IMG/VR virus record: IMGVR_UViG_3300029319_000001
Length of the DNA: 64,000 nucleotides
Direction: 5' to 3' (one strand)
Origin: a virus
Lineage: Duplodnaviria > Caudoviricetes
This document shows, one piece after another, positions 1 through 64,000 of this stretch. Both the position numbers and the translations under genes were made by a program. Numbering within the stretch: the first letter of the stretch is position 1; each line of letters starts with the position of its first letter. The notes beneath the pieces were generated by a model, which searched no databases, was not told the DNA's origin, and saw nothing but the letters and a program-made list of their open reading frames with translations.

Positions 1-1
1 T

Positions 2-1744
2 GACTATAGTACACCATTTTCTCCTTTTACAGGATTAACTGAGTATACACCTACTAATGCTAGAAACCCTACGAGTGAAACAAACGAAAATAATAAAAAG
101 TCACAACCACCACCAAGTAGTTCTACTGACTCTTCTTTAACAGATGCAGTAGGTACTGGTGTTAAGGTAATGGTTGCTGATACTTGTAAGAGTAATCCTA
201 TCTCAGAGATGGCAAATACTGTTGAGAATTTGGGATTGAAAATTCAGCAGTTATCTTTAGCTGGATCTAGTTTAGACCTTGAACTTAAATCTGCTTCTGA
301 TCTGATTGAACTGCAAGCAAATAAATTTGTTGGTACTATGTTTACCAAACTCTTTGATAAACTAGAGAGTGTTGGTTCTCAAGGATTAGAAAAATTATAT
401 AAACGAGTCTACCGAATAGTATTTGCAGTAACAAAATCTAGTAATGCTGCCCATAGAGCAGGAGTTGCAGCACAAACTGCTATGGTTCCTCCTACATCAT
501 TTTTACAAGAATCAATTGGTTGCGTTGCCAATAAAGTAGTTGAAGGATTAGGTGGTACGATTGAAGATTTATTGAAAGGATTTATAGATGAAGGAAGAGA
601 CTATGCTGGATGTATGGGTGCTCAGTTTACTGGGGCATTTTTAAATGTAATTACAGATAGAATTGATAGTTTAATGTCAGGACCTTTATCTGCAGTAGCA
701 AAAATTGTCGCACCAGGATTTAAGGTTGCAGATTTCTTATTAAGTGCTGCTGGTAACCTTGAGGATGTTGCTGCATTCCTTGATTGTAATCAGACTAACA
801 AAGGTAAGTGCCCTGCAGATAAGCAATATGTTGTCGGTGGTACTAGTGAAGAGAAAGGAGACGATCCTTTTTCATATGTTATAAATGCAATGAATATATC
901 TAGGGGTGCTGCTGATATGACTAATGCTTTTGAAAAGAAATGGGGTAAGTGGGATATATTTGGTGATGGTAGTTTATTAGAAGATAGTGGTAGTGGTACG
1001 ATTCCTGGTGGTTGTTATGGTGGTGAAAAGAGTAATTGTACAGGACCTTATATTGAAATATATGGTGGTGGTGGATCTGGTGGTGTTGCTAAACCTATCC
1101 TTGGTAATTTTATAGACAATACACCTGGATTAAGAAAGTTAGTTGGTGGAGTACAACGAACTGCAAGTATTTTAGGTGCTAAAATAAACAATGCTGGTTC
1201 TGGATATCGTTATCCTCCTATAGTTAATTTTAGAGACAAATGTAATATAGGATATGGTGCTGTTGGTCATGCTATTCTCAATGATGAGGGTGGTATAAAA
1301 GCTATTATTATGGAATCTACTGGAGAAAATTATCCTGCACAGTTAGATGAAGATACACAATCAAACTTAGGAATTACTACGATTCAAGTAGAAGCTGGTG
1401 GACGAGGATATCTACCAACAGATCCTATTATACTTCCTGGTATTAGTACATCTGGTAATGCATTCACAGAGGTTCCTCCAGTTGTTGTTACTGGTGTTGA
1501 AGGAGCTCCACTAGACTCTGTTGTTACTTCACCTGGATTTGGTAAAACTACACCTATATACGAAACTGTCGTAGAAAATGGAACTATAACTGCTGTTAAG
1601 GTTCTAAATATATTGAGGTTTGATGAGACACTTCCTACTCTTATAGTTAAGAGTAAAACTGGTATCGGTGCTAGATTAAAACCTCTGTTTGGTGAAATTA
1701 CCGATACTCAAGTTGGTATTATATCCGCAATCGACTGTATCTAA
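2..1744 (+). CDS. gp5: Baseplate hub protein, T4 gp5-like (5'-truncated by window edge)
   Basis: The frame of ORF 170..1744 is open back to base 2 (DYSTPFSPFTGL...), so the true start is upstream. C-terminal GxGY-repeat domains and position in the hub cluster fit cyanophage gp5. No lysozyme domain recognised. Confidence 0.65.
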   Translation, partial: DYSTPFSPFTGLTEYTPTNARNPTSETNENNKKSQPPPSSSTDSSLTDAVGTGVKVMVADTCKSNPISEMANTVENLGLKIQQLSLAGSSLDLELKSASDLIELQANKFVGTMFTKLFDKLESVGSQGLEKLYKRVYRIVFAVTKSSNAAHRAGVAAQTAMVPPTSFLQESIGCVANKVVEGLGGTIEDLLKGFIDEGRDYAGCMGAQFTGAFLNVITDRIDSLMSGPLSAVAKIVAPGFKVADFLLSAAGNLEDVAAFLDCNQTNKGKCPADKQYVVGGTSEEKGDDPFSYVINAMNISRGAADMTNAFEKKWGKWDIFGDGSLLEDSGSGTIPGGCYGGEKSNCTGPYIEIYGGGGSGGVAKPILGNFIDNTPGLRKLVGGVQRTASILGAKINNAGSGYRYPPIVNFRDKCNIGYGAVGHAILNDEGGIKAIIMESTGENYPAQLDEDTQSNLGITTIQVEAGGRGYLPTDPIILPGISTSGNAFTEVPPVVVTGVEGAPLDSVVTSPGFGKTTPIYETVVENGTITAVKVLNILRFDETLPTLIVKSKTGIGARLKPLFGEITDTQVGIISAIDCI

Positions 1745-2427
1745 TGTCTGAACAAAAGAAAAATTACGCTAGAAGAGTTATTGACTGTAGAGGTCCACAT
1801 TTCAGGATTGATAGTGGACATCCTCAAGTTGGTGCTTCTGGTGCAGAAGTTTTTAAAATATATGCTACAAATGATAATGATGATGTATTTTTAATAGATC
1901 ATACTCAAGGTGGGTTGTCTAGAATTTATGCTGACAGAACATTAGAAGTTAGAGCTGGTGATAAGAATACACCTGGCAAAATTGATATTAGAGTAAGTGC
2001 TGCTGCTGGTAATGTTACTGTTAATGCTGATAATGGCTTATTAAGTTGCTCAGGTAAAAATGTTATGGTTAAAGCAACTCAAGACCTTGATTTAAACGGA
2101 GGAAGAAATGTTAATATTACTGCAGGATCTGGTAGGGTTCATTTAAAAGGAAATACTTGTTCTGCATCAGGAAAAAGAGGTAACTTAATTCATAAATCTT
2201 TTGGTCTTAATATGTTTGCAGGTTCTTATGTTCCTAACAATGTTCTTCAAGCAGCGTTTGGTGCTGATGCCTCAAAGACTATATTAGCTACAGGTGAAGC
2301 TGCATTTGCATCTGCTGCTACTGGTGGATTTGGTGGATATCTTGCTGATTCTGTATTATCCAGTACTGGACTTGGTGGTGCTGCAGGTGGAAAAATTTCT
2401 AAAGAATTAGGAGGATTGTTTAGTTAA
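1744..2427 (+). CDS. Putative baseplate spike protein (gp5 C-terminal beta-helix-like)
   Basis: Coupled to gp5 (TAATG overlap); alternating V/I-x strands (NVTVNADNG, NVMVKATQDLDLNGGRNVNITAG) typical of trimeric spike beta-helices. Confidence 0.5.
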   Translation: MSEQKKNYARRVIDCRGPHFRIDSGHPQVGASGAEVFKIYATNDNDDVFLIDHTQGGLSRIYADRTLEVRAGDKNTPGKIDIRVSAAAGNVTVNADNGLLSCSGKNVMVKATQDLDLNGGRNVNITAGSGRVHLKGNTCSASGKRGNLIHKSFGLNMFAGSYVPNNVLQAAFGADASKTILATGEAAFASAATGGFGGYLADSVLSSTGLGGAAGGKISKELGGLFS

Positions 2428-2429
2428 TT

Positions 2430-2735
2430 ATGGGATATACTAAATCCAAAGATGGCACAGAAAAAACTGTACTAGGTGGTTCAGTTGAATTTCCTGATGA
2501 GACTAGTTTTCTTTCTGATACAAAATTTGAGGGTGATCTCAATGTTGATGGTAATCTAAATGTATCTGGTAAAGCTACCATAACTGGTGATGTAATTGTA
2601 GAAGGATCGTTAGAGGTACAAGGAACTTTAAAAATAAAAATAGGTGGTCAGACATTTACTATATCTGGAACTAAATTAACAGGAACTACAGGTAATGCAC
2701 TCTTACCTACAGATAGGGTGTTAACAGTCTCATAG
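2430..2735 (+). CDS. Small beta-helical virion/spike-associated protein
   Basis: GDLNVDGNLNVSG/GDVIVEGSLEVQG repeats; follows the spike gene. Confidence 0.5.
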   Translation: MGYTKSKDGTEKTVLGGSVEFPDETSFLSDTKFEGDLNVDGNLNVSGKATITGDVIVEGSLEVQGTLKIKIGGQTFTISGTKLTGTTGNALLPTDRVLTVS

Positions 2736-2737
2736 TA

Positions 2738-2893
2738 ATGCTTCGTTTACTTAAGAATCCACTTGTTCTGATCAATGTCATGTTGATCGGATTTTTTATA
2801 TTTGTAGAGACAATGCATGTTAATTATCATAGGGGGTTGACACAGTGTGAGGAGTCTGCTATTATAAAAGAGTTGGACGCAACATGGGAGTGA
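2738..2893 (+). CDS. Small membrane protein, 51 aa (not in ORF track)
   Basis: ATG 2738 to TGA 2893, MLRLLKNPLVLINVMLIGFFIFVETMHVNYH..., one hydrophobic helix; overlaps a hairpin and a promoter. Confidence 0.3.
   Translation: MLRLLKNPLVLINVMLIGFFIFVETMHVNYHRGLTQCEESAIIKELDATWE
2767..2797 (+). terminator. Possible intrinsic terminator
   Basis: TCTGATCAA-N7-TTGATCGGA stem (one G-U pair) followed by TTTTTT, just after the hub cluster. Confidence 0.35.
2837..2865 (+). promoter_or_regulatory. Sigma70-type promoter
   Basis: TTGACA (2837-2842) - 17 nt - TATTAT (2860-2865), directly upstream of the structured RNA. Confidence 0.8.
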
Positions 2894-3053
2894 CTGAATA
2901 AACTTACTGGCAACTGCTGGTTAAGGTGATGAGACACAGGTGGTGCTGCTCCGAAAGGAGAACCGATCAACCAATCGGGTCTCAGGCAAGAATGTTTTTA
3001 CTACTGTAGTAATGCCCATTCTTTGTTGGTACACAGGAATCCAACCTCCCTCC
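2872..3053 (+). ncRNA. Structured ncRNA, probably the manA RNA motif of cyanophages
   Basis: GC-richer non-coding stretch; GGGAG 2886-2890 pairs with CTCCC 3046-3050; TGAGAC/GTCTCA and CTCC-GAAA-GGAG stems. It resembles my recollection of cyanophage manA RNA; a covariance-model search is needed to confirm the name. Confidence 0.65.
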
Positions 3054-3073
3054 TTTTTATCATGTGATTTATT

Positions 3074-3271
3074 ATGACCGAAGAATTCGTTGAAAAAGTT
3101 GTTGTAGATGTATGCTCTCGTAGAGTATGTTGCGTCTCTAGTAAGGGAGATAGAAGGATACTTGAAAGTGAAACTTTCACAGAATTTATGAATGTGTTGA
3201 ATTTTGTTAGAACAACACTAGATGAAGATGAAATCGTATATACAGAAATATTAGTAGATGAAGACAGATAG
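3074..3271 (+). CDS. Conserved cyanophage hypothetical protein
   Basis: 65-aa ORF coupled to downstream genes; usual neighbour of talC. Confidence 0.6.
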   Translation: MTEEFVEKVVVDVCSRRVCCVSSKGDRRILESETFTEFMNVLNFVRTTLDEDEIVYTEILVDEDR

Positions 3272-3530
3272 ACTAATTGTTGTCGCTAGAATGATAGGGA
3301 CATATGGTATAATATTAGGATATTTTGTTACATTGCATGTAAGCACTCTTTTTGGTGCTATGCTTAATGTAGTCTTTGAACTACTTGCCTTACCGTTCTA
3401 TATAAAGAACAAAATGTGGGATGTAGTAATTTGTTTTTCATTCCTATTATCAATAGGAATTAGTAAAATTATTATGGGGTTTGATCCTCAGTTCCAATTT
3501 ATAAAAATCGCTATGGGGTTACACGCATGA
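3258..3530 (+). CDS. Hypothetical membrane protein
   Basis: Three hydrophobic segments; ATGA overlap with talC. Confidence 0.6.
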   Translation: MKTDRLIVVARMIGTYGIILGYFVTLHVSTLFGAMLNVVFELLALPFYIKNKMWDVVICFSFLLSIGISKIIMGFDPQFQFIKIAMGLHA

Positions 3531-4180
3531 AAATCTTTTTAGATACTGCTGATACAGCAACAATTACTAAGTATTACGCTACTGGACTTATTGATGGTAT
3601 AACTACAAATCCAACTCTTATTATGAAGAGTGGTCGTAATCCAGAAGATGTGTATCAAGAACTCATAGACTTGGGGATAGAAGATATTAGTATGGAGGTC
3701 GTTGGTAATAGAAAAGAAATGTGGGAAGAGGGTCTAAGACTTTCTAAAAAATTTGGTAAGCAAGCAACTATCAAAGTTCCTTGTACACCTGATGGTCTTG
3801 CTGTATGTAAAGAGTTATCTAGACAATTAATAGCGGTCAATGTCACATTAATATTTGATGAAGCACAAGCAATATTAGCAGCAAAAGCAGGAGCAAGATA
3901 TGTATCTCCTTTCGTTGGTAGACTTGATGATAATTCAATTGCTGGATTAGACTTAATCAAAAGAATATCTAACATATATAATATTCAAAATGTAAAATGC
4001 ACAGAAATCCTTTCTGCTTCGATTAGATATGTAAATAGCGTATCTCAATCATTTGCTAATGGTGCTCATGTGGTTACAATGCCACCTGCAGTATTTGACA
4101 AGATGTATAATCATGTACTAACTGATAAAGGATTACAGTTGTTTGATGAAGACTGGAAATCGGTACAGAAAAATGTCTAG
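3527..4180 (+). CDS. talC: Transaldolase, TalC family (auxiliary metabolic gene)
   Basis: MKIFLDTAD, GITTNPTL, catalytic K in TIKVP, VNVTLIF, YVSPFVGR, ASIR. Confidence 0.97.
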   Translation: MKIFLDTADTATITKYYATGLIDGITTNPTLIMKSGRNPEDVYQELIDLGIEDISMEVVGNRKEMWEEGLRLSKKFGKQATIKVPCTPDGLAVCKELSRQLIAVNVTLIFDEAQAILAAKAGARYVSPFVGRLDDNSIAGLDLIKRISNIYNIQNVKCTEILSASIRYVNSVSQSFANGAHVVTMPPAVFDKMYNHVLTDKGLQLFDEDWKSVQKNV

Positions 4181-4364
4181 AGACGATCATCCTCGTATAG
4201 ATGTTGAAGAACATCCTGAGGATTATTTTACCATCACAGCAGATGGATTTGTTTGGCCATTACAAAATGGTATTGTAGGTGCTGACGAACCTATCTTTCA
4301 CAAGTCTGAATTAGATGAAGTGTTAGAAAGGATGTATAGAACAAATAATAATGAAGGTAGTTGA
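4173..4364 (+). CDS. Hypothetical protein
   Basis: Acidic ORF; ATG 4173 overlapping the talC end is a likelier start than 4143. Confidence 0.5.
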   Translation: MSRDDHPRIDVEEHPEDYFTITADGFVWPLQNGIVGADEPIFHKSELDEVLERMYRTNNNEGS

Positions 4365-4848
4365 TGACTTTCTACCCAAGAAAGATCATGAAAGAGTAGT
4401 AGATTTACTCCAGAATGTTCTTCCTTGGTTTTATAATGATGTCGTTGTTAGTCCGTTAGATCATGATGATCCTGACAAATATCAGATGGTAAGTCCTATA
4501 TGGGCAGAGGGTGGATTTCATAATGAGGTTTGTCTTACTCCAGAGATTGCTGATATTTTTGCCCCTAGGTTAAAAGTACAATCTTGGGTTAGAATTAAAG
4601 CAAATTTTTCACCCAAGAATACAAGAATTATAGAACAAGATTTACATCGTGATGGGAGTTTCGGTGATTACACTGCTGTCTATTATATCAATGATTGCAA
4701 CGGTTATACATACTTTGAGGATGGTTATAAGGTGAAAAGTGTTGCTAATCGCATAGTAATTTTTCCTAGAGATACTAAGCATAGCGGTACTACATCTTCC
4801 GACTCTTACAGACAAGTTATTAATTTTAATTATTACGGTTATGATTAG
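4351..4848 (+). CDS. 2OG-Fe(II) oxygenase superfamily protein
   Basis: HxD (LHRD), TAVYYINDCNGYT, NRIVIFP, distal His (KHSG), R-x-V-I-N-F-N-Y terminus. Confidence 0.85.
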   Translation: MKVVDDFLPKKDHERVVDLLQNVLPWFYNDVVVSPLDHDDPDKYQMVSPIWAEGGFHNEVCLTPEIADIFAPRLKVQSWVRIKANFSPKNTRIIEQDLHRDGSFGDYTAVYYINDCNGYTYFEDGYKVKSVANRIVIFPRDTKHSGTTSSDSYRQVINFNYYGYD

Positions 4849-5707
4849 ATTTGGTGGTGCTCAAATTCCTGTAGGAACTAACATACAAGCTAACAAAAAA
4901 GAAATTTTAAAAGCAATTGACTGGGCAAAAGAAAACAAAGTAGATCATCTTTTAACACCAGAAGCTGCTTTATCAGGATGGGATCGTGAGTGGATTACCC
5001 ATATAGATGAAATTAAAGATGGATTAAAAGAGATAGAAGATGCTCAAAAAGCAGCAGGAATATATTTACACTTAGGAACCAATTTTGTAGAACCAGAAGA
5101 GAAAGGTATAATCAATAGAAATGAAATCAGACATTATGATTCTGATGGTATACTAAGAGGTGCTACATACAAGACTCTTTGCGTTGATATGGAAACTGCT
5201 CTTGGCAGAGATCCAGAAGTAGATTCATTTACTATTATTGATCTTGTTAAAGATGATGAGAAACAATGTCTTGGTGCTGGATTGATATGTAATGATATGT
5301 GGGGATATGCAGAGGCATCTACTAAACCTATTACTACACTATACAAAGAACTAGGAATTCTTGATGTAATATTACATGCAACTAATGGTGGGAAAACCGA
5401 TCCAAGTAATCCATCATGGTTAGTATTTGAGAAATGGCATGATGCTTACCTTAGAATGGCAGCATGGAATTGTATGGTTCCTATATTTACTGTTGATGCT
5501 TGTACTGATTGGTTATGGGATGGAAATGAGGATGAAGTGGACAAATACACTACATCTAGTGAGAGTGGGTGGATTAATAGTCAGGGATGGCAGACTCAAG
5601 TGCCTAGAAGAGGTCGTCAATATTTTACATATGACTTTGAACCACCAGTGCGTACAAAACTATCTGATGTCTACAATGATATAGGTGGTAGGTTGTATCA
5701 GAAATGA
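4841..5707 (+). CDS. Carbon-nitrogen hydrolase (nitrilase superfamily)
   Basis: Glu-Lys-Cys triad contexts: LLTPEAALSG, TYKTL, LICNDMWG. Confidence 0.88.
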   Translation: MIRFGGAQIPVGTNIQANKKEILKAIDWAKENKVDHLLTPEAALSGWDREWITHIDEIKDGLKEIEDAQKAAGIYLHLGTNFVEPEEKGIINRNEIRHYDSDGILRGATYKTLCVDMETALGRDPEVDSFTIIDLVKDDEKQCLGAGLICNDMWGYAEASTKPITTLYKELGILDVILHATNGGKTDPSNPSWLVFEKWHDAYLRMAAWNCMVPIFTVDACTDWLWDGNEDEVDKYTTSSESGWINSQGWQTQVPRRGRQYFTYDFEPPVRTKLSDVYNDIGGRLYQK

Positions 5708-5721
5708 CAAAGTAAAAATGC

Positions 5722-5728
5722 CTAAATA
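5722..5728 (+). promoter_or_regulatory. T4-type late promoter variant (CTAAATA)
   Basis: CTAAATA 25 nt upstream of ATG 5753. Confidence 0.55.
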
Positions 5729-5752
5729 GAGAGGCTTAAAGCACTAATTCTA

Positions 5753-6247
5753 ATGAAAAGGTTTATCCCTTTAATAATGTTATTGATGAGTGCTCCGCTT
5801 GCAGCGAGAGCCGATATTACAACTCGATATGCATCCAGTGTGCAGTTGAGCGTAGGAGGAGCCCATACTTCGGCTGAGAGAATTGGGTCATCTTTCTCGA
5901 TTTCTGGTAGTGGTGTTGATACCACTGATGGTACTACTGCTAATACTATTTCTGCTGGAACTATAACATCAGGTGTATATGCTCCTGGTACAATTTCAGC
6001 AACTCAGGATGTTCCTGGTGCAACTTTCAGCTTTAGCCAAGCCTACACTCAAGCCGATGCAGTTCCTACAGGTGCTGTAACAGTTGGTGAGACTGCTAAT
6101 TTTGGTAATGTTGTCAGTACAGCAGGAGGAACAGTTGGTAATCTAGCTGGTACAACATCTAGTTCACATGCTTTTAGTAATGTGGCACCTGGTGGAGCTA
6201 ATACTTCAGCTACGACTCAGTTCGTAACAGAGGTCACCGTACGATAA
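5753..6247 (+). CDS. Secreted Ser/Thr/Gly-rich hypothetical protein
   Basis: Sec signal peptide MKRFIPLIMLLMSAPLAARA; beta-rich mature part. Confidence 0.75.
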   Translation: MKRFIPLIMLLMSAPLAARADITTRYASSVQLSVGGAHTSAERIGSSFSISGSGVDTTDGTTANTISAGTITSGVYAPGTISATQDVPGATFSFSQAYTQADAVPTGAVTVGETANFGNVVSTAGGTVGNLAGTTSSSHAFSNVAPGGANTSATTQFVTEVTVR

Positions 6248-6255
6248 AATAGGTC

Positions 6256-6723
6256 ATGAAAAGGCTTATAACTATATTAGTATTGTTAGGTAGTACTGGA
6301 ACTGCAAGAGCAGTGCCAGTGGTCCCCAATTTTCAGCAAGGCTCTATGACGAGCCATACCGAAACTGAATCTACAGTAACGGAAACCATAAATTCCATTG
6401 ATTATAGGACAGGATGGGAATACTCAGTGACTGGGGTAGGCATAGACAACAATGGTCAGCCATTAAACCCACCAACATCAACATCGACAGTAACGGTCAA
6501 CCCAACCGTAGGGTCAGGAGACGCAGCAGTAACAGGCAGCGTAACTTCTTCCTTCGACAGTTTAGACTTCTCTCAAACAAACAACTTCACCCTAACAACG
6601 CCAGGTGCAGCCTTCCAATTCACTCAGAGTTATCAAGGACCTGGTATGACGAATCAGACAATAATACAAAGAGTAACAACTATACAAAGCGTAACAGATA
6701 CAACAAGTACATTTACCCAGTGA
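6256..6723 (+). CDS. Secreted Thr-rich hypothetical protein
   Basis: Signal peptide MKRLITILVLLGSTGTARA; beta-rich mature part. Confidence 0.75.
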   Translation: MKRLITILVLLGSTGTARAVPVVPNFQQGSMTSHTETESTVTETINSIDYRTGWEYSVTGVGIDNNGQPLNPPTSTSTVTVNPTVGSGDAAVTGSVTSSFDSLDFSQTNNFTLTTPGAAFQFTQSYQGPGMTNQTIIQRVTTIQSVTDTTSTFTQ

Positions 6724-7733
6724 TAGCAACGCTTTTGGGCGTTAACTATTTGTTACCAATGAAAGCCTTAGCTGAAGGTGTTGGTGGTGTTAGTGCTACT
6801 GCCAACCCTATTGCCAATTCTTCAGGCTCAGTGACCAACCAGGCAATACAAGTTTTACAAGGTCCATATGTAACTAACACCTACGGTAATGGTGTATCGT
6901 GTCAGAGTACGACTCTCAATATGACACCATACATGCAGTTTGCTGATAGCAGAAAGCATCCTTGGGAAGATTTTTATAACGAACCACAATATAATTTAAC
7001 AGATATATCTGGTAGAACAGTCACTCAAACAATAACAGTTCAAAATTATCCTTGGGAGACATGGTACGATAACCGCACTAAGGATGATGGTACTAGATGG
7101 TTTGCTGATGGTGCTGATATGCAAATAGAGGTTGAAGTACCTGCAGGAGACGGTGTACCTGATGCTGTAACTAATAATACTTTAGATCCAATATGGTATA
7201 AACCTATAAGGACTGATATGAGAGCAAACCAATCATTTAATATTGGTATATCTGCTACTCTATCAGTACCATTGAATAAGAAAATGAAGGAGTTATGTCA
7301 ACAGGCAGCTGAGCAACAAATAGCAATGCAAACTCAATTAGTTTCTAACAAAAGATTAGATTTCGAGATCGCAAGATTAAAAAACTGTGGTGAGCTAAAA
7401 AAATCTGGTATATTTTTCCACCCTGCATCGCCGTATCATAGTATTTGTGCTGATGTAGTTGTAACATCACCTGGTGGTCAGATAATACCACATCAACATG
7501 AAATACCACAACCTAAGTGGACACCACCTACTTCTTCTTCACCTTCAGAGGAGGTAACCCTTTCTTCTCCCGATAACGATCCCGAATCCTATCGGATCTC
7601 GAAGCCCGTTGAGGAGTCTTCCCAAGAATCGTCTGAACCTTCCCAAGAGCTTTCTTCACTACAGGTTTCACCACCCTCAGGAGCAAATCTGCTAGGGGTT
7701 TGGCAAATAGGGCAGACGCAGTTGCCACAGTAG
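6720..7733 (+). CDS. Exported hypothetical protein, possibly outer-membrane
   Basis: GTG 6720 overlaps the previous TGA and gives a signal-like N-terminus (IATLLGVNYLLPMKALA). The frame is also open from 6414. Amphipathic strand SFNIGISATLSVPL is followed by a Cys-containing helical region. Confidence 0.7.
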   Translation: MIATLLGVNYLLPMKALAEGVGGVSATANPIANSSGSVTNQAIQVLQGPYVTNTYGNGVSCQSTTLNMTPYMQFADSRKHPWEDFYNEPQYNLTDISGRTVTQTITVQNYPWETWYDNRTKDDGTRWFADGADMQIEVEVPAGDGVPDAVTNNTLDPIWYKPIRTDMRANQSFNIGISATLSVPLNKKMKELCQQAAEQQIAMQTQLVSNKRLDFEIARLKNCGELKKSGIFFHPASPYHSICADVVVTSPGGQIIPHQHEIPQPKWTPPTSSSPSEEVTLSSPDNDPESYRISKPVEESSQESSEPSQELSSLQVSPPSGANLLGVWQIGQTQLPQ

Positions 7734-8400
7734 CTATAGCTGCGGTAGTTGATACTACAGATACTGACGGTACATACTGTTGCAATGTTGGAACATCTTC
7801 CCACAATGTCTCACAGATTAACCCATCAGGTGTTAATTTATGACCAGTTACTCTCTCTGTACCCTCTTGATTTAGGTCTCCAACTCGTCTTCCATTGATA
7901 GGAGGACATTCTACTTCTTTATCAGTTGGAGGTGTTACAGGCGGTTGTGGAGTGTCTATATCAGGTGGAGGTGGATCTCCAGTATCTACACCTTCAGCTT
8001 CAGGTTCTTCAGTGGTTATAGTTTGCCAAGTTAAATCTCTAGCATCATAATCAGGTGGGTCATAGTATGGCATACCACCATCACATAATACTACATTTCC
8101 TTTAGGATCGTTATCCACTAACATTTTGTTTTTGTTTTGTGGATTTTTTGCGTTTTCTTTATGGACTTTTACGCAACCAGGCATATCAACAATAGGAGTT
8201 CCTATTGTTTCAGTAACAGGAATTGTTATTGGTATAGATTGTGGTGGTGTAATTAACCACACTCTATTATCTTGTACATAATTATTACCAATACCTCTTA
8301 CACCAGAATTAGGAATCAATCGAATCTCAGTTCCATTAATCTGGATATTAGGTATATTAACACCTTCAGTTTCTATATTTGGTATTTCAAATGGTTCCAT
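7528..8400 (-). CDS. Conserved cyanophage hypothetical protein with C-terminal membrane anchor
   Basis: 290 aa, Pro/acidic middle, Cys pairs, hydrophobic Ala/Thr/Val helix then basic tail. Confidence 0.75.
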   Translation of the reverse strand: MEPFEIPNIETEGVNIPNIQINGTEIRLIPNSGVRGIGNNYVQDNRVWLITPPQSIPITIPVTETIGTPIVDMPGCVKVHKENAKNPQNKNKMLVDNDPKGNVVLCDGGMPYYDPPDYDARDLTWQTITTEEPEAEGVDTGDPPPPDIDTPQPPVTPPTDKEVECPPINGRRVGDLNQEGTERVTGHKLTPDGLICETLWEDVPTLQQYVPSVSVVSTTAAIATVATASALFAKPLADLLLRVVKPVVKKALGKVQTILGKTPQRASRSDRIRDRYREKKGLPPLKVKKK

Positions 8401-8413
8401 AATAATGATTTAT

Positions 8414-8671
8414 TCATTGAGTTGGAATTTGATTTTTGTAGTCTACAGGTGGTTTCAATCCTTTGACAGGACCAGATGACTTCGGCCAATTATCTACCAG
8501 TTGTTTATAAATTTCTTCTCTAACAACTTTTCTAATCTCTTCTAATTGTGCCTCTTGTCTCTTAGCAGGTCCATTATTCATATTGTCAATAACTTGACCA
8601 CCACCAACAACTGCACCAGTTCCTACAACTGCTGCTGCTGTTACTCCTGTAGTTACTTTTTGAAAATCCAT
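8414..8671 (-). CDS. Small protein with N-terminal hydrophobic segment and coiled coil
   Basis: GVTAAAVVGTGAVVGGG then RQEAQLEEIRKVVREE. Confidence 0.7.
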   Translation of the reverse strand: MDFQKVTTGVTAAAVVGTGAVVGGGQVIDNMNNGPAKRQEAQLEEIRKVVREEIYKQLVDNWPKSSGPVKGLKPPVDYKNQIPTQ

Positions 8672-8672
8672 T

Positions 8673-8710
8673 TATTTATCATGCTTGATGTATTTATCCT
8701 TGGCTAAATA
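8673..8710. promoter_or_regulatory. Divergent late promoters
   Basis: ATAAATA on minus strand (8673-8679 and 8691-8697) toward 8671; CTAAATA on plus strand (8704-8710) toward 8742. Confidence 0.55.
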
Positions 8711-8741
8711 ACTGAAGCAAGTACTTTCTTGAACTTTAGAG

Positions 8742-11700
8742 ATGCCACTTAATAAGCTAGAGAACTTTATAAAGAATACTGAGGGTAAGATTCTCTATGT
8801 TAATCCAAATGATTTGGATGCTACAGACAGTATAACCAATCAAGGTAATTCCTTGACGAAACCTTTTAGGACTATTCAAAGGGCATTACTAGAGTCTGCT
8901 CGATTTTCATATCAAACTGGATTCGATAACGATATAAACGATAAGACAACTATATTACTATTTCCTGGTGATCATTTTATAGACAACAGACCAGGATTTG
9001 CTATTAAAAAAGATCCTAGTGACCCCTCAAGAGCAGTTGGTGTCTCTCCTCTAGGTGCTCAGACACTTGCTAGTGCTGAATTTAGTTTAAATTTATCAGC
9101 AGAATTTGATCTTACTGTAGAAAATAATATACTTTATAGATTTAACTCAGTATATGGTGGATGTATAGTTCCTCGTGGTACTTCTATTGTTGGTCTTGAT
9201 TTAAGAAAAACTAAAATATATCCTCTGTATGTACCTAACCCTACAGATGATGATGTTCCTACTGCATCATTATTCAGAATAACTGGTGCTTGTTATTTCT
9301 GGCAGTTCTCAATATTTGACGGAAAAGGTGATCGTTTGGTATATACTGATCACCAACAGTTCAATGAAGATAATAGATCATTCCCAATATTTTCTCATCA
9401 TAAATTAACATGCTTTGAGTATGCTGATGGTGTTAATGATGTTAAGGGATATGATAGGACAGACCTTAGCATGTATTATTACAAGTTAAGTTATGCTTAT
9501 CAAGAACCAACAGGTCGTGCTGTTACATATGAATGGCCAGAGAATGAAGGAGATTTTGATACAGTCAGACCAGAGTATGAAATTGTTGGTGCGTTAGGAA
9601 ACGATCCAATACAAATTGCAAGTATTATATCAGGTGATGGTAGCACTGCTACATCACAAGTAACAGTAACAACACAACAACCACATAGATTGAGTGAAGG
9701 GACTCCTATAAAAATTAGTGGTGTTAATGTATCACAGTATAATATTTCTACTATTGTACAATCTATAGTAGATCCTACTACATTCACATATACTCTATCA
9801 ACATTCCCTAATAATTTACCAGCAACACCATCAAATATTGCTAATGCGGTAGCAACTATCGAAGCTGATACGGTAACAGGTGCATCACCATATATCTTTA
9901 ACCTCTCACTAAGATCAGTGTATGGTATGCAAGGTATGATAACTGATGGTGCAAAGGCAACTGGATTTAGATCAATGGTTGTTGCTCAGTTCACTGGTAT
10001 ATCACTACAAAAAGATGACAGAGCATTTGTAAAATATAATAGAGAGTCTAGATTATATGAAGGAATAGCATATCAGAAGGTAATTGGTGCTGATTTGAGT
10101 GCTCAATCATCATCAACTAATGCAGCAACTGTTTATCACTTAGATAGTGGAGCAATATATCGTAAAGGATGGGAGCAAGCTCATGTTACTATTAAAAACA
10201 ATGCTGTTGTACAGATAGTTTCTGTGTTTGCTATTGGTTACAATGCTCATTTCTTAGGACAAAGTGGTGCTGACGCATCTATTACTAACTCTAACTCCAA
10301 CTTTGGACAGTTTGCTTTAATTGGTGAAGGATTTAGACCTGATGCATTCCCAAGGGATGACCAAGGATATGTTACACATATTACCACACCACAGACTGTA
10401 GATACATCTGAGGCAAAAACTGATAGTGTTAGTTTCTATCAGTTAGATGTCGATAAGACTAAACAAGTAGGATTATCAAGTCATTTGTACATCTTCTCCT
10501 TTGATAAGGAAGATGATCCCCCTTTAAGTTTATCTCAAGGATATAGAGTTGGTGCTAGACATGATGAAAAAATACATGTAGCCATAGGAGCAACAGATTA
10601 TACTGCTAATGTCTTGATGCTTGAGAACAAGATAGAGACATCTGGTATTAATACTGCTGCAGTTGGTAATCAATCTGGTGCTAAAAAAACTGCTGCAGGT
10701 GTACCTAATACATTCTTTGAGTTAACAGTTGATACTATTGGTCTAATCACTGGTGAAAAGATAAGAATTTTCAGTGATGATGGTGATCTACCTGAAAATA
10801 TTGAATTCAATAAGATATATTATGCTATTGTAGTATCTCCTACTAGTATTAAGATTGCATCTACATTCTCAAATGCTATTAATGATGTTCCCATTGAAAT
10901 ATATGGTGGTAGTTCATTAAGAATCGAGAGTAGAGTATCTGATAAAGAGAGTAATGATCTTGGACATCCAATACAATGGGATTCTTCTCAAAGTAGATGG
11001 TTTATTCATGTTGATACTGATAACGAAATCTATCCACAGATCAGAAATAATTTCAATTTAATAGGTGTTACTGGTACAAACATAGCACAGATTAAAAGAT
11101 TTGAGGATAAAAGATCTATTGAAGATAAACTTTATAAGATTCGTTATGTTATACCAAAAGAAGCAACTAACTCTAGAGATCCAGTTGACGGATTTGTATT
11201 CCAAAGTTCTTCTTTAGTAGGATATGCAAAAACTTCTGATGCTGCTGCCACTACTATAACTCTCAATGATAATAATTATGGAAGAAATCAGAATTTCATT
11301 GCATTTGTTAGTGAGACATCTAGTGTAGTAACTGTTAGAACTGAGAAACCTCACAATGTAGAGGTTGGTGACATTGTTAAAGTTGTAGATGTTCAGGATT
11401 CTAACAATCCTAGTGGTACTGATGGTATAGGATATAATGGATTGTTCACAGTAACTGCTCTTATTGATGCTTATCAGTTTGCACATAGCACCACTGATAT
11501 TAATGGTGTTGAGAGAAATACAGGTAACTTTGTAGATACCACTAACAGTAGAAATCTATTCCAACCAAGATTTTCTATTAGTGATAACAAGAAGAACTTT
11601 ACTGTTTATCGTGTCAATACTGTAGAACCTTATGTTTCTGGAGCAAATGATGGTGTATACATCTTAGATGTATTGAGTTGTGACTATGCTCCACCTCAAG

Positions 11701-13988
11701 AATTTGATTATAAAAATTATAGACAAAATGTTACTTATCTGTATCCACAACAAGATAGAGATAATATTGTAGAAAATTCTCCTGCTGCTGTATCATTTGC
11801 TCGTAGAGAACCAGTAGGAAAAGTTGATATCAATGACCAACAGAATTCTCTAACAAGAGAAACTCTTGATAAGTTTAATAAGACATTTAATATCGGTTAT
11901 GGTATTTCATCTGTTACTCCTGTATCTGCTGGTGTATGTACTATTACATTTGATAATCAACATAACTTCAATGGACTTATCACTCATGAAAATCTCGTAA
12001 CTGGTGTAGGATATGCTGTAACAACAGAATATAATACTAGATTACTAGATGGTGGTAATTGGAATGGTGCGACTGCAACTGTAACAGTTGGTCTTGGATC
12101 TACTTCAATTACTGGATTTGAAGTATTTGCACCTGGTTCTGGATACCAAGGTGGAGAGACATTGACTCTTGAAGGATTTGCTAGTGCAAGTATTGGAGTT
12201 CCTACATCTGGTATTTCAAATGCTGTTGGCGATGTTGTTTCTATTACTGGAATTGGAATTACATCTGATGGATTATACAGAATAACATCTATACCTAATA
12301 AGACTAGTGTTGCTATAGCTATTACTGCTGGTGATCCTCTTATTATTCAAGGACAGTATTTGTATAGAAACTCTCCTGCTGTTTCTATAGCTTCCACTCA
12401 TTTTGATATTACTACTGGTATTACAACCATAACTACATCCACACCTCATGGACTGAGAAAAGGATCTAAGTTTAGAGTCGTAGATACTAATAGTAATAAT
12501 GTAGGTGAGTTTTTGGTATCTACTATAGCTGGAATTACTACATTTACTACAACAACTGTTAATGATATTAATTATGCTGCTGGACATAAAATATATCAAC
12601 AGACATATGCTGCAAATAACCAGACTGTATCGATTGAAGAAACCATAGGTTCAAGATATCAAAACTTATACGCTGGTGAGACTGCAACATTAAAAGATGC
12701 AATTACTAACCTCTCTACTGCTATTAAAATACAAGTTCCTAACTCAGGTATTGGTACTGATCTAAGATTTAAATTAGGTGAGTATATTGAAATAGACAAA
12801 GAGATAGTAAGAGTAGCAGAACAAGGACTAGTAGGTGCAGGTAATGATTCTCTTAATGTTATTAGAGGTGTTCTTGGTACATTACCAGCAGATCATGTCA
12901 GTGGATCATTAATTAAAAAAGTAAATGCTCTGGCTCTTGAGTTACGAAGACCATCTATACTTCGTGCATCAGGTCACACATTTGAATATCTTGGTTATGG
13001 TCCAGGTAACTACTCAACTGGTTTACCTCAGGTACAAAACAGAACTCTAACAGATGATGAAGAGTACCTAGCACAGTCACAAGAAAGAGCTGCTGGTGTA
13101 GTGGTTTACACTGGTTTGAATAATGAGGGTGATTTCTATATTGGAAATAAGAGAATATCTTCTTCTAGTGGTAAAGAAACATCATTCAATATTCCTATTC
13201 CTAGTGTTACTGGTGAAGCAGTATCAAGTAACTCTGTAGTATTTGATGAAGTTATTGTTCGTCAAAGAATTATCGTTGAGGGTGGTCCTCAACAAAATAT
13301 ATTATCTCAGTTTGATGGTCCTGTATCATTCTCTAATGATGTTAGTTTCACTGATGATATGGTCACAAGTGGAACTGTAGAACTTGGTGGAAGTATTAAC
13401 ATTATAGGTACATTCCCCACTGGTGCTAAGTTGAATTGTATTATTGCTGGTGTTGGTACTAATAAAGCTGAAATTACCACTGATCCTGCATGTGGATCTG
13501 ATCTTGTACTTAATGCTGCACCAGGTTTTGCTGTTGCGATTGCAACTGATACAAGATATACTGCTGATGTAGTATTTGATAATAAAGTTAATTTCAATGG
13601 ATTTACATCATTCTCACAAAATGTATATTCATCTGCAGGGTTTGTAACATTTGCAGGTGGTCCTTTACATGTGACTGATGATATCGTTGCATTCTATGGT
13701 CAATCATCTGATGCTACATTGAAAGATAATATTTCTACCTTAGATAACCCACTTGCTAAGGTAATGCAAATTCGTGGTACTGAATTTGATTGGAAGGATG
13801 GTAATCCTAATTACACAGGACATGACATTGGAGTTATTGCTCAGGATGTTGAGTCTGTACTTCCTGATGCAGTATCTACTAAACCAGATGGAACTAAAGG
13901 TGTTCATTATAACAAATTAATTCCTCTACTCATTGAAGCAGTCAAGGATCTCTCTAAACAGGTGGATGATCTGAGCTCAGATAAATAA
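8742..13988 (+). CDS. Tail fibre protein with C-terminal peptidase S74 intramolecular chaperone
   Basis: N-terminus MPLNKLENFIKN...ILYVNP typical of cyanophage fibres; C-terminus SDATLKDNI...GVIAQDVE..LP..V...YNKLIPLLIEAVKDL is the S74 signature. Confidence 0.85.
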   Translation: MPLNKLENFIKNTEGKILYVNPNDLDATDSITNQGNSLTKPFRTIQRALLESARFSYQTGFDNDINDKTTILLFPGDHFIDNRPGFAIKKDPSDPSRAVGVSPLGAQTLASAEFSLNLSAEFDLTVENNILYRFNSVYGGCIVPRGTSIVGLDLRKTKIYPLYVPNPTDDDVPTASLFRITGACYFWQFSIFDGKGDRLVYTDHQQFNEDNRSFPIFSHHKLTCFEYADGVNDVKGYDRTDLSMYYYKLSYAYQEPTGRAVTYEWPENEGDFDTVRPEYEIVGALGNDPIQIASIISGDGSTATSQVTVTTQQPHRLSEGTPIKISGVNVSQYNISTIVQSIVDPTTFTYTLSTFPNNLPATPSNIANAVATIEADTVTGASPYIFNLSLRSVYGMQGMITDGAKATGFRSMVVAQFTGISLQKDDRAFVKYNRESRLYEGIAYQKVIGADLSAQSSSTNAATVYHLDSGAIYRKGWEQAHVTIKNNAVVQIVSVFAIGYNAHFLGQSGADASITNSNSNFGQFALIGEGFRPDAFPRDDQGYVTHITTPQTVDTSEAKTDSVSFYQLDVDKTKQVGLSSHLYIFSFDKEDDPPLSLSQGYRVGARHDEKIHVAIGATDYTANVLMLENKIETSGINTAAVGNQSGAKKTAAGVPNTFFELTVDTIGLITGEKIRIFSDDGDLPENIEFNKIYYAIVVSPTSIKIASTFSNAINDVPIEIYGGSSLRIESRVSDKESNDLGHPIQWDSSQSRWFIHVDTDNEIYPQIRNNFNLIGVTGTNIAQIKRFEDKRSIEDKLYKIRYVIPKEATNSRDPVDGFVFQSSSLVGYAKTSDAAATTITLNDNNYGRNQNFIAFVSETSSVVTVRTEKPHNVEVGDIVKVVDVQDSNNPSGTDGIGYNGLFTVTALIDAYQFAHSTTDINGVERNTGNFVDTTNSRNLFQPRFSISDNKKNFTVYRVNTVEPYVSGANDGVYILDVLSCDYAPPQEFDYKNYRQNVTYLYPQQDRDNIVENSPAAVSFARREPVGKVDINDQQNSLTRETLDKFNKTFNIGYGISSVTPVSAGVCTITFDNQHNFNGLITHENLVTGVGYAVTTEYNTRLLDGGNWNGATATVTVGLGSTSITGFEVFAPGSGYQGGETLTLEGFASASIGVPTSGISNAVGDVVSITGIGITSDGLYRITSIPNKTSVAIAITAGDPLIIQGQYLYRNSPAVSIASTHFDITTGITTITTSTPHGLRKGSKFRVVDTNSNNVGEFLVSTIAGITTFTTTTVNDINYAAGHKIYQQTYAANNQTVSIEETIGSRYQNLYAGETATLKDAITNLSTAIKIQVPNSGIGTDLRFKLGEYIEIDKEIVRVAEQGLVGAGNDSLNVIRGVLGTLPADHVSGSLIKKVNALALELRRPSILRASGHTFEYLGYGPGNYSTGLPQVQNRTLTDDEEYLAQSQERAAGVVVYTGLNNEGDFYIGNKRISSSSGKETSFNIPIPSVTGEAVSSNSVVFDEVIVRQRIIVEGGPQQNILSQFDGPVSFSNDVSFTDDMVTSGTVELGGSINIIGTFPTGAKLNCIIAGVGTNKAEITTDPACGSDLVLNAAPGFAVAIATDTRYTADVVFDNKVNFNGFTSFSQNVYSSAGFVTFAGGPLHVTDDIVAFYGQSSDATLKDNISTLDNPLAKVMQIRGTEFDWKDGNPNYTGHDIGVIAQDVESVLPDAVSTKPDGTKGVHYNKLIPLLIEAVKDLSKQVDDLSSDK
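13980..13987 (+). promoter_or_regulatory. Late promoter (GATAAATA)
   Basis: Near-consensus T4 late box upstream of ATG 14015. Confidence 0.55.
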
Positions 13989-14014
13989 TAAAAAGGTCTC
14001 CTTAGCATAAGATA

Positions 14015-16687
14015 ATGCCTACCAATTATAAGACTATCATTAATTTTAGAGACGGTATTCAGGTTGATGCCAATGATCTTGTCTCTAATAATGGACTGGT
14101 AGGTATCGGAACTACCATTCCAAGAGAAGAACTCGACATTCGTGGTAACCTGATTGTTGAAAATCAAGCAAATTTTAGGGATGTAAATGTTGTCGGACAG
14201 TCTACATTTTATGGTGATATTAATATTGCTGTTGGAAACTCAGTAGGTATAGGAACTACAGTCCCTGAGGCTACATTTCAGGTTGGTGTTGGTACAACTG
14301 GTTTTACTGTTGACTCTAATGGTAATGTAACTGCTCTAACATTTACTGGTTCAGGTGCTAATCTAACAAATTTACCGACTGCAGTATGGACTAATCCATA
14401 TCCTGGTGCTGGTACTACTATCAATGCTTTCAGACCTGTTGGTGTATCTGTAACACTACCTCAGGCAGATTTTGCTGTTGGTGATCTTATAAAACTTGAT
14501 GCTACTAGTGGTGTAGGTACATTTGAAGGATTAGTAGCGAAAAATATAACTGCAGTCAATGCCAGTGGATCTGGTCAAGGTAATGTAAACGGAGAAGTTG
14601 GTACATTCTCAACCATAACAGCAACAGACACTGCTGTTATTGATAAATTAGATGGAAATTTAATAGGTTTATCAACAATAGCTGGTACTGCCTCAACAGC
14701 TAATAGTGTATATGTAACAGATGAGTCTACTGATACTCTATTGTTCCCTCTATTTGTTGATGGAGCAGTTTTAAGTGGACAAATAGTTGCTGGTAATAAG
14801 GAAGTAAAGGCAGGAACTAATCTACAATTTGATTCAGCAAATGGAACATTAAGTGCTACATCTTTGAGTGCTGCAGGTGGTATCAGTATTGGTCCTGGCG
14901 GTATTATGACTGCAACCACATTTAGTGGAACTGCAACTACAGCATTAAATGCGTCAGTAGCATATGCGATAGCTGGACAACCAGATATTCAAGCAGACAA
15001 GATAGATTCTTTAGGTATTAATAGTATATTCATTAGAAATACTGGTGTATCTACATTTGGAGGAGAAGTTAAGGTAGGTAACTTCTTAGGTGTAGGTGCC
15101 ACATCCTCTGCTATAGGAAAAGGCATGGGTGTTATTGGTGCTGCTGACTTTTCAGGTGCTGGTACATTTGGTGGTGACTTATTAGTTGCAGGTAATTTAT
15201 CAGTCGGTGGTACATTTGGTGGTGCGGTTAATATTACTGATGTTACTGCTGGAGAAATCATTGCAACTGGTATTCTCTCTGCTACTACATCATCTAGTTG
15301 TGTGTTACATGATACAACAATTACTGGTAATGTAGTACAGTCAGCAGGTAAAAATTTAACAGTCGGACAAAATCTTTCTATTGGCGGAACAACTACATTT
15401 GGATCACAGATAAACTTTGGTGATGCATCAACACAAGTTGCTGCTGCTGGTACATTATTTGCTAATTTGAGTGGTATTATTACAACTGGTGGTATTAATG
15501 TTGGTGATCTTGATATTAGTGGTACATTCTCATATACTGGTGGAAGTATAGCAACATTCGGTTCGATATTATTAAATAGCAACACTGGATTTGTATCCTG
15601 CTCATCTATTGAGGCAGGTACAGGTATTATAAGTTGCACAGGATTAAATGCCAGAACTGGAGAAATTACTGGTGGTGGATTAAATCTTACAGGTCCTACT
15701 ACATCTAATAACTTTTTCCAATCAACATCTGGTGTATCTACATTCTTTGATATTGATATAACTGGTGGTACAAATAGTAATATTCAATTAACTAGACTAG
15801 GATTTAATACTTCTCTAGGTGCTTTAGGTATTACTGAGGGTATAGCTCTCTGGGATGATGCTGAGATATATGTCAATGATTCCCCTGCAAGTGGTATTGG
15901 TATTGGTACTACCTCAGGTAAGAGAGACAGTAATGTTGCTCTATATGTTGGATATGGAAGAGATGGAGCAGGTAACTTTATCAATGGTCAGTCAGTATTT
16001 GAAGGTGGTGTTGGTATAGGTACAATGATGGGTAATGATGATGGTAATATGTTGGAAGTATATAAAGAAACAGTATTTCATTCATACCATACAGGTGTAG
16101 GTGGTACTGATGCAGGTCCTGCTCGTGTTGGATTTGAAACTAATAAACCACGCACAACTCTTGACTTAGGATTTGTTACTAGTGGATTCTTAAGAATACC
16201 AAGTTACTATAATGATGATCCTAACAATACAGTTCCAACTAACGACACTGGATCACAAGGTTCTCTATTTTTTGATACTGCAATTAACTCAATTTCTATC
16301 AAAGATATGAATGATAATTGGGTTGGTATTAAAACTGAATTATCTACAGGTGACGATCCTGCTCAATATGTACAAGAACTTGGTTTCATAGGTGGTGTTA
16401 CTGATCAGGCAAATAGATTATCTGCTGAACAAGGAGTTGCAAATATTATACAACCTTATGATGAGGTAGGTAATCAAGGAATTGGATGGGGTACTGCACA
16501 TATGTGGTACAATAAGACTTTCAACAAACACCAGTACAAAACTAATCAAGGAATTGGAGTTGCTACACATTATAGATCATATGTTTCTACAGGAACATCC
16601 GCTATAGATATTGAACTAGATAGTAGTGGTACTAAGGTTTACATCACACTACCTGGTATTGGATCTGCTACTTTTAATCTAGTTTGA
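14015..16687 (+). CDS. Tail fibre / virion structural protein
   Basis: VGIGTT repeats, Gly/Thr-rich beta-helix-like shaft. Confidence 0.75.
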   Translation: MPTNYKTIINFRDGIQVDANDLVSNNGLVGIGTTIPREELDIRGNLIVENQANFRDVNVVGQSTFYGDINIAVGNSVGIGTTVPEATFQVGVGTTGFTVDSNGNVTALTFTGSGANLTNLPTAVWTNPYPGAGTTINAFRPVGVSVTLPQADFAVGDLIKLDATSGVGTFEGLVAKNITAVNASGSGQGNVNGEVGTFSTITATDTAVIDKLDGNLIGLSTIAGTASTANSVYVTDESTDTLLFPLFVDGAVLSGQIVAGNKEVKAGTNLQFDSANGTLSATSLSAAGGISIGPGGIMTATTFSGTATTALNASVAYAIAGQPDIQADKIDSLGINSIFIRNTGVSTFGGEVKVGNFLGVGATSSAIGKGMGVIGAADFSGAGTFGGDLLVAGNLSVGGTFGGAVNITDVTAGEIIATGILSATTSSSCVLHDTTITGNVVQSAGKNLTVGQNLSIGGTTTFGSQINFGDASTQVAAAGTLFANLSGIITTGGINVGDLDISGTFSYTGGSIATFGSILLNSNTGFVSCSSIEAGTGIISCTGLNARTGEITGGGLNLTGPTTSNNFFQSTSGVSTFFDIDITGGTNSNIQLTRLGFNTSLGALGITEGIALWDDAEIYVNDSPASGIGIGTTSGKRDSNVALYVGYGRDGAGNFINGQSVFEGGVGIGTMMGNDDGNMLEVYKETVFHSYHTGVGGTDAGPARVGFETNKPRTTLDLGFVTSGFLRIPSYYNDDPNNTVPTNDTGSQGSLFFDTAINSISIKDMNDNWVGIKTELSTGDDPAQYVQELGFIGGVTDQANRLSAEQGVANIIQPYDEVGNQGIGWGTAHMWYNKTFNKHQYKTNQGIGVATHYRSYVSTGTSAIDIELDSSGTKVYITLPGIGSATFNLV

Positions 16688-16696
16688 GGAAATTAA

Positions 16697-18400
16697 ATGG
16701 CAGCAAATAATTGGAGTAAGACAACTCAACAGTTATTGACTGGTACACCTGGCACACAAATATCATTTGGTGAAATTCGTGCTGCTATAGGTGATACCAG
16801 TAAATCTATTTCTGCTTCAGAATTACACAGACAAACAGACCTTGATGCACCATATGATTTTAGTCAGGGTAAATATCCATCATCATCAACACCACATCTA
16901 CCTTATGTTTTAGATGCTACTGAGAATGTTGGTGTACCTACTAGTGGTGCGATAACACCACAGGATATTAGAGGAGTTATAAAAGAATATGTGATTGAAC
17001 AGGACACATTGACAGAAGAGGAGAACTTTAATGTTACTACTCTAAGCAGTCCTACAACACCTAGTATCAATGCTGATTGGAACTCAAACTTAAATAAAAA
17101 TATATCAAAATTTCTTAAGATCAAAGGTAGACTAGTAAGTACCAATACATCAAATCCTGCTGCTGTTGCCGATCAACCATCATCTAACCTAACAGTATTT
17201 GTTAACAATGCACCATCATCTTATGGTGTGTATGGTGCAGGTGGTGGTATCAATCAACCTGGTGGACATGCTATTAGTATCAGTCAACCATCAGGTCCTG
17301 CGATTAGAAAAGTATTTGTAGAGTGTGAAGGTTCAGACGCTAGGATATATGGTGGAGGTGGTGGTGGAAAAGATGGTACTGATGGTACTGATGGCACACC
17401 TGGTAGTGGAGAGAGTACTGGAGTACCTGGTACACCTGGTACACCAGGCACACCTGGTTCAAATGGTAATGATGGTAGTGCAGGTAGCGATGGATCGGAT
17501 GGTTCAGATGGTCAACCAGGATCCACTGGTACACCTGGTATGCAAAGAACAACATTCCAGCAAAGATCTACAGTACAAACTAGAACAACTAGTCAATCAA
17601 GAAGTTCTCGCAGAAAAAGATTTGGTGGGTGGCCTCGTAGTCGTCGTGGACAAATTCAGGGTAGAACATCATTTCAGGCAACTGGTTCTACTCAGTCAAG
17701 GTCAGCAGCACAGTCAAAAATGGCATGTTTCGGTGGTGCAGCTGGTAATGCTGGTTCTAAAGGTTTACATGGTAATTCTGGTGGTGGCGGTCAAGGTGGT
17801 CAGGGTGGCTCTGGCGGTGGCGGTGGTCAGGGTGGAACTGGAGGACCTGCAGGTTATTCAGGACAAGGTGGATTAAAAGGATATGGTGGTACAGCTGCAC
17901 CAGGTCGTGGCTGGAATTATAAGACTGGTAACATAACAGGAACACCTGGTAGTTTCGGAACACCAGGCACACCTGGTGGTGGAGGAGGAGCAGGAACACC
18001 TGGTACACCTGGTGGAAGTGGACAACCAGGAACACCTGGTACACCTGGTGGAAGTGGAACACCTGGCAGTGGTGGAACACCTGGTACACCTGGTGGTGCT
18101 GCAAGTTGTAACGCTGCTACACCAGGAACACCTGGTACACCTGGTACACCTGGTACTGATGGAACACCTGGTAGCGATGGTCAACCAGGTGCAAAGGGTA
18201 ACGATGGTCAACCAGGTCAACCTGGTACACCAGGAAATCCTGGCACACCTGGTCAACCAGGTCAACCAGGTCAACCTGGTGGTAATGGTGGTGACTGGGG
18301 TGAAGCAGGTGGTTCACAAGGTGGTAATGCAGGTCGTGCAGTTGCTGGTAGCAAGTATGAAGTTAAACCCAATAATGGAGATATTAAAGTAATCTACTAA
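16697..18400 (+). CDS. Gly-rich adhesin-like protein with collagen-like G-X-Y tracts
   Basis: YGAGGG, IYGGGGGG and GGNGGDWGEAG motifs recall T-even gp38-type polyglycine adhesins; long GTP/GQP/GSD triplet runs; follows the fibre genes. Confidence 0.7.
   Translation: MAANNWSKTTQQLLTGTPGTQISFGEIRAAIGDTSKSISASELHRQTDLDAPYDFSQGKYPSSSTPHLPYVLDATENVGVPTSGAITPQDIRGVIKEYVIEQDTLTEEENFNVTTLSSPTTPSINADWNSNLNKNISKFLKIKGRLVSTNTSNPAAVADQPSSNLTVFVNNAPSSYGVYGAGGGINQPGGHAISISQPSGPAIRKVFVECEGSDARIYGGGGGGKDGTDGTDGTPGSGESTGVPGTPGTPGTPGSNGNDGSAGSDGSDGSDGQPGSTGTPGMQRTTFQQRSTVQTRTTSQSRSSRRKRFGGWPRSRRGQIQGRTSFQATGSTQSRSAAQSKMACFGGAAGNAGSKGLHGNSGGGGQGGQGGSGGGGGQGGTGGPAGYSGQGGLKGYGGTAAPGRGWNYKTGNITGTPGSFGTPGTPGGGGGAGTPGTPGGSGQPGTPGTPGGSGTPGSGGTPGTPGGAASCNAATPGTPGTPGTPGTDGTPGSDGQPGAKGNDGQPGQPGTPGNPGTPGQPGQPGQPGGNGGDWGEAGGSQGGNAGRAVAGSKYEVKPNNGDIKVIY
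17365..18290 (+). repeat. Imperfect 9-bp coding tandem repeats (GGTACACCT / GGTCAACCA)
   Basis: Two blocks (about 17365-17540 and 17940-18290) encoding G-T-P/G-Q-P triplets. Confidence 0.85.
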
Positions 18401-18408
18401 ATTTTGTT

Positions 18409-19008
18409 ATGTCAATTTATCCTTTGAGTCCATCCCCTAATTTTCAGGGTGAGACACTATATCAAACATGGGAAGATGGGTTCACCCCAAACGAGTGCCA
18501 TCGTATTATTAACTATGGTGAGTCTCTTTCACCAAAACCTGCTACAGTCGGTAATAATATTGATACCAATGTAGTAAATAGTATTCGCACATCTAAGACT
18601 GCATGGTTAGAATGCAATAATGATACAAAATGGTTATATGAGCGTTTAGGTAATATATTAAGAGTAACTAATGGTATGTTCTGGAAGTTTGATATCCGTG
18701 GATTTCATGAGCATATTCAATACACAGTATATGAAGGAGACGATCAAGGCTTTTATAGGTGGCATGTAGATAATAATATGCAGTCAGATGTACCACCGAG
18801 AAAATTAAGTATGACCGTACAATTATCTGATCCCAGTGAATATACTGGTGGTGAATTACAGTTGCATGATGGTGAAGTACAGACTGCAGTAAATAGTAGA
18901 GGACATGTAATAATATTTCCCAGTTATGCTTTACATAGGGTTCAACCTGTAACATCTGGAATTAGAAGAAGTTTGGTAGTCTGGGCAAATGGTCCTGCAT
19001 TCAAGTGA
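18409..19008 (+). CDS. 2OG-Fe(II) oxygenase, prolyl-4-hydroxylase/PKHD-like
   Basis: FYRWHVD (HxD), RKLSMTVQLS, YTGGEL, IFPSY.LHRVQPVTSGIRRSLVVW. Confidence 0.9.
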   Translation: MSIYPLSPSPNFQGETLYQTWEDGFTPNECHRIINYGESLSPKPATVGNNIDTNVVNSIRTSKTAWLECNNDTKWLYERLGNILRVTNGMFWKFDIRGFHEHIQYTVYEGDDQGFYRWHVDNNMQSDVPPRKLSMTVQLSDPSEYTGGELQLHDGEVQTAVNSRGHVIIFPSYALHRVQPVTSGIRRSLVVWANGPAFK

Positions 19009-19010
19009 CA

Positions 19011-19065
19011 GACAGTGATTTAAGTGTCTACTACATCCCCATTGTGAGGTAAAATGGTGTATAAT
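19011..19065 (+). promoter_or_regulatory. Early-type promoter with upstream box (copy 1)
   Basis: GACAGTGATTTAAGTGTCTAC - 28 nt - TATAAT. Confidence 0.65.
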
Positions 19066-19071
19066 ATAGGT

Positions 19072-20235
19072 ATGAAGAATACCCATCTTGAACACTTAGA
19101 AGATGACATCCTCAACAGTGGTGCTGTTGGTGGATTCAATGTCGTTTCTGTACTCAGATCATTTGGTAATATGCTCACAGGCACTAAGTCTGATCTAAGT
19201 GTTACTACTAAGTGGGATGGAGCTCCTGCAATTATTTGTGGCACTGACCCTGTTACTGGTAAATTCTTTGTTGGAACTAAATCAGTATTCAATAAGATTA
19301 CACCTAAAGTATGTTATGATAATGTTGATGTTGATCGTTTTTATGAGTCAGAAGTACTTCGTGCAAAGTTAAAAGATTGTCTTAAGTATCTCTCTCAATT
19401 AAATATCAAAGGTATTATTCAAGGAGATTTATTATTCTCATCAGGAGACAAGAGATATGCTAGTATTGGTGGACACAGAGTTATTACATTTAATCCTAAT
19501 GCCATAACTTATGCAGTATCGTGTCAATCAAGTCAAGGTATGGCAGTAGAGAGAGCAAATATTGGTATTGTATTTCATACAGTATATCAAGGTAGTTCAA
19601 TACAAGATTGCAAGGCAGTATATAAAGCACCCTTATTTGTAGGCACAGAAGATATATTCATACCTAATGCTAATTTCAATGATGCTAAAGGTATAAGTCG
19701 TTTCAGTAATAGTCAGAAGATCAAGTATATTGCTACTATTAATCGTGCGGAGGGTTCACTCAAGAGAGCATCAAGATTTCTTGATATCATGCAAAGTCAT
19801 GGTCAATCTAGATTCTTAATGCCAACATTATTCAAGCAATTCTTTAATACACAAATTCGTACTGGTAAGACTATTGTAAACACTAGAAGAACAGTTGCAC
19901 AGTTTGCTAAGTTTTATTCAGACAGATTAGATGCTGAGATCAATACTAAAACCAGTGTCAAGGGCAAAGAGAGATACAAGAGGATGAAGGCAGAAGGTCT
20001 TAATTTTATTGCTAGGTATGAGAATGAGATATATTTTACATTTGCATCATATATTTCTATTCGTGATGCTAAGAAGATGGTAATCTCACAATTAAACAAG
20101 GTTGGTCAAATAAGAACATACATAGGAAATACACCAACAAATCCAGAGGGATATGTTGTTTCCACCAACAACTACGCAATGAAGTTTGTTGATGATGACT
20201 TTAGAAAAGCAAACATTCTCTTTGGAATACAATGA
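19072..20235 (+). CDS. Conserved phage protein (DUF6267-like) with ligase-type nucleotidyltransferase motifs
   Basis: MKNTHLEHLED start at 19072; TTKWDGAP (KxDG), IQGDLL, PEGYVV, MKFV. Confidence 0.65.
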   Translation: MKNTHLEHLEDDILNSGAVGGFNVVSVLRSFGNMLTGTKSDLSVTTKWDGAPAIICGTDPVTGKFFVGTKSVFNKITPKVCYDNVDVDRFYESEVLRAKLKDCLKYLSQLNIKGIIQGDLLFSSGDKRYASIGGHRVITFNPNAITYAVSCQSSQGMAVERANIGIVFHTVYQGSSIQDCKAVYKAPLFVGTEDIFIPNANFNDAKGISRFSNSQKIKYIATINRAEGSLKRASRFLDIMQSHGQSRFLMPTLFKQFFNTQIRTGKTIVNTRRTVAQFAKFYSDRLDAEINTKTSVKGKERYKRMKAEGLNFIARYENEIYFTFASYISIRDAKKMVISQLNKVGQIRTYIGNTPTNPEGYVVSTNNYAMKFVDDDFRKANILFGIQ

Positions 20236-21539
20236 AAAAGATCGCTGTTATCGGTGCAGGTGTTATTGGTATTACTTCTATTCTACAGTTGATAGAACAG
20301 CGAACTAATCTTAATGCAGAAAATGATTGTAAAATAGTATGGTTATATGACACATCAATAGATATATTTGGTATTGGAGAGTCAACAACACCATCATTAT
20401 CAGGACAAATTGCTAGTCCACCATCATATTTGAGATATGATTCTAAAGATTATTTTGATGCTACTATCAAGTTTGGTAATAGATTTGTAGGATGGGGTAA
20501 AAATGGTGGAGATTTTACCAGATACTTTCCTATGAGTACTGCTGCTATTCATTTTGATACTAGATTATTCAGTAGTTTCTTTATTGAACATCTAAATGAA
20601 GAGAGTTGTTATAATTTTGAGTCAAGAGATACTAAAATAAAATCAATAAGTTTCGATCAAGACCCTATAGGTGGACATTGCTTTGGTGTTGTTATTGATG
20701 GAGAGTCATTTGATTTTGTATTAGATTGTAGTGGTGGCAAATCACTGGTGAATGATGATTATTATTTCGATTCACCCTTTGAGACTTGTAACACAGTTCT
20801 TGCTACTAGACTACCAGAACCTGCAGATTGGGGTTATACATTAACACAGACCACTCGAAATGGTTGGATGTTTGGAATTCCATTGCAAAGCAGAAGAACT
20901 TATGGTTATGCTTATAATTCAAGTGTTACAACAGAAGAGGAGGCACAGCAAGATTTTAGAAGTCTAGTTCCTCAAGAAGGACATCAATATAATAAGTTTA
21001 CTTGGAAACCTAAATTCTCAAACTATGTGTTACATCATAGTGGTAGATATGCTCGTAATGGAAATGCGTTAGGATTTCTTGACCCACTTGAAGCACTAGC
21101 AGGTATGTATTATGATAGTGTGACAGATAAGATGTCAAATTATGCTCTTGGCGATACATATAATAACATAGAACTGATTAATGATATCAATAGTTGGTAT
21201 TATCAAGAAGTTATTGGGGATTGGTTATTAAATTCTGCATGGATGTATCATTTTGGTTCAGAACATGACACCCCATTCTGGCAACAAGTCCAGAAAAATG
21301 CTAAAGATATATTAAATAATAAGGAGATTAATCCTTGTCGTTTAATAAGTGATGAACAAACATTTACTGATGATTTGTTCAATATTATAGGGGATGACCC
21401 AGAAATGAGAAGGTTATTTGTTCATGATCTACTTGATGTTGAGTTTACTTTCGATTTCTGTCGTGATTATTATAACTTCAGTTCATTTACTAGAGGAATG
21501 AGTGCAGATTATGCCAACAAGTTTCCTACATTTACATAA
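20232..21539 (+). CDS. Flavin-dependent tryptophan halogenase-like protein
   Basis: GAGVIG FAD motif, GIGESTTP, ATIKFG (catalytic Lys position), DCSG, GWMFGIP, GNALGFLDPLEA. Confidence 0.85.
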   Translation: MKKIAVIGAGVIGITSILQLIEQRTNLNAENDCKIVWLYDTSIDIFGIGESTTPSLSGQIASPPSYLRYDSKDYFDATIKFGNRFVGWGKNGGDFTRYFPMSTAAIHFDTRLFSSFFIEHLNEESCYNFESRDTKIKSISFDQDPIGGHCFGVVIDGESFDFVLDCSGGKSLVNDDYYFDSPFETCNTVLATRLPEPADWGYTLTQTTRNGWMFGIPLQSRRTYGYAYNSSVTTEEEAQQDFRSLVPQEGHQYNKFTWKPKFSNYVLHHSGRYARNGNALGFLDPLEALAGMYYDSVTDKMSNYALGDTYNNIELINDINSWYYQEVIGDWLLNSAWMYHFGSEHDTPFWQQVQKNAKDILNNKEINPCRLISDEQTFTDDLFNIIGDDPEMRRLFVHDLLDVEFTFDFCRDYYNFSSFTRGMSADYANKFPTFT

Positions 21540-21542
21540 CTT

Positions 21543-22928
21543 ATGACTAGAAAAATTGCTATTATTGGTGGTACTGATGCAGTACAAGTATTATTGAATT
21601 GCGTGTCACATAGGGATACTATGGATAGTGTGTATCAGGATGATGAAATAGTTTGGATTCGTGATTGTTCTCACATTATTGATGACTATGGAATACAAAC
21701 CGAGTCCGAGTGGGGAGAAATAGTTGGGGAGAATACTACATTAAGTTCAATACATCTATCAAGATTATTAGATGGTAAACAAAAGTGGGGTAAAAAGTTT
21801 ATTGGATTTGGTAATGACACACCACATAATTTTTATGTACTGTATGAACTAACTCATGTGGGTTGGCATTTAAACGGTAGAAAAATGGTAGATTTATTCT
21901 GGAATAGTTATACTAATACTGCCAAAAATGTAAGGATGATTGATGCTCATGTAGATAATATTGATGTACAAAATGATTATGTTAAAATACTAGATGAAAA
22001 ATATGATTTTGTAATTGATTGTACCAGAGGTGCATTATGGGATCATGATTCTTATAGTGAAGCATTATATAATCCAACAAATGCATCTCTAACAGTTCAT
22101 AAAAAGGTAGAGGGTAAATGGAATTATACTGCACATATTGCAGGTAAACATGGATATTTAACAGGCATTCCTATTAAAGATGCTCAAACATGGATATATT
22201 CATACGATAAAGATATAACAACACTTGATGATGCAATTTTAGACTTTAATAACCATTGTGAAATAACAACAAATGAGTTGCCTAAGATAAGTGAGTATGA
22301 TAAAATGTTATCAGACTATTGTATCCATCCTAATAATAGGTATGCTAGATGTGGTCGTGCATTGGGGTTTAATGATGAGTTAAACAACTTTAAAAACTAT
22401 CTTGAAGGAGATTTAGCAGAAGCAATATCAATGTATCTGTTTGAAGACCCTGAGAGACAACAGACAGAATATCAAAGATTAGATGTAGAGGATAGATATC
22501 AAGATGGCAAAAAAGATTGTGCATCATCACTCGGTTTCTATCTACAGGAAGGTTCTCAATATAAAACTGAGTTCTGGGAACAAACTAGAACAAATGCGTG
22601 TTTATGTTTAGAGAATAGAGAATACTTTGATATATCTACAAATCTCATACAATATGAATATCTTAAAATGAATGAACTCATCCCACCAGAGGAGAATATT
22701 CGTTTAGATTATTTTAGGAGATTAGCAGATGATGAACAGCGTTTGAGACAAAAACAAACTGCTGTATCTGACGAACCTTATAGATTGTTAGGTAGTTATC
22801 AGATATTTACTGAGACTACTAGAGGTCTCGGTTCACCTTATGCTCACCTATTTCCATTAATGACAGACATGTTACCACCATCATCCGAACCTTTCGGAGA
22901 AATCAACCTCGATCCAATAACATGGTAA
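21543..22928 (+). CDS. Degenerate halogenase-like paralogue
   Basis: Same motif order but degenerate: IIGGTDAV, QKWG, DCTRG, HGYLTGIP, GRALGFNDELN. Confidence 0.65.
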   Translation: MTRKIAIIGGTDAVQVLLNCVSHRDTMDSVYQDDEIVWIRDCSHIIDDYGIQTESEWGEIVGENTTLSSIHLSRLLDGKQKWGKKFIGFGNDTPHNFYVLYELTHVGWHLNGRKMVDLFWNSYTNTAKNVRMIDAHVDNIDVQNDYVKILDEKYDFVIDCTRGALWDHDSYSEALYNPTNASLTVHKKVEGKWNYTAHIAGKHGYLTGIPIKDAQTWIYSYDKDITTLDDAILDFNNHCEITTNELPKISEYDKMLSDYCIHPNNRYARCGRALGFNDELNNFKNYLEGDLAEAISMYLFEDPERQQTEYQRLDVEDRYQDGKKDCASSLGFYLQEGSQYKTEFWEQTRTNACLCLENREYFDISTNLIQYEYLKMNELIPPEENIRLDYFRRLADDEQRLRQKQTAVSDEPYRLLGSYQIFTETTRGLGSPYAHLFPLMTDMLPPSSEPFGEINLDPITW

Positions 22929-23278
22929 GAACTTTAATTAAGGATTTTCCACTTACCGAGGTTATTAGAAAACCTATGAGTAAAGACACATACAGTAAAG
23001 AAGAAGTGGATGCTCTCATTCAATATGCTATTGATGAAGCAAGAAAGATTGATGAAGAATCAATGCGTAAACATAATCGTGATGCTACTGTTATCAGTAT
23101 GATATTAGGGTTTACTGCACTTGCGTTATTTGTTGATGGTCTGTTAAGATTATTAGGTATCATTCCACCATTTATGGAGATTGATATAGATGTACTTGAC
23201 CAGATTGTTGAGAGAGTGGAGACGGATGTAATAGACAAACTGAAACAAGTGCCTATCCAAAAATTACTAAGAAGATGA
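22922..23278 (+). CDS. Membrane protein resembling a picocyanobacterial conserved hypothetical
   Basis: HNRDATVISMILGFTALALFVDGLLRLLGIIPPF hydrophobic segment. Confidence 0.65.
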   Translation: MVRTLIKDFPLTEVIRKPMSKDTYSKEEVDALIQYAIDEARKIDEESMRKHNRDATVISMILGFTALALFVDGLLRLLGIIPPFMEIDIDVLDQIVERVETDVIDKLKQVPIQKLLRR

Positions 23279-23562
23279 TTTCATTTTTACTTTCAATGGC
23301 AGGATTATTAAACCTGTTATTTTATATCTTTGCCATTGGTTTCTTAATTTCATTAGGATTAGAACAATGGATTAAGTTTAGACCTCTATCAGTTGATAAA
23401 ACAATAAATGATAGAAATGAATACATAGTTCAGAGCAACAGAAAATACTGTTGGAGACAAGCGTGGGTAGTTAACATTAACTGGTTCGCTTGCAATGTAG
23501 GTTTATACTTTGTATCAAGAAGTATGTTAAATCCAGTGGACAATTTTTGGAATGGAATGTAA
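23275..23562 (+). CDS. Hypothetical membrane protein
   Basis: Two hydrophobic segments; ATGA overlap. Confidence 0.6.
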   Translation: MISFLLSMAGLLNLLFYIFAIGFLISLGLEQWIKFRPLSVDKTINDRNEYIVQSNRKYCWRQAWVVNINWFACNVGLYFVSRSMLNPVDNFWNGM

Positions 23563-23565
23563 AAT

Positions 23566-23637
23566 ATGTGGTATGTAATATTTTGGACAGTATTAACAAT
23601 TTATCTTTTGAAACAAGTAGGAGTATTTAAAAAATGA
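23566..23637 (+). CDS. 23-aa single-helix membrane microprotein (not in ORF track)
   Basis: MWYVIFWTVLTIYLLKQVGVFKK; ATGA-coupled to the next ORF. Confidence 0.4.
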   Translation: MWYVIFWTVLTIYLLKQVGVFKK

Positions 23638-23810
23638 CATTTCTATCATGCCCACCTGTATATCATTTGCCAGGAACATGGACAGAGTGTAAGAAACCAT
23701 TAATTAATCATCTTAATCTTGAACCAAGTATAGGATTTATGGTATTTTTTGGATTGCTTTTTATATTATTAGTTGCTTATGGTATTACTAACTTAAAGAA
23801 AGCAAAATGA
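23634..23810 (+). CDS. 58-aa membrane microprotein (not in ORF track)
   Basis: MTFLSCPPVYHLPGTW...FMVFFGLLFILLVAYG...; ATGA overlaps at both ends. Confidence 0.55.
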   Translation: MTFLSCPPVYHLPGTWTECKKPLINHLNLEPSIGFMVFFGLLFILLVAYGITNLKKAK

Positions 23811-24028
23811 AATTCGACCCCAATAGCATACCACTAAGAAATACATCACAAGAATTTGAATATGAGAAGATATCAAGAGAGATTGATCGATGTGATGATA
23901 TTAAGGAGTTGCAGAATATGTGTAAGTTTCTACTCAAGTTAGAAATGAAAACTAGGGAGACTTATAGTATTATGATTGCTGATACTATTGAAGCAATGAA
24001 CATAGACCTACCACAGGACAATTTGTAA
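23807..24028 (+). CDS. Conserved cyanophage hypothetical protein
   Basis: 73-aa helical ORF, coupled upstream. Confidence 0.65.
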   Translation: MKFDPNSIPLRNTSQEFEYEKISREIDRCDDIKELQNMCKFLLKLEMKTRETYSIMIADTIEAMNIDLPQDNL

Positions 24029-24072
24029 AGTGTACACTATCGGTTGCAATACTTTTCAATATGACCTATATT
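24017..24072 (+). promoter_or_regulatory. Early-type promoter with upstream box (copy 2)
   Basis: GACAATTTGTAAAGTGTACAC; TTGCAA (24044-49) - 17 nt - TATATT (24067-72). Confidence 0.75.
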
Positions 24073-24078
24073 AAGAAT

Positions 24079-24330
24079 GTCGAAACAAACCAACATAAGA
24101 CTTTCAAGGTTGCGGAGACCGAAACTGTATGATCGAGGAGGTGTAAGTCCCCATTGATTAATGACTAGTCAGTTAATCAAAAGAATACCACGCAGTCGCA
24201 CCACGCATTTAATTTGAACTTAAGCAGTTGAGTTTTGTTTCGACCCACCTACACCACAAAATAGTGGCATTTATCAAGCACTTGTCTGATGTAAAATCCT
24301 AGGTCTCAGACTACATGATGTAAGACCACT
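24079..24330 (+). ncRNA. Candidate structured ncRNA or long 5' leader, family not recognised
   Basis: Perfect 11-bp closing stem 24079-89/24234-44 starting at the predicted TSS; internal hairpins 24154-24180, 24099-103/24145-49, 24254-67, 24284-311. Confidence 0.6.
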
Positions 24331-24336
24331 TAAAAC

Positions 24337-24393
24337 TGACAGTTAAAAAACTGTCACAAGAGACCTAACAGGTCTCTTTTTTTATGTCATAAT
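24337..24393 (+). promoter_or_regulatory. Box copy 3 (perfect palindrome) with extended -10
   Basis: TGACAGTT-N4-AACTGTCA, then TGtCATAAT at 24385-24393. Confidence 0.65.
24358..24383 (+). terminator. Intrinsic terminator
   Basis: AAGAGACCT-aac-AGGTCTCTT followed by a T-run. Confidence 0.7.
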
Positions 24394-24414
24394 AATAATA
24401 TAGACAACAAATTA

Positions 24415-24648
24415 ATGAATTTTATTCAACGATACAAAAAACCCGAATACATTGGAGTCGGGGATAATGTCAAATATAATAATAAGGAGTATCAGGTTCT
24501 TATTAATTATATCAAGGGAGATAAAGATCGTAAGGGATTTATCCCAACAGAAAACTTTACTATCCTAATTGACCACAATGGCAAGAGAATTACTTGTCAT
24601 GATTATACTGAACTTGAAATCTTAACAAATTCTACTTTCATATCATGA
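24415..24648 (+). CDS. Hypothetical early protein (SH3-like beta composition)
   Basis: IGVGDNVKYNNKEYQV...; first ORF after promoter. Confidence 0.6.
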   Translation: MNFIQRYKKPEYIGVGDNVKYNNKEYQVLINYIKGDKDRKGFIPTENFTILIDHNGKRITCHDYTELEILTNSTFIS

Positions 24649-24806
24649 AGATTACACCAAAAGAAAAAATGATAGTCAACCTCATGGAAGAGGTTATCAG
24701 CATTCTATCAACATGCAAAGACTTATCAGACCCAGAGTTCTCAATGTATGAGACTATGAAACATGCTGTTGATACAGAAGTTTACTACCCACTATACGAC
24801 AACTAA
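24645..24806 (+). CDS. 53-aa hypothetical protein (not in ORF track)
   Basis: MKITPKEKMIVNLMEEV...; ATGA overlap. Confidence 0.55.
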   Translation: MKITPKEKMIVNLMEEVISILSTCKDLSDPEFSMYETMKHAVDTEVYYPLYDN

Positions 24807-24819
24807 GGAGGAATTAATT

Positions 24820-25071
24820 ATGTCATACTGCGATTTATGTCATGTCTATGATGACGAGCATACCGATGGCGAACCATCAATGCAGATCGGGAAATATTAC
24901 AAACCATTACTAGACTATTTCTATAGTGTAGAGGTCATGGGCGAGAAATGGTGCGACTACAACTGGGGAAAACTTAAAAACTCAGAAGGCGATGAAGTCA
25001 CTTGCATGTGTCAAATATGTTTCAATTCTATGGATAGGATGGGTAAAATCAAATGGAAATGCTCATCATGA
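24820..25071 (+). CDS. Small putative Zn-binding protein
   Basis: GGAGG SD before ATG 24820; CDLC near the N-terminus and CMCQIC near the C-terminus. Confidence 0.6.
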   Translation: MSYCDLCHVYDDEHTDGEPSMQIGKYYKPLLDYFYSVEVMGEKWCDYNWGKLKNSEGDEVTCMCQICFNSMDRMGKIKWKCSS

Positions 25072-25772
25072 ATTCAGTAATATCAGGAACAAAAGCAAAG
25101 AAAGATGGACACAAATATGAAGAAGAGTGTGTTCATCTTTTAAATGAACGATTTGGTGGAGACCATAAAACCGATGGCAGACCACAAACTAAGGTAGATG
25201 TATATGACAATGAAGGAACTAACAAATATTCAGTAAAGAATGTATCTAAAAACCATACCCAAGTAGCATTGCTATCAAGCAAGAAGTTTATAGATTACTT
25301 TGGTATTAGTGATAGTCATTGCGAATACTTTATAAAAATGTTCTTTGGATATCCAAATAAAAACCTAGTATCTATTGTTGAGAGCATACATCCATACTTA
25401 AACCTTAGTGATGCTGAAAAGAGACAAAATAGAGTATATAGAAATAATATATCAGATGATATTGTTGAAAGTTTCTTATCATTCATGAATTCATATAAGA
25501 TGGAAATATTTGATATTATTGTAAAAAGAGGATTTAGTGGGGATAGTATTAATCATATAGTATGGAGAAATAAAATAACAAACAATGTTGATATCATAAA
25601 TGTTGATTCTCTCGTATCACTAGTTGAAAATGGTACATGGAAAATAAATAATACTACACTAGAGTTTAGGACTAGTGACAACTTTAAACTATTCCATTTA
25701 CAAATGAAAGGAAGCGGTAAAAAATATAATAGTGGTTATCATGGGATGATGTTTCACATGTATTGGAGGTAA
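25053..25772 (+). CDS. PD-(D/E)xK restriction-endonuclease-like protein
   Basis: GHKYEEE helix, KVDV...YSVK catalytic core, HTQV and HLQMKG segments reminiscent of HinP1I/MspI-type enzymes. Confidence 0.6.
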   Translation: MEMLIMNSVISGTKAKKDGHKYEEECVHLLNERFGGDHKTDGRPQTKVDVYDNEGTNKYSVKNVSKNHTQVALLSSKKFIDYFGISDSHCEYFIKMFFGYPNKNLVSIVESIHPYLNLSDAEKRQNRVYRNNISDDIVESFLSFMNSYKMEIFDIIVKRGFSGDSINHIVWRNKITNNVDIINVDSLVSLVENGTWKINNTTLEFRTSDNFKLFHLQMKGSGKKYNSGYHGMMFHMYWR

Positions 25773-25773
25773 T

Positions 25774-25902
25774 ATGCGAACAGATACTACACTTGAAAAG
25801 AAGGATGAAAAATGGTATAATAATCAACATATACATCCAAATGCTAGGGAAGATGTAGTGGACAGTAAGGAAAGTGAATACAGACCTGCATATTGGCAAT
25901 AA
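25774..25902 (+). CDS. 42-aa hypothetical protein (not in ORF track)
   Basis: GGAGG SD, MRTDTTLEKKDEKW...AYWQ. Confidence 0.4.
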   Translation: MRTDTTLEKKDEKWYNNQHIHPNAREDVVDSKESEYRPAYWQ

Positions 25903-25916
25903 TCATACACTATACT
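25861..25916 (+). promoter_or_regulatory. Early-type promoter with upstream box (copy 4)
   Basis: GACAGTAAGGAAAGTGAATAC - 29 nt - TATACT. Confidence 0.55.
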
Positions 25917-25941
25917 TAATACATACGATATTATTAAATCA

Positions 25942-27216
25942 TTGATTACACTAAGACCTCATCAAGAGCGAACACTTGACAAATTAAAAAAGTTCGATAA
26001 AGGTTGTGTGTATATTCCTACTGGTGGTGGTAAGACTATCATTATGTTGGAAGATTTAGTACAACGATTAGAAACTAGTGATGCTCCATTAACTGTTGTT
26101 ATTGTTGCACCTCGTTTATTACTAGCAAATCAATTATGTTCTGAATTTCTAGAATATACACAGGACAATGATAACATAGTTCTCAATGACAACTTAAATA
26201 TATTGCATGTTCATAGTGGAGAGACATCTTTCGATTCATCTACCAGACCTCGTTACATTCATGAGTGGATAGTTGATAGACAATTTCAATTACAGCATCA
26301 AATCATATTTTCTACATATCACTCACTAGGCAGACTAGAGGATGCTATGATAGATGTTGATATCATGTATTGTGATGAAGCACATAACGCCACTCAGAAA
26401 AACCATTTTGTTGGAGTTGCTAACACATCTACCAATGCATCTAACAGTTATTTTTTTACTGCTACACCAAAATACACTAGACAAACTAATGGTAGAGGTA
26501 TGAATAACACCGATGTTTTTGGTAAAACTCTAATTAGTGTTCCTGCACCAGAATTAATTGACAATGGTAGTATTATACCACCAAAACTTGTAATACATGA
26601 AACAGAGCATGTGAGAACTAAACAAAATGCACCTGATGTAGATAGAGAAATGATATTAGAAATTCTCGAAGATATATCAGAAGAACAAAGTGCTAAAGTT
26701 TTGGTTGCTGCTCCTAATACTACAATATTATGGAGAATATTATCACAGACAAATCTCTTATATGTCTTAAAGCAATTAGGTTATGATGTATTACATATTA
26801 CATCAAAGCATGGTGCTTATGTCAATGACAAGAAAGTTGGTAGGGATGTATTCTTTAATACTCTAACAGAGTGGGGAAGGGATGACAATAAAAAGTTTAT
26901 TGTATTCCATTATTCTATATTATCTGAAGGTATCAATGTTCCAGGATTAACTCATACAATATTATTGAGAAATCTACCAGTTATCGAAATGGCACAGACC
27001 ATAGGAAGAGTCATAAGACTACATAAAGAAGATGCAGATAATATTGCTAAGGGCAATATTCCAGTTGGTAACTATCAATTATATCGTAAATCTCATGGAG
27101 TGGTTACAGTTCCGTTATGTGGTAAAGCATCACTCTCAACTAGGAAGAGACTAGAGAAGATTATCGAATTAATCTTTGAAGATGGACTTCCTGCACATTC
27201 ATTCGCTAACTCTTAA
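25942..27216 (+). CDS. Superfamily II DNA/RNA helicase (ResIII-like)
   Basis: PTGGGKT (Walker A), CDEAH, FTATP, LSEGINVP, QTIGRVIR. Confidence 0.92.
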   Translation: MITLRPHQERTLDKLKKFDKGCVYIPTGGGKTIIMLEDLVQRLETSDAPLTVVIVAPRLLLANQLCSEFLEYTQDNDNIVLNDNLNILHVHSGETSFDSSTRPRYIHEWIVDRQFQLQHQIIFSTYHSLGRLEDAMIDVDIMYCDEAHNATQKNHFVGVANTSTNASNSYFFTATPKYTRQTNGRGMNNTDVFGKTLISVPAPELIDNGSIIPPKLVIHETEHVRTKQNAPDVDREMILEILEDISEEQSAKVLVAAPNTTILWRILSQTNLLYVLKQLGYDVLHITSKHGAYVNDKKVGRDVFFNTLTEWGRDDNKKFIVFHYSILSEGINVPGLTHTILLRNLPVIEMAQTIGRVIRLHKEDADNIAKGNIPVGNYQLYRKSHGVVTVPLCGKASLSTRKRLEKIIELIFEDGLPAHSFANS

Positions 27217-27218
27217 CA

Positions 27219-27380
27219 ATGGCATTCCTACACACTATTTTTTATAAAAACAATGGTAGTGGTTCTATGTTAGAATCAACTATTATAGCATCATCCCCTG
27301 ATGACGCTAAAACAACATTTCTATCAACTCATCCCGATGCAATGATTGATAGAATATTAACAACAGTACCTGCTAAGTAA
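27219..27380 (+). CDS. 53-aa hypothetical protein (not in ORF track)
   Basis: MAFLHTIFYKNNGSG...; follows helicase by 2 nt. Confidence 0.55.
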   Translation: MAFLHTIFYKNNGSGSMLESTIIASSPDDAKTTFLSTHPDAMIDRILTTVPAK

Positions 27381-27385
27381 ACATC

Positions 27386-27541
27386 ATGTTTTTTGAAATT
27401 CGCAAACAAGAAGTAATTTTCTATAGTCCAAACTTAGGACTTCAGAGTGTTATTGTAAATAGCAATAATCCTGATGGTGCTAGACAATTAATCCTAGAGC
27501 AATATGGTAATGTTGATATCAAGAGAGTAAATTCTCTATAG
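27386..27541 (+). CDS. 51-aa hypothetical protein (not in ORF track)
   Basis: MFFEIRKQEVIFYSPNLG...; similar pattern to the previous ORF. Confidence 0.55.
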   Translation: MFFEIRKQEVIFYSPNLGLQSVIVNSNNPDGARQLILEQYGNVDIKRVNSL

Positions 27542-27550
27542 GAGGATATC

Positions 27551-27700
27551 ATGATAACACCAAATTGGCAACACCATAGTAAGAAGGACAAGAAGAGAAC
27601 ACTAAAACCACAGGCACTTAGGAGTGCTAGAGAGAGACGCAGACAGTTGATAAAGAGGCACAAGCACCTTTCAAAAGGTGCTTTTTTGTTGCTATACTAG
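27551..27700 (+). CDS. 49-aa basic cyanophage microprotein (not in ORF track)
   Basis: GGAGG SD; PNWQHHSKK...LKPQALR motif recalled from other cyanomyophages. Confidence 0.65.
   Translation: MITPNWQHHSKKDKKRTLKPQALRSARERRRQLIKRHKHLSKGAFLLLY
27642..27698 (+). promoter_or_regulatory. Early-type promoter with upstream box (copy 5)
   Basis: GACAGTTGATAAAGAGGCACA - 30 nt - TATACT. Confidence 0.6.
27662..27687 (+). terminator. Intrinsic terminator embedded in promoter
   Basis: AAGCACCTT-tcaa-AAGGTGCTT plus T-run. Confidence 0.65.
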
Positions 27701-27724
27701 ATGTATAAACAAAGCAAATCAATT

Positions 27725-28198
27725 ATGCCAAATACACCACCAATACAAATTGATGAACGACTTGTAACAACAGCACCAACTGATGTACAGGCAACTCAGG
27801 CAGATGTTTTAAACTATGCAGAATTTCTTGCTCAAATCCTAGAGCAACATTATAGACAGTATCACAGAAATATGCTACTAAGAGGTACTTCAGATTATTC
27901 CAGAGAACAGTTGGAAGCAATGGACAATGGAACAGCGAAGTTAATGAAGTTTAGAGTACAAAAAGGTAAGAGATATCTCAAGGTTATTCAAGTTGAGTTC
28001 GATACATTTCAAAATAGAAATGAGTACAGAGACGGTTCAGTACATGCATTTATAGACAAGAATACAGGCGATGTATATAAACCTGCAAGTTGGAAATCCC
28101 CTGCAAAGCATGTCAGATACAACTTACTTGACCCCAAATCTCGTGAGTATTGCTACAAAGTTGCAGATTGGGTTGGTTCATATCTCTATCTAAGATAA
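27725..28198 (+). CDS. Conserved phage hypothetical protein
   Basis: SVHAFIDKNTGDVYKPASWKSPAKHVRYNL motif; likely start 27725. Confidence 0.7.
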   Translation: MPNTPPIQIDERLVTTAPTDVQATQADVLNYAEFLAQILEQHYRQYHRNMLLRGTSDYSREQLEAMDNGTAKLMKFRVQKGKRYLKVIQVEFDTFQNRNEYRDGSVHAFIDKNTGDVYKPASWKSPAKHVRYNLLDPKSREYCYKVADWVGSYLYLR

Positions 28199-28248
28199 TG
28201 CAAATAACAACAATTACAAAACAACAATTTATCAACGGAGATTTTAAA

Positions 28249-28446
28249 ATGAACAATCTTGACCTTTTGAGTGATGTACTAGAGGATTTTTGCACTAAGC
28301 ATAATATACCATTCATGAGTGCTGATGACATAATAACAGCACACATATATGCAGAAATCCCATCATTAACTCAGTATCAACAAAAATGGTTAGAGAATTA
28401 CATCCAAGTGTGGGATTTAACTCAAGATCAGGGGAATGTATCATGA
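28249..28446 (+). CDS. Hypothetical early protein
   Basis: GGAG SD before ATG 28249, preferred to 28150. Confidence 0.6.
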   Translation: MNNLDLLSDVLEDFCTKHNIPFMSADDIITAHIYAEIPSLTQYQQKWLENYIQVWDLTQDQGNVS

Positions 28447-28507
28447 TGCCAGTTGTAATTTTCTTTTTAATCGTTTTCAGTATCCAATTAGCAAGTGATG
28501 TATGGTC

Positions 28508-28720
28508 ATGAACAGAACAATTATTAATTACACATTCCAAATAGAATGTGACAGCGATGATGCACCAAACCCAGTTCATTTATGTGAGGAAATTCAAGCA
28601 TATTTGAATTCTGGTTATCATTATGATGAACCATTTGAAATGGTAGAAAAAGCAGAAGTAAAAGGATATCATGTTAAAAGAGACGAGTTCAACCCATTTT
28701 ATGCACAGGAGAATTATTAA
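28508..28720 (+). CDS. Acidic hypothetical protein
   Basis: In the chain of coupled ORFs. Confidence 0.55.
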   Translation: MNRTIINYTFQIECDSDDAPNPVHLCEEIQAYLNSGYHYDEPFEMVEKAEVKGYHVKRDEFNPFYAQENY

Positions 28721-28977
28721 TGGACAAAGCACTAATTAATGAACTAAAATCTTTTTTAGTTGAGCGAGTGGTTGATAATATGTCAACCGAGGACTTAGTA
28801 TCATATGTTACAGCAGACCTTGATGACATGTATAAAAACATGTCGGATGCTGAATTTATCAATGATGCTCAAAACTATTGGGAAGATCACTTTGGCGAAG
28901 TTGTTGATGAAATTCAAGATTATATCAAGTGTGATTTCAAAAGACCATTAAGAGAATCATTCGAGGAGACAAACTAA
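28720..28977 (+). CDS. Acidic helical hypothetical protein
   Basis: TAATG coupling. Confidence 0.6.
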   Translation: MDKALINELKSFLVERVVDNMSTEDLVSYVTADLDDMYKNMSDAEFINDAQNYWEDHFGEVVDEIQDYIKCDFKRPLRESFEETN

Positions 28978-29168
28978 TGACATTCGACTCAGAACACTAC
29001 TATGCAGTTCAATCATTTTTAAATGATGATGAACTATGTAAGATATGGAACATTATCGAAATTGCTATGAACAGAGAAGGTTACGATGTAGAAAACTCAG
29101 AACTTTCGATGAGACTATACGATGATGAACTAACAGAAAATGTTGAATATGATATGGGTATAACATAA
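28977..29168 (+). CDS. Acidic hypothetical protein
   Basis: TAATG coupling. Confidence 0.55.
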   Translation: MTFDSEHYYAVQSFLNDDELCKIWNIIEIAMNREGYDVENSELSMRLYDDELTENVEYDMGIT

Positions 29169-29356
29169 TGGCATTAAAGATGGACAAAGACCTTAAAAAG
29201 TTGATGAAAAAGTATGATTTCAAACTTGAAAAGGTTGGCAAACACTATACTTGGCATGGGGCAAATGGTGCTATAATAGTAACATCCAAAACACCAGGAA
29301 AAGCAAGATATCTCAAGGAGATAGAATGCAACATTCGTAAACAACTCAGCAATTAA
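29168..29356 (+). CDS. HicA-like small basic protein
   Basis: 62 aa; LKKLMKKYDF-LEK-GKHY-W...IIVTSKTP...LKEIE pattern fits the HicA alpha-beta-beta-beta-alpha fold with a His after beta1. Confidence 0.5.
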   Translation: MALKMDKDLKKLMKKYDFKLEKVGKHYTWHGANGAIIVTSKTPGKARYLKEIECNIRKQLSN

Positions 29357-29360
29357 TCTC

Positions 29361-29579
29361 ATGAACAAAAAGCAATTTTTCCCATCACATTCTGAATCTA
29401 TCGATGTAGGATATATGACCTACCTTGATTTACTAACAGAGTTACAAAATTTAGATGAAGATAGACTTTTAGATGTTGTTACGGTCTATGATACACTAGA
29501 CGATGTATTTTTACCAGTTGGTAGGATTATAACAAATAATCATAATGAGAAGATCGGAAGCACATGTTTAGAGGTATGA
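29361..29579 (+). CDS. Hypothetical early protein
   Basis: 72-aa ORF in the coupled chain. Confidence 0.55.
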   Translation: MNKKQFFPSHSESIDVGYMTYLDLLTELQNLDEDRLLDVVTVYDTLDDVFLPVGRIITNNHNEKIGSTCLEV

Positions 29580-29633
29580 CAGTTTAATTAGTGTCTACAA
29601 ATGCATGTTTTTGGTCAGATCATTTATTATAAT
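29578..29633 (+). promoter_or_regulatory. Early-type promoter with upstream box (copy 6)
   Basis: GACAGTTTAATTAGTGTCTAC - 29 nt - TATAAT. Confidence 0.75.
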
Positions 29634-29640
29634 AGATGTA

Positions 29641-29713
29641 TAGGACAGAGGAAAGGTTTACGCCCCAACCGAGATAATTTCAAAGGAAAGGTTACCGCCC
29701 CAACCGAGTCCTA
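29641..29713 (+). ncRNA. Candidate structured leader/sRNA with two 25-nt repeats
   Basis: TAGGAC/GTCCTA closing stem; repeats 29649-73 and 29684-708 are 23/25 identical, each with a GGTT/AACC stem and a CGCCCC loop. Confidence 0.55.
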
Positions 29714-29740
29714 AAATCTATTCAATTTAATTCAAAAACT

Positions 29741-29929
29741 ATGCGAAAAGGATTAAACATCGAAGTCACTAACTCTCAATATGACTTCCTTTATGACCTC
29801 GTGATGATGGCATATGAGTTAGATATCCCAGAGCAAAAAGGTTGGGATATGCAAACTTTCGACAATCTTGTTGATAATGTATGCCAAGCAACAGAGACTA
29901 ATTTATCAAACAATGTAAGAGGAGTTTAA
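29741..29929 (+). CDS. Hypothetical early protein
   Basis: First ORF after the repeat leader. Confidence 0.6.
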   Translation: MRKGLNIEVTNSQYDFLYDLVMMAYELDIPEQKGWDMQTFDNLVDNVCQATETNLSNNVRGV

Positions 29930-29930
29930 A

Positions 29931-30125
29931 ATGAATTACAGAATGACTAAAAAACAAGCAGTTCAGCAATTTAGATGGGATTGGTCAGATTTTGTACAAA
30001 GCAATCCATCATATAGAGGAGACAGTATTGCTAAACGATGTGCATTTAACGATTATGTTGACTCACTCAATAAAGACGGATTAGTAACAGATTATCAAGC
30101 ATACAACTGGAGCAACCCATTCTAA
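29931..30125 (+). CDS. Hypothetical early protein
   Basis: GGAG SD; aromatic-rich 64 aa. Confidence 0.6.
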   Translation: MNYRMTKKQAVQQFRWDWSDFVQSNPSYRGDSIAKRCAFNDYVDSLNKDGLVTDYQAYNWSNPF

Positions 30126-30271
30126 TGAACATTCAAGAAGAAATCTTTGACCAAATCGAAGAACTAAACACTAGTTTAAGAGAATTAAATGATGGCGATT
30201 TAGTAGAATGTAGATCAGCATTAATTGATCGCACTAACATAATCATGCAACTATTAGAGGAACTTTCATGA
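30125..30271 (+). CDS. 48-aa acidic coiled-coil protein (not in ORF track)
   Basis: MNIQEEIFDQIEELN...; coupled at both ends. Confidence 0.55.
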   Translation: MNIQEEIFDQIEELNTSLRELNDGDLVECRSALIDRTNIIMQLLEELS

Positions 30272-30528
30272 AATTCTATAATGTACAATCTAGAATAACC
30301 AAGGATAACCCAGTTCAATCAGAACATTTTGGTAGGCATTTTTGGTTAGATGATGAGCAAGAATTGATGAGTTGCCCATCATTCAACGATGATACCGCAG
30401 ATTTTAACAATGCTGATTATGTATCAGAGTGGACAGACCTCGAAGGTTTAGACCTAGGAAAATTGTTAGAAGTTTATAAAACTCTCATCAATCATGATAA
30501 TTATATTGATGAACTAAGCAATGTGTAA
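30268..30528 (+). CDS. Acidic hypothetical protein
   Basis: ATGA overlap. Confidence 0.6.
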   Translation: MKFYNVQSRITKDNPVQSEHFGRHFWLDDEQELMSCPSFNDDTADFNNADYVSEWTDLEGLDLGKLLEVYKTLINHDNYIDELSNV

Positions 30529-30706
30529 ACAATTTATTAACCCTAAAATCATGAAACTAAAACCAAAAACAATTAAAGTAGAATTCACATTTGATGAATT
30601 ATATCAAATGAACAAATTGTATGAGACAATGTTAGATATGGATATGACAGAAGACCTACCCAAGGAAATTGAAACTAGTTTTGATAAAATTCGAGAGGCA
30701 AAGTAG
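30521..30706 (+). CDS. Hypothetical protein
   Basis: 61 aa; may start at a downstream ATG. Confidence 0.5.
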   Translation: MCKQFINPKIMKLKPKTIKVEFTFDELYQMNKLYETMLDMDMTEDLPKEIETSFDKIREAK

Positions 30707-30761
30707 ACAGTTTAATTAGTGTCTACTCATGCCTGTTTTTGGTATCATTATCCATTATAAT
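30703..30761 (+). promoter_or_regulatory. Early-type promoter with upstream box (copy 7)
   Basis: GTAGACAGTTTAATTAGTGTCTAC - 29 nt - TATAAT; box identical to copy 6. Confidence 0.75.
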
Positions 30762-30789
30762 AGTAGTATAAACAAAGGAAATCGAAATT

Positions 30790-31008
30790 ATGAACAAAAC
30801 TCAAACAGTTATGAACCGAATCGTACAAGTTGACAACTTTCAGAATATGGCATGTTGTTGTGCAAACTGGGCAGAGTTCGTACAAGAATTAGCAGAGTGG
30901 GGTGTTGACGGTTGTGCTAAGATAGATTTTGATGATGCTGACCTAGATGTTGCTAGACTAGATGCTTTCATACATGCAGAAAACGGATATGTAAGGGAGG
31001 TTGCATAA
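30790..31008 (+). CDS. Hypothetical early protein
   Basis: First ORF after promoter, A-rich leader. Confidence 0.65.
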   Translation: MNKTQTVMNRIVQVDNFQNMACCCANWAEFVQELAEWGVDGCAKIDFDDADLDVARLDAFIHAENGYVREVA

Positions 31009-31316
31009 TGCCATTTGACCATACATCACCCTATACAGAGTATAATGATCTAATGAGAAAAGCAAAGCAATTAGAACTAGAGAGTCAACTAAAGGAACTA
31101 AAAGCAATCCAACTTGACAATTTCAAAAGAGAACCGAATCATCCTAGAAACAAATTTGATTATGCTATCATAGTTCCAAATCATCCCCTAGGATATCATG
31201 AACACTATTGTATGGACTTAGAAGTTGCAAAGCAATCGGCAAGAGAGTGGTCAGCAGATTATGGTCGAGTATCTGTAGAAGACAAAAACCTAAACACAGT
31301 TTACGCTATTTTTTAA
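31008..31316 (+). CDS. Hypothetical early protein
   Basis: TAATG coupling. Confidence 0.6.
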   Translation: MPFDHTSPYTEYNDLMRKAKQLELESQLKELKAIQLDNFKREPNHPRNKFDYAIIVPNHPLGYHEHYCMDLEVAKQSAREWSADYGRVSVEDKNLNTVYAIF

Positions 31317-31318
31317 TC

Positions 31319-31516
31319 ATGACAGAACAACAATCACTAGAGTGGGATGCCAAAATAGTTATGGAACAAATACACATGGCAGAGTCTAGGCATATGCAGA
31401 TGGGGGCATTATGTTCCTATCTACTTCAATATCCTGATATGACAATCAGAGACTTTTTTACAATGTCAGCAAAAGAGATCAGAGAAGAAGAGGAGGAACT
31501 AGGTTATTATGAGTAA
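31319..31516 (+). CDS. Hypothetical early protein
   Basis: ATG 31319 just after the previous stop is preferred to 31208. Confidence 0.55.
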   Translation: MTEQQSLEWDAKIVMEQIHMAESRHMQMGALCSYLLQYPDMTIRDFFTMSAKEIREEEEELGYYE

Positions 31517-31691
31517 TATACAAAACGAGATCATACTTGAAAATCTATATGATGAAGTATGGATAGAATATAGAGACAAGAATAATTTAACTGATGACCA
31601 GTTATATGCACTTGAGCAAAATTCTATTAATGGTATTATACCAGAGATAGAAGCAGAAACTACCAGAAGATTTGATGATATGTGCCAATAA
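31509..31691 (+). CDS. Acidic hypothetical protein
   Basis: 60 aa, coupled. Confidence 0.55.
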   Translation: MSNIQNEIILENLYDEVWIEYRDKNNLTDDQLYALEQNSINGIIPEIEAETTRRFDDMCQ

Positions 31692-31740
31692 TATTAGTGT
31701 CACAACAAAACCCCATTCGGGGTTTTTTATTGGTTATAAT
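31684..31740 (+). promoter_or_regulatory. Early-type promoter with upstream box (copy 8)
   Basis: GCCAATAATATTAGTGTCACA - 30 nt - TATAAT. Confidence 0.65.
31707..31728 (+). terminator. Intrinsic terminator embedded in promoter
   Basis: AAAACCCC-attc-GGGGTTTT plus T-run. Confidence 0.6.
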
Positions 31741-31770
31741 AAGAGTAACAAACAAACACAGGTAACACAC

Positions 31771-32088
31771 ATGAGAAAAATTGAAAGACAAATGAATCAA
31801 GCAATCAGGTCAGGCAATAACTTCTCATCATCCAATACTACAGTTAAGCACTTCGATGGCGATGCTGAAGTTTACCTACATGGCAATCATATCGCAACAG
31901 TAATGAGCAATTCAATCATCATCAAAGATGGCGGTTGGCAATCCAATACAACTAAATCTAGACTCAATGCACTATTAGATGAGTTTTCATACGGTATGAG
32001 AGTTTTTCAGAAAAACTTTGAGTGGTTCGTATCTTACAAAAATGTAAGCGAGGACTTCGTAAGCGGTATGGAACTAGCAATAGATTAA
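31771..32088 (+). CDS. Conserved phage hypothetical protein
   Basis: MRKIERQMNQAI...VYLHGNHIA...GGWQSNTTKSRLNAL; start 31771 lies after the promoter. Confidence 0.7.
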   Translation: MRKIERQMNQAIRSGNNFSSSNTTVKHFDGDAEVYLHGNHIATVMSNSIIIKDGGWQSNTTKSRLNALLDEFSYGMRVFQKNFEWFVSYKNVSEDFVSGMELAID

Positions 32089-32142
32089 TGAAATCAACCG
32101 CTTACTTCTTTCTTTCAATCATCCTTTATCATTCTTTAAATT

Positions 32143-32397
32143 ATGTCAGCATACAGCAAACTTTTTGATTTCGTAGATTATGTTTGGTCATTCTACGGTA
32201 ATGAAGACCCATTATATCCTATCAAGGGATTAACAAAAAAGCACATCTTTGACGCTATTTTTATATACAGAGACAAAATAATTGAAGCAGAGAAAACTGG
32301 CAATCCTTATTACAGTTGGGGCGATGGCGATTCACTAGACAGAGAGAGAGTAAGGGATATCATTCTAGATGAGTTCAAACTTGAGTGGGTGGGTTAA
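32143..32397 (+). CDS. Hypothetical early protein
   Basis: GDGDSLDRERVRDI motif. Confidence 0.6.
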   Translation: MSAYSKLFDFVDYVWSFYGNEDPLYPIKGLTKKHIFDAIFIYRDKIIEAEKTGNPYYSWGDGDSLDRERVRDIILDEFKLEWVG

Positions 32398-32398
32398 T

Positions 32399-32518
32399 AT
32401 GAATTACGAAACATATAAAGAGATCTTAAAACTCTATGAATCAGGCGATGGGTTCGAGTTTTTCGATCTCAAATCTGAGTACTACTATCTACTATTCAAT
32501 CAAGAGGAGGATTTTTAA
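32399..32518 (+). CDS. 39-aa hypothetical protein (not in ORF track)
   Basis: Fills the gap exactly between neighbours. Confidence 0.45.
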   Translation: MNYETYKEILKLYESGDGFEFFDLKSEYYYLLFNQEEDF

Positions 32519-32770
32519 ATGAAAAGAGAACCACAGTTGCCCGAATTCAACAAAAAGAAGAAAACACAGATCGAAAGAGATATTGCTTACTGTATAGACA
32601 TACTAGGATTAAATAATGGTCAGATCGGCGAAATGTTTAGAGCATGTGAAGAGTTAGGTAATATCTCAGTTCAGTATTTTTGTGAAGAGTTTATATTTCT
32701 TGCCGAAATGGATGAATTAGAGAGGTATCACGATAATAACTATCTAACAATTAAGTGGGGGTTATTATAA
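32519..32770 (+). CDS. Hypothetical protein
   Basis: GGAGG SD. Confidence 0.6.
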   Translation: MKREPQLPEFNKKKKTQIERDIAYCIDILGLNNGQIGEMFRACEELGNISVQYFCEEFIFLAEMDELERYHDNNYLTIKWGLL

Positions 32771-33081
32771 TGCCTAGAAAGAGTAAATTAAGTATGGATA
32801 AATTATCATCTGGAATTGAGTATTTCACAGGGGTAAGTGCTACTTTAGTAGTCATATTTGCCGATAGTTATAATCAATATACCTTAGTCAATTTCCTATC
32901 TAAATATGAAGATGAGTTGGGAATCGCCCTAAAAAATGATACTTACCAGGATGAATACGATGGTTGGTTATTACATACCGAGCAAAGTTCAGAAAAAGAT
33001 ATTAATAGAATATGTGCTATAATAGAGGAAGATATAGACATTGACGAGTGTTATGTTCTATCACTAACTAATAACAATTAA
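32770..33081 (+). CDS. Acidic hypothetical protein
   Basis: TAATG coupling at 32770. Confidence 0.55.
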   Translation: MPRKSKLSMDKLSSGIEYFTGVSATLVVIFADSYNQYTLVNFLSKYEDELGIALKNDTYQDEYDGWLLHTEQSSEKDINRICAIIEEDIDIDECYVLSLTNNN

Positions 33082-33089
33082 ATACAATT

Positions 33090-33263
33090 ATGTTATACAA
33101 TGTACAACTTAGTCATGAACAGTTAAGTATACTTAGAGTGCTACTTGGTAATTATAAAAGTAAGTGGGCAAAAAATAATGTGCCTTTACCTTTACATATA
33201 ACAGACCTAATTGATTCAACTGATTATCAACTAAGATGCAATTTAACAAAGGAAACTATGTAG
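33090..33263 (+). CDS. 57-aa hypothetical protein (not in ORF track)
   Basis: MLYNVQLSHEQLSILRVLL... Confidence 0.4.
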   Translation: MLYNVQLSHEQLSILRVLLGNYKSKWAKNNVPLPLHITDLIDSTDYQLRCNLTKETM

Positions 33264-33472
33264 AATTCCCCGATAAAATGCGTGGAATTGTTGACTTTAT
33301 AAGTGAACAATACATAACCGTTTGTGTTAGTGTAAAGAAAAATGTGTGTGGTCATTCTTTACAACCAATGACTAAGTGTTGCCTGTTAGTTTATCCTAAT
33401 GAACAGAAACAGTTAGTGTTAATTAAGGAAGAAAGTACACTAGAAGATATATACAAACCACACACAGATTAA
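33236..33472 (+). CDS. Hypothetical protein (SH3-like)
   Basis: FNKGNYVEF...GIVDFISEQYITVCV...CCLLVY. Confidence 0.6.
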   Translation: MQFNKGNYVEFPDKMRGIVDFISEQYITVCVSVKKNVCGHSLQPMTKCCLLVYPNEQKQLVLIKEESTLEDIYKPHTD

Positions 33473-33629
33473 ACCCGTCTGAGTGTCATTTAAGGGGCAT
33501 ACATAAGTGTTTGTGAGTATATACGGAAAGTTATTAAATACCTTTTTAAATATACATGAGTGTTTTATTCTTCTCTCAGTAAATGTTAATTAATGTGTGT
33601 AAATGTACGGAGTTGTTGTAAGTTAAGCG

Positions 33630-33659
33630 AGTGTACTATGGATTCAAGTAAATGTCAAG
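33630..33659 (-). promoter_or_regulatory. Possible minus-strand sigma70 promoter
   Basis: Minus strand TTGACA (33659-54) - 18 nt - TACACT (33635-30). Confidence 0.4.
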
Positions 33660-33726
33660 TATCAGATTATAATATTACACAGAGGTCACAATTTCCTCAC
33701 AGTTCTTGTTAATTAGGCAGGGTAAT

Positions 33727-33755
33727 TTGACATCTGCCAGTTACTTTGCTATAAT
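33727..33755 (+). promoter_or_regulatory. Consensus sigma70 promoter
   Basis: TTGACA - 17 nt - TATAAT with extended TG. Confidence 0.88.
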
Positions 33756-33786
33756 ACAGTTATTAACACTGAGGTATTGCAATCGT

Positions 33787-33927
33787 ATGGCAGAGTATTA
33801 CTTAACCTTTGAAGATTATGAAGAAAGTAATAACAATTCCGATGATAATGATGACCTTGATTATTACTCTCGCACAGACTATTATGAATCACTAAGTAAT
33901 AATTATTATTGTAATTATGGACACTAA
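33787..33927 (+). CDS. 46-aa acidic, Tyr-rich microprotein
   Basis: ATG 33787 downstream of the promoter (the 33706 start lies upstream of it); 12 D/E, 10 Y. Confidence 0.6.
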   Translation: MAEYYLTFEDYEESNNNSDDNDDLDYYSRTDYYESLSNNYYCNYGH

Positions 33928-34049
33928 GTAACACAAATTGACAGTGTATTTCGTGCCTTATATGTTATCGTGGTTTTGTGATGCGGTTTAAATCGAAGGA
34001 ACCTTTGTAAGCTATAAACGACCCAATTCGACCTTGCTATATCTCTCTA

Positions 34050-34123
34050 GAAAAAAAATATCCAATATATAAAAACGAACATCAGGATTCGTTTTGTGAA
34101 AAAAAATATCCAGAATATAAAAA
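34050..34123. repeat. 26-bp direct repeat pair flanking an 8-bp palindrome
   Basis: GAAAAAAAATATCCAatATATAAAAA-like copies at 34050-75 and 34098-123; AAAACGAA/TTCGTTTT at 34072-95. Confidence 0.6.
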
Positions 34124-34257
34124 TTGCTATAAGGTTCGATCCTGTAGAGGACAAGTTAGTATTAGATTTGCCTGAGAGCATATGCAACCAGTTTGATTGG
34201 TATGAAGATACTGAGGTTAGTATGACCGTAGAAAGTGACGGAGTGTTTCTAGAATGA
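34096..34257 (+). CDS. AbrB/MazE-like small DNA-binding protein (not in ORF track)
   Basis: GTG start; LVLDLPESICNQFDWYEDTEVSMTVESDGVFL fits the swapped-hairpin pattern (x-I/L-P-x3-[I/L]x3[L/F]-G/D-W-x-x-G/D-x-x-V). Confidence 0.6.
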   Translation: MKKNIQNIKIAIRFDPVEDKLVLDLPESICNQFDWYEDTEVSMTVESDGVFLE

Positions 34258-34269
34258 AATAGGGGGTCG

Positions 34270-34298
34270 TTGACTGTGCCTATATAATCTGTTATAAT
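34270..34298 (+). promoter_or_regulatory. Sigma70 promoter
   Basis: TTGACT - 17 nt - TATAAT with extended TG. Confidence 0.82.
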
Positions 34299-34319
34299 AT
34301 ATGAAGTACATTATTCATT

Positions 34320-35075
34320 ATGGCTAAAGGATTTACTGTTAAGGCGAAAACACCAAAAAAGACTAAAGAACCCGAATGGGATTATGATAAAGCATGGGAG
34401 ATGTTAAAGGGCAAGGCAATTGTCTTTTGTATGCCTGGTCGTGGATGCTCATTTCAGTTCTTAAAGAGTTTCGTTCAACTTTGTTTTGACTTAGTTCAGC
34501 ATGGGGCGAGTATACAGATATCTCAAGACTATAGTAGTATGGTCAACTTTGCTCGGTGTAAGTGTCTAGGGGCGAATGTTCTTAGAGGACCTGATCAGAT
34601 ACCTTGGGATGGCAAACTAAACTACGACTACCAATTATGGATTGATAGTGATATCGTCTACGGAACAGAGAAGTTCTTACAACTCGTTCTTATGGACAAG
34701 GACATTGCTGCAGGTTGGTATATGACAGAAGATGGTCGTACTACTAGCGTTGCTCACTGGTTAGATGAGGGCGACTTCCGTAATAATGGTGGAGTTATGA
34801 ATCACGAAACAGGTGAGACCATGACTAAGCGTAAGAAACCATTTACTGTCGATTACACTGGTTTTGGTTGGTGTCTGATTAAGAAGGGAGTATTTGAACA
34901 TGAAGGTATGAAGTATCCTTGGTTTGCTCCTAAGATGCAGGTATTTGAATCGGGCGATGTTCAAGATATGTGTGGGGAAGATGTGAGTTTCTGTCTTGAT
35001 GCAATAGAATCAGGATTTGAGATATGGTGCGATCCTCGTATAAGAGTGGGTCATGAGAAGATGAGAGTTATATAA
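34320..35075 (+). CDS. Conserved cyanophage GT-A fold (GT2-like) glycosyltransferase
   Basis: LWIDSDI (DxD), YTGFGWCLIKK, GEDVSFC, DPRIRVGHEK. Confidence 0.7.
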   Translation: MAKGFTVKAKTPKKTKEPEWDYDKAWEMLKGKAIVFCMPGRGCSFQFLKSFVQLCFDLVQHGASIQISQDYSSMVNFARCKCLGANVLRGPDQIPWDGKLNYDYQLWIDSDIVYGTEKFLQLVLMDKDIAAGWYMTEDGRTTSVAHWLDEGDFRNNGGVMNHETGETMTKRKKPFTVDYTGFGWCLIKKGVFEHEGMKYPWFAPKMQVFESGDVQDMCGEDVSFCLDAIESGFEIWCDPRIRVGHEKMRVI

Positions 35076-35242
35076 TGTCAAAGACAGTTTACACAATCTA
35101 TATCGGTGGAGTTGAGAAGCACACCGATATAAGTGAAACTGAATTTCTGGATCTCTTAGAGGACTATGCTTATTCCTATTATACAAAGAACTATCCAGAC
35201 CCATCGACAATATCACATACTATGAAAGAAATTAATGGCTAA
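35075..35242 (+). CDS. 55-aa hypothetical protein (not in ORF track)
   Basis: MSKTVYTIYIGG...; TAATG coupling. Confidence 0.6.
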   Translation: MSKTVYTIYIGGVEKHTDISETEFLDLLEDYAYSYYTKNYPDPSTISHTMKEING

Positions 35243-35384
35243 AACATTTACAAACTTATCAGGTGGTCAGTGGATTGAAAGAATCCCTAAAAAGACTCGA
35301 CAAGGACAAGGAAAACACTCAAAATTTTCTAGCACCGCCCGAAACGCTGCTCGTAAACCATATAGAGGACAAGGTAAAAAATGA
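35235..35384 (+). CDS. 49-aa basic protein (not in ORF track)
   Basis: KKTRQGQGKHSK...KPYRGQGK, a pattern recalled near gp25 in T4-like phages. Confidence 0.65.
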   Translation: MAKTFTNLSGGQWIERIPKKTRQGQGKHSKFSSTARNAARKPYRGQGKK

Positions 35385-35524
35385 ACTTCTGGGAATTTTT
35401 ACAATGGGCATGGGAGACTCTAGGATGGGTTGAGGGTGCTTTATTTACAGTGTGGTTGTATGGAATGTATTGGGGAAAGAAAAGAATTGACGAACACTTC
35501 AGACGCAGAAGGAACAAAGAATGA
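35381..35524 (+). CDS. 47-aa Trp-rich membrane microprotein (not in ORF track)
   Basis: MNFWEFLQWAWETLGWVEGALFTVWLYGMYWG...; ATGA overlaps. Confidence 0.5.
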   Translation: MNFWEFLQWAWETLGWVEGALFTVWLYGMYWGKKRIDEHFRRRRNKE

Positions 35525-35817
35525 CTGAAAAGAAAAAAAGACACCTACACTTAGTTGGTGATGATACACAATATAAGGACTATGCTATGGCTGCATTAGA
35601 TGAAGCAATCTATGATGCCATTACTTCTGAAGCAGATGAGTATGACATATACAATACTATAATGAATAGTATTAGGAAAAGAGGTAATGATCATGAAATT
35701 GCAGCAGAGAGATGTAAGAAGTTATCAGATCTATTAGATGGAGTAGATATAAAGGAAAAAAAGAAGACTAATTATAATGAACCAAATCCACCATATAACT
35801 CTGAAGAATGGGACTAA
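35521..35817 (+). CDS. Hypothetical protein
   Basis: 98 aa, coupled. Confidence 0.6.
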   Translation: MTEKKKRHLHLVGDDTQYKDYAMAALDEAIYDAITSEADEYDIYNTIMNSIRKRGNDHEIAAERCKKLSDLLDGVDIKEKKKTNYNEPNPPYNSEEWD

Positions 35818-35839
35818 TCTAAAATCTCACGGAAACTGG

Positions 35840-35847
35840 TATAAATA
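35840..35847 (+). promoter_or_regulatory. T4 late promoter
   Basis: TATAAATA upstream of gp25. Confidence 0.85.
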
Positions 35848-35875
35848 ATCGAGATACCTAGAGCCGCTGCATGGC

Positions 35876-36268
35876 ATGGCAAATTCCAAGGCATTTAAAG
35901 ACATAGATCTTTCTTTTATGCCACACCCTGTTTCTGGAGATATACGAGTCCTTAAAAATGAGGACGCGATTAAGAGAGCTGTAAGGAATTTAGTCCAAAC
36001 TATAGATGGAGAAAGACCTTTTCAATCTAATCTTGGTACAGATGTGACTAGATCTCTATTCGATTTTGTTGATTATGGTACTGCAAGTGTCATAACTCAG
36101 CAAATTTTTGATGTTTTAAGAGGATTTGAGGGTCGTATAGCAAATACTCTTGTAAGAGTAGACCCCAAACCAGATATGAATACATTTGAAGTGTTTATTT
36201 CATATGATATTGTAGGTCAAAGCTTTCCAAGTCAAGAATTTGACTTTATGTTGGAATCAACTAGGTAA
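35876..36268 (+). CDS. gp25: Baseplate wedge subunit gp25
   Basis: FKDIDLSF..HP...D....KNEDAIKRAVRNLV.T..GERPF. Confidence 0.92.
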   Translation: MANSKAFKDIDLSFMPHPVSGDIRVLKNEDAIKRAVRNLVQTIDGERPFQSNLGTDVTRSLFDFVDYGTASVITQQIFDVLRGFEGRIANTLVRVDPKPDMNTFEVFISYDIVGQSFPSQEFDFMLESTR

Positions 36269-36274
36269 TAAAGA

Positions 36275-38194
36275 ATGCCATTTACTAAATTTACTAACTT
36301 AAATTTCGATCAAATTAAGGAATCTGTCAAAGATTACCTAAGAGCTAACTCTGATTTTAAAGATTTTGACTTTGAAGGGTCAAATATGGCGATTATAATT
36401 GATATTTTAGCGTATAATTCGTATATAACTGCATTTAATAGCAATATGGTTGCTAATGAATCCTTTTTGGACTCAGCAACACTAAGAGAAAATGTCGTTT
36501 CTTTAGCTAGAAACATAGGATATGTGCCAAGATCACGAAAATCTGCTGAAGCAGTGGTTGATTTTGAGTATAAATTCAACGGAGACAGTAATACTATCAC
36601 TTTAAAGAAAGGTTTAGCGTTAGTTGGTGCTGTAAATAACACAAGTTATACTTTTTCTATTCCAGAAGATGTCACAGTTAACAGTCCTTTGGATTCTGGA
36701 GGAGTAGGTGGTAATAATTCTCCTAGAACTGGAAAATTTTCTGGGTTAACAGTGTATCAAGGCACACTTTTAACTAAAAAATTCATTGTAAATGGTAGTT
36801 CTGACCAAAGATTTATTCTTGACAACTCATTTATTGACTTAGATTCTCTTAGAGTCGAGGTTAGGAAGTCTGGATCGTCTGGAGGACTGTCATTTTCTAG
36901 AGTTGACAATATTATTGAGGTTACTCCTGTCTCAAATGTCTTTTTAATACAAGAAATTAAGAATGAAACCTATGAATTGCTCTTTGGAGATGGTCTTTTT
37001 GGTAAAAAACTAGAAATTGGAGATGTAATTGATATTTCTTACATTGTAACTGATGGTAAAGACGGAAATGAAGGTAAATTCTTCACTTTTTCTGGAAATA
37101 TGGTAAATGATGCAGGAACTTCTATTGCATCTACAAATAATGTACAAGTAATTGCCACTCAAACCGCTAGAAATGGCACTGATATCGAACCAATTGACTC
37201 TATACGATATTTTGCACCTAGAATGTACTCCGCACAGAACAGAGCAGTTACACCAAGGGACTATGAAGCAATAATTCAGTCAATTTATCCAAATACGGAG
37301 TCTGTTTCTGTTGTTGGAGGTGAAGAATTAGATCCTCCTGAGTTTGGAACTGTAGTTTTGAGTATAAAACCTAAAAATGGTACATTCTTATCTGATTTTA
37401 CCAAACAAAACATACTAAACAAACTAAAACAGTATGCAATCGCTGGAATTAATCAACGAATTGAAGATTTGAAGATTTTGTATGTAGAATTAGAGTCTTA
37501 TGTCTATTATAACAATAGTATTACTGATGATCAAGACCAACTTAAGGCAGAAGTCATTACATCTCTCACTGAATATGGAAAATCTACTAATTTAAACGCA
37601 TTTGGTGGTAGATTTAAGTATTCTGAGTCTCAACGAATTATTGATCAAACAGATCCAGCAATTACTTCCAATATTACGAAGGTTACTATCCGCAGAGACC
37701 TAAAAGCACTTATAGATCAGTCTGCTCAGTATGAATTATGCTTTGGTAACCAATTTAATGTAAAACCAGGCGGTGGAACTATCAAATCTACTGGATTTAG
37801 TATTAGTGGTATTGAGGGTGAGGTATATTTGACCGATATACCAAGACCTAATAATCTAATAGGTGATATTGCTGTATTTAAACCTGCTGTATCAGCAACA
37901 GAGGATCCAGTAGTTGTTGTTGGGTCAGCTGGTATTGTAGATTATATAAAAGGTGAAGTAATACTCAATACTATCAAAATTTCATCAACAGTTAAAGATA
38001 ATAACATAGTTGAAATACAAGCGTTCCCAGAATCTAATGATATTATAGGATTAAAGGACATTTACCTTAATTTGGACATATCAAATACAGAAATAAATAT
38101 TGTTAGAGACACAATATCTTCTGGACAGCAAATTTCAGGTATAGGATACAAAGTTACCTCTAGTTACTCTAATGGATCGCTAATCAGACAGTAG
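36275..38194 (+). CDS. gp6: Baseplate wedge subunit gp6
   Basis: FDFEGSN...DILAYN, FLDSATLRENVVSLARNIGY, QNRAVT..DY. Confidence 0.93.
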   Translation: MPFTKFTNLNFDQIKESVKDYLRANSDFKDFDFEGSNMAIIIDILAYNSYITAFNSNMVANESFLDSATLRENVVSLARNIGYVPRSRKSAEAVVDFEYKFNGDSNTITLKKGLALVGAVNNTSYTFSIPEDVTVNSPLDSGGVGGNNSPRTGKFSGLTVYQGTLLTKKFIVNGSSDQRFILDNSFIDLDSLRVEVRKSGSSGGLSFSRVDNIIEVTPVSNVFLIQEIKNETYELLFGDGLFGKKLEIGDVIDISYIVTDGKDGNEGKFFTFSGNMVNDAGTSIASTNNVQVIATQTARNGTDIEPIDSIRYFAPRMYSAQNRAVTPRDYEAIIQSIYPNTESVSVVGGEELDPPEFGTVVLSIKPKNGTFLSDFTKQNILNKLKQYAIAGINQRIEDLKILYVELESYVYYNNSITDDQDQLKAEVITSLTEYGKSTNLNAFGGRFKYSESQRIIDQTDPAITSNITKVTIRRDLKALIDQSAQYELCFGNQFNVKPGGGTIKSTGFSISGIEGEVYLTDIPRPNNLIGDIAVFKPAVSATEDPVVVVGSAGIVDYIKGEVILNTIKISSTVKDNNIVEIQAFPESNDIIGLKDIYLNLDISNTEINIVRDTISSGQQISGIGYKVTSSYSNGSLIRQ

Positions 38195-38195
38195 A

Positions 38196-41100
38196 ATGAT
38201 CGAAACATACTCTCCCTTAAGTCCTAGGGTAAAAACTTATCAAGTCGTTAGCGAAATAATACCAGAATTTGCTAAATCAGAGAATCCTCTGTTTGAAAAA
38301 TTCCTAAGACAGTATTATATCTCTCAAGACTTCCAAGGAGGACCTGCAGACATTGCGGAGAATATTGATGCGTATATTCAAGTTGATAATTTAACTACTG
38401 ATGTAATAAGAGGTTCAACTACTCTTGTTGGCACTATTTCAAGTACAGATACTACTGTAACTGTTGATAGTACTGATGGATATCCGCAAAAATACGGTCT
38501 TTTTAAGATTGATGATGAAATATTCAGTTATGCTGGTATAACTACAAATAGTTTTACTGATGTTTGGCGTGGTTTTAGTGGAATCTCTACATTTACCAAA
38601 CAAAACGACCCTGAGGAGTTAGTATGGGAAAATACTGTTGCTGGAGTTCATACTAGTGGTGCAAATGTTCAAAATCTTAGTTCTTTATTCTTAAAAGAAT
38701 TTTATAGGAACTTAAAAGCAATGTATGCTCCTGGTTTAGAAGGAGTAACGCTTTCACCTCAATTAGATGTTAGTAATTTTATAAAAGAGGCAAGAAGTTT
38801 ATATGAATCAAAGGGAACTAACGCATCATTCAAAATTCTCTTCAAAGCACTCTTTGGAGTTGATCCTAAAATCAATGATTTAGAAAAATTCCTAATAAAA
38901 CCTTCTTTTGCAAATTATTTGCGTAGAAAAACAGTTTCTGTAGAATTAATATCTGGAAATCCTCAAGCATTAGTTGGTCAGACACTTTTTCAAGATAATG
39001 ACCCAACAAACCCCGAATTAAACGCAGCATCAGGTCCTATTTCTGAAGTATCACTAATCAGAGACGATTATTTCAAACTTTCTCTATTTACAGGTTTTGA
39101 TGAACGAGGTTTGACTGATGGTACCTTCTATGTGCCTGGTAGAAGTCAAAATATCGGAACAATTGGTATTGGTGCGTCTGTTATTACTGTAGACTCTACA
39201 ATTGGGTTTTCTAGCATTGGTACAATCAAAGTTGGTGAGATAGGAACCTCTTTTTATCAAACATTTGACTATGATGCAAAAAGTATCAATCAATTCTTTA
39301 ATGTTAGTCCTCCAGTAAGTGTACCAATACCAAATAACAGTACAGTATCTACTTTTAACATTGTTTACGGATATGAGGAAGGAGATCCTACTAGAAAGGT
39401 AGAAATGCGTCTAACTGGCGTACTTTCTGAATTTAATACTGCTAGACCTCTCCGAAATTTAAAATCTACCTCGGATATTAAAGTAAAAAACTTAGGAAGG
39501 TATGTTGCCAATCCAAATATCAATAAAAGTTACGAAGAGGTATTTTTTAATAGTTGGGTTTACAATACTTCTACCAGATACCAAATTTCCAATTTTTCAG
39601 GATCTACTTTTATACTTTTGGGGGATATTCAAAAAAGTAGTTTAAAAGTTGGTGATAAAGTTGAATTATTGCGTAGAAATAGTGAATTAGTTGTTGCTCC
39701 TCTATTAACAGTCGTTAGTATTGATGCAACTGCTAAATCTGTTGGTGTTGATGGTACTCTTGGTACTCTTGACCCTCTTTTGTTCTATGACTTCCGAAGA
39801 TTACAAAATAAAGTCAAATCTTCTATTGTTCCAGTAAGAGGTGGACAAGATCAGTTATTAACAGATATTAATAACACATATATTGTAGATGAGTCTAAAT
39901 CAGCGTCAAGTAAGCGAGAGGGTTTTGTTGCTTCTAGTTCTCTTCCTAGTTACACTATAATTTCCGATAAAATTCATGCGGAGTTGATAAATCCTTCTTT
40001 TGCTGGTGGAAACTGGGAAGGATATGATAGTGTAGAAAACAGATACAGTATTATTGCATTTCCTACAAATGTTCCATTTGAAACTGGAGATGAGATCATA
40101 TATGCTCCAGCACCAGGAACTGAAGTTATTGGTGCGTTAGATGCACCAACTTACTTTGTAGAAGTGCTAAGTGCAAAAAATAAAATAAAATTATATCGAT
40201 CTCGTTCGTTTATTAAAGCAAATTTACCATCATTCTTTACTGCACCCACTTCTGCTACAGGTACACATGATTTTATACTTGCTAGTCAAGGAAAGAGAGA
40301 AATATTCCCTGCGAGACCTATAAGACGATTTATTTTAGAGCAGCAACTTAAGAGTGGTAAAGAAGGTCAAACTACTTCCGAACTTACTGTAGATGGTAAT
40401 ACTGCAATGCTTGTAAATGGTATTGAGGTATTAAATTATAAAGGTGCGGACTCACTCTTCTACGGTCCTGTCAAAACTTTAAATGTTCTAAACAGTGGTT
40501 TTGATTATGATGTTCAAGCACCTCCAAACATTAATATTAGTGATGAAACTGTTAGTGTAGCAAATACTGCAGGTGCAGTTCCAGTTTTAAGCGGAATTGT
40601 AACAAGTGTCGTTATTGATCCATTTGATTATGATCTTGAAAAAGTTATTAGTGTAGAAATATACGGTGGTAATGGTAGCGGTGCTGTTGGTAGAGCATTA
40701 TTAGAAGAAAGATTTAGGCAAGTATATTTTAACGGTATTAGCACCAGTCTACAAGGTAATGTTAGTGGAACTTATAATTCATTCAATCTTGATAAAGCAC
40801 ATAATTTTATAACTGGAGATAGACTTGTATATGATAATAATGGTGGTGATAACCTTGGTATTGCTACAACAGGAGGAATTGCTGATTCATTAACATTATT
40901 CAGTGGTCAGGATTATTATATTAATGTTATTAACGAAACAGATTTTACTCTTCATAATAATAAGCAAGATTCTATTGTTGGTGTTAATACAATTTTAATT
41001 GATGAGAATGCTGCTTTACTTAACGGAGGTCTTCATATTTTCCGTACTTTTGATAAAAGACTTACTATTAGTAGAATTAGTTTAGAAAATTCTGGTTCAG

Positions 41101-44100
41101 GTTACGCAAATAGAACTTTGCTTATTAAACCAGTTGGAATTAATACTTTTAATGATTCTATTGAGTTTGTTGATCATGGACTTACTGATGGAGAAGTGGT
41201 TGAATATGAGAATGGTGCGAATGCCATCGTAACAGGTCTCAGTACAACAAAACAGTATAAAGTACTAAAGATAGACAAAGATAAGTTTAGACTTGCTGAG
41301 GCAGGTAATAAGGGTGATAGAGAAACATTAGACACAAACTATAATAACCGTCAGAATGTGTATCTAGATTCTGTTGGTGCTGGAAGCGGATACCACACTA
41401 TTAAATATCCTCCAATTGTATGTAAAGTTAAAGTATTAACTAAAAATCAACAACAAGAAGAACCTACCGCAACTCCAGTTGTTAGAGGTCAGATTGATGA
41501 TATTTTGATATACGATCATGGTGCAAACTATGGATCTAAAATCTTAAATTTTCCAAATCCACCTATTGTTAATATTCCTACAGGACAATTAGGTCAAATT
41601 GGTCTTGTTGTTTCAAATGGTACTATTACTGATGCATTTGTTGCAAACGGAGGAAGTGGTTATGTAGGACCTCCTGATCTTACCGTTGTTAGTGCAGCAA
41701 CAACAGCAACTGGTGCTATTTTAAGATCTATTGTTAATGATGCTGGAAAAATTACAGATGTAAAAGTAATATCTGGTGGTATTGGATATGCAGCAACTAA
41801 TACAAGTGTTAATGTTACACCTGTTGGTCAGGAGTTTAAGGCAGAAGCGACTGTAAGATCTCTTACTGTTAATAAGGCGTATCGCTTAGATTCACCTGAA
41901 TTAGACTTCTTACAACCGATTGGAGAGGGTTTAGCGGTTAATGTTGTTGGATATGGTAACTCTATTAGGAACTTCTTCGATGATGATGGAACAGGTCACT
42001 CTCCTATCATCGGTTGGGCATATGATGGGAATCCAATTTACGGTGCTTATGGATTAGTTGAAATTGATAATATTCAGTCTGATGTTAAGAAGATGGAATC
42101 TAGTTATGAGATATCAGCAACTAATATTTCAAATAGACCTCCTTCAGCAGAATATCCATATGGATATTTTGTAGATGATTATGTTTATACTGGAAACGGA
42201 GATTTAGACGAACATAACGGAAGATTTACTAAAACTCCTGATTTTCCAGAAGGATGCTATGCGTATTTTTCTACAATAGATAATTTAAACAATCCACAGT
42301 TCCCATTCTTTGTTGGAAACACATATAGATCTTTTGCTATTGAGGAAAACACTATAAATGGTAAATTACTTGATCAAACCACTTTTGAGTTTTCTACTTC
42401 AGATCTTATAAGAAATACGCAACCATATAACCTATTTGGTGATAATGTTAGTTACGACTATGTGTTCCAACCATATAGAGTTAATAATCAGGTTTCAAAT
42501 CCAAGTAGTTTATTACAAGGTCCTGTAGAATCTATCAATATTGTAAATAAGGGTTCTGGTTATAGTATTGGTGAAAAATTAGTATTTGACACTACAGGAA
42601 CTGGTGGTGTTGGATTAGATGCGGAAGTTTCAAAACTTCATGGAAAACCAATTGATAATATTAGTAGTTCTGTTACTACATTATCAAATCTTCCTATTGA
42701 ACACACTAGAGATGGAGTTGTATTCAAAGTAACTCCGTATCATGAATTTGATGCTGAAAATACTGTAAATGTACTTGGTATATCAACTTATATTAAAAAC
42801 TTAGAAGGATTTAAAAAGATTGCAGTTGCAGGTTATGGTGCATCTTTGACAGATGACGGTTATACTGGTATTATTACAGATATAAGAGTTAACTTTATTG
42901 CTCCTAATGTTGCAGTAGGTGACTCTATTGGTATTGGCACAGAAACTGCTAGAATTCTTGATTTCTTCCCTAGTGAAAAAATTCTTAGAATAGAAAGATA
43001 CGCTGGTTTTACCACTGCTGCAGTAGGAGCTGCTGTTACATATTTTACTAGTGAGTTTACAGTTCCTGTAGAAACAGATCCTTTTAATTCTAAATTCCAG
43101 AGTTTAATATATTTCAACCCTAAAGAAGCAGTAGGTGTTGGAACAACTGTTGGAATCTCAACTACTGTTAATGTATCTCTTAACGGAGTTACTAAACAAA
43201 GATCTATTCTTGCACAAACTCTACATCTACCTAATCATGGTCTTAAAACTAATGTTAAGGTCACCTTCGACAAACGAGGTAATACTGACCTTTTTGTTAC
43301 TGATTCCATAAGTCCGTATACTGCTCCAAGTGCTTTGAGTGGTGATTTCTATGTTATCAATAACACACCCAATACAATTGGTCTTAAAACTAATACAGAA
43401 GGTCCTGCTTTATTCTTTACTACAACAGGTGATGATAAGGCAAATTATTCCCTAGTAACTAACTATAAACAAGAAACTGCAACTGTTAGAAGAAGTCAAG
43501 TAACTATTCAAACAACTGTGGATCATGGTTTAGAAGAAAATGATAGATTTGATCTAATCGTTAAAACAGGATTAACCACTGGTATTGGTACTTCTACAAG
43601 AGCAACAGTCAAATTAATTGACGGTTACACAGTTATTAATCCTTTAGATATTCCTACAAGCGGAGTTAATACTACAACTGGTATATTTACTATTGAGGAT
43701 CATGCTTTAGAAACAGGATTTAAAGTTTTAATGTATGGTGCTGGTGGTATTCCGTCTCAACTTCCTAGTGGATTAGAACAAAGAACATATTTTGTTTTAA
43801 AAATTGATGCAGATACATTCCAATTAGCAAATACAGAAAAACAACTTCGTGCAGATCCACCTGAACTTGTTTCATTTGTATCTGTAGGACATACTGGACA
43901 AAGTATTAATCCTATTAATCCACCAGTTACAGTATTCCGTGAAAATAATATTGTATTTGATCTTAACGATACTAGTTTACTTGGGTCAAAACTTAAGTTA
44001 TTCTATGATAGAAATTATTTTAATGAATATGTTGGAACTGGATCTACTTCTAACTTAGAAGTTGTTGGATTTGGTACTGTTGGTATTGGAACTACAAATC

Positions 44101-47100
44101 CTGATACCATGCCATATAAGCAGGTTAATTTCAGTGATAGTCTTAAAGATACTATTTACTATGCAATAGAAAAAGGTGGGTATATTACAACTAGCGAAAC
44201 TGATGTAGTAAATGGAAATGAAATTAAATATAAAGATAGTGGATTTAATGGAAAAGGATATATTGCGACTGGAGTAGCTGGAACTGTATTTACCGCTAAC
44301 ATTGGTGCAGAACCAGAAAAAGATCATTATACTCAAGATGACTGTGCGGAATTATATTATAGTCATACAGGTGCTGCTGCAACTGGTGGTGTATCAAAAA
44401 TAAAAATTATTAATGGTGGATTTGGATTCCAGAGACTCCCTGCTGTAACTTCTATTGGATCTAGCGGAATTAGTGCGGAATTAGAATTATTTGGAAGTAA
44501 TATTAACCTATTAGATGAGGTTAGTGTTCCTACAGATGTTTTTGGATATCCCTCTGATAATACATTAAAACCAGATGCATTCTTACCTAGAATTTTGTTA
44601 ATTAAGAATGCTAATAAAGTTCTCTCTGCAAAGGTAACATTTGGAGGAAGATCATATCTTAATGCACCTTCTCTTGTTGTATTTGATCAAACAACTGGAG
44701 AAATTATCACTAATGGTCTTCTTGTTGCAGAATTAAGTGATACTGCAGTAAACAGGGTAAATGTTGTTGTTGAACCTAGAGGTTTGACTGGTAATGATTA
44801 TGGTATTGCACCTCTAAGAAATAGTAATGGTATTAGCGTTCTTGAGGCAGTTTCAGATGTAGGAATTCTTACTTGTAAAATTACCACTCCTGTTCTTGGA
44901 TATGATGTAGAACCATTCCAAACTGGTGATATTGTTTATCTTGAGGGAATAGATTACACTCCTGGATCGGGAGATGGATTTAACTCTGGAGATTACAAAT
45001 TTATTGATTTTGCGATTGCTGATTATAATAGTGCAACTAATCCAAGAGAAGTTACATTCACTTATACAGGATTAACTACTAATCCTGGAATTGGTGCAAC
45101 CGTGGTTCCTGGTTTTGGTCAAATTGTAAAATCTGAAGATCTTGCAAGATTTGAAGCAACTAAGTCATTCTCAGAGTTTAGAAGCAATGAACCATTAAGA
45201 AGAAACAATGATTTATTTACAGATTTGATAATGACCGATATTGATGTCAATGCTGGCATCATGGTTGTTAGTGGATCTTTAAATCTACAGGTTGACGACA
45301 AATTGCTCGGAACCAATAGTGGTGATGTATGCGAAGTACAAGCTATAACAGAATTTGATGGATATTTTGAAATTTCACCTACAATTGATACAAATGTTGG
45401 TTGGTCAGATAATATTGGTTTAATTGGAGATAACAATCAATTTTTACCAGATAATGATTATTATCAGAATATGTCTTACGCTATTGAAAGTGAAAAGACA
45501 TATGAAGAGTTAGTTACCTATGTTAACGATATTGTACACCCTGCAGGATTTAAAAACTTTGCAAATACTCAAATTTTAGCAACAGGTAACGCTGGTGAAA
45601 CATTTATCCCTGCTAAAGATGCTGGTGGATTAGTTCTTGACTTTATTAATGATCCTCTTAGAGTAGATGCTATTTACAATTTTGATGTTGCTAGAGATGC
45701 GAACTCTGCTGATAATTTATCTAAATTCATAGAAATTGAACAAACAAGACTTGCAGACTTTATTTTATGTAAAACAAATAGAGTTCTTTTACATGATGAT
45801 ATTAGTCCTCAATTTATTAGTAATGAATCTAATGATTTGAGTGATAGTAGAGTTATTGCTGCTACTGTTGCTGGTAGATATTTCTCAAGATATCTTGTTC
45901 AAACAATACATGATGCACAAGATCCACTTAAAAATCATTATCAATTAAATGAATTGATTCTTATTACATGTAATGAGGATACCTACTTAGTTCAAAAGAG
46001 TGCTCTTAACAATACAAACCAAGTTGGTTTAGCAACTGGATATGGTGAGTTCTTTGCTCAGTTTAATGTTAATAATGGACAAACACAAGTAAGAATTAAA
46101 CCTTACGAACCATTTGATACAAACTACGATATTAAGGCATTCCAGCAAGGTTTTGCTGATAGTGTTGGTACTGGTCAAACTGAACTAGGTAATGCAGAAG
46201 TTAGAAGCGTTAATGCTAGTGTAGGAACAGGTACAACAACTGAGATTGTAGGAATTAATACAGTTAATTTAGCAGGTTATCATGCACATATTGTAGTTGT
46301 TAATAAAAATGATAATAAAGTAGATTATCATGAATTAGTCGGACAACATGATGGTGTTGATACTTATTTGACTGAGGTTGGATCATTTAACACTAGGCAA
46401 AGTCTTGGTGGATTATCCTCTCCACAGTTTATGGGTACATTTACTTCTGCTATTGAAAGTGGAGTTGTTAAACTTAAGTATGTTCATAGTGAGGCACAAG
46501 CTGTAGATGTTAAATGTAAGTTTTTATCTTTCAATCCTGTTGGATACGGAACTACATCAGTTAAACACTTTAACATCCCATTTACACCCGAAGGATCGGA
46601 AAGAAGTGGAAGAATAGTTGTTGGTTCTTCTGCAACAACAGGAATTGCAACTGTATGCGGAATTACATCATTTACTGATCTATCTTTTAAATCTACAGTT
46701 TCTGTAAGTTATGGAAGTACTCAAACATTCCATCAAATATATGTTCTATCAGATCCTAATAAAGCAGATACATTCTTATCTCAAGGACCTATTGCTGCAG
46801 TAGGAACTACTACTGGTATTGGTACATTTGGTGCTGAGTTTAGTGGTAGTAATGTTAATTTAGAATTCTATCCAGATTCAGGAGTTACTGGAATTGTTAG
46901 CATCTTCTCTTACAATGAGATTATATACAAACAAAATGATCCTAATGGACTTCTTGCTGGTATTGGTTCATTTAATTATGGTCAAGTATTTGAGAATCAA
47001 ACTCAAAATACTTACTTAGGTATAAACAATAGAAATATTAGAAAATTTGGATTAAAGTATCAAAACACTCCAATTTACCAAAGAGCAATTAATCCAGAAA

Positions 47101-50100
47101 ATGTTAATGACATTGATAAAGGAACAGGTCTTATTACTGTAAAACATTTCTTCTCTAATACAGAAAAAGTAAGTTACCTTCCCGATTCTAATATTGTTGG
47201 ACTTGCTGCAAGTGCTTTAGAATATTCTACTGGATATGGATCAACTGTTCTTCCAAGTGAGTGTTTTATTGTTAAGTCTAATAACAACCAATTCTTTATC
47301 TCTACATCAATTCAAGATGCTAGAATTGGTAAGGGAGTTACCTTTGCACAAGATAAGGGTCAAGGTAACCTTCACAAGTTTACAATGGACAAGAGAGATT
47401 CTAAGTCTATAATTTCTCTCAACGGATTAGTACAAAAACCACTTTCTCATACATCTATTACATATGAATTAGATACTGCTGTTAATGGTTTTGTTACTTG
47501 TTTTGCCTTAAGTGGTTTAAGCACAATTACCTCTGGTGATTTGTTAAGAATTGATGATGAGTATAGTATTGTTCAAACAGTTGGTTTTGGTAGTACACCT
47601 GCAGGACCTATAACTGGTATTGGAACTTGGAGTCTTGTTGAAGTTGAAAGAGGTACAGTTGGTAGTGCAGCAACAGTTCATTCTGCTGGATCAACTGCAA
47701 GAATTTATAGAGGTGCTTTCCAGATAGTCGATAGTGATGTATATTTCACTAATGCTCCTCTTGGTGGCGACTTAGGTTTGATTGATCCAAGTAATCTTCC
47801 TTATCCTAGAGCATCATTTGGTGGAAGAACTTACTTAAGACAAGACTATAGCACTAACCAAATATTCGATGATAACTCAGATCAGTTTGATGGTTTAGAA
47901 AATATATTCCCATTAACTTCTACAGGTGTTGCTGTAACTGGTATTGGTTCAACTGGTGGTAATGGAGTTCTGTTTATTAACAGTATGTTCCAAGCACCAT
48001 TTGGTGAGAACAATGAAGGTGTTGCAAACTTTAAGATTATTGAACAAAGTCTTGGTGGTATTGCTAGTGTTAACTATACAGGTATTACTTCGTTTGGATT
48101 CACGGATCTAATAATTGATGAGGGAGATGTTAACCAAAATCAACTACCTAGAGGTGGCATCATAGTTTCTGTTGCATCTACACCAGGTCAAGGTTATGCT
48201 CCATTTAAAGGTGCTAAGGTTAGGGTAACTACTGGAAAAGATGGTGCTATCACAGGCATTACTGGTATATCAACAACTAGAGAGTTTATAGATGTTGAAA
48301 GTGTAGATTATGATAAGATAACTGGACTTGCAACTGTATCTACTACAAAAGTACATAGATTTGGAGTTGAAGATTTTGCTAAGTTAGTTGGTTTAGAATT
48401 TACTTGTCCTACTTCTGGTTACCCATCAGGAATAACGACCCTTGGCATTACATCATTTGTATATGATCATCTTGTTGGTATTGCTACAATAATTACAGAC
48501 TCTACACATGGATTTACTGATCCAAACTTAGTAGGTATAGTAACTGATGGATTGACATTTACTTGTGATATGGATGGTTATAGAACAAATCATACATATC
48601 CAAGATCTACTGATCCTGCAAATAATAAGTTCTTAGAAATTAGGAATGTAACTAGAGATGAATTTGATGTAAATGTAGGTATATCAACTCAAGTAAGATA
48701 TACTCCAGTGGATGCTGTTTATGATGCTGTTGCTGGTATTATGACAGTGACTATTGGATCACACAATATAATGTCTGGAACCAGTATTAAGATTGATCAA
48801 GAATCAATTAATTTCCAGTGTGCAATGGATGGTCTTTCTACAACTAAGTCATATCCTAGAACAACTGATCCATATTTTGATAGAGCAATCTCAGTTGCAT
48901 CTACTACTGCAACAGGTATTGCTATAACTGTAGGAACTTCTCCTATCGTTAATTACAGTATTACTACTGCAACTTACAATCCATCAACAGGTATTGTAAC
49001 TGCTACTATTGGACAACATCCTCTTAAAGATGGAACCTCTATTAAGTTAAAAGAGGGTTCTCTAATCTTTAGATGTGAAACTGACAATTATATTTCAACT
49101 CATACATATCCACGCAATATTATTGATACTCAAACCATTAACGGTGCTGAATATGATGCAACTGCTGGTATTATGACAGTTACTGTTGTACCTGGTGGTC
49201 GTCTAATACATGATGGAGATTTTGTAAGATTTGATAATGATTCTATTAGATTTACTTGTGATATGGATGGTGGAACATCTACTAAGTCTTATCCAAGATC
49301 TACCGATCCTTATAGTGGAAAGTGGGTACCAATCACAGGAATAGGAACTACTTCATTTGCTGTTAATGTAGGTAAGTCACCCATACAACCTTTTGCTATT
49401 TCTAGTGCTATCTACGATCCTACTGCTGGTATTGTAACGGTCAGCATACCTGATCATGAATTTATGACTGGTACTAGCATAAGAATCTCTCCTTATTCAT
49501 TAGCATTTAGATGTGGTCTTGATACTTATCAAAGTATTCATAGGTATCCTAGAACAACTGATACTGTTGGTTATAATACTGCAGTCTCTATTGCTTCTAC
49601 AACGGTAGATACTATTTCATTCCAGATACTTCCAAGTCAACCATCAAGTAATGTATCAACTCACCATCATGTTCCAAATGATAAATTAACACCAATTAAT
49701 GCATCATATGATCCTGTTGTAGGAATCATGACTGTTACATCTAATAATCATGGACTCTATAATGGTGATTATGTGAAGTTTGATGATGGGTCTGTCAACT
49801 TTACATGCACTAGAGATAATAATCAAAAAGTTTGTGGATATCCTAGACCAAAAGATCCTTATCACAATACATGGGTTAAAGTATCTAATGTAACAACTAA
49901 TACTTTCAGAGTCAATGTTGGAAAGTCATATGATACTGCTACACATACTTTTGTATCGGGAACAACTGATAGTATTACTAGATCTGTAATAGTAGGTGGT
50001 GGTGCATATAATCATACTTTTGTTAGTGCTGGTGTCGGTAGTATGGATCAAAAGCGTGATAGAACATTTGATCAACCAGTTAAGATTACTGCTGGATATA

Positions 50101-52847
50101 CTTTAGATACTGCAGAAGATATCGTTTATGATCCTGTTGCTGGTATCATGACAGTAACTGCTGCTGCTCATGGAATGATGAACGGCGACTATGTTCTTAT
50201 CGAAAATAATTCAATTAAACTTGAGTGTTCACAAGATAACTATGTTACACCTCATCTATATCCAAGAATTACTGATCCAATTAGCGGTGATTGGGTATCA
50301 GTCGCAAGTACAACAGTCAATACATTTGCAATAGATGTTGGTAAAACTAATACTGGTGATCAATATGTTCATAGATTTGCTGGTGCAGTGCCCAATGGCA
50401 TTAGAAAACAAAATGGAACTATTACTTTCCAAGCAGGTATTTCAACTGATACAAGTGAACATCGTTATGATATCATGGCAGGTCATGAAGCATCTAACGC
50501 AATAATTAGCGGTGGAAACTATGCTCATACTTTTGCTAGTGCATCAACTGGAGCAATTAGAACTGGTGGTGGATTTGAACATAGATTTGTAAGTGCTGCT
50601 TCTAGCACTCTCTATGTTGATTCTTGGACAGGTGCTGCTCTAACTGTATCAAATGCAGTGTACAATCCTGAGACAGGTATTGTTAGGTTTACTGCTAAGA
50701 ATCATGGATTGGTTGCTCCAGAAAGTTTAAAACTAAGAGGCATTGGTGTTACTTGTGCATATGGTGCTAAAACATATCCAAATGATAAAACTGGTTTCTT
50801 CTTCAAGGTTAGATCTGTTGGAACTACAACATCATTTGAAACATTCGTTGGAGTTTCTACCTTACAGCATGATTATACTGGTGGTGGAGTGGTACAGGTT
50901 GGTGTTACAAGTAATCTATTCCCAAGTTTTGACGAAGCATATCCTATTGCAGGTATTGTTTCTGCTCGTACATTTGAGGTAAATGTTGGACCTAACACAA
51001 TTGGACATACTTATGTTCAAGGTGGTACGGTTGCTGAATGGTATCCTCTATCTTATGGTTCTGGATATAGAACTGGATTAGGAACTATTGGTATTGGAAT
51101 ATCATCTCCAACTAAAGGAGTCAATGCTGAACTAACTGCAATAGTTGGTGCTGGTGGATCTTTGATATTCAGTATTGGTGCTGGTGGAACTGGATACACT
51201 GGTGAGTATGATCAAGTCTTTGCTCCAGAACCAAACGGAGAAAACTTACCTATTGTTGGAATATCTAGAATCGGTGGTGGAACAGAAACTGGTGTTGGTT
51301 GTTCTGTTAGTGTTGAAATTTCTGGTATTAGTACAACTACTGGTATTGGATCAACTTTAGCTGAAGTTTCTGGATGGGAGTTTAGTAAGAAAGGATATGG
51401 ATTTAAGAGAGGAGATGTATTTACTGTTGCTGGTCTTTCTACAGATCCTAATGCAGGTGATAACTTTAGAAACTTTGAGTTAGAAGTTGTAGAAGTATTT
51501 ACTGATGATGTTGCTTCTTGGCAGTTTGGTAATATTGATTATATTGACAATATAAAACCAAATCAAAATGGAAGCAATAAGAGATTCCCATTATATTATC
51601 AATCACAGTTAGTTAGTTTTGAGATTGATAGAAACGATCAAGATTCTAGTGAAATTGATTTATCTACTGTTTTATTAGTATTCATTAACGGAGTAGTTCA
51701 AGAACCAAATGTTAATTACATATTTACTGGTGGTTCAGTAATTGAATTCTCTAGTGCTCCAACTAAAACTGATGATGTTGTCATATTCTTCTATAGAGGA
51801 ACAATAGGTCAAGACAGTTTCATTTTTGATATTAATGAAACTATTAAAACTGGTGATACCTTAAGATTAGATAAGAGTGCTGAACTACAATTTAATAGGG
51901 TAGATAAAGATCAGTCAAACTTTACTCAACTTGAAGATAGAATTATCAAGAGGATTGATAGTGCTTCTACAGTAGAAACTCCATTCTATCAAGGTCCAGG
52001 TGTCAGCAATGATAATTTTAAACCTATGACATGGACTAAGCAAAAGGGAGATAGAGTTATTGACGGTACTGTAGTTTCTAAAGCAAGAGATTCATATGTA
52101 TCTCAAATAAATCCTACTGCAAATATTATTGGAGTTCTTACTTCAACAGATAATTTTGTATTTGTTGACACTGTTGGTAACTTTAGAGATACTGATAATC
52201 AATTAACAGAATCATTTGGATTACTTGCTATTGCTCCTGTTGGATTTGGTACAACAGCATCTACTGGAATTAACTTTGAGAATATATCTGGTGTTGAACC
52301 ATTAGTTGCTGATGTTGCTGGATATATAGGTGTGGTTACTGGTATAGGAACTACTGCTGGTATTGGTACTGACTTAGCACTTGAGGTTTTATTTGATAAT
52401 CAAGAATATGTTAATGCAGGTAATGATGCAACAGGATTCTCAACAAATTATCCATTCAAATTATATGGAACAGGTATCAATACAGCAGGAATTGCAATAA
52501 CGAGTATTGATACACATGATACTGATATAGTTTCTATCAGCACACATTATGGAGATAATATTTACTATGCGAGTGCCATTAGTTATCGTAATGGTGGTCG
52601 TCAGGGTATTATCACTGCTAACATAGCATCATATACTGACACAAGTGATATGGTTGGTGTAGGATCCACAGGATTTGCTTACGCTCACTTTACTTGGGGA
52701 AGATTTGGTAATGTAACCAGAGCTGCTAATGCTATTGAATTAGATGTTAAAGGACTACCTTATGATAGTCAACTTAGCAACTTCCCTCTAGTTATTAGAA
52801 GGGGCGTAGGGCATAGAGGAACTGGATCTCTGCCCAAACTTCTATAA
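38196..52847 (+). CDS. gp7: Giant baseplate wedge initiator gp7 (4883 aa)
   Basis: Between gp6 and gp8; N-terminal PEF...F..FL.QYY and FIK..R.LYESKGT..SFKILF motifs. Confidence 0.8.
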   Translation: MIETYSPLSPRVKTYQVVSEIIPEFAKSENPLFEKFLRQYYISQDFQGGPADIAENIDAYIQVDNLTTDVIRGSTTLVGTISSTDTTVTVDSTDGYPQKYGLFKIDDEIFSYAGITTNSFTDVWRGFSGISTFTKQNDPEELVWENTVAGVHTSGANVQNLSSLFLKEFYRNLKAMYAPGLEGVTLSPQLDVSNFIKEARSLYESKGTNASFKILFKALFGVDPKINDLEKFLIKPSFANYLRRKTVSVELISGNPQALVGQTLFQDNDPTNPELNAASGPISEVSLIRDDYFKLSLFTGFDERGLTDGTFYVPGRSQNIGTIGIGASVITVDSTIGFSSIGTIKVGEIGTSFYQTFDYDAKSINQFFNVSPPVSVPIPNNSTVSTFNIVYGYEEGDPTRKVEMRLTGVLSEFNTARPLRNLKSTSDIKVKNLGRYVANPNINKSYEEVFFNSWVYNTSTRYQISNFSGSTFILLGDIQKSSLKVGDKVELLRRNSELVVAPLLTVVSIDATAKSVGVDGTLGTLDPLLFYDFRRLQNKVKSSIVPVRGGQDQLLTDINNTYIVDESKSASSKREGFVASSSLPSYTIISDKIHAELINPSFAGGNWEGYDSVENRYSIIAFPTNVPFETGDEIIYAPAPGTEVIGALDAPTYFVEVLSAKNKIKLYRSRSFIKANLPSFFTAPTSATGTHDFILASQGKREIFPARPIRRFILEQQLKSGKEGQTTSELTVDGNTAMLVNGIEVLNYKGADSLFYGPVKTLNVLNSGFDYDVQAPPNINISDETVSVANTAGAVPVLSGIVTSVVIDPFDYDLEKVISVEIYGGNGSGAVGRALLEERFRQVYFNGISTSLQGNVSGTYNSFNLDKAHNFITGDRLVYDNNGGDNLGIATTGGIADSLTLFSGQDYYINVINETDFTLHNNKQDSIVGVNTILIDENAALLNGGLHIFRTFDKRLTISRISLENSGSGYANRTLLIKPVGINTFNDSIEFVDHGLTDGEVVEYENGANAIVTGLSTTKQYKVLKIDKDKFRLAEAGNKGDRETLDTNYNNRQNVYLDSVGAGSGYHTIKYPPIVCKVKVLTKNQQQEEPTATPVVRGQIDDILIYDHGANYGSKILNFPNPPIVNIPTGQLGQIGLVVSNGTITDAFVANGGSGYVGPPDLTVVSAATTATGAILRSIVNDAGKITDVKVISGGIGYAATNTSVNVTPVGQEFKAEATVRSLTVNKAYRLDSPELDFLQPIGEGLAVNVVGYGNSIRNFFDDDGTGHSPIIGWAYDGNPIYGAYGLVEIDNIQSDVKKMESSYEISATNISNRPPSAEYPYGYFVDDYVYTGNGDLDEHNGRFTKTPDFPEGCYAYFSTIDNLNNPQFPFFVGNTYRSFAIEENTINGKLLDQTTFEFSTSDLIRNTQPYNLFGDNVSYDYVFQPYRVNNQVSNPSSLLQGPVESINIVNKGSGYSIGEKLVFDTTGTGGVGLDAEVSKLHGKPIDNISSSVTTLSNLPIEHTRDGVVFKVTPYHEFDAENTVNVLGISTYIKNLEGFKKIAVAGYGASLTDDGYTGIITDIRVNFIAPNVAVGDSIGIGTETARILDFFPSEKILRIERYAGFTTAAVGAAVTYFTSEFTVPVETDPFNSKFQSLIYFNPKEAVGVGTTVGISTTVNVSLNGVTKQRSILAQTLHLPNHGLKTNVKVTFDKRGNTDLFVTDSISPYTAPSALSGDFYVINNTPNTIGLKTNTEGPALFFTTTGDDKANYSLVTNYKQETATVRRSQVTIQTTVDHGLEENDRFDLIVKTGLTTGIGTSTRATVKLIDGYTVINPLDIPTSGVNTTTGIFTIEDHALETGFKVLMYGAGGIPSQLPSGLEQRTYFVLKIDADTFQLANTEKQLRADPPELVSFVSVGHTGQSINPINPPVTVFRENNIVFDLNDTSLLGSKLKLFYDRNYFNEYVGTGSTSNLEVVGFGTVGIGTTNPDTMPYKQVNFSDSLKDTIYYAIEKGGYITTSETDVVNGNEIKYKDSGFNGKGYIATGVAGTVFTANIGAEPEKDHYTQDDCAELYYSHTGAAATGGVSKIKIINGGFGFQRLPAVTSIGSSGISAELELFGSNINLLDEVSVPTDVFGYPSDNTLKPDAFLPRILLIKNANKVLSAKVTFGGRSYLNAPSLVVFDQTTGEIITNGLLVAELSDTAVNRVNVVVEPRGLTGNDYGIAPLRNSNGISVLEAVSDVGILTCKITTPVLGYDVEPFQTGDIVYLEGIDYTPGSGDGFNSGDYKFIDFAIADYNSATNPREVTFTYTGLTTNPGIGATVVPGFGQIVKSEDLARFEATKSFSEFRSNEPLRRNNDLFTDLIMTDIDVNAGIMVVSGSLNLQVDDKLLGTNSGDVCEVQAITEFDGYFEISPTIDTNVGWSDNIGLIGDNNQFLPDNDYYQNMSYAIESEKTYEELVTYVNDIVHPAGFKNFANTQILATGNAGETFIPAKDAGGLVLDFINDPLRVDAIYNFDVARDANSADNLSKFIEIEQTRLADFILCKTNRVLLHDDISPQFISNESNDLSDSRVIAATVAGRYFSRYLVQTIHDAQDPLKNHYQLNELILITCNEDTYLVQKSALNNTNQVGLATGYGEFFAQFNVNNGQTQVRIKPYEPFDTNYDIKAFQQGFADSVGTGQTELGNAEVRSVNASVGTGTTTEIVGINTVNLAGYHAHIVVVNKNDNKVDYHELVGQHDGVDTYLTEVGSFNTRQSLGGLSSPQFMGTFTSAIESGVVKLKYVHSEAQAVDVKCKFLSFNPVGYGTTSVKHFNIPFTPEGSERSGRIVVGSSATTGIATVCGITSFTDLSFKSTVSVSYGSTQTFHQIYVLSDPNKADTFLSQGPIAAVGTTTGIGTFGAEFSGSNVNLEFYPDSGVTGIVSIFSYNEIIYKQNDPNGLLAGIGSFNYGQVFENQTQNTYLGINNRNIRKFGLKYQNTPIYQRAINPENVNDIDKGTGLITVKHFFSNTEKVSYLPDSNIVGLAASALEYSTGYGSTVLPSECFIVKSNNNQFFISTSIQDARIGKGVTFAQDKGQGNLHKFTMDKRDSKSIISLNGLVQKPLSHTSITYELDTAVNGFVTCFALSGLSTITSGDLLRIDDEYSIVQTVGFGSTPAGPITGIGTWSLVEVERGTVGSAATVHSAGSTARIYRGAFQIVDSDVYFTNAPLGGDLGLIDPSNLPYPRASFGGRTYLRQDYSTNQIFDDNSDQFDGLENIFPLTSTGVAVTGIGSTGGNGVLFINSMFQAPFGENNEGVANFKIIEQSLGGIASVNYTGITSFGFTDLIIDEGDVNQNQLPRGGIIVSVASTPGQGYAPFKGAKVRVTTGKDGAITGITGISTTREFIDVESVDYDKITGLATVSTTKVHRFGVEDFAKLVGLEFTCPTSGYPSGITTLGITSFVYDHLVGIATIITDSTHGFTDPNLVGIVTDGLTFTCDMDGYRTNHTYPRSTDPANNKFLEIRNVTRDEFDVNVGISTQVRYTPVDAVYDAVAGIMTVTIGSHNIMSGTSIKIDQESINFQCAMDGLSTTKSYPRTTDPYFDRAISVASTTATGIAITVGTSPIVNYSITTATYNPSTGIVTATIGQHPLKDGTSIKLKEGSLIFRCETDNYISTHTYPRNIIDTQTINGAEYDATAGIMTVTVVPGGRLIHDGDFVRFDNDSIRFTCDMDGGTSTKSYPRSTDPYSGKWVPITGIGTTSFAVNVGKSPIQPFAISSAIYDPTAGIVTVSIPDHEFMTGTSIRISPYSLAFRCGLDTYQSIHRYPRTTDTVGYNTAVSIASTTVDTISFQILPSQPSSNVSTHHHVPNDKLTPINASYDPVVGIMTVTSNNHGLYNGDYVKFDDGSVNFTCTRDNNQKVCGYPRPKDPYHNTWVKVSNVTTNTFRVNVGKSYDTATHTFVSGTTDSITRSVIVGGGAYNHTFVSAGVGSMDQKRDRTFDQPVKITAGYTLDTAEDIVYDPVAGIMTVTAAAHGMMNGDYVLIENNSIKLECSQDNYVTPHLYPRITDPISGDWVSVASTTVNTFAIDVGKTNTGDQYVHRFAGAVPNGIRKQNGTITFQAGISTDTSEHRYDIMAGHEASNAIISGGNYAHTFASASTGAIRTGGGFEHRFVSAASSTLYVDSWTGAALTVSNAVYNPETGIVRFTAKNHGLVAPESLKLRGIGVTCAYGAKTYPNDKTGFFFKVRSVGTTTSFETFVGVSTLQHDYTGGGVVQVGVTSNLFPSFDEAYPIAGIVSARTFEVNVGPNTIGHTYVQGGTVAEWYPLSYGSGYRTGLGTIGIGISSPTKGVNAELTAIVGAGGSLIFSIGAGGTGYTGEYDQVFAPEPNGENLPIVGISRIGGGTETGVGCSVSVEISGISTTTGIGSTLAEVSGWEFSKKGYGFKRGDVFTVAGLSTDPNAGDNFRNFELEVVEVFTDDVASWQFGNIDYIDNIKPNQNGSNKRFPLYYQSQLVSFEIDRNDQDSSEIDLSTVLLVFINGVVQEPNVNYIFTGGSVIEFSSAPTKTDDVVIFFYRGTIGQDSFIFDINETIKTGDTLRLDKSAELQFNRVDKDQSNFTQLEDRIIKRIDSASTVETPFYQGPGVSNDNFKPMTWTKQKGDRVIDGTVVSKARDSYVSQINPTANIIGVLTSTDNFVFVDTVGNFRDTDNQLTESFGLLAIAPVGFGTTASTGINFENISGVEPLVADVAGYIGVVTGIGTTAGIGTDLALEVLFDNQEYVNAGNDATGFSTNYPFKLYGTGINTAGIAITSIDTHDTDIVSISTHYGDNIYYASAISYRNGGRQGIITANIASYTDTSDMVGVGSTGFAYAHFTWGRFGNVTRAANAIELDVKGLPYDSQLSNFPLVIRRGVGHRGTGSLPKLL
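48294..51030 (+). repeat. About nine 80-90-aa internal domain repeats in gp7
   Basis: Y-D/N-x3-G-I-x-T-V-T...H...G...F-x-C...YPR..DP...V...T..F..NVG pattern. Confidence 0.85.
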
Positions 52848-52850
52848 ATA
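52843..52850 (+). promoter_or_regulatory. T4 late promoter
   Basis: TATAAATA upstream of gp8. Confidence 0.8.
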
Positions 52851-52883
52851 CAAAAAAGTTAGACCTTTAGTGCTACAGATGTA

Positions 52884-54455
52884 ATGGCCGCAATTATCAC
52901 AGATCAATTTAGAATAATAAATGCTAATAATTTCGTTGACTCCGTAATTAGTGGTGATAACTCCTATTATACTTTTTTAGGTCTGGCTAATCCAACAGAA
53001 ACTGGATACGGAAGAACGAGTACATGGAACAGTACAACTGTTGAACCACCATCACCAACAGATAGTGTTAGTTACATAAATCATGTATATGATACTATGA
53101 TGTTTGGTAGAAAAGTTTTACCTGGTGATGTTCGTAGATTAGTAAGAAAAACTCAATGGACAAAAGGTACATCATATGATATGTACCGTCATGATTATGA
53201 TGTAACTAATAGGTCACTAGTTTCTAACTCTAGTAGACTATATTCTGCAAACTATTATGTAATCAATAAAGACTTCAGAGTTTATATTTGTATTGATAAT
53301 GGATCTGCAGGTATTACATCTACCGCAGGTGCATCACTTGATGAACCTACATTTACTGATCTTGAACCATCTGCTGCTGGTGTTAGTGGTGATGGTTATT
53401 TGTGGAAGTATCTATTTACAGTTCCTCCTGCTGATATTGTTAAGTTTGACTCTACTGAGTATGTTGCTGTTCCTAATGAATGGTCAACAAGCACTGAGAA
53501 TGAGATTAAAGTGGTTCGAGATAATGGAGACTCTACAGTAAATAATAATCAAATTAAAGTTGTTTCTATTGATGCTCAAGGTGAAGGTTATTCTTTCCTT
53601 GCATCTCCGATAGAAGTTGATATACTAGGTGATGGAACTGGGGGTAAAGTCCGAGTTCAGACGAATACCAATGGTCAAATAATTTACGCAAAAGTTACTG
53701 CAGGAGGGCAAGGTTACAGTTTTGGTAGGGTTGATCTTTCTTCTATTAATGGTAGTGCTACAAAGTTTGCTAAATTAACACCTATTATTCCTCCTTCTAG
53801 AGGTCATGGATTTGATCTTTATAAAGAATTAGGAACTGATAAAGTTTTAATTTACACTAGATTTGATAACTCTACATATGATTTTATTTCTGATACAATA
53901 TTCTCTCAAGTAGGAGTTGTTAAAAATCCTGTTGCTTCAGGTGCTGGATCTACTTCAGTTCTTAATACATCAGAATTTTCCGCAGCTAATTCTATGAAAT
54001 TTACAGGAGATCTAACACAGACTCTTGTAGTTGGTGCAGAGATAACACAAAACATACCTGGCGTTGGAACTGCCAGAGGTTATGTTGCTTCATATGATGT
54101 GACTACAGCTGTGATCAAATATTTCCAAGATAGAAATCTTTATCTTCATCCTTCGTTATATGATCAAACTGATAACATAGGTGTTGGTGGAGATGCAAAA
54201 GTTCTTGATTTTACTGCTGCTGGAGATGCTATCACCTCTGGTGCATTTAGTGTAAACATAGATGGAGGTTTTTCAGGAATCTCAACAACTACACCATCTG
54301 GTAAAGTTGTAGATCTCGGTGTACAGTTTACAAGTGGTCTCGCTGGACCTGAGATAAATAAAAGAACAGGTGAGATTATTTACCTTGATAATAGACCATC
54401 TATTACAAGAAATGAACGCCAAAAAGAAGACATCAAAATCGTATTAGAATTCTAA
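52884..54455 (+). CDS. gp8: Baseplate wedge subunit gp8
   Basis: MAAIITDQFRI, W..GTSYDMYRHDY, DGYLWKYLF, GEIIYLDNR..I.R...QKEDIKIVLEF. Confidence 0.9.
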   Translation: MAAIITDQFRIINANNFVDSVISGDNSYYTFLGLANPTETGYGRTSTWNSTTVEPPSPTDSVSYINHVYDTMMFGRKVLPGDVRRLVRKTQWTKGTSYDMYRHDYDVTNRSLVSNSSRLYSANYYVINKDFRVYICIDNGSAGITSTAGASLDEPTFTDLEPSAAGVSGDGYLWKYLFTVPPADIVKFDSTEYVAVPNEWSTSTENEIKVVRDNGDSTVNNNQIKVVSIDAQGEGYSFLASPIEVDILGDGTGGKVRVQTNTNGQIIYAKVTAGGQGYSFGRVDLSSINGSATKFAKLTPIIPPSRGHGFDLYKELGTDKVLIYTRFDNSTYDFISDTIFSQVGVVKNPVASGAGSTSVLNTSEFSAANSMKFTGDLTQTLVVGAEITQNIPGVGTARGYVASYDVTTAVIKYFQDRNLYLHPSLYDQTDNIGVGGDAKVLDFTAAGDAITSGAFSVNIDGGFSGISTTTPSGKVVDLGVQFTSGLAGPEINKRTGEIIYLDNRPSITRNERQKEDIKIVLEF

Positions 54456-54459
54456 GAAG

Positions 54460-57400
54460 ATGCCACAACAGACCAATCTTAATGTAAGTCCCTATTACGA
54501 CGATTTTGATCCTAGTAAAGGTTATCATCGTGTCTTGTTTAAACCTGGTTTTCCAGTCCAAGCTAGGGAACTATCTACTTTGCAATCTATTCTGCAAAAT
54601 CAGATAGAAACTTATGGTAGTCATATATTTAAAGAAGGTGCGTTAGTAATACCTGGTTCAACAACATTTGATGGAAATTATTTTGCTGTTCAAGTTAATC
54701 CAACACATTTAGGTACTGATGTTTCTGTATATGCTAATAATGTAATAGGAAAAAGATTTAAAGGACAAAATAGTGGAGTTACTGCAAAGGTAATTAATTA
54801 TATTACTGCTACTGAATCCGATAGAGATTACGATACTTTTTATGTAAAATATATTGATTCATCTAGTGATGGAGATTTTTCATTCTTCCAAGATGGTGAA
54901 GTCCTTGTTGCAGAAGAACCAATAACTTATGGTAATACAACAATCAATATTGGTGGAACTCTTGCATCTACAATTGCATTAAATGCATGTACTACAGGTT
55001 CTGCCTGTTCTATTGATGAGGGTGTATACTTTATCAGAGGAAATTTTGTAAGAGTAAATAAGCAAACAATTATATTAGACCAATATAATCAATCTCCATC
55101 TTATAGAATTGGACTTCAAGTTTTAGAAAGCACTGTTAGTGCAAAAGGAGATGAAAGTTTATATGATAACGCTAAAGGATTTTCTAACTTTGCTGCACCA
55201 GGTGCAGATAGATTACAAATAACACTTGTCTTATCAAAGAAAAATATTAATGATTTTGATGATACTGATTTTGTAGAAGTATTAAGAATTAAAGAAGGTC
55301 AAGTATTTTCATTAAACAGAGATAATGAATATAATAGAATAAGAGATTATTTTGCTAAAAGGACTTATGATGAGTCTGGAAATTATACTGTTAATCCATT
55401 TGGTATTAATGTTGCTGAGTCTCTTAATGATCGTCTTGGAAATGATGGTGTATATTTTAAAGGACAAACTACATTTGATAGCAATGAACCAGATGATGAT
55501 CTTGCATGTTTAAAGGTAACTGCTGGTAAAGCGTACATTTATGGATATGATGTTGATGTAACTACTCCACAAATAATTGATTTTGAGAAACCAAGATCAT
55601 TTGAAAGAGTTGAAAATCAATCATTTAATTTTGAAATGGGGAATAGATTCCTCGTTAATAATGTAAGTGGTATTACTACACTTACCGAAAGAATAGATTT
55701 AATGGGAGGTCCTATTGGTGGAAGTCTAAATGTTGCTGGTACTTCTCAAAAAATTGGTGATGCAAAAGTATATGGATTTTCTTTAAGAGATGCTGCATAT
55801 GAAAATAACGGAACTGATTGGAACTTATATCTTTATGATATTCAAACATATACATCATTACAATTAAATGATAATGTAAGTTCAGATGAACTTAACCAAT
55901 CTGGATTTATTGTTGGTAAAGAAAGTGGTGCTGAAGGATATGCAGTTTCTGCAGGTGCTGGATCTAGTAGTATACAAGTTACTCAGACTGCAGGAACATT
56001 TAGGAGAGGAGAAAAAATTAGTATTAATGGTGACGAAACAATATCAAGAACTATTGAAAAAGTAACTACCTTTGGTATTAATGATGTATATGAATTTGCA
56101 CAAAGTGGAAATAGTTTCACTGCTAGTAAAAAATTAAATCAAGTAATTCCAGTTGGTTTTGGTGCTGGTCAATTTAAAATTGCTGCTGATGGTACAGTTA
56201 CTTCACCAAGAGCAGATAGTTTCTTAATTTTCAAACCTGGCGATATATTTTCTTACGGTGCTGCTAATGATACTGCTGGTGCCTCTCTTAATGTTCCTAC
56301 TCGTAATGTAGTTCTAACAGTTGCTGCTGACGGACAACAGATGAAAGTCGGTACAATGACAACTGTTACTGATGTGTTTGATGGAGGAGTAAAAGCATTT
56401 GAGGGTATTGGATATAGAGGTGTACAAGATGTTTCCTTACAAAATTCATCTTTAATTTCTAGAATTCCAGACATAGGAGTCAATAATGTAGATTTCAGTG
56501 ATTCTACTTTATTCCTTAGTTCTCAAGTAACAAACGAAAGTAGTAATGCATTAGGTCAATTAGTTCTTCCAGTAACTTCAGTTGATCTTGACGATGTAAC
56601 TTTTGTTGCTTTTGATCAAGAAAGATATTCTGTTGCATATTCAAATGGAACTATACAATCTATTACTGAAGATCAAATCATAATAACTGGAAGTAGTATT
56701 ACAATATTTGGACTAACTCCAAATCAAACTAATATTAGGGTAAATGTAACTGTTCAAAAATCAAATATAAAAAACAAAGTCAAAGAATTTAAGAGATGTC
56801 AACAAACAGAAATTACTAGATCTGTAAATCGAAGATCTGGAACTAATCCTGGTACTAGTATTAATGATGGATTAAATCATAGTGCTCTATATGGAATTAG
56901 AGTTCAGGATAGAGAAATATGTTTAAATCATCCAGATGCTACTGATATTATTGCAGTCCTAGAATCATTAGACACTAACACACCTGTTCTTGATAAATTA
57001 ACATTTACATCTACTGATGATATTTTTACCGAAGCAATTATTGGTGAAAAAATTACAGGATCAGATAGTAAAGCAATTGCTAGAGTAATTTCTATTGATT
57101 CTGGTAATAATCAAATTAGTATAGTTTATCTTACTGATAATAAATTTACATTACTAGAAACACTAGATTTTGAAGAATCAAGTGCTACTGCTACAGTTCA
57201 AGCAACAACACCTGGTAAGTATAATGATATTACTAGCAGTTATTTGCTAGACAAAGGACAGAAAGATCAGTATTATGATTATTCTAAAATTGTTAGAAAT
57301 GCTGGAGCATTTGTTCCTCATAGAAAACTATTAATTATCTACAACAGATATGATGTTCCTAGTGGTGACACTGGAGATATATTTACTGTTAATAGTTACG

Positions 57401-60400
57401 ATGCAGAAAGATATAAAAATGATATACCAGCAATAGGACCATCAAGAACTCCTGCACATGATGTATTAGATTTTAGACCACAAGTTCCTGTATATGATCC
57501 AGCATCTGCTACAGTATCTCCATTCTTCTTTACTGCTAGAGATTTTACTGGAAAACCTGATAGACTTTTAACACCTAATGAGTCAGTTGTATTTGACTAT
57601 GATTTCTATCTTCCTAGAATAGACAAGTTAGTTTTACACCAAAATGGTGAATTCATCTTATTACAAGGTACACCTTCTAGACAACCAATACCTCCAGAAT
57701 CACAAGATAAAACACTTGAACTTGCTACAATTCTTCTTCCTGCATATCTTAAAAATGTAGAAGATGCAAGAGTATATCTAAAACAAAATCGTAGATATAC
57801 CATGAAAGATATTGGTAAAATTGACGATAGAGTTAAAAATTTAGAAGAAATAACTACCTTAAATCTTTTAGAAAAGAGTGCAGAATCTCTTCAAATTAGA
57901 GATGCACAAGGTTTTGATAGATTCAAATCTGGATTCTTTGTAGATGCATTTAACTCATTTAATTTTATGGCACCGAGTTCTCCTGCCGATATTGATACAG
58001 AACTTCAAGAACTCAGACCAATAAGAGAATTTGATTCTATTGCTTTACAAGTTGCTCCTAAAACAGATGTATCAGTACAACAGTTAGATCTTAGTACTGA
58101 CTTTCCATTACTTGATGATGAAAATACACAAAAGACAGGTACTCTTCTTACACTAAAATATGAAGATGAACTTTATATTGAGCAGAATTTTGCGACTAAA
58201 ACAAACAATATCAACCCATTTCATGTTGTATCATATACTGGAGAAGTTAAACTAAATCCAGCTGTTGATAATTGGATCAATACTCAAAGAACACAAAATG
58301 TTATTAGAAATACCATTGGTATTACTGTTTTCAACAATCAAGTTGCTGCTAACTTTAATGTAACCACAGCAGGAAATGGTGGTGGATCTGCAACAGTAAC
58401 AACCAATGAGGTTGGTAGAACTACACAGAGAGATGATATTAGATCTGAGAACACATTTATTGCTGAAGAAAACTTTGATCCATTCTGTCGTTCTAGAAAT
58501 GTTGAGTTTACCGCATTAGGTTTAAAACCATTTACTAATTTCTATGCATTCTTTGATAATATTGGTGGTATAGACATCGTACCAAAACTTTTAGAAGTTT
58601 ATGATGTTACAGGATCATTCCAAGTTGGAGAAACAATAAGAGGAACTATTGGTGGAACTGCATTTGAGTTTAGATTAGCTGCTCCAAATCATAAGAAAGG
58701 ACCGTTTGCTAACCCCACAGAAACATATACTGTAAATCCATATGACCAAAGTTCTACATTACCAGATGGATACTCACAGGCATCAACTATATTAAACATT
58801 GATACTGTTGCACTTTGTGCTCAAGCACAAGGAGCATTCTTTGGATTTGCACCAACTAATATGGTTCTTAGAGGATTAACTAGTGGTGCTCAAGCAAGGG
58901 TAGCAAGAGTAAGATTAGTCTCTGATAACTTTGGTGATCTAACTGGTGCTATGTGGATTAGAGATCCTAATGCAACTCCTACTCCTCAAGTAAGAATTAG
59001 ATCTGGTAATAGAACCTTTAAGTTAACATCTAGTGAAATAGATGCTGAACCCATACCAGGCAGCACATTAATTTCTAGTGGTATTGCTAGATATACAGCA
59101 ACTGGTACAACAAGACTTGTTCAAACTGATGTTAGAATTACAACCTTAGAAACTACTACGGTTACAAATCTATCAACAATTGATATACAAAGATCAGATC
59201 CACCCCCTCCTCCACCTCCACCACCACCACCTCCTGTTATTATTAACAATACTGTGGTTATTGATAGAACTAGAACTATAATTAATAACTTATTAACTGT
59301 AGGAACTAGAAGAGGCGGTACTAATCAGAGAAGGGCAAGAAGGAGAAGAAGAAGAACTCGTAGTAGAAGAAGAGACCCTTTAGCACAGTCATTTGTAACA
59401 GGACCTGAGGGTGTATATTTAACTAAGGTTGAAGTTTTCTTCGCAACAGTTAACTCTGGAACAACACCAGTAAATCTTCAGATAAGAACAGTTGAGTTAG
59501 GTTTACCTACACTTGACATTGTATCTCCTGATGCAATAGTAACCTTGCGTCCATCTGACATAACAACATCTACTGATGGTAGTGTACCAACTACATTCAC
59601 ATTTCCATCACCTGTTTACTTAGATCCTAACGAAGCTTTCTGTGTAGTTCTGCTATCAGATAGTGATGAGTATACGGTATTCTGTGGAGAAATGGGTCAG
59701 AAAGCCATTAATCAACAGACTCTTCCTTCTGCTCAAGGTAAGATTTACTCACAGCAATTTGCTATGGGTTCACTCTTTAAATCTCAAAACGGATCTACTT
59801 GGACTCCAGCTCAGTTTGAAGATATGACTTTCAAACTTTATAGAGCAAAGTTCACCTCACAAAGAGGATTGATAACATTCTTCAATCCACCTATTGAACC
59901 TAACAATAGTCAGGTTCCTCGTCTAAACTTCAACCCTATTAAAGGTCTTCCTAAGAAAGCTAAAATTGGTATTACTACCACAACTAATGCTGGATTAATT
60001 GGAACGGTATTTACTCAGGGAAGAAAAATTGGTGAGAGTAATCAAACTCATCGCTACGCATTTGTTGATGACAAAGGCGGACCTGTCGATGGTACTGTTG
60101 GTATCTTAACTGGTGGTAAAGGATACGGAACTCCTACAAACCCAGTAAGCACTTACAATATTACTGGAGATGGTTCTGGATTAACTTTAAATGTTACTGT
60201 TTCAGCTGGACTGTCTGCTATTACTGGTGCTACTGTAGTAAATGATGGTAATGGATACAAGGTAGGTGATATTGTTGGACTTACAACTGCAGATACTGGT
60301 AATGCTGGTTCTGGTGTTCGTCTTGGTATTAGTTCTATAGCAGGACTTGATACTCTGTATCTAACAAATGTTCAGGCACAGGAATTTGAGGTAACCTCTA

Positions 60401-61824
60401 ATGATTTAACCTATACTCATAGTTCAGGTCAAGTTATAGATTCTGGACTTGATATATGGCAATATGATGAAACAGGTGGACAGTACACAGGTGAATACTT
60501 TAAAGTAGATCACAGAAATCATGGAATGTATGGATCTGGTAATAAGGTTCTTATTTCTGATGCAGCATCTGATGTTCTTCCTACAGAATTAAGTGTTGAT
60601 ATTGCTTCTAATGAAACTAGCATTTCAGTTGCATCAACCAGTCAGTTTACTGAGTTTGAAGGTGCTGTAGTTAGTGCTGCTAATACTGGATATGCTTTCT
60701 TGAATAGTGAGATTATATCTTACACTAGTGTTGGTATTTCTAGTCTCGGTGGTGTTACTAGAGGAACCAATGGAACCAATGCACTAAATCATCTTCAAGG
60801 TGATGCTATTACCAAATATGAATTGAATGGTGTTTCTCTTGGAAAAATTAATACAGAGCATTCTGTAGAAACTTCTCTAGTTGGTATTGATGAATATTAC
60901 ATCAGGATTAATAGAGGATCTAGCAGAGGTTCTGATGATAACACTAATAATATTCCACAACTATCATTTGCTGAAGAAGCTTCTGGAGGTGGTAATTCAG
61001 TTTACGCATCTAAGAACATTCAGTATGATGCTATAAGGACTAATATTGATGCAACAACTTTTGGACCTACAGATTTTGTTTCTCTCACATTGAGGAGTGT
61101 TACAGGTACATCTGTTGACGGTAATGAATCATCATTTGTAGATGTTGGTTTTGAGAACATAGAACTCAATAGAGATAATCAGTTGTCATCAACAAGAATT
61201 ATCGCTTCTAGAGTTAATGAACAGAATCAATTAGGTTCTTTGGATAGGAACAAATCACATACAATTACTGTTGAATTTGATAATGGTGGAGATGATTTCA
61301 ACTCACCTACTATTAGTCTCGAAGGTGCTTCTTCTTTACTCTATGAGAATAGACTTAATGCACCAATAACTAATTATCTAACTGATCCTAGGGTTAAGCA
61401 GAGATTTAATGATCCGCATTCTGCATACTATATGTCGAATCCAATCTATATTAAGAATCCTGCAACATCTATAAGAGTTATATTTGAAGCTCGTAGACCA
61501 CCTACAACTGATTTTAGAGTTCTACATAGTACTTTAAGAGCAGATTCTAGTGAAGTTACACCTGGCTTTGAACTATTTCCTGGTTATTCAAACCTTCTAG
61601 ATATAGATGGAGATGGTATTGGTGATCAAATTATTGATCCTAATAATAATAGCGGTTTACCCGACCAATTTATTCCACCTGACGCTACTACATACCGTGA
61701 GTACCAATACACGGTAGACAACCTCCCTAGTTTTACTGGATTCCAGATTAAGATAGTCTTTACAGGGACTGATCAATCTAAACATCCTGTAATTAAAAAC
61801 CTTAGAGCAATAGCAGTAGCATGA
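54460..61824 (+). CDS. DUF4815 / VrlC-like large virion structural protein
   Basis: TNLNVSPYYDDFD...YHRVLFKPGFPVQARELSTLQSILQNQIE; DPLAQSF; SLFKSQNGSTW. Confidence 0.85.
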   Translation: MPQQTNLNVSPYYDDFDPSKGYHRVLFKPGFPVQARELSTLQSILQNQIETYGSHIFKEGALVIPGSTTFDGNYFAVQVNPTHLGTDVSVYANNVIGKRFKGQNSGVTAKVINYITATESDRDYDTFYVKYIDSSSDGDFSFFQDGEVLVAEEPITYGNTTINIGGTLASTIALNACTTGSACSIDEGVYFIRGNFVRVNKQTIILDQYNQSPSYRIGLQVLESTVSAKGDESLYDNAKGFSNFAAPGADRLQITLVLSKKNINDFDDTDFVEVLRIKEGQVFSLNRDNEYNRIRDYFAKRTYDESGNYTVNPFGINVAESLNDRLGNDGVYFKGQTTFDSNEPDDDLACLKVTAGKAYIYGYDVDVTTPQIIDFEKPRSFERVENQSFNFEMGNRFLVNNVSGITTLTERIDLMGGPIGGSLNVAGTSQKIGDAKVYGFSLRDAAYENNGTDWNLYLYDIQTYTSLQLNDNVSSDELNQSGFIVGKESGAEGYAVSAGAGSSSIQVTQTAGTFRRGEKISINGDETISRTIEKVTTFGINDVYEFAQSGNSFTASKKLNQVIPVGFGAGQFKIAADGTVTSPRADSFLIFKPGDIFSYGAANDTAGASLNVPTRNVVLTVAADGQQMKVGTMTTVTDVFDGGVKAFEGIGYRGVQDVSLQNSSLISRIPDIGVNNVDFSDSTLFLSSQVTNESSNALGQLVLPVTSVDLDDVTFVAFDQERYSVAYSNGTIQSITEDQIIITGSSITIFGLTPNQTNIRVNVTVQKSNIKNKVKEFKRCQQTEITRSVNRRSGTNPGTSINDGLNHSALYGIRVQDREICLNHPDATDIIAVLESLDTNTPVLDKLTFTSTDDIFTEAIIGEKITGSDSKAIARVISIDSGNNQISIVYLTDNKFTLLETLDFEESSATATVQATTPGKYNDITSSYLLDKGQKDQYYDYSKIVRNAGAFVPHRKLLIIYNRYDVPSGDTGDIFTVNSYDAERYKNDIPAIGPSRTPAHDVLDFRPQVPVYDPASATVSPFFFTARDFTGKPDRLLTPNESVVFDYDFYLPRIDKLVLHQNGEFILLQGTPSRQPIPPESQDKTLELATILLPAYLKNVEDARVYLKQNRRYTMKDIGKIDDRVKNLEEITTLNLLEKSAESLQIRDAQGFDRFKSGFFVDAFNSFNFMAPSSPADIDTELQELRPIREFDSIALQVAPKTDVSVQQLDLSTDFPLLDDENTQKTGTLLTLKYEDELYIEQNFATKTNNINPFHVVSYTGEVKLNPAVDNWINTQRTQNVIRNTIGITVFNNQVAANFNVTTAGNGGGSATVTTNEVGRTTQRDDIRSENTFIAEENFDPFCRSRNVEFTALGLKPFTNFYAFFDNIGGIDIVPKLLEVYDVTGSFQVGETIRGTIGGTAFEFRLAAPNHKKGPFANPTETYTVNPYDQSSTLPDGYSQASTILNIDTVALCAQAQGAFFGFAPTNMVLRGLTSGAQARVARVRLVSDNFGDLTGAMWIRDPNATPTPQVRIRSGNRTFKLTSSEIDAEPIPGSTLISSGIARYTATGTTRLVQTDVRITTLETTTVTNLSTIDIQRSDPPPPPPPPPPPPVIINNTVVIDRTRTIINNLLTVGTRRGGTNQRRARRRRRRTRSRRRDPLAQSFVTGPEGVYLTKVEVFFATVNSGTTPVNLQIRTVELGLPTLDIVSPDAIVTLRPSDITTSTDGSVPTTFTFPSPVYLDPNEAFCVVLLSDSDEYTVFCGEMGQKAINQQTLPSAQGKIYSQQFAMGSLFKSQNGSTWTPAQFEDMTFKLYRAKFTSQRGLITFFNPPIEPNNSQVPRLNFNPIKGLPKKAKIGITTTTNAGLIGTVFTQGRKIGESNQTHRYAFVDDKGGPVDGTVGILTGGKGYGTPTNPVSTYNITGDGSGLTLNVTVSAGLSAITGATVVNDGNGYKVGDIVGLTTADTGNAGSGVRLGISSIAGLDTLYLTNVQAQEFEVTSNDLTYTHSSGQVIDSGLDIWQYDETGGQYTGEYFKVDHRNHGMYGSGNKVLISDAASDVLPTELSVDIASNETSISVASTSQFTEFEGAVVSAANTGYAFLNSEIISYTSVGISSLGGVTRGTNGTNALNHLQGDAITKYELNGVSLGKINTEHSVETSLVGIDEYYIRINRGSSRGSDDNTNNIPQLSFAEEASGGGNSVYASKNIQYDAIRTNIDATTFGPTDFVSLTLRSVTGTSVDGNESSFVDVGFENIELNRDNQLSSTRIIASRVNEQNQLGSLDRNKSHTITVEFDNGGDDFNSPTISLEGASSLLYENRLNAPITNYLTDPRVKQRFNDPHSAYYMSNPIYIKNPATSIRVIFEARRPPTTDFRVLHSTLRADSSEVTPGFELFPGYSNLLDIDGDGIGDQIIDPNNNSGLPDQFIPPDATTYREYQYTVDNLPSFTGFQIKIVFTGTDQSKHPVIKNLRAIAVA

Positions 61825-62033
61825 CAAAATCATCTTTAATCCCAGTTGACGGACATCCTAATTTTTGTAGAGATAAAAACACAGGAGCTATCGTTAATAC
61901 TGATAGTTCCTCTTTCGCTGCTTACCACCAAAGGAACTCCCAAAAAAAGATGGAAAGATTAGAGATAGAAGAGATGAAGAACGACATCTCTGAGATGAAA
62001 GAAATGATGAGGAAACTAATGGCAAAGTTGTGA
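61821..62033 (+). CDS. Conserved small coiled-coil protein
   Basis: PVDGHPNFCRD..TGAIVN motif then heptads. Confidence 0.7.
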   Translation: MTKSSLIPVDGHPNFCRDKNTGAIVNTDSSSFAAYHQRNSQKKMERLEIEEMKNDISEMKEMMRKLMAKL

Positions 62034-62182
62034 AATTCTATCTTCCCAAGAAAAAACCGTTTTACGCTGCCCTAAAGATTAATCGTTGGCCAGTGAATTG
62101 GTTTGATGACAAAAAAAAGTTAAGGGAAGAGAAAGAAAGAAAAAGACAAGAAAAAATTAAAAAATTATATCCAAAAACATGA
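62030..62182 (+). CDS. 50-aa basic protein (not in ORF track)
   Basis: GTGA overlap; Lys/Arg-rich. Confidence 0.45.
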   Translation: MKFYLPKKKPFYAALKINRWPVNWFDDKKKLREEKERKRQEKIKKLYPKT

Positions 62183-62343
62183 GTAGAAATCCACACTCTG
62201 AATTCTTGAAATACCACGGTTTTACTGAGGTTGATGCACCAAGAAAAGAAGAAACTGACATGGCAGCATTAAAATCTGAAATGGCAGAAATAAAAATTAC
62301 TATGCTTCAAGTGCTGCAGGAGTTGAGGAAACTAAATACATAA
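62179..62343 (+). CDS. 54-aa coiled-coil protein (not in ORF track)
   Basis: ATGA overlap; LKSEMAEIK..M..VL..L resembles the 61821 ORF's C-terminus. Confidence 0.55.
   Translation: MSRNPHSEFLKYHGFTEVDAPRKEETDMAALKSEMAEIKITMLQVLQELRKLNT
62332..62338 (+). promoter_or_regulatory. Late promoter variant (CTAAATA)
   Basis: Upstream of ATG 62370. Confidence 0.55.
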
Positions 62344-62369
62344 TAGGATAATCCGAGTGTTGTTAACAG

Positions 62370-62708
62370 ATGGCCGTCTACATTGCAAATCTACAAATAG
62401 ATGCTGGTGTGGACTTTCAGCATGGTTTCAGCCTAGGTGATAGTGATACAGGAACATATTTGAACCTGAACAACTATACCGTTACTTCTCAAATGAGAAA
62501 ATGGGCTGGATCAACTACATCTGTTTCCTTCGCAGCTACAGTTACCGACCCTGATCAAGGTCAACTCGAAGTTTCTTTGGGTTCGACTCAAACAGTTAAT
62601 ATTAAACCTGGCCGTTATGTTTATGATGTTATATTGAGTGACGCATCTGGTTACAAATATAAGGTCGTTGAGGGTATGATCCTAGTTAGAGTAGGAGTCA
62701 CAAGGTAA
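62370..62708 (+). CDS. Virion structural protein (fibre-attachment, BppU-N-like)
   Basis: NLQIDAGVDF...SQMRK...GRYVYDV...KVVEG..LV..GVTR. Confidence 0.7.
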   Translation: MAVYIANLQIDAGVDFQHGFSLGDSDTGTYLNLNNYTVTSQMRKWAGSTTSVSFAATVTDPDQGQLEVSLGSTQTVNIKPGRYVYDVILSDASGYKYKVVEGMILVRVGVTR

Positions 62709-62710
62709 CC

Positions 62711-62923
62711 ATGCCATCTCTCAGAATAGGTACAGGCAATCAAGTAAAAGTAATCGCCAGTGGATCTCTTGGTGGAGGTTCTGGTGGTCGCTTGTCTTTA
62801 CTGTCTGATGTTAACTCAAGTAATCTTCAAGACGGAAGTTTGCTTGTATATGATGCTGCGACAAGTAATTTCGTAGCGACTAAGAATTTCCCTGCAGCAA
62901 TCATTGATGGAGGTATCTACTAG
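62711..62923 (+). CDS. Small fibre-associated protein
   Basis: LSDVN...L.DG.LLVYD....F...IDGG.Y pattern. Confidence 0.6.
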   Translation: MPSLRIGTGNQVKVIASGSLGGGSGGRLSLLSDVNSSNLQDGSLLVYDAATSNFVATKNFPAAIIDGGIY

Positions 62924-64000
62924 TGTCAGCTACCCTATTACTAAAACGAACTCTAGGAACTTCACCTCCTAATATTGCACCAGTCGGTACAGGTGTATCT
63001 TTTGGTGAACTTGTTTATACTTACGATACCAGTGATGTTGGTGCTGGTAAATCCTATAAGAAATTATATATTGGTAATCCTGCTGGTCCTACAGCAACTC
63101 CGATTGTAATCGGTGGTGAATATTATACTAGTCTAATACCAGAAAGTCCTGCCAATTATGGTAATAGGGAGGCAAACAAAGCACTTATCTTAGATTCAAA
63201 TGCTAAGGTAAAATCTTGGTCTGTAGTAACTGATTTTCATAACGCTGGTGTTGGTACTAACCAAGGAGATTTTTATGTCGGTGGTAACTTAAATGTTACT
63301 GGAGATTTAGTATATGATGAAGTAACTGGTAGAAATATTAATATAACAGGTATTGGCACGATTGCCACTATCTTCAATACTAAAGCAACCATTGCTGATG
63401 GTTCAATTAATAATCTGTTTACTGTATCAGGACTTGTTACCACTCTGACAGGTACAAGTGCTAATTACACTCAGGTTAATGTAGGACATGCTCTTACTGC
63501 TAATAATGTAGAAATTACTGGTATAACTACACTTACCAATAATCTTGATTTCTCTAGAAATTTAATTAAGATTGGTCGTGAGACTGCATCTGGTATTAGT
63601 AGTGCTGATGGATCAATATTCATTGGTGACTATGCTGCCACTGGTATGGGTCAATCGACTTCTAATAGAAGAAACATAGCGATTGGTGCCAGTGCATTAC
63701 AATATGGTGGTGTTGGAAATAATGCTGATGAATTAGAATCTAATATTGTTATGGGTAACTTTGCAGGTTATAGACTGCAAGGTACTAAAAACTTAATGGT
63801 TGGTGATAAAGTAGGTTTTGCTTTATCATCTAGTGGTAACGATGAAAACATTGCTTTGGGTAATCAGGCAATGTATGGTGACACTTTCCCTGTTGTGGAT
63901 GGTGTTACTTTAAGTATTTCAGTTGGTCAACAAACTGCTATTGCTAATCACGACGAGTCTACTGATGTAACAGAAACAAGTGGATCTGGTCAAGGTTTGA
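62923..64000 (+). CDS. Tail fibre protein, 3'-truncated by window edge (not in ORF track)
   Basis: GTG 62923, read open to the window end: LLLKR..GT.P...GELVY...KLYIG, later NIAIG/NIALG YadA-head-like repeats. Confidence 0.8.
   Translation, partial: MSATLLLKRTLGTSPPNIAPVGTGVSFGELVYTYDTSDVGAGKSYKKLYIGNPAGPTATPIVIGGEYYTSLIPESPANYGNREANKALILDSNAKVKSWSVVTDFHNAGVGTNQGDFYVGGNLNVTGDLVYDEVTGRNINITGIGTIATIFNTKATIADGSINNLFTVSGLVTTLTGTSANYTQVNVGHALTANNVEITGITTLTNNLDFSRNLIKIGRETASGISSADGSIFIGDYAATGMGQSTSNRRNIAIGASALQYGGVGNNADELESNIVMGNFAGYRLQGTKNLMVGDKVGFALSSSGNDENIALGNQAMYGDTFPVVDGVTLSISVGQQTAIANHDESTDVTETSGSGQGL

Follow-up and report, generated by a model that had tools for sequence, protein, structure and literature searches.

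Eight boxes at a fixed distance from -10 hexamers

The window, which is the whole 64,000-nt stretch of DNA analysed here, belongs to a T4-like cyanomyovirus whose nearest cultured relatives are P-SSM3, P-SSM4 and P-RSM3, only short pieces of which match it, at 86-89%. A sequence-only reading of this DNA had pointed to eight copies of a semi-palindromic 21-mer between positions 19011 and 31740, each ending 28-30 nt before a TAnnnT hexamer. All eight 21-mers were located where that reading had placed them, and the spacing held at every copy; the strict TAnnnT form broke down at 24388, where the hexamer is CATAAT preceded by TG. The other -10 hexamers are TATAAT (four units), TATACT (two) and TATATT. 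The units and the terminators found within them are as follows; gaps run from the end of the 21-mer to the -10, and scores come from an independent matrix built from five other cyanophages only, with the window excluded.

19011..19031 (+), box 1; -10 TATAAT at 19060-19065; gap 28 nt; score 16.4
24017..24037 (+), box 2; -10 TATATT at 24067-24072; gap 29 nt; score 9.2 (moderate)
24338..24358 (+), box 3, a perfect dyad GACAGT-N6-ACTGTC; -10 CATAAT at 24388-24393; gap 29 nt; score 21.5
24358..24385 (+), intrinsic terminator between box 3 and its -10; 9-bp stem and T run; -11.7 kcal/mol
25861..25881 (+), box 4, right half degenerate; -10 TATACT at 25911-25916; gap 29 nt; score 3.1
27642..27662 (+), box 5; -10 TATACT at 27693-27698; gap 30 nt; score 19.4
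27662..27689 (+), intrinsic terminator between box 5 and its -10; -11.7 kcal/mol
29578..29598 (+), box 6; -10 TATAAT at 29628-29633; gap 29 nt; score 24.0
30706..30726 (+), box 7; -10 TATAAT at 30756-30761; gap 29 nt; score 20.1
31684..31704 (+), box 8; -10 TATAAT at 31735-31740; gap 30 nt; score 23.6
31707..31732 (+), intrinsic terminator between box 8 and its -10; -11.6 kcal/mol

Most of the units stand before genes or open reading frames. The -10 of box 1 ends 6 nt 5' of the ATG at 19072 of a DUF6267 gene, box 3 stands 5' of ORF 24415-24648, and box 5 precedes a DUF7717 gene (likely start 27725). Box 2 overlaps the stop codon of ORF 23807-24028, and the unit downstream of it, about 300 nt long, is without an ORF and non-coding. 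Box 6 overlaps the TGA of ORF 29361-29579 and precedes ORF 29741-29929; box 7, which is the same as box 6 in sequence and lies in a similar cassette of about 80 nt, precedes ORF 30790-31008. Box 8 overlaps the TAA of ORF 31509-31691 and precedes a Kyano_Gp96 gene (likely start 31771). By the independent matrix six copies are strong, one is moderate (24017) and one is degenerate (25861). The degenerate copy precedes a helicase gene (start 25942); its counterpart in the near relative G001 is nearer the consensus, and P-SSM3 carries a box of the same type 5' of its annotated helicase gene.

In leave-one-out scoring the eight sites reached 12-21.5, the best non-site in the window being 13.4. When the independent matrix was combined with a correctly spaced -10, the window gave eight units, while 200 dinucleotide shuffles gave 0.2 on average and never more than 3. 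Two features had been overlooked in the sequence-only reading. The dyad in full is longer, about 24 bp, with TGT before and ACA after the core, and terminator hairpins are nested in three of the eight spacers (those of 24338, 27642 and 31684), being absent or weak in the other units.

One of the eight promoters had been credited with a good -35; at 16-18 nt spacing the best -35 matches at most four of six positions at every site, as does the TTGCAA of box 2 (4/6). The left half of the box (nnGACA) was also considered as a -35 and rejected on inspection, as no copy has a -10 at 16-18 nt from it. The TTGACA-type promoters at 2837, 33727 and 34270 are boxless, as had been stated, their best upstream score with the independent matrix being negative. 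The data thus bear out a promoter class that is distinct from the TTGACA type, has no usable -35 and carries at a fixed distance a two-fold symmetric site, most likely for a dimeric activator. The centre of the box had been placed near -51; the fixed distance stands, and the centre comes to lie near -53 when the start is predicted 7 nt past the -10. The box fits neither CRP sites (TGTGA-N6-TCACA) nor NtcA sites (GTA-N8-TAC), in agreement with the earlier reading, since TGTGACAGT-N6-ACTGTCACA places TGTGA and TCACA 14 nt apart and GTA-N8-TAC is absent.

The same unit in other T4-like cyanophages, before early genes in P-HM2

The unit recurs in P-SSM3, P-TIM40, P-HM2, S-PM2 and Syn9 as a dyad near TGTGnCAGT-N6-AsTGnCACA, its half-sites GTGnCAGT and ACTGnCAC 6 nt apart, about 32 nt before TATAAT. 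Together with the window, these six genomes hold 76 box-plus-(-10) units, in which the offset from the end of the core to the -10 has its mode at 32 nt and lies at 30-34 nt in 67. The dyad, the -10 and the start region are conserved across units and the spacer is free. The units cluster among small genes, at 45-55 kb in P-TIM40 and at 44.8-53 kb in Syn9. A search of relatives, as the sequence-only reading had proposed, thus found the element to be common to T4-like cyanophages of several genera.

Expression data for P-HM2 agree with the label 'early' that had been given to these promoters. Of the 11 best units in this phage, 8 stand directly before genes assigned to the early class by published RNA-seq (cluster 'Early (A)'; Thompson et al. 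2016, S2 Table; binomial P 2.9e-7), and among these units are those of PHM2_135 and PHM2_136, the sole early genes outside the main cluster. One P-HM2 dyad is shared by two divergent promoters. Judged by sequence, the eight window units are a new member of a known promoter class, and are placed in the early class by their likeness to the P-HM2 units. The window region is partly present in marine metatranscriptome runs, as assembled contigs that are mute on starts, ends, strand and level.

Early genes of T4-like cyanophages are reportedly not driven by host-like sigma70 promoters, and Doron et al. are said to have described in 2016 a conserved non-sigma70-type element before the early genes of Syn9 and P-TIM40, abundant among T4-like cyanophages. 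The box-plus-(-10) unit of the window is very probably this element: the same type of unit likewise occurs in the small-gene clusters of Syn9 and P-TIM40 and marks early genes in P-HM2; the window itself is another phage. Previous promoter searches (Sullivan 2010) were limited to sigma70, late, Pho and NtcA promoters.

Likeness to the CGRE1 element of host yfr2 promoters

CGRE1 is a conserved element that precedes the yfr2 small-RNA genes of Prochlorococcus and marine Synechococcus (Lambrecht et al. 2018, PMC6191309). It is 21-22 nt long, starts at -55 to -57 and is flanked by GTTG or GTTA (PMC6191309); in MED4 it is said to be confined to yfr2 promoters (PMC6778093). Pull-down and EMSA have shown that PMM1637, a GntR regulator of the PlmA type, binds the CGRE1-bearing yfr2 and yfr4 promoters, and in an E. 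coli reporter it increases the activity of those promoters, an effect abolished by the R50A substitution (PMC6191309).

When the phage matrix was run over the upstream regions of yfr2 (Rfam Cyano-1) in picocyanobacteria, its best match lay 55-61 nt before the RNA in 34 of 35. De novo expectation maximization on the host regions alone returned gtGaCAGTTgA..aAGtGgCC, and this host-only motif correlates with the phage motif at a mean of 0.77 per column in one register, a value that none of 20,000 column permutations attained. Measured from the box G, the -10 lies 50-51 nt away in 22 of 34 host promoters and 49-51 nt away in the window. Run over the window, the host-only matrix gave boxes 24338, 27642 and 29578 as its top plus-strand matches; as these scores are not above those of shuffled sequence, only the coincidence of positions is used as evidence.

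The two elements have in common the core GTGnCAGTT, followed after 5-6 nt by AGnGnC, as well as an asymmetry (G at positions 5 and 14), and in both an activator site lies far upstream in a promoter with a weak -35 region. They also differ. The published start of CGRE1 (GTTG/GTTA) falls 4 nt inside the phage box, so that the two definitions overlap without being identical. The phage box is a fuller, longer dyad of 24 bp, whereas most host sites are less perfect, with a weaker right half, and many hosts of the low-light type have an extra upstream half-site instead (AACTGnCAC-n-GTGnCAGTT). CGRE1 precedes the yfr2 small RNA, while the phage box precedes protein-coding early genes and one unrelated non-coding unit. 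No Cyano-1 RNA was found in the window at the gathering score, nor at E up to 1 in 23900-34400, and an Rfam search of the latter region gave no match beyond one of chance level. The full phage-type 22-mer, with one mismatch at most, occurs 0, 0, 2 and 3 times in four host genomes, compared with 1, 2, 3 and 11 times for a control pattern; on these counts the host genomes carry the looser CGRE1 form only.

Mentions of CGRE1 in the literature searched came from cyanobacterial papers only, and none placed it in a phage context. The sequence-only reading had implied that the box was novel, and had itself allowed that a match to a characterised motif would lower this novelty. Because the box matches CGRE1 its novelty is lowered indeed, and the element is also common to T4-like cyanophages of several genera.

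A host regulator as the candidate reader of the box

We propose, at a probability of roughly 0.55, that the eight units are early-class promoters most likely activated by host PlmA, their starts, binding and activation being predicted. A dimeric activator on the box would bring host RNA polymerase, carrying the main sigma factor, to the -10, and this activator would most likely be PlmA, the only regulator of the GntR family in the host (PMM1637 in Prochlorococcus MED4). The phage box would then copy both the sequence and the box-to-(-10) distance of CGRE1 in the host yfr2 promoters. One GntR gene above the Pfam cut-off is present in each of four host genomes. A host protein suits early genes because it is already present when the phage DNA enters. 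As the -35 contact would be dispensable in such a promoter, the terminator hairpin of the preceding unit can sit inside the promoter spacer. The sequence-only reading had left the choice between a host and a phage factor undecided; the evidence presented here favours the host, and PlmA, as judged from the CGRE1 match, is the best candidate reader of the phage box and a candidate only.

It is unlikely, though worth serious consideration, that the box is read instead by a phage protein, either an activator delivered with the virion or an early product that shuts down early transcription at the middle switch. Downstream of the boxes lie many small ORFs without a known function, and a fold outside Pfam could bind DNA. 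The phage dyad is longer and more symmetric than the host element, as would befit a site adapted to a different protein, and full palindromes of the phage type are not enriched in the four host genomes. However, Pfam searches found no GntR gene in five complete phage genomes and no recognisable DNA-binding domain in 20 small downstream ORFs of the window, and early promoters must fire before any phage protein is made. A site near -53 is, moreover, usual for an activator and poor for a repressor, and a phage reader leaves the match to the host element unexplained in its sequence, its spacing and the shared G at positions 5 and 14. That the box acts instead as an RNA stem-loop at the 3' end of the upstream transcript, for stability or processing, is very improbable. 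Five copies do overlap or follow the stop codon of the upstream ORF and the perfect copy at 24338 forms a hairpin when folded, but the sites show no base-pair covariation (positions 5 and 14 are pairable in only 11 of 53 sites, and the variable symmetric positions 2 and 17 change independently of each other; Fisher P = 1), the constant spacing is to the downstream -10 and not to the upstream stop, and the dyad shared in P-HM2 serves promoters on both sides. Judged by these patterns, the box is a protein site and not a hairpin.

The arrangement of the units also recalls the PeSL (promoter-early stem-loop) of T4-type phages (Arbiol 2010, PMC2839356; Comeau 2014, PMC4122927), known from coliphages and vibriophages. 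Like the window units, PeSLs are cassettes of a terminator and an early promoter between small variable genes of T4-like genomes. The window units could accordingly be thought of as chiefly recombination cassettes, in which the box is conserved as part of the homology used for small-gene swaps, a reading to which we give little credence. In its favour, the units join terminator and promoter in one module and are placed among the small ORFs of a variable region, the identical boxes 6 and 7 lie in their similar cassettes next to different ORFs, short ORFs of the window are 93-97% identical to those of distant phages and, as a weak indication, some contigs from marine RNA libraries join one box end to the terminator of another cassette. 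The three indels that separate the window from the 98% identical G001 (24123-24127, 30125-30133 and 31296-31367) are nevertheless not at boxes; at this identity the pair is too close for footprinting, which was uninformative. That only dyad, -10 and start region are conserved, with the spacer free, is the pattern of a protein site rather than of recombination homology, and the element also precedes yfr2 genes in the host, and these are not shuffled cassettes. In the PeSL, finally, the stem-loop is immediately followed by a sigma70 promoter that possesses a -35 as well as a -10, whereas the window units have a dyad box in addition, lack the -35 and carry the hairpin, where present, inside the promoter. 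The two roles, in recombination and as promoters, could coexist.

A large share of the main photosynthetic bacteria in the ocean is killed by T4-like cyanophages. In T4, middle promoters work by sigma appropriation: their MotA box, one asymmetric site at -30, is recognised by a phage protein that acts with AsiA. Activation of the window units by PlmA would resemble these MotA-dependent promoters in that a box-bound activator replaces the -35 contact next to a normal -10, and would differ from them in that the asymmetric site at -30 gives way to a dyad near -53. The genes motA and asiA are absent from T4-like cyanophages (PMC5780444). The eight units are nothing new in kind, and they show the class clearly: a dyad box, a free spacer capable of holding a terminator, a -10 and no -35. 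The match to CGRE1 points to one concrete host protein, for which assays are already published.

It is possible, although we advance it tentatively and at slightly less than even odds, that T4-like cyanophages start infection by copying the host yfr2 promoter, with PlmA as their early-gene activator. If so, the onset of infection would be tied to host light and nitrogen signalling, and dozens of high-affinity phage sites could, in addition, titrate PlmA off its usual targets. If PlmA reads the box, early infection would be gated directly by the physiological state of the host, and the box would also serve readily to mark early genes in the genomes of uncultured cyanophages. Host yfr2 is induced by high light and in late nitrogen starvation; early genes of P-HM2 are expressed in the dark too, and the activator would therefore not be strictly stress-dependent.

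The box region lies in a T4-like cyanomyovirus

The virus is a T4-like cyanomyovirus. Genes lie nearly all on the plus strand across the 64 kb of the window and include those for gp25-like and gp6-like baseplate proteins, talC, a 2OG-Fe(II) oxygenase, a UvsW-type helicase and a Kyanoviridae-specific protein, together with a manA RNA. P-SSM3, P-SSM4, P-RSM3 and similar Prochlorococcus and Synechococcus myoviruses match the window at 86-89% identity over short stretches, and a 44-kb IMG/VR fragment (G001) is 98% identical to it. The boxes occupy a small-gene stretch at 19-32 kb, ahead of the baseplate module. A late promoter core was also found, so that box-type, sigma70-type and late promoters are all three present in the window.

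Features of the window
19011, 24017, 24338, 25861, 27642, 29578, 30706 and 31684 (starts, plus strand): boxes 1-8
2871-3055: manA RNA (Rfam RF01745, 189 bits), between a sigma70 promoter of near-consensus sequence at 2837, which it follows directly, and talC (3527-4180)
33938 and 34270: sigma70-type (TTGACA) promoters, both within the intergenic stretch 33928-34319 (392 nt)
35840-35847: T4-type late promoter core TATAAATA, 29 nt upstream of the gp25-like baseplate gene (35876)

Eight box units without a -35

All eight 21-mers of the sequence-only reading were found where it had placed them, and the element is really a dyad of about 24 bp. The gap of 28-30 nt from box to -10 held in every copy, but the strict TAnnnT hexamer failed at 24388 (CATAAT, with TG upstream); the -10 hexamers are TATAAT or one step away. 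Where one good -35 had been read among the eight, the best match in any copy is 4/6. Three TTGACA-type promoters described as box-free indeed lack a box, as does a fourth at 33938. A strong intrinsic terminator, overlooked earlier, is nested between box and -10 in three of the eight copies.

Leave-one-out scores set the boxes apart from the rest of the window (12-21.5, against 13.4 for the best non-site). With a matrix from five other phages only, six boxes score 16-24, box 24017 scores 9 and box 25861 scores 3; that matrix finds eight boxes with a -10 at the expected distance in the window, whereas 200 dinucleotide shuffles gave 0.2 on average and never more than 3.

Only 6 nt separate the end of the box 1 -10 from the ATG at 19072 (19060-19072), and a Pfam DUF6267 match starts two residues past that Met, which suggests that the box 1 mRNA is leaderless or nearly so. 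At about 28.8 kb P-SSM3 carries a TATAAT and downstream sequence similar to this promoter.

The boxes belong to a known promoter class, probably that of early genes

Scanning the whole genomes of P-SSM3, Syn9, P-TIM40, S-PM2 and P-HM2 brought the total, with the window, to 76 units. The same unit is thus common to five other cyanophages, and the box is a further member of a known promoter class, not the new kind of element that had been implied. The core end lies 30-34 nt from the -10 in 67 of the 76 (mode 32 nt), and the 44 sites outside the window give the consensus TgTGACAGTTgaataAGTGtCACA. The spacer is not conserved and often holds a hairpin or full terminator; past the -10, a recurrent stretch of GTATA, A or G, and ACAA probably contains the transcription start.

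A novel regulatory element reportedly governs the early genes of Syn9 and P-TIM40 (Doron et al. 2016), with middle genes under host-like promoters and both kinds widespread in T4-like cyanophages; both kinds occur in the window. The box is very probably that early-gene motif.

An RNA-seq time course classed all P-HM2 genes (Thompson et al. 2016, PMC5082946, S2 Table), with PHM2_056-070, 072-074, 135 and 136 as 'Early (A)' in light. When mapped on the annotation, eight units of the best 11 in P-HM2 immediately precede early genes (binomial P 2.9e-7), including the only two that lie away from the main cluster, and a further two precede genes of the first middle cluster. At 39292-39315 of P-HM2 (NC_015284), the centre of a divergent early gene cluster, a single palindromic box (39292/39295) serves two divergent promoters, PHM2_064 leftwards and PHM2_066 rightwards, both early and each with its -10 at 33 nt, as expected of a symmetric dimer. 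The evidence supports, in outline, the proposal that a dimeric factor replaces the -35 contact.

The phage box resembles the host element CGRE1

CGRE1, the element of the host GntR regulator PlmA (PMM1637 in MED4) in yfr2 small-RNA promoters, was described by Lambrecht et al. 2018 (PMC6191309) and is reported to be confined to those promoters in the MED4 genome (PMC6778093). Host genomes were found through psbA, and Rfam Cyano-1 located yfr2-family genes in 60 of 61 picocyanobacterial genomes; upstream regions of 35 such genes were used for motif tests. In 34 of the 35, the best phage-matrix match lies 55-61 nt upstream of the RNA. EM on the host regions alone gave gtGaCAGTTgA..aAGtGgCC. Its correlation with the phage motif is 0.77, in a single register, and none of 20,000 column permutations attains that value. 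Most host promoters have 50-51 nt from box G to -10, the same as in phages. With the host-only matrix the window boxes head the plus-strand list, at scores not above those of shuffled sequence.

The published CGRE1 start lies 4 nt inside the phage-defined box, and the phage dyad is fuller than most host sites; many low-light-type host sites instead carry an extra upstream half-site. The strict palindrome of the phage type shows no enrichment in four host genomes. In low-light Prochlorococcus and Synechococcus types, many yfr2 promoters contain a second, tighter palindrome, AACTGnCAC-n-GTGnCAGTT (host loci L144, L145, L148, L156, L158, L163 and L168), and the left half-site of the phage-type box forms its right arm; the host regulator may thus have two alternative binding registers there.

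We infer that PlmA could bind the phage boxes. The CGRE1 match, which may be new to the field, points to PlmA as a directly testable reader. Pfam, at its cut-off, gives a single GntR gene in each of four host genomes and none in the five phage genomes, and no DNA-binding domain was detected in 20 small window ORFs. That the box is read by a phage-encoded protein, either a virion-carried activator or an early shut-off repressor, we regard as unlikely, at about one chance in four. A role at the RNA level is highly improbable: the two symmetric pairs of variable positions show no covariation, so the dyad is a protein site rather than a fold of the strand, and the phase to the -10 is fixed. As terminator-promoter composites between small variable genes, the units resemble the promoter-early stem-loop (PeSL) cassettes of T4-type phages, but they lack a -35 and the indels relative to G001 fall away from them. 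A mainly recombinational function is unlikely; recombination may accompany promoter function.

Other elements near the boxes

A unit of about 300 nt at 24079-24385, without an ORF above 26 aa, lies between the box 2 promoter and the terminator that follows box 3. In its predicted fold a long stem joins the 5' and 3' ends (z = -3.05); the unit matches no Rfam family and is covered by marine RNA-library contigs (assembled contigs only). Its 5' half is kept in P-SSM3, P-SSM4, P-RSM3, P-RSM4, S-TIM4 and metaG-MbCM1, where it adjoins or overlaps annotated methyltransferase or helicase genes or lies in unannotated DNA. We consider it a candidate conserved phage non-coding RNA.

Two short stretches inside small ORFs, 28248-28424 and 30135-30272, match the otherwise distant phages P-RSM1 and P-RSM6 (96.6% and 93.5% identity), the latter stretch adjoining an indel relative to G001. 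These matches suggest that single small genes were recently exchanged. The 5' leader of the ORF at 29741, downstream of the box 6 promoter, holds GGAAAGGTTTACGCCCCAACCGAG and a variant one step away, two copies of a 24-nt unit set 11 nt apart (29650-29708; no Rfam match). An A-rich unit starting AAAAAAAATATCCA occurs at 34051-34125, within the intergenic stretch 33928-34319, as two copies 48 nt apart.

Follow-up and report, generated by a model that had tools for sequence, protein, structure and literature searches.

Few marine viruses are as abundant as the T4-like cyanophages, which control populations of Prochlorococcus and Synechococcus. In the lambdoid phage HK022, the put RNA, which comprises two stem-loops located after an early promoter, renders RNA polymerase resistant to terminators; nothing put-like is known in the T4-like phages. 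By means of a ~180-nt hairpin that opens into a large bubble at its centre, 6S RNA mimics an open promoter, and the RegA operators of T4 and RB69 are short, unstructured, A/U-rich RNA segments that contain UAA and overlap the AUG of early genes. The PeSL cassettes of T4-type phages are simple, multi-copy junctions at cassette borders, in which an early sigma-70-type promoter is joined to a terminator-like stem-loop; they have roles in both transcription and recombination of DNA (Arbiol et al. 2010, PMC2839356; PMC4122927). Finally, manA and wcaG (RF01745 and RF01761) are structured orphan RNAs that are nearly exclusive to marine metagenomes and cyanomyoviruses (Weinberg et al. 2010, PMC2864571), although two manA RNAs are present in gamma-proteobacteria (PMC2864571).

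The RNA described here is encoded in a 64,000-nucleotide stretch of viral DNA that was analysed as a whole and is referred to below as the window. Positions 24079–24244 make up the core domain of a genuine non-coding RNA that is both transcribed and structured and belongs to an uncatalogued family confined to T4-like cyanophages (Kyanoviridae). The initial annotation could place it in no known family, and none of the 4227 models of Rfam 15 gives a plausible match at E ≤ 10 over 23900–24500. With membership defined as a score at or above the gathering threshold, the sole Rfam match in the window is manA at 2871–3055; minimal homologues of the new RNA match no family and 12 related loci give no gathering-level match. 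The Glutamine-II riboswitch (RF01704) scores 9.4 bits against a gathering threshold of 33 (E = 2.8), a match that rests on the word GCGUUCA, which only one subtype carries in its P2 loop, and weak matches to SraG (in the terminator region) and to the TMV pseudoknot lie far below threshold. ARAGORN finds no tRNA or tmRNA genes in the window, and full-text literature searches returned no description of the RNA family, of which an earlier mention may nonetheless exist. As an RNA family, it has no known relative.

How does the RNA compare with the systems mentioned above? Like manA and wcaG, it is an orphan found downstream of promoters and ahead of varied genes, with conserved junctions and covarying stems. 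However, there is no match in sequence or structure between these RNAs and the new family, which differs also in that each genome has a single confident copy, situated at a recurring locus, and in that the RNA begins at the transcription start and is terminated, in some cases, as a stand-alone RNA. Furthermore, whereas manA has its gamma-proteobacterial members, the new family has no confirmed cellular copy among 185,579 genomes. The likeness to put RNA is one of position: transcription from an early promoter produces a compact fold straight away, whichever gene comes next, and terminators follow. With 6S RNA and CsrB/RsmZ, the new RNA has in common that it is an abundant non-coding RNA whose scaffold would present conserved unpaired motifs, the short tetrad UAAG being repeated, but its minimal forms lack the long hairpin and central bubble of 6S RNA, and neither the RNA region nor the minimal homologues match the 6S and Csr families of Rfam. 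The 6S-like polymerase mimicry that had been put forward for this locus is therefore unlikely, the minimal forms being far too short and the extra length in the window representing a dispensable insertion. The locus resembles the PeSLs in lying in a variable region of early-promoter/terminator junctions and in being flanked by a similar junction of box, terminator and -10 element; it is nevertheless single-copy and transcribed, with covarying helices and ~30 invariant nucleotides, and does not belong among them. As in the RegA operators, UAA-containing A/U-rich RNA is found near the start codons of early genes, but here the UAAG tetrads are located in a folded domain, either 15–25 nt or more upstream of any AUG or where no ORF follows.

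Architecture and conservation of the core domain

The homologue alignment was built with flanking sequence and a covariance model, and 124 distinct copies of the RNA were gathered (219 loci from phages and marine metagenomes, where the census matched at least 120 contigs). The features of the locus are collected in Table 1.

Table 1 Features of the RNA locus and its immediate surroundings in the window
Feature	Position	Strand	Details
RNA promoter	24044–24072	+	-35-like TTGCAA 24044–49, 17-nt spacer, -10 TATATT 24067–72; consensus scan
Transcribed RNA, minimum extent	24079–24340	+	Metatranscriptome contigs; contig ends are hints rather than proven RNA ends
Outer stem, 5' strand	P1 24079–24090; P1b (CAAC) 24091–24094	+	Pairs with 24227–24244
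J1, near-invariant strand	24095–24110	+	16 nt, A-UAAGACUUUCAAGGU; family form N-UAAGACUUUCAAGGU
P1c helix	G24099, C24101, U24102, U24103 with AAGC 24222–24225	+	A24100 bulged
P2 strands	UGCG 24111–24114 and CGCA 24204–24207	+	Paired in the family
Lineage-specific P2-loop insertion	24115–24203	+	89 nt; hairpin 24154–80, GG/CC hairpin with loop UGUAAGU, first ACCACGCA
J2, near-invariant strand	24208–24226	+	19 nt, UUUAA-N-U-N-GAACUUAAG-Y-A
Outer stem, 3' strand	24227–24244	+	GUUG, bulged A24231, then G24232–C24244 with one extra U
Second domain, conserved clamp	24264–24329	+	GUGGCA ... GUAAGACCAC; within the X15 RNA contig
Palindromic box of next promoter cassette	24337–24356	+	TGACAGTT..AACTGTCA
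Intrinsic terminator	24358–24385	+	9-bp stem, then T-run
Next promoter	ends 24393	+	Extended -10 TGTCATAAT; overlaps terminator

The decisive support for the structure is comparative and goes beyond the single-sequence fold, which at -40.8 kcal/mol is modestly unusual (z = -2.4 for the + strand, -1.4 for the - strand). Covariation, which the initial annotation had named as a test, is strong: across the 124 distinct homologues, 97.8% of paired alignment cells hold a pair, compared with 78.9% in shuffles and 33–48% in slid registers, and compensatory changes occur in 23 of the 26 pairs. The perfect 11-bp pairing of 24079–24089 with 24234–24244 that had first drawn attention to the locus, and its extension through CAAC (24091–94) and GTTG (24227–30), are both maintained in this way, with compensatory changes at all 11 P1 pairs as well as in P1b. 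More than 35 distinct outer-stem sequences are found across the family and the duplex energy of cognate stem arms is ~-18 kcal/mol, against ~-9 kcal/mol for non-cognate arms. The four base pairs that close P2 are similarly free in sequence, occurring in 18 different combinations, nearly all made up of standard pairs.

The strands between these helices hardly vary. The 15 nt that follow the first base of J1 are the same in all 124 copies save for G or A at 24099, whilst J2 varies only at 24213 (G, A or U), at 24215 (C, U or A), at 24225 and at its last base, 24226, which is A in 115 copies. Positions 24099 and 24225 covary perfectly (GC in 100 copies, AU in 24). In total, ~30 of the 35 nt in J1 and J2 are invariant, and scans anchored on one strand, with either J1 or J2 as bait, revealed no true copy in which the other strand was changed. 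J1 and J2 form a large asymmetric internal loop or junction, the inner fold of which is beyond the reach of covariation because the core nucleotides never vary. The core contains three UAAG tetrads, and J1 and J2 are capable of forming alternative mini-hairpins. Two further pairings seen in minimum free energy folds were rejected. Pairing of GACUU in J1 with AAGUC in J2 (predicted for L088 and L092) would involve J2 positions 6 and 8, which vary freely and without compensation, and a J2 self-hairpin that would give a cloverleaf-like four-way junction (predicted for L075-type copies) loses its central G–C pair in 48 of the 124 copies whilst the partner C is invariant.

In minimal homologues, the conserved unit is 65–100 nt in length, with a loop of 6 nt at the place where the window carries its 89-nt insertion. 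The insertion is common only to three close relatives (L013, L018 and L046); a relative's RNA contig in sequencing run X19 has 9 nt in its stead. Across the family, P2 ranges from 13 to 149 nt with stems included and inserts of up to ~140 nt are tolerated. The multi-branch RNA of ~170 nt described in the initial annotation is thus a structured RNA, as proposed, but owes its multi-branch shape to this lineage-specific insertion. Several inner elements noted at the same time have a similar explanation. The hairpin at 24154–24180 is present in the sequence but lies within the insertion and is absent from most homologues; GGTGTA (24140–45) and TACACC (24250–55) are indeed complementary, yet with one arm in the insertion and the other in the unconserved 3' flank they are not confirmed as a conserved pseudoknot; and the AAGTC (24146–50) of a suggested GACTT/AAGTC stem is located in the insertion also, the GACUU of the family pairing instead with AAGC at 24222–25. 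The first copy of the repeated ACCACGCA begins one position earlier than was thought, at 24187–24194 rather than 24188–95, but the pairing envisaged for TGCG (24111–14) is sound, its partner being CGCA at 24204–07.

Transcription, genomic setting and distribution

The RNA occupies a gap of 386 bp between ORFs (24029–24414), in agreement with an earlier estimate of ~385 bp. A transcription start just after TATATT had been predicted; G24079 lies 7 nt past the -10 element, and a metatranscriptome contig begins at this nucleotide. In most homologues the -10 element together with the TATATTAAKAATG/TATATTAATAGTG that follows it is found at a constant distance from the outer stem, and the RNA's own promoter is preceded by boxes related to the palindromic box at 24337–24356. 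P-RSM4-type copies have a perfect TTGACA as -35 element, whereas L075/L076-type copies have no obvious promoter directly upstream.

Expression, suggested at the outset as a check, is evident from marine metatranscriptomes. In run X15, an RNA contig of 263 nt and depth 21 matches 24079–24340 without mismatch, its first base being exactly that of the outer stem, and in run X17, from a different study, a contig spans 24135–24340. The genes flanking the RNA have a depth of 0–2 in those runs, although contigs are no proof of relative abundance. In 16 RNA runs with more than 10 study codes, 29–100% of the RNA's sampled words are present; the uncovered parts of 23600–24900 and the small shares seen in other runs were excluded from the evidence. 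The relative's contig in run X19 reaches 59 nt upstream of the stem. In the window, the RNA continues beyond the core through a second domain to ~24340 or to the terminator at 24358–85, and since this terminator and the fresh promoter that overlaps it insulate the RNA from the next genes, the product is a free-standing RNA of ~260–305 nt. Equivalent terminators are found 3' of the RNA in P-SSM4-, L027- and L066-type contexts.

Among 129 distinct genomic contexts, 20, including those of the window and P-SSM4, have a terminator followed by a new promoter 3' of the RNA. In 79 the RNA is arranged as a leader, with an ATG 31–61 nt after J2 (sharply peaked at 43), and only one of these 79 has a tetramer resembling a Shine–Dalgarno (SD) sequence. 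The downstream genes belong to at least 14 unrelated families, with 19 singletons in addition, and do not support the proposal of a partnership between the RNA and the nuclease/helicase encoded downstream of it in the window. The possibility that the RNA is an intron or insertion within the helicase gene of MbCM1 was also discarded: the upstream ORF there comprises the C-terminal half of the helicase through to its end and the downstream 'helicase' ORF is unrelated. L092 and L190 combine the promoter and outer stem with another interior, and P-HM2 has the two with no interior between the stem arms.

Exactly one confident copy of the RNA is present in each complete genome searched, at a recurring map position of ~41–43 kb in four cultured-phage records, and no further copy was found elsewhere in the 64-kb window. 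The cultured carriers are P-SSM4, P-SSM3, P-RSM3, P-RSM4, S-TIM4, P-HM2 and MED4-213. The 185,579 cellular genomes searched contain no copy, except for one on a 1-kb contig binned into a bacterial MAG that is probably a phage fragment. A host origin can be set aside, as 76 pattern matches in cellular genomes are at chance level and only one passes the covariance model. The RNA is widespread in T4-like cyanophages, with at least 120 marine contigs, and is also seen in RNA libraries that carry more than 10 study codes.

Candidate functions of the RNA

An RNA of 65–100 nt under constraint of this kind is, as a rule, a ribozyme, a riboswitch aptamer or a surface dedicated to binding protein or RNA, and no such role has been described for this fold. 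The minimal RNA is small enough for direct biochemistry and the availability of cultured phage carriers makes the question testable now. Conservation and context lead us, tentatively, to favour an RNA that binds a protein and is itself the functional product. The invariant J1/J2 loop would fold into a fixed surface for a conserved macromolecule to recognise; this partner, most likely a protein, might be encoded by the phage (such as the translational repressor RegA) or form part of the host transcription, translation or RNA-decay machinery. An abundant early RNA of this kind could serve as a decoy or sponge or as the subunit of an RNP, and, where an ORF follows directly, that ORF would simply borrow its promoter. 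That the partner should be a protein rather than an RNA is suggested by the lack of enrichment for J1 and J2 complements in a Prochlorococcus genome. The single confident copy in each complete genome, with similar map positions in four records, the unrelated downstream genes and the contexts in which terminator and new promoter follow all argue for the RNA itself being the product. The tight spacing of the ATG in leader-type contexts, however, is no less consistent with an action in cis on translation or stability, and the combination of conserved junction nucleotides with stems of free sequence is a hallmark of riboswitch aptamers and small ribozymes too. RegA prefers UAA-rich RNA and is encoded in all five genomes tested, but the view that it binds unstructured RNA at start codons counts against it as the partner. 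The upstream extension of the X19 contig is a further point against the favoured reading.

The least improbable rival, which we nevertheless consider rather unlikely, is that the RNA is a cis-acting 5' leader, whose stem at +1 and folded core protect the early transcript from 5'-end-dependent decay by RNase E or RNase J and which may also aid ribosome loading on a start codon ~20 nt downstream that lacks an SD sequence. The leader-type contexts, all but one lacking an SD-like tetramer, are in keeping with this, as are the coincidence of the stem with both the predicted start and the beginning of the RNA contig, and the copies with a swapped or missing interior (L092, L190 and P-HM2), which suggest that the stem is a general 5' cap; a stable decay remnant could, moreover, account for the high read depth. 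Yet a simple hairpin is enough for protection, which leaves ~30 invariant loop nucleotides without explanation, only a single transcript per genome carries the element, regardless of the next gene, and in the window and P-SSM4 a terminator and new promoter separate the RNA from downstream genes altogether. The invariant junction may alternatively be the aptamer of a riboswitch that responds to a host metabolite or signal by controlling a downstream terminator or start codon. We regard this as unlikely. The anatomy is certainly aptamer-like, with conserved junction strands, covarying stems and a variable peripheral hairpin placed directly after a promoter, a terminator is present downstream in some contexts, the alternative J1 and J2 mini-hairpins make a conformational switch conceivable and an orphan RNA of the same kind, manA, is encoded in the same window. 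However, the downstream genes have no common function and form no coherent set, host copies are absent, the terminators do not overlap the 3' strand of the aptamer but lie 110–140 nt past P1, separated from it by a further domain, the leader-type copies have no SD sequence to sequester, and the only riboswitch match is that to Glutamine-II at 9.4 bits against 33.

Equally doubtful is a put-like processive antiterminator, in which the nascent RNA would bind its own RNA polymerase and enable read-through of the terminators of downstream cassettes. If true, such an RNA-only device at the head of the early cassette array would be the first outside the lambdoid phages and would explain concretely how T4-type phages read through early terminators. 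Two alternatives of similar standing are that the RNA is a dedicated antagonist of the repressor RegA and that it presents a double T-loop surface for docking on the tRNA elbow. In favour of an antiterminator, the RNA is the first element transcribed from an early-type promoter, is present once per genome irrespective of the next gene and has loops whose invariance would fit a conserved target, RNA polymerase for instance, and strong + strand terminators follow at 24358–78, 27662–83 and 31707–26. Each downstream cassette, though, has an apparent promoter of its own, most copies precede an ORF without a nearby terminator, and, as weak evidence, the RNA contigs end at 24340 ahead of the terminator with low depth beyond. 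There is little to recommend a small self-cleaving ribozyme or RNA-processing signal, for which 24079 would be a cleavage product: size and pattern of conservation are reminiscent of small ribozymes, the element is phage-borne in varied gene contexts, L075/L076-type copies have no obvious promoter directly upstream and, in HDV-like and hatchet ribozymes, cleavage takes place at the 5' edge of the ribozyme itself, but no hammerhead, twister, twister-sister, hatchet, pistol, HDV-like or hairpin ribozyme model matches at E ≤ 10, most copies have a -10 element at the right distance, and an intact RNA spanning the domain is present, which is still compatible with cleavage at the 5' edge. A base-pairing sRNA using its single-stranded invariant strands as seeds against host or phage mRNAs is slightly less probable again. 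Although the RNA is abundant, discrete and early, with its own promoter and terminator and long invariant unpaired stretches, some 30 invariant nucleotides in a structured frame are atypical of seed regions, and in one Prochlorococcus genome the complements of J1 and J2 number 105 and 0, against 93 and 2 for reversed controls. Least credible, and largely refuted, is the notion that the conserved entity is not RNA at all but a DNA site (an operator, origin or recombination site) or a 26-codon peptide. Inverted repeats could be protein-binding DNA and the region of promoter/terminator cassettes is prone to recombination, but the compensatory changes preserve pairing rather than sequence and the element occurs in RNA libraries; nor is there a turn in GC skew at 24 kb to indicate a replication origin. 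The 26-codon ORF (24077–24157), which the initial annotation had held in reserve as the truly conserved element, loses its start codon and frame in many homologues, the ATG being replaced in GGGG-type copies and indels in P1b shifting the frame, and it stops after 8, 11 or 23 codons in P-SSM4, P-RSM4 and MbCM1.

A clamp motif in neighbouring domains

The second domain of the transcript is closed by a clamp that recurs in other members of the family. In L008, L028, L039 and L092, it closes domains of ~55–75 nt downstream of the core RNA, in the L075/L076 type it closes a domain upstream of it and in one subfamily (L071, L088 and L192) it closes the core itself. Five pairs of the clamp are kept in 10 of 10 sequences and compensatory change is seen in two, whilst the interiors differ. 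The shared motif suggests that T4-like cyanophages have a wider set of modular early RNAs.

Conserved structure

The window is part of the genome of a T4-like cyanomyovirus whose nearest relatives in the databases are myoviruses of Prochlorococcus and Synechococcus. The structured RNA considered here (the core RNA) occurs once in it, in a 386-bp gap between two plus-strand ORFs (23807-24028 and 24415-24648), and is conserved, transcribed and structured. Its core is invariant, it is confined to phage in single copy, and it does not depend on which gene follows. The initial annotation had proposed, from sequence alone, an unrecognised multi-branch RNA at a predicted transcription start, an observation that was largely right and an interpretation that is supported. 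The promoter elements, start and stems are present in the window, including the perfect 11-bp stem (24079-89 with 24234-44) extended by CAAC/GTTG, and TGCG at 24111-14 opposite CGCA at 24204-07; the repeated ACCACGCA is also there, its first copy lying at 24187-94, one base from the position proposed. The suggested inner stem, hairpin at 24154-80 and pseudoknot need an 89-nt insertion and are not family features. The 26-codon ORF, put forward as the possible conserved element instead, is ruled out, as is a tRNA. As the annotation had anticipated, the core RNA has no Rfam match; no earlier description was found in the literature searched, coverage of which was incomplete, and no related RNA family is detectable. 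In kind, it most resembles the manA and wcaG motifs, orphan RNAs of the same phages.

Features of the window and clamp-closed domains at related loci
Feature	Position	Strand	Remarks
manA RNA (Rfam RF01745)	2871-3055	+	189 bits, full length; sole catalogued RNA of the window
-35-like TTGCAA and -10 TATATT	upstream of 24079	+	spacing 17 nt
P1/P1b			outer stem of conserved unit
Loop inside P1/P1b			NUAA on one strand, A on the other
P1c			short helix, G(A)CUU with AAGC, A bulged
J1, hairpin P2, J2			remaining parts of conserved unit, in that order
89-nt insertion in P2	24115-24203	+	common only to loci L013, L018 and L046
Second domain	24264-24329	+	clamp-closed: 5' GUGGCA ... GUAAGACCAC 3'
Palindromic box	24337-56	+	3' of second domain
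Intrinsic terminator	24358-85	+	followed by extended -10 promoter
Clamp-closed domain	L008 3628-3696
Clamp-closed domain	L028 9713-9781
Clamp-closed domain	L076 1608-1676
Clamp-closed domain	L075 520-587
Clamp-closed domain	L092 9639-9706

Folded singly, the RNA only mildly betters its shuffles (z -2.4 on the plus strand, -1.4 on the minus strand), so the case rests on comparison with relatives. Standard pairs fill 97.8% of cells in a 72-sequence model alignment (78.9% in shuffles, 33-48% with registers slid by 1-3 columns), with compensatory changes at 23 of 26 pairs, the alignment being fitted to a covariance model and thus biased toward pairing. An alignment-free check concurs: the duplex of a copy's own flanks is worth about -18 kcal/mol, that of flanks from different copies about -9. 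More than 35 distinct outer-stem sequences occur, and the four closing pairs of P2 take 18 combinations, P2 itself spanning 13 to 149 nt. The sole variable base of J1 (24099, G or A) covaries without exception with 24225 (100 G-C, 24 A-U); J2 has two freely varying positions and a last base that is A in 115 of 124 copies, the rest being invariant. Scans fixing J1 or J2 alone found no true copy with a changed partner strand. Because the nucleotides of J1 and J2 never vary, their fold is not derivable from covariation; thermodynamic predictions for the core conflict (extended internal loop against four-way junction), and two candidate core pairings are contradicted by the freely varying positions. 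The P2 insertion has at its base a further internal loop (GAUAC/..AUA type) common to medium and long forms; where the insertion would lie, the RNA contig of one relative has 9 nt.

Distribution and expression

BLAST matched both of the element's ends in P-SSM4, P-SSM3, P-RSM3, P-RSM4, S-TIM4 and MbCM1, each time around a shorter interior; these copies are intergenic, at ~41-43 kb in four of these six phages and at ~124 kb in P-SSM3. Six pattern scans (four of viral contigs, one of metagenomes, one of cellular genomes), filtered by a covariance model based on 17 short copies, bring the total to at least 124 distinct full copies among at least 219 loci. The metagenome scan gave at least 120 matches, and the contigs named among the matches listed are marine. 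Among 185,579 cellular genomes the model accepts a single 1-kb contig, which was assigned to a bacterial MAG and is probably phage DNA; a host origin is rejected. Complete genomes carry one confident copy each, P-HM2 having in addition a weak stem-only match. A higher-GC subtype is found in MED4-213 and P-HM2, and P-HM1 aligns over part of the same locus.

Metatranscriptome data fit a discrete and abundant RNA that begins at the predicted start, 7 nt beyond the -10 element at G24079. A 263-nt contig from one marine metatranscriptome (depth 21) matches 24079-24340 with zero mismatches and begins at the first base of P1, and a contig from a second study covers 24135-24340, contigs being no proof of RNA ends or levels. 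Depth over the flanking genes is 0-2 in the same RNA runs. Searched alone, the 262-nt stretch is present in 16 RNA runs from more than 10 study codes. One relative's contig carries an extra 59 nt, either promoter DNA or read-through. The 312-nt stretch reaching the terminator folds well below its shuffles (z -3.8), and the terminator and extended -10 promoter 3' of the RNA make it a separate transcription unit, as in the P-SSM4 and L027 types. The core RNA is common in the ocean and expressed; it is also small and occurs in cultured phage-host pairs, and its function is open to direct tests.

Gene contexts and possible function

The small ORFs neighbouring the core RNA have no Pfam family, a DEAD/SNF2-type helicase is encoded further on (424 aa, 25942-27216), and there is no GC-skew turn at the RNA. 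Copies are usually preceded by a palindromic box and a sigma-70-type -35/-10 promoter, at times also by a terminator; some have a CTAAAGTGT..TATAGTG motif in place of the promoter. The pseudo-palindromic box, TGACAGTT-N-AACTGTCA, is found at 24337-24356 in the window and 5' of most homologues, ~30-50 nt upstream of -10 elements, the -35 position often being occupied by a terminator; this cassette-junction layout is reminiscent of PeSLs. In MbCM1, two CDSs annotated 'helicase' look like annotation artefacts: one (L003 2857-3120, minus strand) overlies the RNA and the other (3135-3359, plus strand; 74 aa) has zero similarity to helicase. The 246-aa CDS upstream is the truncated C-terminal half of the helicase and this 74-aa downstream CDS is unrelated, so that an intron in the helicase is rejected.

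That the product is the RNA itself is suggested by its single copy at a recurring locus, by its unrelated downstream genes (at least 14 unrelated protein families plus 19 singletons) and by the versions that stand alone and are terminated. Its loop is invariant and the stems that hold it vary freely, which points to a fixed surface recognised by a conserved partner. J1 and J2 showed no enrichment of complementary sequence in one Prochlorococcus genome; a protein partner is favoured for this reason, and a base-pairing sRNA is very unlikely. Tentatively, then, the RNA would act in its own right, presenting its loop to a conserved and likely protein partner. RegA proteins select UAA-rich RNA; RegA is encoded in all five genomes tested, the core holds three UAAG tetrads, and RegA may be considered a candidate partner, as a lead.

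A stabilising or translation-promoting 5' leader is rather unlikely. In its favour, leader-type contexts form the majority, with an ATG 31-61 nt beyond J2 in 79 of 129 distinct downstream contexts, and the spacing is tight, with its mode at 43; start codons lie 15-25 nt beyond the RNA after a U/A-rich tract often starting CACCUAUU or CCUCUCGUC. Only one of the 79 has an SD-like tetramer; a terminator comes first in 20 contexts and other arrangements account for 30. A riboswitch, set beside such varied downstream genes, seems improbable, and we hold a put-like antiterminator, for which there are three strong plus-strand terminators within 8 kb downstream, to be just as improbable. A ribozyme or processing signal is very unlikely, only marginally less so than the sRNA.

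Second domain and related modules

The clamp of the second domain has the general form 5' KKGGCA ... RUAAG-N-CCMM 3' and closes domains of ~55-75 nt with differing interiors, which adjoin the core RNA on either side in other phages; in one subfamily it closes the core itself. P1c and the clamp share one small motif (UAAG-N-YY opposite RRGCA), which the clamp carries in inverted orientation. In the second-domain loop, UAGGUCUC (24300-24307) is complementary to the terminator 5' arm (24358-24366) and could, judging by this complementarity, serve as an antiterminator; most copies lack a terminator of this kind, so the pairing is not general to the family.

A second RNA module, GGCAARGAUCUAUGG...UGUAAGUCC, occurs at L092 8949-9050 and L190 1502-1604, and downstream of the core in L041 and L038. 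It has no Rfam match and shares the promoter and GGGAAACAAAAC outer stem of the core RNA, lying ~600 nt upstream of it on the same contig. The P-HM2 record has at 34526-34587 (L187 ~1500-1560) a promoter and an outer-stem-like hairpin, GGAGAAAACAACC/GGUUUGUUUUCUC, with no core, which suggests a 5' module, the +1 stem, that can be reused.
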